Position numbers and translations under genes: made by a program. From the NCBI RefSeq assembly GCF_004376175.1, contig NZ_SNUY01000035.1, forward strand, positions 10,337 through 42,336: a stretch of 32,000 bases of DNA, given 5' to 3'. This document shows positions 1 to 32,000 of the stretch, in pieces. Position 1 is the stretch's first letter; each line of letters opens with the position of its first letter. The stretch is from Halalkalibacterium halodurans. Lineage in GTDB: Bacteria > Bacillota > Bacilli > Bacillales > Bacillaceae_D. The notes beneath the pieces were generated by a model. The model saw only the letters and a list, made by a program, of their open reading frames with translations. It made no database searches and was not told the DNA's origin.

Positions 1-525
1 CTTTCCTTCTGAAATAAACTCCTGTACGACTTTCGGTAGCTGGAGTAAACGCAAATGATTGGCGATATGAGGGCGACTTTTCCCGAGACGCACAGCCAGC
101 TGCTCTTGTGTCATTTGTAAATGAGTCATGAGCTTTTCATAGGCGTTCGCTTCCTCAATGGGGTTCAAGTCCTCTCGCTGCAAGTTTTCGATCAGCGCCA
201 TTTCCATCATTTTTTGATCATCCAATTCCCGGATGACGACAGGGACCTTCACAAGCCCTGCACGCTCTGCTGCACGAAAGCGACGTTCGCCGACGACGAT
301 TTCATAACCTTTCACACTGCTTTTTCGCACAACAATCGGTTGCAAGATGCCGTGCTCCTTAATCGAATCAGCTAGCTCCTGAAGGGCTTCCTCCGAGAAC
401 GTCTTCCTCGGTTGATAAGGATTTGGGCGAAGCTCTAGAAGCTTGACTTCTTCCACATGTTCTGTCGTTTCATCAACCGCCTCAGGGAAAAATGCATTCA
501 ACCCTTTCCCTAAACCTTTACCCAT
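1..525 (-). CDS. parB: ParB/Spo0J chromosome-partitioning protein, N-terminal ~175 codons (gene runs off the left edge)
   Basis: Absent from the ORF track because it has no stop in the window. Reverse complement from ATG 525 reads [43 protein letters not shown]...[19 protein letters not shown]...[15 protein letters not shown]...[21 protein letters not shown], which are typical ParB-box motifs. The start overlaps the soj stop by 8 nt (ATGGGTAA). Confidence 0.9.
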
Positions 526-1279
526 TAGCCACTACCTCCTTCGCAAGGTCGAGATACACTTCTGCCCCACGGGACTTTGCGTCATAGCGGATGATTGGTT
601 CGCCATGGCTCGGCGCTTCGCCTAAACGGATATTTCGAGGAATGATCGTGTCAAATACCTTTTCTCGAAAATATTTTTTCACTTCATCGATGACTTGAAT
701 CCCAAGGTTTGTTCTGGCGTCGAGCATTGTCAACAAAACGCCCTCAATAGCAAGATCTGTATTGAGGTGCTTTTGCACGAGTCTCACCGTGTTTAATAAC
801 TGACTTAATCCTTCAAGGGCATAATACTCACACTGGACTGGGATTAAAACGGAATCTGAAGCGGTAAGGGCATTGATCGTTAATAGCCCAAGAGAAGGGG
901 GACAATCAATAAAAATAAAGTCGTACTTTCGCCCCACTTGATCTAAGGCTCGCTTTAATCGAACTTCACGAGAGATGGTTGAGACAAGCTCAATTTCTGC
1001 ACCTGATAGCTGAATCGTGGAAGGAAGGACATCTAAATTCTCCATATTTGTCGTTCGAATGACGTCTTGCGTATCTACATCTTCCACGAGCACATCGTAG
1101 ATGCATTCATCGATGTCTCCTTTTTCAATTCCGACGCCGCTCGTTGCATTGCCTTGTGGATCTATATCTACTAATAATACCCGTTGACCAAGGTGGGCTA
1201 GACAAGCACTTAAATTGACAGCTGTTGTCGTTTTGCCTACCCCTCCTTTTTGGTTTGCGATTGAAATAACTTTTGCCAC
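518..1279 (-). CDS. soj: Soj/ParA chromosome-partitioning ATPase
   Basis: 253-aa ORF with the deviant Walker A KGGVGKTT near the N-terminus and DCPPSLG. It lies immediately upstream of parB, as in the soj-spo0J operon. Confidence 0.95.
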
Positions 1280-1393
1280 ACTGCCACCAACTTTCCTTCC
1301 CTAAACATTAAAACAATTTCGCTCTCTATTTTATCACAACTCGCCATCGTAAAGAGGGGGAAACTATTCCTATCTATTGTCGTTCTATGTATA

Positions 1394-1424
1394 TGAAAAA
1401 GTAACCTATCGCAGGCACCGATAG
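1394..1424 (-). terminator. Possible intrinsic terminator after noc
   Basis: Minus-strand hairpin CTATCG-N7-CGATAG (about 1406-1424) followed by a T-rich run (A-run about 1396-1400 on the plus strand). The stem is short. Confidence 0.4.
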
Positions 1425-1425
1425 A

Positions 1426-2277
1426 TTACTTCTTTTTCGGAATCCGAATCGTAAATTGGTAGAAATCCTCATGCTCTTCTTCAGCCGTATCCACCTTTAA
1501 TCCACTTTTCATGACCATATCGACCGACTGCCTGATCGTGTTCATCGCAATTCGCATATCCTTGGAGTATGCTTTGCGTGTCGGCTTTTTCTTAGGCTTT
1601 GAAGCCGGTGCGTCTTCCAGCAGCTCCTTTACCCGTTCCTCTGTCTGTTTCACGTTTAAATGCTGCTCGACGATTTCCTCTAACAACTTCGTTTCGAGCG
1701 CGTCATCCTTTAACGAGAGAAGGGCGCGCGCATGACGTTCTGAAATTTTTCGTTCCATAATCGCCTGTTGAACCGGTTCGGAGAGATGGAGAAGTCTCAG
1801 TTTGTTTGCAATGGTGGACTGCCCTTTACCAAGTCGCTGTGCTAAGCTTTCCTGCGTTAAACCGTGCAGTTCAATCAGCTTTTGGTAAGCAACCGCTTCC
1901 TCAACTGCCGTTAATCCTTCCCGCTGCAAGTTCTCAATTAAAGCGACTGAAGCCGTTTGCGAATCGTTAAACTCTTTAATGATGGCTGGGATCGTTTCCC
2001 AACCGAGCAACGTTACCGCACGAAAACGACGCTCACCGGCAATAATTTCGTACTTGCCCTCACGCTGACGAACGACAATGGGCTGAATGATCCCATGAGT
2101 TCGAATCGTCTGCGCTAACTCTTCAATCCGCTCGTCATCAAAAATCGTTCGCGGTTGAAAGCGATTCGGGACGATTTCCTTGATCGGCAGCTGGTGTACT
2201 TCCTCCTGCTTTCCTGTCTCCATTTCTTGATCCTGTTTATCACCGAAGCCAAAGAGGCGTGAAAACGGTTGTTTCAT
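1426..2277 (-). CDS. noc: Nucleoid occlusion protein Noc (ParB paralogue)
   Basis: ParB-like motifs [10 protein letters not shown] and IENLQREGL. Position between soj and rsmG matches B. subtilis. The track ORF starts at 2304, but ATG 2277 ([14 protein letters not shown]) has a GAAGGTGGTG Shine-Dalgarno (SD) sequence 7-9 nt upstream and matches the usual Noc N-terminus. Confidence 0.9.
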
Positions 2278-2470
2278 CGCCCTACACCACCTTCTAAACT
2301 CCATCTGCGTCTCTTAATGTTGTTCGACATAGATGGAAAAAATCCTTCTTTTTTACCTATGTCCTTTATATCTTTCAAACCAATCCCAGTCAAGAGAAAC
2401 CTTCTTCTTTTTGCTAGCAACTTTCTTGCTCTACCTGAGTTTTCACTCCGCAACGTTTACGATCAATATG

Positions 2471-2570
2471 TTATCCACAGCTTCCATCCACAAGTTATCT
2501 CCTCAATCACCCGTAGAACTTCTGTCCACATGTGGATGATGATCTGAGACAGCTTTTCAAGTTATTCACA
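2471..2570. promoter_or_regulatory. DnaA-box cluster outside oriC (5 boxes in 100 bp)
   Basis: TTATCCACA 2471-2479 (perfect), CCATCCACA 2484-2492, CTGTCCACA 2522-2530 abutting the inverted TGTGGATGA 2531-2539, and TTATTCACA 2562-2570. The cluster lies about 200-300 bp upstream of noc. Confidence 0.6.
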
Positions 2571-2902
2571 ACTTTTCGTACTCTTTAAAGGCCTGATCAA
2601 GAAGAGCTTGGGACATCACAGTAAACAAGAGTGGTACTCTTAGTTTTCAGGTGTTTTTATTAGGAGGTTGATTGTTTCAAAAACCACTCGCTTGCCGCGG
2701 GCAAGGCTTCAGCTAAGGGGGAAGGGGGACGTAGGACAGTCTTTGATTATCTGAAGGCTCATTTGCGTTTCACTCGACTGTCTGTAAGAGGGCAACGAGA
2801 CTGTCAGAGAATGAGGGTTTGCCTGCCTTTGTGGCCGTGAACTGACGAAAGGGCACGGTCATAAACGCCCATCAAACAACAGACGAGCCCATGAATCAAC
2901 AG

Positions 2903-2947
2903 AAAAAAGGTTCGGATCATCGAAATAAAAATGTCCGAACCTTTTTA
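2903..2947 (-). terminator. Intrinsic (bidirectional-looking) terminator after rsmG
   Basis: Arms AAAAGGTTCGGA and TCCGAACCTTTT with U-tracts on both strands, about 30 nt downstream of the rsmG stop. Confidence 0.7.
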
Positions 2948-2978
2948 TTATGTGTTTAGCTAGTTTGGTCCAAGCCCT

Positions 2979-3695
2979 TTAAGATAATGGTTGTTTATTC
3001 GGCGTTCCTGGTTTACGAGGGTATTTTTTCGGTGTGCTGCGCTCTTTCCTTATGATTATGACATGACGTTCACTCTCCTCGATCGGGAGGGTGAACTGTT
3101 CATTTTGTATCACGGATCCTCCTAATTTCTTTAGGGCCCCTTGTGCAGCCGTAAGCTCTTCATTAGCCCCGGCGCCTTTCATCGCAACAAAGGTTCCTTC
3201 TACCTTCGCAAGCGGAAGACAAAGCTCACTCAACACAGGCAAGCGAGCAACTGCACGGGCGAGGACGAGATCATACTGTTCGCGATGTTCTTTTTTCTGA
3301 GCAAAGGTTTCCGCCCGATCATGGTAAAACGCCGTTCCCTTCAGCCCTAACGTCTCACTTAAATGCTCGAGAAATCCGATTCGTTTTTTTAATGAATCGA
3401 CGATCGTTACCCGAAGCTCAGGGAACACAATTTTAAGTGGAATGCTCGGAAATCCTGCCCCAGCCCCCACATCAACGACAGTAGCCACTTTCGTAAAATC
3501 AACGTAAAATGCTGCGGTTAACGAGTCGTAAAAATGCTTTAAATACACACCCTCTTTATCGGTAATCGCCGTCAAATTCATTTTTTCGTTCCATTCGACG
3601 AGGGTATGGTAATAGTGCTCAAATTGGTCAAGCTGGGCTTGAGAAAGGGAGAATCCTCGCTCCTCCAGCCGTTGTCGAAACTCTGTTATTTCCAT
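2979..3695 (-). CDS. rsmG: 16S rRNA (guanine527-N7)-methyltransferase RsmG/GidB
   Basis: 238 aa with the SAM-binding motif [16 protein letters not shown]. It follows mnmG, as in the conserved mnmE-mnmG-rsmG operon. Confidence 0.95.
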
Positions 3696-3706
3696 GTCAG
3701 CCCCCG

Positions 3707-5605
3707 TTATACTGTTTTTTTCCCGAGCTTGGCGAGACGACCTTGCTCTAAGTATACGAGTAAAATTGAAATGTCCGATGGATTGACCCCTGACACACGT
3801 GATGCTTGCCCGACAGAGAGAGGGCGAACTTCGCTTAGCTTTTGTTTCGCTTCCGTCGCTAGGCCATTAATCGCATCGTAATCCAAGTCTTCTGGAATCT
3901 TTTTATCGTTCATTTTCTTTGCCCGCTCTACTTGCTGGAGCATTTTCGAAATGTACCCTTCGTACTTAATTTGGATCTCCACTTGCTCCGCTACATCGGC
4001 GCTCAATTCTTGTTCAGGTGCTGGAATCACCTTTGCTACATGCTCATACGTCACTTCCGGTCGCTTGAGGAACACATTGGCTTGCACCGCTTCCTTCAAT
4101 GGCGCTGAGCCCACTTCTTCAAGGAGAGCATTGACTTCTTTTGACGGCTTCACTGTAATCGATTCTAGGCGTTTCTTTTCCGCAGCAATTTGTGCTTTTT
4201 TCTCGCAGAATCGTTCATAGCGCTCCCTTGCAATTAATCCGATCTCATAGCCTTTTTCCGTTAACCGTAAATCGGCATTGTCATGACGGAGCAAGAGGCG
4301 ATATTCAGCCCTTGATGTGAGCAAGCGGTACGGCTCATTCGTCCCTTTTGTGACGAGATCATCAATCAATACGCCAATGTAAGCTTCTGAACGGTCTAAA
4401 ATGAGCCCGTCTTTGCCTTGGACGCGCAGTGCTGCATTAATACCAGCCATAATCCCTTGACCGGCTGCTTCCTCATAGCCTGACGTTCCATTGATTTGAC
4501 CTGCAGTAAACAAGCCTGGAACTTTCTTTGTTTCTAATGTTGGCCAGAGCTGAGTTGGCACGATCGCATCGTATTCAATCGCATACCCTGGCCGCATCAT
4601 ACGCGCTTTTTCCAAGCCTGGGATCGACTTAAGTACGTCTAGCTGTACGTCCTCCGGCAAGCTCGTTGACAAGCCTTGGACATACACTTCTGACGTATGA
4701 CGTCCTTCCGGCTCTAGGAAAATTTGATGGCGTGGCTTATCATTAAAGCGAACGATTTTATCCTCAATCGACGGGCAATACCGTGGCCCTGTCCCTTCAA
4801 TCATCCCAGAGTACATCGGTGAACGTCCTAAGTTATCGTTAATGATTTGATGGGTTTTATCGCCTGTATACGTTAACCAGCATGGAAGTTGATCGGTAAT
4901 GTATTTCGTCGTCTCGTATGAAAATGCCCGCGGCACCTCATCCCCTGGCTGGATTTCCGTTTTGTCATAGTCGATTGTTTCACCGTTTACGCGAGGCGGG
5001 GTTCCTGTTTTAAAGCGAACCATCTCAAATCCTAACTCTTGTAAGTGGTAGGACAAATTGATGGAAGGCTGCATGTTGTTCGGCCCACTCTCATAGGCGA
5101 GGTCACCGATAATGATTTTCCCGCGCAAATAGGTCCCTGTCGTCACAACGACTGCCTTGGCTCGGTATTCAGCCCCTGTGTTCGTAATGACACCACGGCA
5201 TTCCCCATCCTCAATGATGAGGCGCTCCACCATACCTTGACGAAGGAGTAAATTCTCCTCCTCTTCAATTGTTTTTTTCATCTCATGTTGATATAAAAAT
5301 TTATCCGCTTGGGCGCGCAATGCTCGCACAGCTGGACCTTTCCCTGTGTTTAACATCCGCATTTGGATGTGGGTTTTGTCAATGTTGCGCGCCATCTCTC
5401 CACCGAGGGCGTCTATTTCCCGAACGACGATCCCTTTCGCCGGTCCCCCAACAGACGGATTACACGGCATGAACGCGACGGCATCGAGGTTAAGGGTAAG
5501 CATCAGCGTATTCGCTCCCATCCGTGCAGCAGCGAGGCCTGCTTCGACCCCTGCATGCCCTGCACCGACGACAATGACGTCAAATTCGCCACCTTGATAA
5601 GACAT
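3707..5605 (-). CDS. mnmG: tRNA uridine 5-carboxymethylaminomethyl modification enzyme MnmG/GidA
   Basis: 632 aa with the N-terminal FAD dinucleotide fold [14 protein letters not shown]. Length and synteny are conserved. Confidence 0.97.
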
Positions 5606-5662
5606 GGACTGTACCTCCTTTTCCTTTTAAACACTTCATTCAAAGCTCTCTAAGAGCACTAT

Positions 5663-7039
5663 TTACTTTCCGAGACAAAATTGTGAGAACAACTGGTCGA
5701 TTAAGCTTTCATGGACGCTGTCTCCGATAATTTCTCCTAGCAGCTCCCATGCACGCGTAATATCGATTTGGACCATGTCGATTGGCACGTCCATCTCAAT
5801 CGCCTCTAGCGCATCTTCTACTGCTCGCTTCGCTTGCTCTAGCAATGCAATGTGTCGCGAATTGGAAACATACGTGACATCACCGCTCTCGATGCCGCTC
5901 TCAAAAAAGAGGGACGCGATCGCTGCTTCTAATTCGTCAATTCCTTGATCTTGGACGATCGAGGTCGTAATGACAGGGCGCCCTGCCGCAAGCTCGCGGA
6001 CCCTCGTTAAATCAATTTTTTGCTCCACGTCGGTTTTGTTCACGATGACGATCGCTTCCATTCCAGATATAGCCTCAAATAGAGCTTCATCTTCTTTCGA
6101 CAACTCTTCGCCGAAATTAAGGACGAGTAAAATTAGTTCCGCTTCCTTCAATACTTCACGTGAACGCTCCACACCGATTCGCTCAACGATGTCTTCCGTT
6201 TCTCGAATCCCGGCTGTATCCACAAGTCTTAACGGGACGCCGCGCACATTCACGTACTCTTCAATGACATCACGAGTCGTCCCTGGTATATCGGTGACGA
6301 TCGCCTTATTTTCGTGAACTAGGCTATTCAGCAGGGAGGATTTCCCTACATTCGGCCGACCGATAATGACTGTTGACAGCCCTTCACGTAATATCTTCCC
6401 CTGCTGCGCCGTCATCAACAGCTTGTCAATTTCCTTTCTTACAAACTGAGCCCGGTCTTTTAACATATCTAGCGTCATCGTTTCCGCATCATATTCAGGA
6501 TAGTCGATGTTTACCTCTACGTGCGCAACGGTTTCTAGTAACGCTTGGCGCAGCGATGAAATTTTCGTTGATAGTCGTCCCTCGACTTGCTTTAAGGCGA
6601 CATTCATGGCTCGATCGGTTTTCGCACGAATTAAATCGATAACTCCTTCAGCTTGTGACAAGTCAATCCGCCCATTTAAAAACGCTCGTTTCGTAAATTC
6701 GCCTGGCTCTGCAAGTCGTGCCCCGTGGTTTAACACGAGCTGCAGGACACGGTTTACCGATACGAGACCACCGTGACAATTGATTTCGATAACATCTTCC
6801 CGTGTAAACGTCCTTGGTGCCCTAAGGACAGAGACCATCACTTCATCAATGATTTCGTCCGTTTTTGGATCGACGATATGCCCATAAACAATCGTATGGG
6901 ACGGAACTTCCTGAAGCGGTTTTTTCCCTCGGTAAACCCGATCAGCTAATTGTACAGCCTCATCACCGCTCAGCCGGACAATTCCAATCGCTCCTTCACC
7001 AAGAGCCGTTGAAATGGCAGCGATTGTATCAAATTCCAT
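5663..7039 (-). CDS. mnmE: tRNA modification GTPase MnmE/TrmE (ThdF)
   Basis: 458 aa with G-domain motifs [20 protein letters not shown] and NKTD, and the C-terminal FCLGK (C-x-G-K) motif. Confidence 0.97.
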
Positions 7040-7214
7040 TTCGGCTCACCTCTCTTTCTTTACAGTGTTTACCGATCTATTCGAAAGCATAACGTTATAA
7101 GCAAATCATGCTTGATGAAATCATTTTTCCCTAACTAAAAAAGATAACACAAATTGGTGGCCTAGTCATCCATTCAGCCTTAGAAAACGTAGATTACCAC
7201 CAAGTTTTCGTCAT

Positions 7215-7258
7215 GTAAAAAAACAAGCGGCCTTCTGAAAGTAGAAAGCTGCTTGTTT
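7215..7258 (-). terminator. Intrinsic terminator after jag
   Basis: Long imperfect hairpin (AACAAGC.GC.TTC / GAA.GC.GCTTGTT) followed on the minus strand by a T7 run (A-run about 7217-7223 on the plus strand). Confidence 0.7.
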
Positions 7259-7283
7259 TCCGTTCCATATGAACGTAAGTGTA

Positions 7284-7907
7284 CTACCTTTTTGGTGCAA
7301 TCACAACGTGACGACCGATGCCTTGTCCTTCTGAATACGTCTCGACATCCCCTAGCTCCTGCAGAGCCGTATGAATGATTTTTCGCTCGTGGGCACTCAT
7401 CGGCTCTAACGATACAGGGCGTTTCGTTCGTAACGCTTTACTTGCAAGACGTTCCGCTAATTGAACGAGCGCTTCCTTCCGGCGAGCCCGATAATTTTCA
7501 GCGTCCAACTGAATCCGAATGAATTCGCCTTCTTCTTTATTGGCGACAAGATTGACTAAATATTGCAAGGAATCTAACGTCTGTCCGCGCTTTCCAATTA
7601 ACGTCCCTAAATCTTGCTCACCCGAGATGTTAAAGAGGACGGTAGCCGGGTCTTTCTCTATCGTTACCTCGACTTCCATATCCATTTCTTGCAGAAGTTC
7701 TTCTAAAAAGGCTTTTGCTCGGTCCACGGGATCAGGTTTGACAACGACTTCGATGACTGCTGGCTTCGATCCTAATATCCCAAACAACCCACTTTTCGGC
7801 TCTTCCACGACTGTATACGTGATGCGTTCCCTCGTTGTTCCAAGTTCGATGATCGCCTGTTCAACAGCTTCTTCCACCGTTTTACCTGATACTCTCCGTT
7901 TCGTCAC
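7284..7907 (-). CDS. jag: Jag/KhpB RNA-binding protein (Jag-N, KH, R3H domains)
   Basis: 207 aa with C-terminal R3H-type [16 protein letters not shown] start overlaps the yidC stop (GTGA). The spoIIIJ-jag pairing is conserved. Confidence 0.9.
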
Positions 7908-8677
7908 TTTTTCTTTCCTCCCACCTTTACATCAGCAGCTGCTTTTTTAGCGCCGACGTTTGGTCCTGTAATGAAATACGTTTGCAAGATCATAAACAAG
8001 TTACCAATGACCCAATACAATGCGAGGGATGACGGTAAAAACATCGCAAAGACTAAAATCATGACAGGCATAACATATAAAAGCACCTTCATTTGCGGGT
8101 TATCTGTAACCATCATCATTTTTTGCTGCAAGAATGTTGTGATTCCGGCAATAATCGGTAATAAAATCGGATCCGGCTGGTTCAATACAAACCATAAAAA
8201 GTGTTCATCTCCAATTTCCCGCGTCCGCATAATCGCATGATAAAAAGCGAGTAAGATCGGCATTTGGATCAATACAGGAAAACAACCAGCTAACGGATTT
8301 ACTCCATGCTTCTGGAACAAGGCCATCGTTTCCTGCTGCAATTTTTGCTGGGTTCGCTGATCCTTCGCACTATATTTTTCACGAAGCGCCTGCATTTCAG
8401 GTTGAAGTGCTTGCATCGCTCGTGTACTTTTTAACTGCTTAATCATCAGCGGAAGGATGAGCAATCTGATTAAAAGCGTGACAACGATGATCGCAAGGCC
8501 AAAGCTGCCATTAAAAGCATTGGCAAAATAAATCATTAACCACGAAAGAGGATAAACAAAATATGAGTCCCAAATCCCTTCACTCTGTGCATTAATGGGC
8601 TCGTTCACGTTAAAACACCCTGTCATTAGAAGCAGGATGGAAACTAGCATCGCTGCCATTCCAAACTTTCTATACAC
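7904..8677 (-). CDS. yidC: YidC/SpoIIIJ membrane protein insertase (lipoprotein-type signal)
   Basis: Multi-TM Oxa1-family protein. The track ORF begins at TTG 8719. GTG 8677 is the likelier start: GGAGG sits 7 nt upstream, and the resulting [21 protein letters not shown] is a classic lipobox signal peptide. Confidence 0.9.
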
Positions 8678-8725
8678 GACGGTTCCTCCTTGTTTCTCTT
8701 CCAATTCCTTGTTTGTCAAATCTAT

Positions 8726-9085
8726 TTATTTATGGGCACGTACCTTAGGCTGAATGATTTTTGCTTTTTTGCATACGTGCCATAAGCTCCCTTTGACTTG
8801 CTCATAGGTCATGTCAGCTGCCGGCTTTCGCGCAATAATGACATAGTCACGCTCCCCGGAAATCGCCTGTTCATGCTCCTGAAAAAACGTGCGGATGAGA
8901 CGTTTTACACGGTTACGCGTTACGGCATTGCCGATTTTTTTACTGACCGAAAGACCGACACGAAAAAAGTCTTGTCCTTCTTTCGGCAACACATAGATGA
9001 CAAATTGGCGATTAGCAACGGAAAATCCTTCATTGAAGACGCGGGAAAATTCATCGCTTCTTTTAATCCGATGTTCTTTTTTCAA
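8726..9085 (-). CDS. rnpA: RNase P protein component
   Basis: 119-aa basic protein with the RNR motif ([12 protein letters not shown]). TTG start. Lies directly downstream of rpmH. Confidence 0.95.
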
Positions 9086-9119
9086 TCCGTTCCACCGTCC
9101 TCTTTACCATCTTTTCCCC

Positions 9120-9149
9120 TGAAGAAAAAGACCACTGACATCAGTGGCC
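9120..9149 (-). terminator. Hairpin plus T-run between rpmH and rnpA (attenuator or partial terminator)
   Basis: Minus strand reads CCACTG-ATGT-CAGTGG followed by TCTTTTTCTT. The stem is short, so this is probably only partial termination. Confidence 0.35.
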
Positions 9150-9287
9150 TTATGCAGATAGCACTTTTCTTCCTTTTTTCCGACGACGAGCTAATACTTT
9201 ACGGCCATTTTTAGTGCTCATACGCGCACGAAAACCGTGTACTTTTTTACGTTTGCGGTTATTTGGTTGGAATGTTGGTTTTCCCAT
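9150..9287 (-). CDS. rpmH: 50S ribosomal protein L34
   Basis: Below the ORF-track size cutoff. Reverse complement reads [45 protein letters not shown] (45 aa), ending in TAA at 9150-9152. GGAGG SD lies upstream. Confidence 0.95.
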
Positions 9288-9346
9288 TTATAACACCTCC
9301 CTGAGGACTTTGAGGATTTTGTCATCATCAAAAGACATTCTTGTAA

Positions 9347-9375
9347 ATTATATGAAACGTCGGTTTCCTTGTCAA
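9347..9375 (-). promoter_or_regulatory. Consensus sigma-A promoter for rpmH-rnpA
   Basis: On the minus strand: TTGACA (9375-9370), a 17-nt spacer, then TATAAT (9352-9347). Both hexamers are perfect. Confidence 0.7.
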
Positions 9376-9425
9376 GATTCGTTTTTTGTAAATGACCTCC
9401 TTAGTCTATTTTACAACAACATCAC

Positions 9426-9734
9426 TGTGGATAACATCTATCCACACACAAATGCATGTCCTCAAACTTATCGACAGATTACACACATGATCTTGTGTTG
9501 TGGATAAAAAACAAACACAGCATATTGAACCTTGTGGATAAATAGCTAGAACCCTTGCAACTACTTATTTTTTTTGCTAAGATATTCTTGTTTTACACGT
9601 GGATGCCTATTTTGAACGTCAATTATTATCCACACGCTGTGTATAACTTTGTGGACAGTTGTTTACGAGCTTATCCACGCAGGTGTGATTCGTGTTCATT
9701 CGACGTTTTTCTACTATATTATATTCTATCCACA
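9426..9734. promoter_or_regulatory. oriC upstream DnaA-box region (incA/B-like)
   Basis: Perfect boxes: TGTGGATAA at 9426-9434, 9499-9507 and 9533-9541, and TTATCCACA at 9626-9634. One-mismatch boxes: CTATCCACA 9438-9446, TTATCCACG 9671-9679, CTATCCACA 9726-9734. Weaker boxes: CGTGGATGC 9598-9606 and TGTGGACAG 9650-9658. Confidence 0.85.
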
Positions 9735-9877
9735 TCGTTTTTCAGAATTTCATATTTATTCATCACTATACACACTAGGTATACATACGTTGTACAGCCT
9801 AGTCTTTCTTTTCTTCTACTAACCTTATAAACAAATGGCTGCAGTTTATTTTTTTTAAGAATAGGAGGGAGCAACGG

Positions 9878-11227
9878 TTGGAAAATATCCATGATTTATG
9901 GGAGCGCGCCTTGAAATCGATGGAAAAAAAGGTGAGCAAACCGAGCTTCGAGACATGGTTAAAGCAAACAAAGGCAAACAGCATTGAAGATAGCACGATC
10001 ATCATAACAGCACCAAATGAATTTGCTCGGGACTGGTTGGAGAAACATTACGACGAGCTCATTTCTGAAACAATTGATGATCTAACAGGTGTTCGCCTAT
10101 ATCCAAAGTTCGTCATTCCGACAAGTCAACTTGATGAACCTTTCGTTGAGCAAGAATTGAAAAAGCCGATGAAACAGCCTCCAGCACAAAATGGAGAAAT
10201 GCCTAATAACATGCTCAATGACAAATACACATTCGATACGTTTGTCATCGGATCTGGCAACCGCTTCGCTCACGCAGCATCACTTGCGGTAGCGGAAGCT
10301 CCTGCAAAAGCATACAACCCACTTTTTATTTATGGTGGAGTCGGTCTGGGAAAAACCCACTTAATGCACGCCATCGGACATTATGTGATGGATCATAACC
10401 CGAATGCGAAAGTCGTCTATTTGTCATCTGAGAAATTTACGAATGAATTTATTAATGCGATTCGTGACAACAAAGCGGTCAATTTCCGAAACAAATATCG
10501 AAATGTTGATGTGTTGCTGATTGACGATATTCAGTTTCTCGCAGGAAAAGAGCAAACACAGGAAGAGTTCTTCCATACGTTTAATGCGCTTCATGAAGAT
10601 AACAAACAGATTGTCATCTCAAGCGATCGTCCTCCTAAGGAAATTCCAACGTTGGAAGATCGCTTGCGCTCTCGATTTGAGTGGGGCTTAATTACTGACA
10701 TTACTCCACCAGATTTAGAAACGAGAATTGCGATTTTGCGGAAAAAGGCGAAGGCTGAAAACCTCGACATCCCAAATGAAGTGATGCTCTATATAGCCAA
10801 TCAAATTGATACGAACATTCGTGAACTAGAGGGAGCGCTCATCCGCGTCGTCGCTTATTCATCCCTCATTAATCAGGATATGAATGCAGATCTAGCAGCA
10901 GAAGCATTGAAAGATATTATCCCAAATGCTAAGCCGCGCGTGTTGACAATTACCGATATTCAAAAAACTGTTGGCGAGTATTTCCATGTGAAACTCGAAG
11001 ACTTTAAAGCGAAAAAACGAACAAAATCCGTTGCTTTCCCAAGGCAAATTGCCATGTATCTATCGAGGGAGCTAACGGATGCCTCCCTGCCGAAAATCGG
11101 AAGCGAATTTGGAGGCCGGGATCATACGACTGTCATTCATGCCCATGAAAAAATTTCAAAGCTTCTTTCAACAGACCAAGAATTACAGGATAAAATCCAA
11201 GAGATTAGCGACAAGCTACGCTCATAG
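9878..11227 (+). CDS. dnaA: Chromosomal replication initiator DnaA
   Basis: 449 aa. TTG start with AGGAGGGA SD. Contains Walker [11 protein letters not shown], Walker B LLIDDIQF and the C-terminal DNA-binding helix [12 protein letters not shown]. Confidence 0.98.
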
Positions 11228-11270
11228 ATTTGTGGGGAATGTGAATGAATCGTTCGCACTTTTGCACAGA

Positions 11271-11383
11271 TTATCCACATGTGCAAAACTAGTAAAATAA
11301 CGTTTTTTCTCTTGTTATCCACAAACTCACAAGCCCTATTACTAGTACTTCTATATTTAAATATAAATAGATTAATAATAAAA
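11271..11383 (+). promoter_or_regulatory. oriC downstream part (incC-like): DnaA boxes, DnaA-trio-like element and AT-rich DUE
   Basis: Perfect TTATCCACA boxes at 11271-11279 and 11315-11323, plus a weak TGTGGGGAA at 11231-11239. A GCCC cluster is followed by CTA TTA CTA GTA CTT CTA (11336-11353). Its complement reads 3'-GAT AAT GAT CAT GAA GAT-5', which is the DnaA-trio pattern. A ~30-nt A/T-only stretch follows (11354-11383). Confidence 0.8.
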
Positions 11384-11397
11384 GGAGTCTTATTACG

Positions 11398-12540
11398 ATG
11401 CATTTTGTCATTGACCGAGACATTTTTGTCCAAAATGTCAATCACGTATCAAAAGCTGTCAGTTCACGGACAACGATTCCGATTTTAACAGGAATTAAAA
11501 TTGTTGCAGATCATGAAGGGGTTACGCTCACAGGTAGCGATTCTGATATTTCGATTGAAACGTTCATCCCTCTGGAAGAAGGGGATCGTCAAAATGTTGA
11601 AGTTAAACAAGAAGGGAGTATTGTCCTTCAAGCGAAAGTCTTTGCAGAGATTGTCAAAAAGCTCCCGGAACAAGAAATTGAAATTCATGTTCAAGATTCA
11701 TTTGTTACAACGATTCGATCTGGTTCTTCCGTCTTTAATTTAAACGGCTTAGACCCAGATGAATATCCTAGGCTTCCTGTACTAGAGGAAGATCACGTCT
11801 TTCGACTTCCGCAAAAAATTTTAAAAGACATCATTCGACAAACTGTGTTTGCTGTGTCCGCTCAGGAAACACGACCAGTGTTGACAGGTGTGAACTTTGA
11901 AATAGAAGACGGCATTCTCACCTGTACTGCAACAGATAGCCACCGCTTGGCGATGCGCAAAGTTCCGGTAGAAAAAAACGATGACGAGTTGCAATTTTCA
12001 AACGTCGTTATCCCTGGAAAAAGCTTGAATGAATTGAGCAAAATTTTAGATGAAAATGAAGAGCTACTTGATATTGTCGTAACAGAAAATCAAACCCTTT
12101 TTAAGTTAAAAAACATGTTATTTTTCTCTAGATTGCTTGAAGGAAAGTACCCTGTGACGAAAAATATGATTCCGAAAGAAGCAAAAACATCATTCGCTGT
12201 TCATACAAAGGCCTTTTTACAAACGTTAGAGCGTGCTCTTCTCCTTTCGAGAGAGGGTAAAAACCAAGTGATTAACTTAAAAACATTAGGAGATGGTGTC
12301 GTAGAAGTTACGGCGATTACACCTGAAATTGGAAAAGTAACTGAAAATGTGGCGACTCAAGGCTTAGAAGGGGAAGAATTAAGAATTTCGTTCAACGGGA
12401 AAAATGTCATTGATGCGCTTAAAGTCGTTGACTCTGAAAGCATCCATATTGCGTTTACCGGTGCGATGAGTCCATTTGTATTAAGCCCAACCGATCACGA
12501 TCAATCACTTCATCTTTTCTCACCTGTGCGCACGTACTAG
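11398..12540 (+). CDS. dnaN: DNA polymerase III beta sliding clamp
   Basis: 380 aa in the conserved position after dnaA, with a typical N-terminus (F.I.R..F...V..V.KAVS.RTTIPILTGIKI). Confidence 0.97.
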   Translation: MHFVIDRDIFVQNVNHVSKAVSSRTTIPILTGIKIVADHEGVTLTGSDSDISIETFIPLEEGDRQNVEVKQEGSIVLQAKVFAEIVKKLPEQEIEIHVQDSFVTTIRSGSSVFNLNGLDPDEYPRLPVLEEDHVFRLPQKILKDIIRQTVFAVSAQETRPVLTGVNFEIEDGILTCTATDSHRLAMRKVPVEKNDDELQFSNVVIPGKSLNELSKILDENEELLDIVVTENQTLFKLKNMLFFSRLLEGKYPVTKNMIPKEAKTSFAVHTKAFLQTLERALLLSREGKNQVINLKTLGDGVVEVTAITPEIGKVTENVATQGLEGEELRISFNGKNVIDALKVVDSESIHIAFTGAMSPFVLSPTDHDQSLHLFSPVRTY

Positions 12541-12647
12541 GGAATCGTCCGCGCCAGTAGAGGAATAGAAGGAAAGGTATTGGCGAGCGCTCAATAGTTT
12601 AGTACAATAGAAAAAGAGACAAACGGTTAGATCATAACGGACACAAG

Positions 12648-12685
12648 TAAGACAGCACTTCGACTGGAATGCTGTCTTATCTTTG
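12648..12685 (+). terminator. Intrinsic terminator after dnaN
   Basis: Arms TAAGACAGCA and TGCTGTCTTA followed by TCTTT. Confidence 0.6.
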
Positions 12686-12723
12686 CTAATGAGGCATTTG
12701 TCACGAAGAAAGCGAGGTCAATC

Positions 12724-12945
12724 ATGTCACAACAACTACCAATAACCACATCGTACATTACGTTAGGTCAGCTGTTAAAAGAGGTCGGAGTGATTGATAC
12801 AGGTGGAATGGCGAAATGGTATCTCGCCGAACACGAAGTATTGGTCAATGGAGAGTCTGAGGATAGACGAGGGAAAAAGCTCTTCTCAGGGGATTCCGTT
12901 ACGCTGGCTGATGGGACTGTCATCGATTTGGTTGATGCGGAATAG
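12724..12945 (+). CDS. yaaA: S4-domain RNA-binding protein YaaA
   Basis: 73-aa ORF between dnaN and recF, as in Bacillus. S4-like pattern ITLGQLLK...VLVNGE...RRGKKL..GD.V. Confidence 0.85.
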
Positions 12946-12956
12946 AGGGTACGAAC

Positions 12957-14072
12957 GTGCACATTGAGCGATTAACGCTAAAGCAGTTTCGTAATTATGA
13001 TGAACTCGACGTATCGTTTGAACCGAACGTAAATGTGATCATCGGTGAAAATGCTCAAGGGAAGACGAATGTGATTGAGGCGATTTATTTTTTAGCACTG
13101 GCGAAATCACATCGCACCGCTCGTGACAAGGAGCTCATTCAGTGGGAAGCACCTTTTGCAAGAATCGAGGGGGCGTTTCAAAAACAGAACGGTCCACTTT
13201 CGTTACATGTTGTCCTTTCAGGAAAAGGGAAAAAAGTAAAGGTTAACGGACTTGAACAACGGAGGCTAAGTGATTACATCGGTGCCGTAAACGTCGTCAT
13301 GTTCGGCCCAGAAGATTTGAATCTCGTGAAAGGTAGTCCGCAAATTAGGCGGCGCTTTCTCGACATGGAGTTAGGCCAAATGAGCCCTGTTTATTTACAT
13401 CAGCTCGCAATGTACCAAAAAATCCTTTTACAGCGTAACCATTTGTTAAAGCAGCTCTTTGGCAAAGCGAATTCTGCCCCGATGCTCGACGTACTCACAG
13501 ACCAACTGATTGAAGTAGCTGTAGAGGTGACGAAAAAGCGGTTTGAATTCATTCAACTGCTCCAACGATGGGCGGAAGAAATCCATCAGGCCATTTCTAG
13601 AGGGAAAGAGAAACTAGTGATTACGTATGAACCGTCCGTTCACGTATCAGAACAGTTGAATTTGTCGAAACTAAGAGAAGGATTCTATGAGGCGTACGAA
13701 CAAAAGAAAGAGCGAGAACGACAAAGGGGAACGACATTATTCGGACCGCACCGGGATGACCTTGTGTTTTTTGTGAATGACAAGGACGTTCAGACGTACG
13801 GCTCCCAAGGTCAACAACGGACGACGGCTCTCTCCTTAAAGCTAGCAGAAATTGAATTGATGAAAGAGACGATTGGGGACTACCCGATCTTACTGTTAGA
13901 TGATGTGTTATCAGAGCTTGATGATTACCGGCAATCCCATTTGCTCCATGCGATTCAACATCGAGTACAAACGTTCGTGACAACGACAAATGTGGATGGG
14001 ATTGATCATCAAACCTTACAGGAAGCAACGATCTATGAAGTAGAGCAAGGGTCGTTGAAAAAGAAGGGATAG
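12957..14072 (+). CDS. recF: DNA replication and repair protein RecF
   Basis: 371 aa. GTG start. Contains Walker [10 protein letters not shown], signature GSQGQQRT and Walker [12 protein letters not shown]. Confidence 0.95.
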
Positions 14073-14082
14073 GTGATAGCTC

Positions 14083-14352
14083 GTGTTTATTCATTTAGGC
14101 GGAGATCATGTCATTCGATCAAAAGACGTGATCGCGATTTTAGATCGTGATATGGAGCAGTCCTCGGGTGTGACGAAGGAGTATTTAGAGCATCACCAAA
14201 AGAATGGGAATATTGTTACGATATCATCTGATCTTATTAAATCGATCGTCGTTACACCAGATACGATCTATTACTCGCCGATTTCATCGGTTACGCTAAA
14301 ACGTCGATCTCATGCCGTTTCAGAGCTTGATCGTTTTGGAGAAGAGGAATAA
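14083..14352 (+). CDS. remB: DUF370 protein RemB/YaaB
   Basis: 89-aa ORF (MFIHLGGDHVIRSKDVIAILD...) in the conserved slot between recF and gyrB. Confidence 0.85.
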   Translation: MFIHLGGDHVIRSKDVIAILDRDMEQSSGVTKEYLEHHQKNGNIVTISSDLIKSIVVTPDTIYYSPISSVTLKRRSHAVSELDRFGEEE

Positions 14353-14418
14353 GGTGCTCATTTGCAAGTGATAAGAGAAATAACTGAACGCATGTATGCG
14401 TAGTGGAAGCGAAGGTGA

Positions 14419-16338
<1,920 letters not shown>

Positions 16339-16359
16339 CGGGGAGATGGAGGTTTAAAA

Positions 16360-18861
16360 ATGGCAGAGCAAGATCAATCAAGAGTAAAAGAAATCAATAT
16401 TAGTCAAGAGATGAAGACATCGTTCATGGATTATGCCATGAGTGTTATTGTGAGCCGTGCTCTCCCCGATGTGCGAGATGGAATGAAGCCTGTACATCGT
16501 CGGATTTTATATGCCATGAATGAGCTCGGGATGACATCCGATAAGGCATACAAAAAGTCAGCTCGAATCGTCGGTGAAGTCATCGGGAAATATCATCCGC
16601 ATGGTGATTCAGCGGTCTATGAAACGATGGTGCGGATGGCGCAAGATTTTAGCTATCGCTACATGCTTGTCGATGGTCACGGTAACTTCGGTTCGATTGA
16701 TGGGGATGCGGCTGCCGCGATGCGTTATACGGAAGCGCGGATGTCGAAGATTTCCATGGAACTCGTGCGAGACATTAATAAAGACACGATCGATTATCAA
16801 GATAACTATGACGGATCGGAAAAAGAGCCAGTTGTCATGCCGTCTAGATTCCCGAATTTACTTGTTAATGGTGCTTCTGGAATTGCAGTGGGAATGGCTA
16901 CCAATATTCCACCACACCAATTAGGTGAAGTGATCGATGGTGTTCTTGCTTTAAGTAAAAACCCAGACATTAGTGTGCCTGAATTGATGGAACATATTCC
17001 TGGTCCTGATTTTCCGACAGGTGCTGAAATTCTTGGCCGCTCCGGTATTCGTAAAGCGTATCAGACGGGTCGTGGATCGATCACTCTCCGTGCGAAGACA
17101 GAGATTGAAGAGCATCATGGGAAACAGCGAATCATTGTTCATGAAATTCCATACCAGGTAAACAAAGCGAAGTTAATTGAAAAAATAGCCGAACTCGTAC
17201 GTGACAAAAAAATTGACGGCATCACCGATTTACGGGATGAGTCAGACCGTAACGGGATGCGGATCGTCATTGAAGTCCGAAAAGATGCCAATGCCAACGT
17301 GCTGTTAAATAACTTATACAAGCAAACAGCTTTACAAACGAGCTTTGGGATCAATTTACTCGCGCTCGTCGATGGCCAGCCGAAAGTATTAAACTTGAAA
17401 GAGTGCCTCGAGCATTACCTTGCTCATCAAGTCATCGTGATTCGTCGTCGCACGGCTTTTGAGCTTCGGAAGGCAGAGGCCCGGGCCCATATTTTAGAAG
17501 GATTACGCATAGCATTAGATCATCTCGATGAAGTGATTTCACTCATCCGCAGCTCACAAACAACGGAAATCGCTCGTAACGGTTTAATGGAGCGTTTCGA
17601 ACTAAGCTATGAACAAGCACAAGCGATCCTTGATATGAGGCTCCAACGATTAACCGGATTAGAACGGGATAAAATCGAAGCGGAGTACAAAGAGCTTATC
17701 GAGCGAATTGCTGAGCTAAAGGCGATTTTAGCTGATCACGAAAAAGTGTTAGACATTATTCGTGAGGAGCTGCTTGAATTAAAGGAAAAATACAATGATG
17801 AACGGAAAACGGCCATTTCCGCAAGTGAGGATATGTTTGAGGATGAGGACTTGATTCCTCGCCAAAACGTGGTCATCACATTGACTCATCATGGCTATAT
17901 CAAACGTTTGCCGATTTCGACGTACCGTAGTCAAAAGCGGGGCGGTCGCGGAATTCAGGGGATGGGAACGAACGAGGATGACTTTGTTCAACACTTGTTT
18001 ACAACGAACTCCCACCATACGATTTTATTCTTTACGAACAAAGGGAAAGTCTATCGTCTAAAAGGATATGAAATTCCTGAACTCGGGCGGACAGCAAAAG
18101 GAATTCCGATTATCAACTTGCTGCAAATTGAACAAGACGAGTATATTAGCACCATTATTCCGATTGAAGAGTTTACGGAGGATCATTATCTCTTCTTTAT
18201 GACGAAAGATGGGATTGCGAAACGCACCCAGTTATCGTCGTTTGCCAATATTCGACGTGGCGGACTGTTTGCGATTAACTTGCGTGAAGGAGATGAGCTC
18301 CACGGTGTTCGTTTAACGAACGGTGACAAGGAGGTCATTGTTGGGACACGACAAGGAATGGCGATTCGCTTCCACGAGACCGATGTCCGTTTGATGGGAC
18401 GTACGGCCACTGGGGTCAAAGGGATATCCCTCACAGGAGACGACCATGTCGTAGGAATGGATATTGTCGAGGATGGTCAAGATGTATTGATTGTTACCGA
18501 GAAAGGGTTTGGTAAACGGACGCCAATCGCCGATTACCGGATTCAAACTCGTGGCGGTAAAGGAATTAAGACGTGCAACATTACAGAAAAGAATGGCCCG
18601 CTCGTATCATTGAAGGTAGTATCGGTGGATCATGACCTCATGATCATTACAGCTAGCGGCATCATCATTCGTCTACATGTTAAAGATATTTCTGTCACTG
18701 GACGGATTACCCAAGGAGTCACGTTGATTCGTGTAGCTGAGGGGGAAGAGGTTGCAACAGTTGCTCGTGTCGATATCGAAGACGATGAGCTAGATGAAGA
18801 TGAGTCGATCGAAGAGGAACGTGATGATCAAAGTGAAGTAGAACAAGGTGAGAATGAGTAA
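16360..18861 (+). CDS. gyrA: DNA gyrase subunit A
   Basis: 833 aa with the QRDR segment [14 protein letters not shown], the active-site region [10 protein letters not shown], and an acidic C-terminal tail. Confidence 0.98.
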
Positions 18862-18865
18862 AACA

Positions 18866-18906
18866 AAGGTACCTGTACGTCTATGGACGCGCAGGCACCT
18901 TTTTTG
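18866..18906 (+). terminator. Intrinsic terminator after gyrA
   Basis: Arms GGTACCTGTACGTC and GACGCGCAGGCACC (with G-U pairs) followed by TTTTTT. Confidence 0.7.
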
Positions 18907-18998
18907 TCTTCAAAAAGGGAACAAGCGGCAGGGAGCTAGTAATAACAGACTTCACATAGAATTAGGTATTTTTACTCAATCTATAAGTCCTAAAAAGA

Positions 18999-19028
18999 TA
19001 GACTTTTCTCTCTTTATCTAGGTATAAT
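18999..19028 (+). promoter_or_regulatory. Possible sigma-A promoter for the HD-GYP gene
   Basis: TAGACT (18999-19004), an 18-nt spacer, then TATAAT (19023-19028). The -10 element lies 28 nt upstream of the GTG start. Confidence 0.35.
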
Positions 19029-19056
19029 GGTTTAAAAGTGTAAAGGTGAGATTAAC

Positions 19057-20139
19057 GTGAAGGTTAAATTGAACCAACTCGTTCCAGGTTGCATCGTCTT
19101 GAAACCAATTATGGCAGAAACAACGACTCCTCTTTATAAAGAGAAAACAGTTCTAACAGCGGAAGATATCCAAACCCTTTCGAAATTCCTAATAGATGAA
19201 ATTGAAGTGGAGAACGTACTTGCGAATGGGGAAAAGTTTATCCCTTCCGATAACGGCTTAGGGGCCGAGGCAGCTGCCCTAATGGAAACAGGTGATCGCT
19301 TTAAGGATCGTTACATGCAAGCTGTCGCTAACTATAAGCAAGTATTTCAGGAGTGGGCAGCTGGGACCCCTGTAGAGATGAAACGTGTTCGCCACATCTT
19401 GTTACCTTTGTTTGAAGAAATCGTAGAGAAAAAAGAAGTGTTGCTTCAACTTCATCACTACAGCACGAAAGAAGATTATTTGTATCATCATGCAGTATCC
19501 GTTGGACTTCTCTCAGCGTTTCTCGGTGCCAAGTTAGGTTATGAGAAAGGGGAATGGCTAAAAATAGCGTTAGCTGGAGCACTTGCAGACTGTGGAATGG
19601 CAAAGTTACCGACGTCTCTTTTGACGAAAAACGGATTATATACACTGAAAGAAAAGCATGAAATGCGTGATCATCCGAAATACAGTTATCAAATGTTGAA
19701 AAAGAGGCCTGGAATCGATGGTTCCCTTTTGTCAGCAGTATTACAGCATCATGAACGAGAAGACGGCACAGGATACCCTCTTGGCGTAAGAGGACAAAAA
19801 ATTCATTTTTACGCTCAAATTCTTGCAGTAGCAGATGTCTATCATGCCATGATCTCGGAGCGAAAGTATCGGAAAAAGAAATCACCCTATATGGTGTTGG
19901 AGGATCTCGCAAAGGAGCGATTCGGCAAGTTCAATCCTCATATTGTCCATGTTCTCGTATCTCAGTTAACCCAGCTTTCGGTTCGGACAAGTGTACGCTT
20001 AACCAATAATCGTCTCGGTGAAATCGTCTTTATCGACCCGATGGCACCAACTCGTCCGATGGTACAATTGCAAAATGGTGAGATGATTTATTTAATGAAA
20101 AATTATACTGTGCACATAGAGGATGTGCTTCTTTCATGA
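19057..20139 (+). CDS. HD-GYP domain protein with N-terminal DUF3391-like domain; HD dyad degenerate (AD)
   Basis: 360 aa. GTG start with AAAGGTGAG SD. Motifs in order: YHHAVSVG, ALADCGMAKL (where HDIGK is expected), HPKYSYQML, LQHHEREDGTGYPLG and VADVYHAM. Confidence 0.85.
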   Translation: MKVKLNQLVPGCIVLKPIMAETTTPLYKEKTVLTAEDIQTLSKFLIDEIEVENVLANGEKFIPSDNGLGAEAAALMETGDRFKDRYMQAVANYKQVFQEWAAGTPVEMKRVRHILLPLFEEIVEKKEVLLQLHHYSTKEDYLYHHAVSVGLLSAFLGAKLGYEKGEWLKIALAGALADCGMAKLPTSLLTKNGLYTLKEKHEMRDHPKYSYQMLKKRPGIDGSLLSAVLQHHEREDGTGYPLGVRGQKIHFYAQILAVADVYHAMISERKYRKKKSPYMVLEDLAKERFGKFNPHIVHVLVSQLTQLSVRTSVRLTNNRLGEIVFIDPMAPTRPMVQLQNGEMIYLMKNYTVHIEDVLLS

Positions 20140-20155
20140 TCATAGGGTTAGAACA

Positions 20156-20198
20156 AAACGAAGACTGACGCAACTAGCATGAAGTCAGTCTTCGTTGT
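20156..20198. terminator. Bidirectional intrinsic terminator between convergent genes
   Basis: Arms AAACGAAGACTGAC and GTCAGTCTTCGTT, flanked by A-rich sequence upstream and T-rich sequence downstream. Confidence 0.7.
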
Positions 20199-20263
20199 TA
20201 GCATAGAATATTGAGTAACGATTAAGTGCATCTATGTCTCTGATGTTACTAAAGGAGTTTTCT

Positions 20264-21073
20264 TTATATGCCAAGGATTTGCTTCTTTTTAGCGTTAAAT
20301 TCTTCTTCGGAAATGATGCCATCATCCAGTAGTTCTTTATATTTTTTAAGCTCATCAGCACCAGAGGTAGACGATGATTGAATTTGCGGCGCATACAATT
20401 GGTTTTGGTACGATTCAATCAAAGCCTTTGCCCTTTTAAAGTCTTCGAATTGAGCATCATTAGCAATGCTAATTGTATTTTGATCATCGAGTGCATTGAA
20501 GGTGCTCCTGCTTTGATTTTCAAGCGACCCTTGGAACGTAAACTGGATATATCCAACTGTTATTTTTCCCATTTTTTTTAATTGGATGCTACTAATTGAA
20601 CGAATACTTATCGTCTTTTCTCCTCGACCTCTCCTATGGAGCCAATTATAAATAATCTTTATTGCCTCAGGTGTAACGATTAACGTCCCATTCTTCCCTT
20701 CAAAAACATCCTCTCGCCATCCTTCTCCTTTTTCGTTTTGTTCACTTACTAGTTTTTGCTCATGTTGGAACGATTCTATTAATGCTTTTGCCTGTTCGAA
20801 CTGTTTATATTGGGCTTCATCATTGATCATGATCGAATGTTCATCACCCATTGCAGCCAATGCACCTTTTTTCTTTTTCGAGCCCTCTAGAATAAGTTGA
20901 ATGTACCCTTGTGCCAAAAACCTTGGCTTTTTAAGCTCTATGCTCTGAATAGACTCAAGGATAATCTCCTTTTCGCCTTCCCCTTTAGAGTGTCGATTGC
21001 CGTAGATGATTTTCACTGTTTCGGGGGTAACGACTATTGCTCCGTTCCAGCCTTCAAACATTTGTTCACTCAA
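20264..21073 (-). CDS. Protein with two tandem DUF4429 / bacterial PH-like repeats and a C-terminal SHOCT domain
   Basis: 269 aa. TTG start with GAGGAGG SD. Repeat 1 (FEGWNGAIVVTPETVKIIY...GYIQLILEG...AKALIESFQ) and repeat 2 (FEGKNGTLIVTPEAIKIIY...GYIQFTFQG...AKALIESYQ) align by eye. The C-terminus ELKKYKELLDDGIISEEEFNAKKKQILG is a SHOCT motif. Confidence 0.8.
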   Translation of the reverse strand: MSEQMFEGWNGAIVVTPETVKIIYGNRHSKGEGEKEIILESIQSIELKKPRFLAQGYIQLILEGSKKKKGALAAMGDEHSIMINDEAQYKQFEQAKALIESFQHEQKLVSEQNEKGEGWREDVFEGKNGTLIVTPEAIKIIYNWLHRRGRGEKTISIRSISSIQLKKMGKITVGYIQFTFQGSLENQSRSTFNALDDQNTISIANDAQFEDFKRAKALIESYQNQLYAPQIQSSSTSGADELKKYKELLDDGIISEEEFNAKKKQILGI

Positions 21074-21152
21074 AGGAATTCCTCCTCTGCATCATTTCTC
21101 TATTTTTAATACTAACATATCTTGCATTTTTTAGATTGAATGATCTGATCGT

Positions 21153-21196
21153 TGGCACAGATCTGGCACAAACGAGGCACAATCCTGGCAGAGCAT
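21153..21196 (+). repeat. Four direct repeats phased at exactly 11 bp (TGGCACA core) in the divergent control region
   Basis: TGGCACAgatc (21153), TGGCACAaacg (21164), AGGCACAatcc (21175), TGGCAGAgcat (21186). Positions were cross-checked against ORF-track frames. Confidence 0.75.
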
Positions 21197-21409
21197 TTCG
21201 ATATTTCCCTAGTAACATGATAGTAAGCCCAAAAACGAAAAATGAGCCATGCATAAAAAATGATATAGGTGGGGGCCTTATGATTTGATTCGCTCATTTT
21301 AACTAACGGTGGGTTTGAAAGGAGGCGGTAGGTGCTGTAGGAAAGTCTCTGTTGCAAACAAATTCGCTCGTAAACTTTAAGGACCATACTAAAATTAGGA
21401 GGAATTCAA

Positions 21410-21829
21410 ATGACAGAAAAGCGATTTGCAGGAACGAGAATCGAAGTAAATGGGATCGTGGTAGCGAAAATTACATCCTTTACACATTCATTAGAGGTTG
21501 AGGAAGCGGATGTAACTGGTTTAGGTGACGTTGACGAAGGCAGCTCGGTGTTCAGGCAAAAATTTATTGCATCTGCTATTGGAGAGACGGCTGCAATGGA
21601 AGGGGTTGTACTTGTAGATGATGCAGGGCAATCAGAGTTAAAACGTGTAGCTGAGTCTGGGCAGGATGCAGTTGTGAAGCATACAGATGAAAATGGGAAT
21701 GGTTATGAGCTTACAGGCTTTTTTACAACTTATGAAGAAGAAGGTTCCATATCAGAAGGCGTTTACACGTTCAGCGGTGAGTTCCGTGTAAATGAAAAAA
21801 GCGTTGTAAGTGGTGATGAGAGTGCCTAA
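21410..21829 (+). CDS. Major tail (tube) protein, small TP901-1/phi13-like type
   Basis: 139 aa with AGGAGG SD 7 nt upstream. The size, beta-rich acidic composition and position immediately before the chaperone and tape-measure genes fit this role. The assignment rests on position and pattern only. Confidence 0.65.
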   Translation: MTEKRFAGTRIEVNGIVVAKITSFTHSLEVEEADVTGLGDVDEGSSVFRQKFIASAIGETAAMEGVVLVDDAGQSELKRVAESGQDAVVKHTDENGNGYELTGFFTTYEEEGSISEGVYTFSGEFRVNEKSVVSGDESA

Positions 21830-22268
21830 ACATACACAAGAAGAACGATTAAGCTTATTGGATCAAAAAGCAGAAGAACTATCACGAATTCAGCAAGACC
21901 AGCTCGTGGCCGATTATGATGAAGCGATAGCTGAACATGAAAACGGTGATAAGCCGAAATATGTAAAATTTGCCGGCGAATATTTTGAGATCTCAAAAGA
22001 AATGCCGTTCCGTTTTGCAACCTTTTACTTCCGCCATTGTGTTCGTAAAGTAAAAGGGAAGACGCAAATGGAAGTACCAGAAGATAAAATGTTTGAGTTT
22101 ATTGAATTGATGCTCGGAAAGAAGTTCTTAGAGCGATTAGAGCAATCGGATGCAGGGGTCCATTTCGTTTTTAAACATATTGTCCCTGACATTATGAGTA
22201 TGTGGGGATATGACGTCAAATCGGACAAGCCATCAGGTGGTCAAAAAAAAACCAAGACCCGCGGATAA
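21810..22268 (+). CDS. Tail assembly chaperone (G-like, zero-frame product)
   Basis: 152-aa acidic protein between the tube and tape-measure genes. It ends 16 nt after an A9 slippery run. Start is ambiguous (GTG 21810/21813, ATG 21816, GTG 21822). Confidence 0.7.
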   Translation: MVMRVPKHTQEERLSLLDQKAEELSRIQQDQLVADYDEAIAEHENGDKPKYVKFAGEYFEISKEMPFRFATFYFRHCVRKVKGKTQMEVPEDKMFEFIELMLGKKFLERLEQSDAGVHFVFKHIVPDIMSMWGYDVKSDKPSGGQKKTKTRG

Positions 22269-22513
22269 TTATTTGGAGCTGGGGCGCGCTTGAGGCGGAC
22301 TTTTGGCGATTTTATCGGATCGATCTTAATAAGGAAGCCTTTACAAACCGTCTCTCTTGGAGGCGGTTTCTCGTTTTCGTTCGAGCGCTGCCTGAGGATA
22401 GTGCGTTCCAACGGTTTTTGAGCGATCGGAAAAACCGTACGATGGCAGAATGGGACGAACAGCAATTATCTGAAAACGCGAAACGGCTAAAGGGGGGAAC
22501 TAGATGGCAATAA
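21810..22513 (+). CDS. Tail assembly chaperone, -1 frameshift fusion (GT-like product)
   Basis: Slippery A AAA AAA at 22244-22250 inside the A9 run (22243-22251). The -1 frame is open from there to TAA 22511-22513. It encodes ...KKNQDPRIIIWSWGALEADFWRFYRIDLNKEAFTNRLSWRRFLVFVRALPEDSAFQRFLSDRKNRTMAEWDEQQLSENAKRLKGGTRWQ and ends 7 nt into the tape-measure gene. Confidence 0.65.
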
Positions 22514-24033
22514 CAATTGGCTCGTCGCCTGGGATTACGTTAGACTTCGAGAAAATCCAAAAAGACGGAAAAGTGTTTCAGGACTTGGCAAGCGATCTGG
22601 GTAACATTAAAACGCACATTCAAGAGATAAATGAAAACTTAGCGAACGGGCAATTCGGTACCGTGTTTCTAGGAATGGTTGGAACTATTGGGACACTTAT
22701 TGTTTCGTTTGCCTTATTAGGTCAATCCGTGGAAATATTTAGAGGGATATTTGAATCATTAAAGAGTCCAATTGCTCCTCTCACGATAGGGCTAATAAAA
22801 TTCATTGCAATCGCAGGGATCATTATTGCCGTGGTAGCGGGAATTGCGGCAGGTTTAATGCACCTATGGAAGACGAATGAGGGGTTTAGAGACACGGTTT
22901 TAACAGTGTGGGAAACAATTCAACGGGTCATAACGACCGTGTTAAATGAAGTCGTCTCCTTTATTTCAGAAAAGCTCGAGATGATTAAGCAATTTTGGAA
23001 CGAGCATGGGGATGCGATCAAACAGGCGGTTTCAAATGTTTTCAACGCGATTTGGGCTGTCATTCAGCCAATTATGGATATGATTTTGGCGATTATGCAG
23101 TTTGTGTGGCCATTTGTACGTGAATTAATCATAGGGGTTTGGAACAACATTAAAGGCGTGATTGACGGTGCTTTATCGTTCATTATGGGGTTGATCAAAA
23201 CCTTTACGGGTCTTTTTACAGGAGACTTTTCATTAATGTGGGAAGGGCTAAAACAAATGTTCATGGGGGCTCTACAATTCATTTGGAATCTCATTCAGCT
23301 ATGGCTTGTCGGCAGAGTGTTAGGGATTCTCAAAGTGTTTATCGGCCGTTTCATCGGCCCATTAAAAACGATGTGGTCGAACGTACGCGGTATTTTCAGT
23401 ACAGGGTTAAATGCGATTAGGAACTTCTTTACGAACATTTTTAACTCGATTCGAAGTACCGTAGGAACTATCATGAACAGTATAAGGACAACGATTCAAA
23501 ACGGTATTAATGCAGCTGTTCAAGTTGTAATGGGCTTCTTTTCTCGTTTTCGTGAAGCTGGGCGCAACATCGTGACAAGTATTGCTGATGGGATTCGAAG
23601 CGCCATTGGTGCAGTTACAGGAGCCATTTCAAGTGTTGCGAGTAAAATTCGAAACTTTCTTCCGTTTTCTCCAGCGAAGGAAGGACCATTGCAAGACATT
23701 CATCGGTTGAACTTCGGAGGACCGATTCGTGATTCGATTGATGGTGATCTTCCAGAAATCCAATCATCTTTGACGAGAGCATTACACGTTCCGGACGTTG
23801 GGATCGGCCAAGTTGGTTCCAGTCCGCTTTTGATGCGCCTCATAAAAAGTTTGGATGCACTTGGACTTAATGGCAATCATGGGATGCTAGCAGGTGCTGG
23901 ATCAGAAAAAGTAGTCATTGAAGTTCCGGTACATCTTGAAGGGAAAGAAGTCGCGAGAGTAACAGCCCCTTATATGGATACGGAACTTGGGAAGCGGAGA
24001 ATTTCAACGGTAAGAGCAAGAGGAGGTCGTTAA
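22504..24033 (+). CDS. Tail tape measure protein (short, 509 aa)
   Basis: N-terminal hydrophobic helices, long helical region with periodic W/F (FNAIWAVIQPIMDMILAIMQFVWPFV...), and the FLPFSPAKEGPL motif common in Firmicute TMPs. No lytic domain is recognisable. Confidence 0.85.
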   Translation: MAITIGSSPGITLDFEKIQKDGKVFQDLASDLGNIKTHIQEINENLANGQFGTVFLGMVGTIGTLIVSFALLGQSVEIFRGIFESLKSPIAPLTIGLIKFIAIAGIIIAVVAGIAAGLMHLWKTNEGFRDTVLTVWETIQRVITTVLNEVVSFISEKLEMIKQFWNEHGDAIKQAVSNVFNAIWAVIQPIMDMILAIMQFVWPFVRELIIGVWNNIKGVIDGALSFIMGLIKTFTGLFTGDFSLMWEGLKQMFMGALQFIWNLIQLWLVGRVLGILKVFIGRFIGPLKTMWSNVRGIFSTGLNAIRNFFTNIFNSIRSTVGTIMNSIRTTIQNGINAAVQVVMGFFSRFREAGRNIVTSIADGIRSAIGAVTGAISSVASKIRNFLPFSPAKEGPLQDIHRLNFGGPIRDSIDGDLPEIQSSLTRALHVPDVGIGQVGSSPLLMRLIKSLDALGLNGNHGMLAGAGSEKVVIEVPVHLEGKEVARVTAPYMDTELGKRRISTVRARGGR

Positions 24034-24786
24034 ATGTTTATTTACGATGGGTTTGATTTTTCGCCTTACTTGACCGTCAACTCAATTAAGCGGCCACTTC
24101 TTCCACCCCAAGAACTAAGCACGATGTCCATCTATGGCAGACATGGAGATTTCTTTTTCCGAAAGCAGCATGGAGCTGTGACGTTAGTCGTCTCTGTAAC
24201 GATTCGAGACCAAACAGTGGATGGGTATCGGAACCGAATCAGGGAGCTTGCGGGGCACTTGAATAAAAGCGAGCCGAAACCACTCATTTTTAAAGATGAG
24301 TCAGACAAATTTGTTCGTGCCTTAATGACAGATGAATCAGATCTTGAAGAGCTTGTGATGATGGGGCAAGGGGAGTTGAGCTTTTACTGCCCAGATCCTT
24401 ATTTTTATGCGATTGAAGATGAAGTCTTCACATTTTCAGGAGCCGGAAGTTATGACTTTTCACGGGAAAAGGGAACAACAGAATCGTTCCCCCTTATTGA
24501 AATCAGGGGAGAAATCGGGTCAACAGGAGAAGTAACCATTGAAACCGATGATACGCGACTAACCTTTAACGGACTGCTCTCACGTGGTGACATTTTAACA
24601 TTGGATAGTCACTATCTTACGGCTTATATTCAAAAGCCAGATGGTTCGCAAGTGTCAGCGATCAATGAGCTTGACCGAATGGATTTTCCAGTGTTGAAAA
24701 CAGGCGTCAATCACATGGCGATCCGTGCCACCGGAGAGGCTGATGTCCATGAAGTACAGATGATGTCCCGAAGTCGCTGGCTTTGA
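24034..24786 (+). CDS. Distal tail protein (Dit / siphovirus tail component)
   Basis: 250 aa. ATG directly follows the TMP stop, with GAGGAGG SD. The N-terminus MFIYDGFDFSPYLTVNSIKRPLLPP...IYGRHGDFF fits the phage tail component N-terminal pattern. Confidence 0.7.
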   Translation: MFIYDGFDFSPYLTVNSIKRPLLPPQELSTMSIYGRHGDFFFRKQHGAVTLVVSVTIRDQTVDGYRNRIRELAGHLNKSEPKPLIFKDESDKFVRALMTDESDLEELVMMGQGELSFYCPDPYFYAIEDEVFTFSGAGSYDFSREKGTTESFPLIEIRGEIGSTGEVTIETDDTRLTFNGLLSRGDILTLDSHYLTAYIQKPDGSQVSAINELDRMDFPVLKTGVNHMAIRATGEADVHEVQMMSRSRWL

Positions 24787-24802
24787 GGTATGTCAAAGGA
24801 TG

Positions 24803-24842
24803 ATAAGAACGCTCTTTGCTGAAGAGCGTTCTTATTTGATCT
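24803..24842 (+). terminator. Strong hairpin (terminator-like) inside the tail module between Dit and Tal
   Basis: Perfect 14-bp arms ATAAGAACGCTCTT and AAGAGCGTTCTTAT with loop TGCTG, followed by an interrupted T-tract (TTGATCTT). Confidence 0.45.
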
Positions 24843-24922
24843 TGGTAAGCTCGAAAACAGCTCTTCGCAAGAAGACACTAGTGAAGGAATGAGAATTTTG
24901 ATTGTGGGAGGTTGAAAGGGGC

Positions 24923-26416
24923 ATGTACTCATATAACCAGCTAAGACGAGTAACGTTTAATCAGCTAGGCCGCATCGCCTACAACAGTCGTTCTTCTCCT
25001 CGTAGAAGGGCTGTTTTTGAACGATTAGCGGGAGCAAGGCCAGTCGTTTTGACACAGGAACGTGAACGGCTAGCTGTTTTAGATCATGCGAATGACATTA
25101 TACTGGAACAGGAGATTAATGGCATTGACACAGTGACGTTTAACATTCCATTTTCTGATGAGAAAAATCAATTTATTCAAAATGAACACCTGATTCAAAT
25201 TATTGATGACTATTACATTATTCGTAAGATTACCCATAGTCGAGGGAGTCAAGGGGTGCCAATAACAGAAGTGTACGCGGAAGCCCTCTGGTATGATTTG
25301 CAGTTCGCGGAGCCGATGGACATTTCGGAGTGGGAAGGCCGCGCCCCAGCAATCGTCATGGCCGATATTTTACGGGGGACGGATTGGAGTGTCGGTCGAG
25401 TTGAATTAATGAATGTGAGGAACGTCTCAGTGGAACCGGGAGTGACGAACAGGTTGGCCGCATTAAGTCAGTTGCCAGAAGTGTATGGGGGGGAGCTTCA
25501 CTTTAATTCAGAAGCAATGACCGTTGACTTTCTCGCTCCTGTTGGCAGACAATCAGGAGCTGCTATTGTGTATGAGAAAAACATTCACTCCATTGAAGCG
25601 ATCTATGATACGGAAGATCTCATCACCCGCATTTATCCGTACGGAAAAGAGAACCTGTCGATTGAGGATATAAATGACGGGGTTCCATACTTGGACATTC
25701 GAGACGATCCGTCTTACGAGTTTACGGATAAGCTGAGGGTGAGAATATTAAAAGACGACCGATTTACGAATCCGTTTCATCTGCGGGAAATGGCAGAGGA
25801 AGCGTTGAAAGTCTTAAGTCAGCCGCGGACATCCTATCATATTAAAGCAGCTGATCTCTCGGAGATGGCTGGAATGAGTCATGAGCAATTTTTTCTTGGA
25901 GATGAAGTCAGGGTATATGATAAAGAACTCGGCATTGATATTGCTACGAGAATTATGGCATGGCAATACAATGTCGCTGAACCGTGGAATACGGAAATAA
26001 TGCTTGAATCCAAGCAGCCAACGTTATCCGATCTATTAACAGGGATTCAAGAAGGTACTGGATTTTTACAGTCAGAGGACACGGTTGACTCATCCGATAT
26101 GTTGGAGCTATCTGTTTTTAATCATATTTTAAATAGCCGTGCAGACGATGGGTTCCATTATTGGACAAATTCAGGCTGGGAAATTGATGCTGTGAATGGT
26201 TACAGCGGCAATGCTTCGTTCAAGGCAACCGGAACGACTGGAAGAAAGGTGTTAAGTCAGACTGTTTATCCAGCTCATCGAGATCATTATGCGATTTCGT
26301 TTCGGAGTGCAACGAAAGAATTTCAGACGAATGACGGCGGTCGGGTCGGCCTTGAGATCATTGTTCGCTATGATGACGGAACAGAAGATGAACCAACGTT
26401 TATTTCGTTAACGTAA
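24923..26416 (+). CDS. Tail-associated lysin/tip protein (Tal; prophage-tail endopeptidase-type N-terminal region) with a C-terminal partial jelly-roll
   Basis: The track ORF is 24902-26416. ATG 24923 is preceded by GGGAGG...GAAAGGGG. The core LAVLDHANDIILEQEINGIDTVTFNIPFSDEKNQF...YYIIRKI...EVYAEALWYDL resembles the Tal N-terminal domain. An unusual ~40-aa basic leader precedes it, and TTG 25049 is an alternative start. Confidence 0.7.
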   Translation: MYSYNQLRRVTFNQLGRIAYNSRSSPRRRAVFERLAGARPVVLTQERERLAVLDHANDIILEQEINGIDTVTFNIPFSDEKNQFIQNEHLIQIIDDYYIIRKITHSRGSQGVPITEVYAEALWYDLQFAEPMDISEWEGRAPAIVMADILRGTDWSVGRVELMNVRNVSVEPGVTNRLAALSQLPEVYGGELHFNSEAMTVDFLAPVGRQSGAAIVYEKNIHSIEAIYDTEDLITRIYPYGKENLSIEDINDGVPYLDIRDDPSYEFTDKLRVRILKDDRFTNPFHLREMAEEALKVLSQPRTSYHIKAADLSEMAGMSHEQFFLGDEVRVYDKELGIDIATRIMAWQYNVAEPWNTEIMLESKQPTLSDLLTGIQEGTGFLQSEDTVDSSDMLELSVFNHILNSRADDGFHYWTNSGWEIDAVNGYSGNASFKATGTTGRKVLSQTVYPAHRDHYAISFRSATKEFQTNDGGRVGLEIIVRYDDGTEDEPTFISLT

Positions 26417-26428
26417 GGAGGAGGAAAC

Positions 26429-26614
26429 ATGTTTTCAGAGCGTTATGGGGTCATTCAAGCCGATTCGTCAAAAACGGTGTCAGAGATAGAAGTCCGGATC
26501 ATTGCCGAAAAATTTTCAGGAGAAGTCCATTTGACTGATGTGATGCTTCAAGGAGGAAGGCTGAGCACGAATTGGACAGGGCATCCAAGTGAGCAGCATT
26601 GGTCGAATGAATGA
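26429..26614 (+). CDS. 61-aa ORF resembling the closing strands of a CBM/jelly-roll domain; in frame with Tal across one TAA
   Basis: AAGGAGGAGG SD 7 nt upstream of the ATG. Sequence ...SEIEVRIIAEKFSGEVHLTDVMLQGGRLSTNW. It may be a separate gene, a readthrough extension or the distal piece of a nonsense-split gene. Confidence 0.5.
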   Translation: MFSERYGVIQADSSKTVSEIEVRIIAEKFSGEVHLTDVMLQGGRLSTNWTGHPSEQHWSNE

Positions 26615-27041
26615 GCATATGTACAGTAAAGACCAATGGGCGAGATTTCTGACCCAAGACGTGAAAACAAATGCAGAAAAACGAGTGCGTGCGATTGAGT
26701 TCAAGCTACTCGCAGAGAACTTTCGAGGACAAATCAACATCACAGATCTCCAACTGCAAGCAGGAAAATTTGTAACAGGTACGGTTCCCTATACAGGCGA
26801 GTGGTTACGTAGGAAGAGTAGTACATTGGATGAACATGACTCAATGGAAGGTGTGAGCGAGCCAATTGAGATTCGTGGTGACCAACCCCGCGTATTTGAA
26901 GGGATAAGAAATCGTTTCTATAACATCGTTGGTCGGGGCCATGAAGCGTTAGCTTTTCCGAATGTGGAAGAAAATCGATTTGACCGACCAAACGTAACAA
27001 CCCCCCCTAGACTTAACACTTTATACGAAAAATTCATTTGA
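26607..27041 (+). CDS. Hypothetical tail protein (~144 aa) carrying a second copy of the closing-strand module
   Basis: The track ORF is 26589-27041. ATG 26607 overlaps the upstream stop (ATGAATGA). No SD is present. Module: RAIEFKLLAENFRGQINITDLQLQAGKFVTG. Confidence 0.45.
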   Translation: MNEHMYSKDQWARFLTQDVKTNAEKRVRAIEFKLLAENFRGQINITDLQLQAGKFVTGTVPYTGEWLRRKSSTLDEHDSMEGVSEPIEIRGDQPRVFEGIRNRFYNIVGRGHEALAFPNVEENRFDRPNVTTPPRLNTLYEKFI

Positions 27042-27042
27042 T

Positions 27043-27468
27043 TTGTTGCGGATCTCTACGAACCAAGGCAGTCTTTTGGATGAATCGTTACAACCTTATC
27101 CTGACATAAGAGATCACCCTTTGAATCTTAGGTATTCGAAAGAGTTTTATTTTGAAGGGGGCGAAGGTGGAAGTGAGATTAAACTGCATGCCTCCAGAAA
27201 TATAGCCACCTTAAATGGCAGAGCCGCCAATAGAAGAAGTCGTACCCTCCCCATCGGTAGCGCTGAATTGAAAATGGGACAGCAACGAATGATGGGGCTT
27301 CCTGCTGGCTCAGGAAGAATTCGTATCGAATTTTACAATCTAGTAGAGGAGACGGTTGAAACGGAATGGGGCGATATTGAACAGCGACAAATTTTAAGAG
27401 ATACAGGAGTTGGTTACTGGGGAGTAGCTGAATTCGCCCATTGGGAGAACGGGAGGTCGAAGCTATGA
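27043..27468 (+). CDS. Hypothetical protein (141 aa), TTG start without SD; possibly the frameshifted continuation of the preceding ORF
   Basis: This frame opens at 26998, just before a C7 tract (27001-27007). The ORF ends in an ATGA overlap with the next gene. No motif was recognised. Confidence 0.4.
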   Translation: MLRISTNQGSLLDESLQPYPDIRDHPLNLRYSKEFYFEGGEGGSEIKLHASRNIATLNGRAANRRSRTLPIGSAELKMGQQRMMGLPAGSGRIRIEFYNLVEETVETEWGDIEQRQILRDTGVGYWGVAEFAHWENGRSKL

Positions 27469-30329
27469 CAAGCATGCAGTTTATGTCATGGAGTCTAAAT
27501 GAACCGAGCAATGCTCAATTCCAGCAGTATGCTGTGGAGACAGAGCCAGGCGTCTGGAGAGTGGATAATCCGAATGCTTTCCTAAACTGGGGCGGAGATC
27601 AGAAAAACTTTTGGATTGCGTTTTTGAAACACCATCAAAAAATATCTTCGTTTGGTCTCCATGACTTCGGCGTTCGGAGTGATGGAACCATTTATAGCTA
27701 CAAAGCTGGTACGACTTTTACCGTGCTTAATGATGAAGGCCAGGTTCAATATTGGATACGTGATAGCCTGCGCTACTTGCTCGATTCCTATCCTTCGATT
27801 GAATGGTTTTTACAAGCTGTTTGCATGGGGGCACCAGTAGAGTCAATGTTAGACAATGAGTCGTCACAAACAACCTTTATTCACCAATTTCGCCTCATTA
27901 CAGAGCAGTATATCGAGCGGTTTCCGAATCGGATTAAAGGGCTGGAAATTGATTTTGAAAAATCAAGCTCACGGCCACGAGAGTTTCGAGAGGCGGAGAA
28001 GTATCGCGACTTTTTAGCAAGAGTTAAAAATGAAATCGCCATTCCGCTAGGCTTAAAACTAAGAGTCAATCTCCATGCGATGACAGGTGATTTTAATCCC
28101 TATTGGTATCAGTGGACAGATTATCGAACGCTAGCTACTGGACGGGATAAGAACGGGAACGACATTTGTGATGAGTGGCAAATTATGTCGTATGATTTTG
28201 CTCATAACAATTCGGCACCTGGGCCGTCAACGCCCGTTTGGTGGCTTCAGCAAGTGCTCGCCCATGTGAATAATGTTTTTCGAAATGAGAACGTTTGGAT
28301 TGGCAATGCTGCCTATGGACGGCGCTGGCCATTAGAGGCGAAACGTTCAGGTACGGCGGTTCGCTACTGGCAATTACTCATGTGGCAAAATGGGATTTTT
28401 AAACATAACATCGGGCGGCCAGCAGATACAGGAGCGTTTACGTGGGTAGAACAGTCCTATATTCCTTATTGTGGTTTCCACGACGATGAATCAGGTTATC
28501 AACGGACGTTTCTCCATTGTTATGACCGATTTCGTGTCGATTACGGAAAGTTACAAGGAGCCTACAACAATCAATCCGTTATCTTTCGCTCTACCTATCA
28601 AGGGCAGCGCTACATTACGAGCTTTTCTAAACACCAAAGATCAAAGTTTTCAGGGATTGAAGCAATTGTTCATAACGGGACCGCACGGGGGAACTATACA
28701 ACTCCGACGCGATGGACTCCGGACGGTTTTTCACAAACGTTTACAGCTTATAACACCCACCGGGCAACATATCGCCCGAACCATGACCTTGAGCGATGTG
28801 AATTGGATGAAGAGGCAGGAAATGTTACGTATTCATTTCACTTAAATCAGCCGGGGAAATATCGGCTCATTGCTGTTGTTTATTTCCCTTATTTGAATGG
28901 CAAGATCCCCCTAACGATCAACGGGCACATGTATACGATAGGGGATGATGTGCCGGACTGGTATCCTTTTTATGTGAATCCAGATCGTCATTTTTACGAT
29001 TGTGGTGAATGGGATCTACAGATATCCAATACGATTCAGGTGGGCGTGACAGAAGACTCGGCGGCGATTATGGGCTTTGTTATCTGTGATCATTTTGAAC
29101 ATGGAATGACGGGCGGTTACGTTGAATATGACGTCAATCTCCAAGCCCCATACAAAAGGGGGACAATTGAAAATGGAATCGTTACAAAAGAGGAAGCGTC
29201 TTTTCCCCAGCACGTCACTTTAACAGGTGAACTTTTACGAAGACCACCTAGACCGGCCATTGTGTGGGAAGATTTATTCGGCCCTCACGCTCGATTGAAT
29301 GCAAACGGTGAAAAAGAAGTGAAAAATTTAGTGGAGACACCGTACTACCAACGGGCTCGCATGGTTACGCCATCAGGAAATCAATATGAAAATCGTCAGT
29401 GTGTCGGAACAGCGGAACTTGTCGGTTATTCAAATGGAAATTGGGAACCATTCGCCGAAAACTATTGCTTTGCCGATGCGCGAGGTCAGTCAGCCCAGCT
29501 ATTACTTCATAAGGAGTTTCAATTTAACCCTCATATAGAAGCGGATGCAACGGCTCTCGATTCAGGTCAGGTTGGCATCCGTTTTTATGCCAAAGGAAAA
29601 GGTCAAACAGGGAATGGGTATTTGTTCCTTGCTGATTTTCAATCTCGACAATACCGACTCGTCTACCAGAGCAACGGACAAAGTCAAACCCTTGCAACAG
29701 CCCCAATTGGGACTTTACAAGTTGGCAGCCGCTATACGTATAGAGTGAGAGTCCATAACGGTAGAATTCTCTGTCTCATCGGAAGCAATACGGTCATTGA
29801 TTATACGGATCAATCGACCAATCGGATGGATAGAGGTGCTCATGGCATTTATGCCTCCGGTTGTCGCATCCGCTGCCATCGCCTTCATGTGGCAACAAAT
29901 GATCGCTATGAACCGATGGAAAAAGTACAAGTCATTGTTGATAGTCAAGAACAACCAATTGCATTAGAAGAATCGAGACCCTATTCCTATGATGAATTGG
30001 GTTATTTGGTGTATTCCGGATTTAATCCTGATCAAGGGTTAGGCATTAGCATTAGCAACGACTATGAAAACTTGCCCATTGCCACGATTCCGTCTTGGAT
30101 AGGGGAGAAGAAGGTAAAAATTCGGTTAGCGGATGCTGGCGTTTGGCTAAGAAGCTTTTATGTGGGAGATTCTGAGGGTTATTCTATTGCTTGGAATAGC
30201 GATTTAGAAGGATTTATGACAACGTTAAAAATGATTGAGGATTATGGATGTAAAGGAGTCGCAATGTGGACGGTCGGGCAGGAAGATCCGAGGGTATTCA
30301 CTTATTTGCCTGGACGTGATGACCGTTAA
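27465..30329 (+). CDS. Large tail-fibre/spike-type protein: GH18-like TIM barrel interrupted by ~550 aa of carbohydrate-binding-type beta-sandwich modules
   Basis: ATG 27465 with GGGAGG SD and ATGA coupling. GH18 catalytic strand KGLEIDFE (D-x-E at 27951-27959), AAYGRRW, and the closing strand CKGVAMWTVGQEDP near the C-terminus (about 30250-30290). In between lie a CBM6/35-like QPGKYRLIAVVYF...PLTINGHMY and a LamG/DUF1080-like GQVGIRFYAKG...GYLFLADF...YRVRVHNGRILCLIGSNTVIDYTD...GAHGIYASG. Confidence 0.8.
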   Translation: MTSMQFMSWSLNEPSNAQFQQYAVETEPGVWRVDNPNAFLNWGGDQKNFWIAFLKHHQKISSFGLHDFGVRSDGTIYSYKAGTTFTVLNDEGQVQYWIRDSLRYLLDSYPSIEWFLQAVCMGAPVESMLDNESSQTTFIHQFRLITEQYIERFPNRIKGLEIDFEKSSSRPREFREAEKYRDFLARVKNEIAIPLGLKLRVNLHAMTGDFNPYWYQWTDYRTLATGRDKNGNDICDEWQIMSYDFAHNNSAPGPSTPVWWLQQVLAHVNNVFRNENVWIGNAAYGRRWPLEAKRSGTAVRYWQLLMWQNGIFKHNIGRPADTGAFTWVEQSYIPYCGFHDDESGYQRTFLHCYDRFRVDYGKLQGAYNNQSVIFRSTYQGQRYITSFSKHQRSKFSGIEAIVHNGTARGNYTTPTRWTPDGFSQTFTAYNTHRATYRPNHDLERCELDEEAGNVTYSFHLNQPGKYRLIAVVYFPYLNGKIPLTINGHMYTIGDDVPDWYPFYVNPDRHFYDCGEWDLQISNTIQVGVTEDSAAIMGFVICDHFEHGMTGGYVEYDVNLQAPYKRGTIENGIVTKEEASFPQHVTLTGELLRRPPRPAIVWEDLFGPHARLNANGEKEVKNLVETPYYQRARMVTPSGNQYENRQCVGTAELVGYSNGNWEPFAENYCFADARGQSAQLLLHKEFQFNPHIEADATALDSGQVGIRFYAKGKGQTGNGYLFLADFQSRQYRLVYQSNGQSQTLATAPIGTLQVGSRYTYRVRVHNGRILCLIGSNTVIDYTDQSTNRMDRGAHGIYASGCRIRCHRLHVATNDRYEPMEKVQVIVDSQEQPIALEESRPYSYDELGYLVYSGFNPDQGLGISISNDYENLPIATIPSWIGEKKVKIRLADAGVWLRSFYVGDSEGYSIAWNSDLEGFMTTLKMIEDYGCKGVAMWTVGQEDPRVFTYLPGRDDR

Positions 30330-30380
30330 AGGAGAGAGGAACAGGACTTACTTTGAGCTTGAAGGATAAAAAGGAGGACG

Positions 30381-31460
30381 ATGAAAGTGGCGAAAACACC
30401 TTACCGTGATTTAGCAAGTGAAAGTATTTTATCGGCTCATCTATCAGGGGTACAGCACGATGTTAATAAAATTCAGGACGTTCTAGGGATGAAAACGGAT
30501 GTGAAGGAGAACCATCCTCTGCTGCCTGTAACGGATCAAGAAGATTCGACCTTGCGTTTTCGAATTTATGAAGCAGATATACGGAATTGGACTACTCAAC
30601 CGGAGCCTGTCATTTACCGAGATGGGACCGTGGTTGATCCAGGGGAATATGAGCTTTATCCAGCATACGGAGCAGTCGTATTTGTGGCTCAGCAGCATAC
30701 GGACGCAGAAGTAACCGCCGATTTTACTCATATTATTGGAGAGGCAAATATTTTGGATGATATTGCCCAACATGCCCAAGAGATTGAACAGATAAAAGAA
30801 AACATGCAGGGCCCTGGTAGCGGAACAGAAGAAGCGGTTATAAGAGTCGGAGGAGTGGAGCCGTTTTATCCTGTTGCTGGAACGTATTTGTCCCATTACC
30901 GTCGCGATTACAATCCGATTATTGAAAGTGGTTATCATACGGAAAGCCATAGACCGGCTTTCGGTATTCTCGTCTACGGAAATACAATCGATGCGTTTCC
31001 CTTTCCGATCACTCGTAAAACAACCTTCGTACGGGCTGGGTTATGTCTAAGAAACGGAAATGGTACCGTAAGAGCGAAAGTGGGCATTTACGCTGACGAT
31101 GGCACAGGCAGACCGAGTAATCTCATCTTTCAAAGCCCTGAAATGACCATTGCTGCTGACGGAGGCTGGGGTTACGCTGACCTTCAGGTCGAACTACAAC
31201 CGGGACTTTATTGGATCGCACGCCATGATGGAGCCGATGCTTATTGGAATGGTTTGCATCAAATGAGTGCGATTCCGTTAATGCGTTTTAATGGAGAAAC
31301 CTTTCTACAAAACCTTGCCGAGCGACCGAACCCTCACACAGTGTTCGGTGGTTATCGAGCGACGAATATTACCTATGGAAACATGCCGCAAACCTTTCCA
31401 ACTAGCGGAGAGCTTTTCCGCAGGGATTACTATTGCTCTCCATGGCTCATTACAGGCTAA
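30381..31460 (+). CDS. Hypothetical tail fibre / receptor-binding-like protein (359 aa)
   Basis: Last gene of the co-directional module. GGAGG lies 3 nt before ATG 30381, so GTG 30387 (9-nt spacing) may be the real start. The C-terminal half looks like a lectin-type beta-sandwich (VRAKVGIYADDGTGRPSNLIFQS...). The call rests on position only. Confidence 0.55.
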   Translation: MKVAKTPYRDLASESILSAHLSGVQHDVNKIQDVLGMKTDVKENHPLLPVTDQEDSTLRFRIYEADIRNWTTQPEPVIYRDGTVVDPGEYELYPAYGAVVFVAQQHTDAEVTADFTHIIGEANILDDIAQHAQEIEQIKENMQGPGSGTEEAVIRVGGVEPFYPVAGTYLSHYRRDYNPIIESGYHTESHRPAFGILVYGNTIDAFPFPITRKTTFVRAGLCLRNGNGTVRAKVGIYADDGTGRPSNLIFQSPEMTIAADGGWGYADLQVELQPGLYWIARHDGADAYWNGLHQMSAIPLMRFNGETFLQNLAERPNPHTVFGGYRATNITYGNMPQTFPTSGELFRRDYYCSPWLITG

Positions 31461-31611
31461 CTAATATGATGGGGTTTAAAGAAGGGTTTTTTACGTGCTA
31501 TGACTTTCTGATAAGGCCCAAAACTTCATGAGCCAAAGTCGAAGCCGGTCCTGAAAAAAACATCGTATGTTTATGGAAATGTCCATTCCGCTCAAGAAGG
31601 ACAGACGATCG

Positions 31612-31659
31612 AGACGGCGCAACTAGCACGGAATGCCGGTTGTGCCGTCTAAATTTTTA
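31612..31659 (+). terminator. Possible intrinsic terminator closing the tail module
   Basis: Arms AGACGGCGCAAC and GTTGTGCCGTCT (one G-U pair) followed by AAATTTTTA. It lies 150 nt after the last tail ORF. Coordinates are approximate. Confidence 0.45.
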
Positions 31660-31952
31660 CGCTCCCCACTAAAAAGGATGCAGTGTCCAGTAATCCTTGG
31701 TTAGGCCAGAATATCAATAGAAAGTAAAACGAGCAGTATAGAAAACAGATTTAAAATAGAGAGACTACAGAGACTATTATAATTGATTATTTATGAAAGG
31801 AGCTTACTAGGAAGAGTCTTTTCTTCTATACATAGGACGAGTACTGAGAGTATAAAATATTTTGTGTAAATGAAAAATTCCATGTAAAAAGGAAGACCCT
31901 TTCTTGGTAGAATAAAGTCACCATAACCAATTCTAGAAAAGAGGTCTTCCCT

Positions 31953-32000
31953 ATGAATCAGTTTACAACAAAAATTGTCGATGCACTAGTAAAAAAACAA
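31953..32000 (+). CDS. 5' end of an unidentified ORF (MNQFTTKIVDALVKKQ...), truncated by the window
   Basis: ATG preceded by AGAAAAGAGG. Only 16 codons are visible, so no family assignment is possible. Confidence 0.3.
   Translation, partial: MNQFTTKIVDALVKKQ

Follow-up and report, generated by a model that had tools for sequence, protein, structure and literature searches.

The DNA analysed here, a window of 32,000 nucleotides from Halalkalibacterium halodurans, carries a head-less tail gene cluster which adjoins the replication origin. The tail genes occupy positions 21410-31460, or 20264-31460 with the divergent partner gene included. Upstream lie rpmH/rnpA, dnaA, dnaN, recF, gyrB, gyrA and an HD-GYP-type gene, then a DUF4429-SHOCT gene; the downstream flank is an rrn operon (the gyrA-rrnA locus). 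The tail genes are ordered tube, G/GT, 509-aa tape measure, Dit, Tal, 61-aa, 292-aa, GH18-like 954-aa and 359-aa protein. The ORF layout, the coordinates and the couplings are as first described, including the TAA-ATG junction at 24031-24036 and the ATGA overlap at 27465-27468. The features are as follows:

20264-21073, minus strand: protein of 265/269 aa with two DUF4429 domains and a SHOCT domain (Pfam DUF4429, 1.2e-10; SHOCT, 2.7e-10)
21154-21195, plus strand: four direct repeats GGCA(C/G)-N6 with an 11-bp period, a putative operator/activator site
21410-21829, plus strand: tail tube (major tail) protein of 139 aa, opening the operon, with AGGAGG as ribosome-binding site
21816-22268, plus strand: tail assembly chaperone G, 150 aa, assigned by its position between the tube and tape measure genes
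22243-22513, plus strand: GT fusion, made of the slippery run CAAAAAAAAACC (22242-22253) and the -1 frame extension T (Phage_Gp15)
22504-24033, plus strand: tape measure protein, 509 aa, both termini complete (phrog_58, 1e-58)
24034-24786, plus strand: distal tail protein Dit, 250 aa (Pfam Sipho_tail, 2.9e-27; SPP1_Dit; phrog_33)
24923-26416, plus strand: tail-associated lysin/tip protein Tal, 497 aa (Pfam Prophage_tail, 2.4e-79; Prophage_tailD1)
26429-26614, plus strand: 61-aa tail protein, homologue of GBK2 gp18 (phrog_3473, 8.9e-15)
26589-27468, plus strand: 292-aa tail/baseplate protein, homologue of GBK2 gp19 (phrog_12827)
27465-30329, plus strand: 954-aa GH18-like minor tail protein (phrog_3432, 1.7e-155)
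30381-31460, plus strand: 359-aa tail-tip accessory protein, last gene of the cluster, homologue of GBK2 gp16

Pfam and PHROG scans of the first two ORFs (tube and chaperone G) were empty, and both were identified through fold search and synteny. The AF2 model of the tube protein (pLDDT 66) gave lambda gpV and the monocin tube as top Foldseek matches, with a probability of 1.0. A weak match to the NCBIfam tube_lmo2291 was also observed, and tblastn against 50,697 phage genomes gave no match. Tube homologues (43-61% identity) are found directly after Phage_tail_terminator_6 in intact phage modules. Chaperone G is 65-73% identical to its counterparts in the Shouchella modules and 36-64% to those of intact phages. 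The programmed G/GT frameshift of the original prediction is real. Indeed, an A9 slippery run is present at 22243-22251, the -1 frame ORF extends to 22513, and the T part matches Pfam Phage_Gp15 at 28.1 bits (cutoff 23); the A9 run and the T peptide are kept in all head-less copies and in phage L024. Aligned with the Shouchella proteins (594-654 aa), the 509-aa tape measure lacks an internal segment of about 88 aa, deleted in frame, and it is about half as long as those of the intact relatives L024 (1050 aa) and L041 (1186 aa). At 1.5 A per residue, it would predict a tail of about 76 nm.

The Tal ORF is open from a TTG at 24902, and the protein is 52% identical to GBK2 gp17. After Tal, three short ORFs had been reported, and their fragmentation had been taken as an argument against a maintained function. 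What lies there is the 61-aa gene and one 292-aa gene, split in the window into ORFs of 150 and 141 aa by an extra C (C7, 27001-27007), and both halves match consecutive parts of phrog_12827. The run is C6 in the compared H. halodurans assemblies, and the 292-aa gene is called intact (286/292 aa) in every other recovered assembly; the counter-argument comes down to a single homopolymer indel in the window strain only. This frameshift, if real, would cripple the particles of that strain. The 954-aa protein is 41% identical to GBK2 gp20 and 33% identical to the TP-84 glycosylase. Its GH18 label is weak but real, with PDB matches to 4wiw (GH18, 6e-6) and SleL (0.007) and a Pfam Glyco_hydro_18 domain on its Shouchella orthologue, and we regard it as a probable receptor-binding depolymerase. 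The 359-aa protein is 33% identical to positions 12113-13105 of GBK2 (tblastn) and 64% identical to its Shouchella orthologue, with a dN/dS of 0.06 between Shouchella orthologues. The earlier description of this GBK2 gp16 homologue as fibre-like is unsupported and cannot be confirmed, since the pLDDT of its AF2 single-sequence model (34) is too low for fold use and the search against PDB sequences returned nothing.

The non-contractile tail set is thus complete (tube, G/GT, tape measure, Dit, Tal/hub and receptor-binding proteins) and devoid of sheath, the homopolymer frameshift in the 292-aa gene being its sole defect in the window strain. No capsid, portal, terminase or packaging gene is attached to it, and this also holds for the Shouchella loci described below. 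No sheath, lysis, capsid or DNA packaging gene is found in the window, nor, as originally claimed, any integrase or repressor. The claimed absence of head genes upstream is likewise borne out: no remnant of a capsid, portal, terminase, terminator, neck, holin or lysin gene was detected at the locus by tblastn (E<=5), and inspection of both flanks revealed no contiguous head gene, with the housekeeping genes (dnaA-gyrA) on one side and rrn on the other. No match to the module was obtained by megablast against 50,697 phage genomes, and a terminator scan found no intrinsic terminator 3' of the last gene. A foreign insert is present at position 31846 of the window, and in CP040441 an ISL3 element adjoins the locus.

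The DUF4429-SHOCT gene is divergent and located 336 bp upstream of the tube gene. It had been considered unrelated to the cluster, yet it accompanies every head-less copy found. Its product matches phrog_2700 and phrog_888, two phage families without assigned function, and is fast-evolving, with 31-36% identity across genera and one to three copies in Shouchella. It has no match among PDB sequences, and a PADLOC scan of the SHOCT, HD-GYP and 359-aa proteins was also without match, which gives no support for a known defence system. Each head-less locus has one GGCA repeat array (two overlapping matches in the window versus 0 expected in shuffles), always in the same position, and the phage-like loci have none. 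In Shouchella, a LexA (Cheo) box comes directly after the array, together with a -10 element. At the position of the LexA box the window sequence is degenerate (TTTCGATATTTC), and GAAC-N4-GTTC does not occur anywhere in the window; this DNA contains no LexA box, arpU or repressor through which control could be linked to DNA damage. The promoter scan gave no sigma-70-like match in the 336-bp leader. The Rfam scan of the window and L020 was without match, hence no known RNA element in the leader, and the search with ArpU placed no H. halodurans protein among the best 60 matches. A sigma-54 reading of the TGGCA repeats was considered and rejected, as neither the spacing nor the -12 element agrees with it and relatives do not conserve the sequence in this form.

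We recovered nine other H. halodurans contigs through the identical HD-GYP protein, and the head-less module is found at gyrA-rrnA in all nine, which answers the question raised by the original prediction of whether related strains carry it at the gyrA-proximal locus. It is 99.7-99.8% identical over the five assemblies compared, with 25 synonymous versus 17 non-synonymous SNPs and no stops (pN/pS 0.19, binomial p=2e-7); the window lineage has 6 non-synonymous and 3 synonymous differences of its own. All other sampled strains of the species keep every ORF, the A9 site and the T frame intact. The ratio below 1 anticipated for a maintained module is seen both here and in Shouchella (dN/dS 0.02-0.16, with dS unsaturated), and these data point to selective maintenance at a fixed locus across strains and species. 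With one strain-specific indel, synonymous-biased SNPs and identical boundaries across genera, the module does not have the profile of a decaying remnant. Orthologous loci riddled with frameshifts, which would have contradicted the prediction, were not seen; the ORFs are intact in the sampled relatives. A scan of species-representative contigs returned no H. halodurans genome, either because the module is absent from the representative of this species or because the region is masked.

The same head-less unit is present in at least four Shouchella lineages (the S. oshimensis group, S. clausii, S. tritolerans and Bacillus sp. JCM 19041), where it also starts at the tube gene. The left boundary (SHOCT gene to tube gene) is identical, yet the unit resides at other chromosomal sites. 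In the S. oshimensis group, the tail genes have dS values of 0.2-0.45 and dN/dS values of 0.016-0.16, and the flanking host genes dS values of 0.02-0.06; at one Shouchella neighbourhood, the module persisted through speciation. Between H. halodurans and Shouchella dS is saturated, and all ORFs are open except the frameshifted tip gene of the window. The trunk is kept across lineages and the Dit, Tal and receptor-binding genes are swapped, which is the pattern expected for specificity switching.

The Shouchella relatives have the elements of a DNA-damage control, namely ArpU and LexA boxes, which lie both in the tail promoter and upstream of arpU. Indeed, a perfect GAAC-N4-GTTC follows the GGCA repeats in every Shouchella copy checked, with no, or almost no, further such motif per 20 kb. 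A second LexA box is located 42 bp before arpU. The Shouchella ArpU matches TIGR01637 at 98.7 bits, and in S. clausii its gene is separated from the cluster by 5.4 kb of host genes. A release cassette is found in S. tritolerans, where the cluster ends in a Phage_holin_4_1 holin and an Amidase_3+SPOR lysin; S. oshimensis has a lysin only, 71% identical and located beside arpU. The possibility that the S. oshimensis Amidase_3-SPOR gene is a host cwlC-like gene was dropped, because the 71%-identical gene follows the phage holin in S. tritolerans. In H. halodurans, neither the window nor the 10 kb downstream contains a LexA box, arpU, a holin or a lysin, so that the holin/endolysin cassette sought beyond the end of the window is not found there (CP040441), and the cluster has no release cassette of its own.

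In the intact phage relatives, which have tape measures of 1050-1186 aa, the terminator gene always lies directly before the tube gene. None of the head-less loci encodes a terminator. A profile search, of limited sensitivity, found no cognate PF12691 terminator in Halalkalibacterium or Shouchella genomes, and all 32 homologues are on phage-size contigs (metagenomic phage). The lack of a tail terminator, counted by the original prediction against a tailocin, is thus confirmed as an observation. As an argument it is not disqualifying, since the terminator of F-pyocins is encoded outside the cluster and particles devoid of it still kill (PMC13455828). Phage GBK2 (also TP-84 and GR1) resembles the cluster in its collinear Dit-to-GH18 genes (33-53% amino-acid identity), including the 61-aa and 292-aa pair and the 954-aa glycosidase. 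However, GBK2 owns a terminase, portal, capsid, adaptors, terminator and holin-endolysin, and its tube and chaperone genes belong to another family than those of the cluster. The gp16 homologue is located between Dit and Tal in GBK2, whereas it stands at the end of the cluster in H. halodurans.

Among known tailocins, monocin shows the same architecture (PMC11830787). Like the cluster, it is chromosomal, head-less and derived from a siphovirus tail, and it shares with it the tube, two chaperones, the tape measure, Dit, the hub (Tal) and the receptor-binding proteins; its tube fold matches the predicted model of the cluster tube. Monocin is UV/SOS-inducible and has a holin-lysin at its end, as has the S. 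tritolerans relative (PMC11830787, PMC7397523). However, its terminator FtbF is encoded in the cluster, whereas the head-less loci described here encode none, and its regulators are CI-like and MpaR instead of the LexA boxes and ArpU of Shouchella. The monocin lineage is TP901-1-like, whereas our cluster combines a trunk known only from uncultured phages with a GBK2/TP-84-like tip. Unlike monocin, the cluster of H. halodurans lacks regulator and lysis genes and carries the DUF4429-SHOCT partner. The F-type pyocins of Pseudomonas aeruginosa are also head-less non-contractile tails at a fixed chromosomal locus, and they share with the cluster a conserved trunk, swapped tip/fibre genes and the absence of a terminator gene from the main cluster (PMC13455828). 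They differ from it in being lambda-like, in their Gram-negative host and in their PrtN/PrtR regulation. Their lysis and regulation genes, another point of resemblance, lie outside the F-specific genes. The lysis genes are nevertheless close by, in the shared R/F locus, and no counterpart of the trans-encoded terminator was detected for the cluster. The defective PBSX-like prophages of Bacillus subtilis and relatives resemble the proposed tailocin as SOS-induced, domesticated phage-derived killing particles of Bacillaceae, but PBSX is contractile, with a sheath, a baseplate, heads filled with host DNA and a full lysis cassette, all missing from the cluster.

The original prediction hesitated between an F-type tailocin and a truncated prophage. 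The comparative data favour a maintained domesticated tail, and random decay is rejected by the purifying selection, the intact ORFs and the presence of the same head-less unit across genera. On balance, we believe that the segment 20264-31460 is the H. halodurans member of a domesticated head-less siphovirus-tail family shared with Shouchella, and likely an F-type tailocin. Particle formation and killing are what we infer from gene content and conservation. The product would be a free phage-tail-like particle, for which the tube and tip parts are all encoded, the cluster supplying an endopeptidase-type Tal and four tip proteins, one of them the GH18-like depolymerase. Such a particle may use its GH18-like and accessory tip proteins to bind a polysaccharide on the surface of related bacteria, and would kill through an envelope breaching driven by Tal and the tape measure. 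In Shouchella, the cluster is presumably under SOS control via LexA boxes, which occupy the tail promoter and, in two species (S. clausii and S. tritolerans), also precede arpU. The late-type promoter would be activated by ArpU, and release of the particles would fall to the holin and the Amidase_3-SPOR lysin. By gene content, the most reduced member of the family is the H. halodurans copy, in which the structural genes, the DUF4429-SHOCT partner and the GGCA repeat array are all that is left. As its regulator and lysis genes are missing, we infer that its expression and release depend on factors located elsewhere, acting in trans.

This reduction could also be read as the beginning of a loss. 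The H. halodurans copy would then be a silent remnant of a tailocin or prophage tail, deprived of its regulator, operator and lysis genes and starting to decay, with the frameshift of the window strain as the first lesion. The absence of arpU, LexA box, holin and lysin, the leader without a sigma-70-like promoter, and the +1C frameshift together with the 6 non-synonymous versus 3 synonymous changes of the window lineage would all agree with such a scenario. We nevertheless consider it unlikely, because synonymous SNPs predominate in the species (25 versus 17; pN/pS 0.19, p=2e-7), the other sampled strains keep all ORFs, the A9 site and the T frame, the ORFs are open despite a saturated dS relative to Shouchella (the tip gene of the window excepted), and the four-copy GGCA array is retained. 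A different proposal, that the two halves of a prophage were separated by a chromosomal rearrangement and jointly make virions or PBSX-like particles, with the head half elsewhere, draws on the proximity of oriC, around which symmetric inversions are common, and on the IS-rich H. halodurans genome (ISL3 beside the locus in CP040441; the foreign insert at 31846). It is hardly tenable, given that the left boundary (SHOCT to tube) is identical across genera and loci, that no cognate terminator is found on large genomic contigs, with 32 of 32 homologues on phage-size contigs, and that the tape measure has half the length of those of intact relatives.

The missing regulator might instead be provided by a phage. 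An ArpU/Ltr-type activator of an infecting or induced phage would act on the module in trans and the lysis of that phage would release the products, as decoy or competing tails (an anti-phage role) or by re-targeting the phage progeny. The control region does look late-type: it contains repeat sites and lacks a sigma-70 consensus. Regulator and lysis genes are missing from the cluster itself, the S. clausii arpU acts at a distance, over 5.4 kb of host genes, and Listeria offers a documented case of cross-regulation, in which a cryptic tail element and a co-resident phage take part (PMC7397523). This seems improbable to us, however: no GGCA repeats turned up in the intact phage relatives, the SOS operators and lysis genes that Shouchella itself possesses point to autonomous induction, and no H. 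halodurans protein ranked among the best 60 matches of the ArpU search. Moreover, the cluster encodes neither a terminator nor a head-joining protein, so that its tails could not attach to heads. A bolder version would unite an ancient and so far undescribed, terminator-less, LexA/ArpU-wired F-type tailocin family of alkaliphilic Bacillaceae, the probiotic S. clausii included, with an H. halodurans copy that keeps the fast-evolving DUF4429-SHOCT partner and has turned into a phage-triggered decoy or kin-killing device, its GGCA-repeat late promoter being switched on in trans by incoming or resident phages. It is a long shot in our opinion; if true, it would represent a new use of a domesticated tail.

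We therefore return to the maintained F-type tailocin as the preferred interpretation. To our knowledge, Listeria is essentially the only Gram-positive genus in which F-type tailocins have been characterised, and our literature search found no paper pairing halodurans with tailocins, or Shouchella with phage tails. Judging from the genes, the cluster is most likely an F-type tailocin, of a sort that Bacillus-like bacteria have so far not been described to possess. It offers parts for engineering, namely short tape measures (509-654 aa) and a GH18-type depolymerase, and the DUF4429-SHOCT partner and the putative GGCA-repeat operator are unexplained parts that are directly testable. The finding is relevant to the competition between strains, both in S. 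clausii probiotics and among the H. halodurans strains used in industry. If our reading is true, these loci form a genus-spanning family with a conserved trunk, naturally swapped receptor-binding modules and a graded loss of control and lysis, and this graded series would constitute a natural experiment on the domestication of phage tails.

The head-less tail module is located in the replication-origin region of Halalkalibacterium halodurans, in the following order (window positions):

rpmH/rnpA, followed by dnaA (gene order from the window and conspecific loci)
9878-11227, dnaA
between dnaA and gyrA: dnaN, a yaaA-like gene, recF, a remA-like gene and gyrB
16360-18861, gyrA
19057-20139, HD_5/HD-GYP-type gene, between gyrA and the SHOCT gene
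20264-21073, minus strand, DUF4429-SHOCT gene (SHOCT gene), divergent from the tail ORFs
21410-31460, 10-kb run of co-directional tail ORFs

The translational couplings reported in the original prediction (TAA-ATG at 24031-24036 and ATGA at 27465-27468) are exact. It was also suggested to look beyond the window for a holin/endolysin cassette or head genes. In the complete chromosome CP040441 (strain LB-1), about 660 bp separate the last tail gene from the beginning of the 16S gene in an rrn operon, and yaaC, guaB and dacA come after this operon. As the flanks are occupied by origin-region housekeeping genes on one side and by the rrn operon on the other, neither leaves room for such genes.

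In each recovered H. halodurans contig, the HD-GYP-type gene, which encodes a putative c-di-GMP phosphodiesterase, separates gyrA from the SHOCT gene, and takes the position (19057-20139) held by arpU in the Shouchella clusters. At the other end, 31845/31846 is the exact point at which the window diverges from every other H. halodurans assembly, all of which continue into the rrn promoter region. The stretch 31846-32000, in which a new ORF begins at 31954 (MNQFTTKIVDALVKKQ...), probably belongs to a mobile element inserted between the tail cluster and rrnA, one distinct from the ISL3 element of CP040441. That element, an ISL3-family transposase gene inserted between gyrA and the HD-GYP gene (CP040441.1, 8620-9837 of locus L031), is absent from the window, so that IS activity flanks the cluster on both sides, in different strains.

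The tape measure, Dit and Tal gave strong Pfam and PHROG matches. The 139-aa product of the first gene matched nothing in Pfam, PHROG or isolated phages, and its assignment as the tube protein is borne out by other means: the best PDB matches of its AF2 model (pLDDT 66) are lambda gpV and the monocin tube, its homologues (43-61% identical) directly follow a Phage_tail_terminator_6 gene in intact phage modules with scaffold and capsid genes, and it weakly matches NCBIfam tube_lmo2291. The family of this 139-aa protein is very small, 10 clusters in a set of 5.8 billion proteins. The programmed -1 frameshift of the G/GT chaperone pair is retained, as had been proposed. Indeed, an A9 run (CAAAAAAAAACC, 22242-22253) lies just ahead of the G stop codon, the -1 frame is open from there to 22513 and matches Pfam Phage_Gp15 above threshold, and both the A9 run and the T peptide are kept in every relative.

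From Dit through the GH18-like gene, the tip is collinear with Geobacillus phage GBK2 (33-53% amino-acid identity). The last gene encodes a 359-aa homologue of GBK2 gp16. In the phage, the gp16 gene lies between Dit and Tal (L001 12113-13171), and in the head-less clusters its homologue comes at the end (window 30381-31460); this gene has therefore moved within the tip module. The similarity of the 954-aa protein to GH18 is weak but holds, with a match to 4wiw (E=6e-6) and a Pfam GH18 match of the Shouchella orthologue. The fragmented ORFs, previously counted against a maintained function, trace to a single indel in the window strain. The 150-aa and 141-aa ORFs match consecutive halves of one PHROG family. 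Across 11.5 kb, the DNA of five further H. halodurans assemblies is 99.7-99.8% identical to that of the window, the sole indel being C7 at 27001-27007 in the window against C6 in the others. The C6 version reads as a single 292-aa gene, which is intact, along with the module, in 9/9 contigs recovered via the identical HD-GYP protein. The frameshift is thus specific to the window strain, with mutation, phase variation and sequencing error as its candidate causes.

A check of related strains for the head-less module had been suggested. Looking up members of the tube protein family revealed it in Shouchella, and all nine other H. halodurans contigs recovered carry it too. In the S. oshimensis group, the SHOCT gene(s) are followed by tube, G/GT, a 594-600-aa tape measure, Dit and Tal, then by genes for 61-aa, ~300-aa, 947-aa GH18 and 350-aa proteins. 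A second module type, found in S. tritolerans, Bacillus sp. JCM 19041 and one Logan assembly, has the same trunk (identities of 74-77% for the tube, 65-73% for G and 37-45% for the tape measure) and unrelated Dit, Tal and receptor-binding genes, bearing CBM_4_9 and Peptidase_S74 domains. In S. clausii (L026 10001-16700), arpU is separated from the SHOCT and tail genes by a 5.4-kb host operon encoding a sensor kinase, a response regulator, a 2HCT transporter and malic enzyme, which links the Shouchella contexts as one ancestral neighbourhood. IMG/VR catalogues two head-less modules as 13-14-kb "viruses", as well as an intact prophage relative (L041) with a terminator, a tube protein and G of 61% and 64% identity, and a 1186-aa tape measure. 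No head-less locus contains a terminator, neck, holin or lysin remnant derived from the phage relatives. Furthermore, the lack of head genes beside the tail module, first noticed in the window, applies to every head-less locus, at a precise boundary common to the genera. A scan of species-representative genomes with a pattern exactly matching the window returned Shouchella and no H. halodurans genome; either the H. halodurans representative is devoid of the cluster or the region is masked there.

Among near-identical Shouchella strains, the tandem copy number of the SHOCT genes ranges from one to three (L008 6046-6927 and 8923-9783; L009 7066-9783). Their amino-acid identity is 53-77% against >99% for the flanking genes, a pattern that recalls immunity or defence genes.

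Between H. halodurans and Shouchella, dS is saturated and dN is 0.19-0.44. The prediction that dN/dS would fall below 1 was verified at shorter distances. In the S. oshimensis group, flanking host genes have a dS of 0.02-0.06, and the genes from Dit to the 350-aa gene a dS of 0.2-0.45 with dN/dS of 0.016-0.08; dN/dS reaches 0.16 for the tape measure and 0.24-0.29 for the SHOCT gene adjoining the tube gene (73-77% amino-acid identity). This contrast between tail and flanking genes demonstrates strong constraint while head-less, and points to the exchange of alleles between strains. For the distal tail genes (L008 against L009, L010 and L012, 12890-20120), this dS contrast indicates import of divergent tail-tip alleles by recombination. 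Within H. halodurans, the coding SNPs comprise 25 synonymous and 17 non-synonymous changes and 0 stop codons (pN/pS 0.19, binomial p=1.9e-7). These substitution patterns rule out neutral decay for the family, and speak against it for the H. halodurans copy. The changes private to the window lineage (6 non-synonymous, 3 synonymous, plus the frameshift) are few, but compatible with relaxed constraint in this strain alone.

Across genera, the divergent control region aligns poorly. One feature of it is conserved, three or four GGCA(C/G)-N6 repeats arrayed at an 11-bp period (window 21154-21195), found once per head-less locus and in none of the phage-like loci, with 0 expected in shuffled sequence. 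Directly after the array, each of the Shouchella copies checked has a perfect Bacillus-type LexA box, GAAC-N4-GTTC, the only or nearly only such motif per 20 kb, and then TATATT or TATTAT. A second LexA box lies 42-43 bp ahead of arpU in S. clausii and S. tritolerans. The arpU product is an ArpU-family late activator (TIGR01637, 98.7 bits), and ArpU/Ltr regulators turn on phage late genes (PMC7397523). Since S. clausii keeps a LexA box at both arpU and the tail promoter, its ArpU presumably works at a distance. In H. halodurans, the 32 kb contain no GAAC-N4-GTTC box, with TTTCGATATTTC at the homologous position; no arpU is nearby, the leader of the cluster has no sigma-70-like promoter match, and no H. 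halodurans ArpU was among the best 60 matches of a profile search. 3' of the -10 element, the leaders of the Shouchella tail operons (L008 9885-9960; L014 9905-9965; L020 9880-9960) share a GTAGCAA...GCTAC hairpin, a conserved ATTCGTTA motif and a perfect GTGCCGGCAC palindrome; Rfam matches none of these, and they are not conserved in H. halodurans.

The S. tritolerans cluster ends with a Phage_holin_4_1 holin and an Amidase_3-SPOR lysin. In S. oshimensis, a 71%-identical lysin adjoins arpU, with no holin beside it, and the H. halodurans copy has neither. A tail terminator, the lack of which was originally counted against a maintained function, is absent from the cluster, and a profile search of limited sensitivity found no cognate in any Halalkalibacterium or Shouchella genome. 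As an argument it is not decisive, since the F-pyocin terminator is encoded elsewhere and terminator-less particles kill, their length being uncontrolled (PMC13455828).

Taken together, the family bears the hallmarks of a domesticated tail: a head-less boundary common to the genera, retention through speciation and strong purifying selection; a kept programmed frameshift and receptor-binding modules swapped on a conserved trunk; and SOS operators, a late activator and, for one lineage or more, a lysis cassette. Monocin and the F-type pyocins share this architecture (PMC11830787, PMC13455828). On these grounds, we interpret the window as a new lineage of F-type tailocin cluster, here at its most reduced. 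Of the two origins initially proposed, the tailocin seems preferable to the truncated prophage, given the constraint, the common boundary and the control and lysis parts in relatives. A split prophage is highly improbable, being contradicted by that same boundary and by the absence of the terminator from any genomic contig.

Beyond the observed gene content, boundaries, conservation, selection and regulatory motifs, the tailocin reading would have tail particles that are made and kill, and an H. halodurans copy driven and released by factors encoded elsewhere. The loss of control parts accords with a silent remnant in H. halodurans, which we consider unlikely as the SNP pattern does not fit it. 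More doubtful still is a phage-triggered module, activated in trans; a late-type promoter and the absent lysis genes would suit it, and Listeria provides a precedent for cross-regulation of a cryptic tail element and a phage, but the reading lacks direct support here.

Our literature search turned up no paper that connects tailocins to halodurans or phage tails to Shouchella. The F-type tailocin is a known kind of system; this variant is terminator-less, wired to LexA boxes and ArpU, partnered by DUF4429-SHOCT genes and built with a half-length tape measure, and its control and lysis parts have been lost in graded steps between lineages. On this tailocin reading, the Bacillaceae would be a new host group for the kind.
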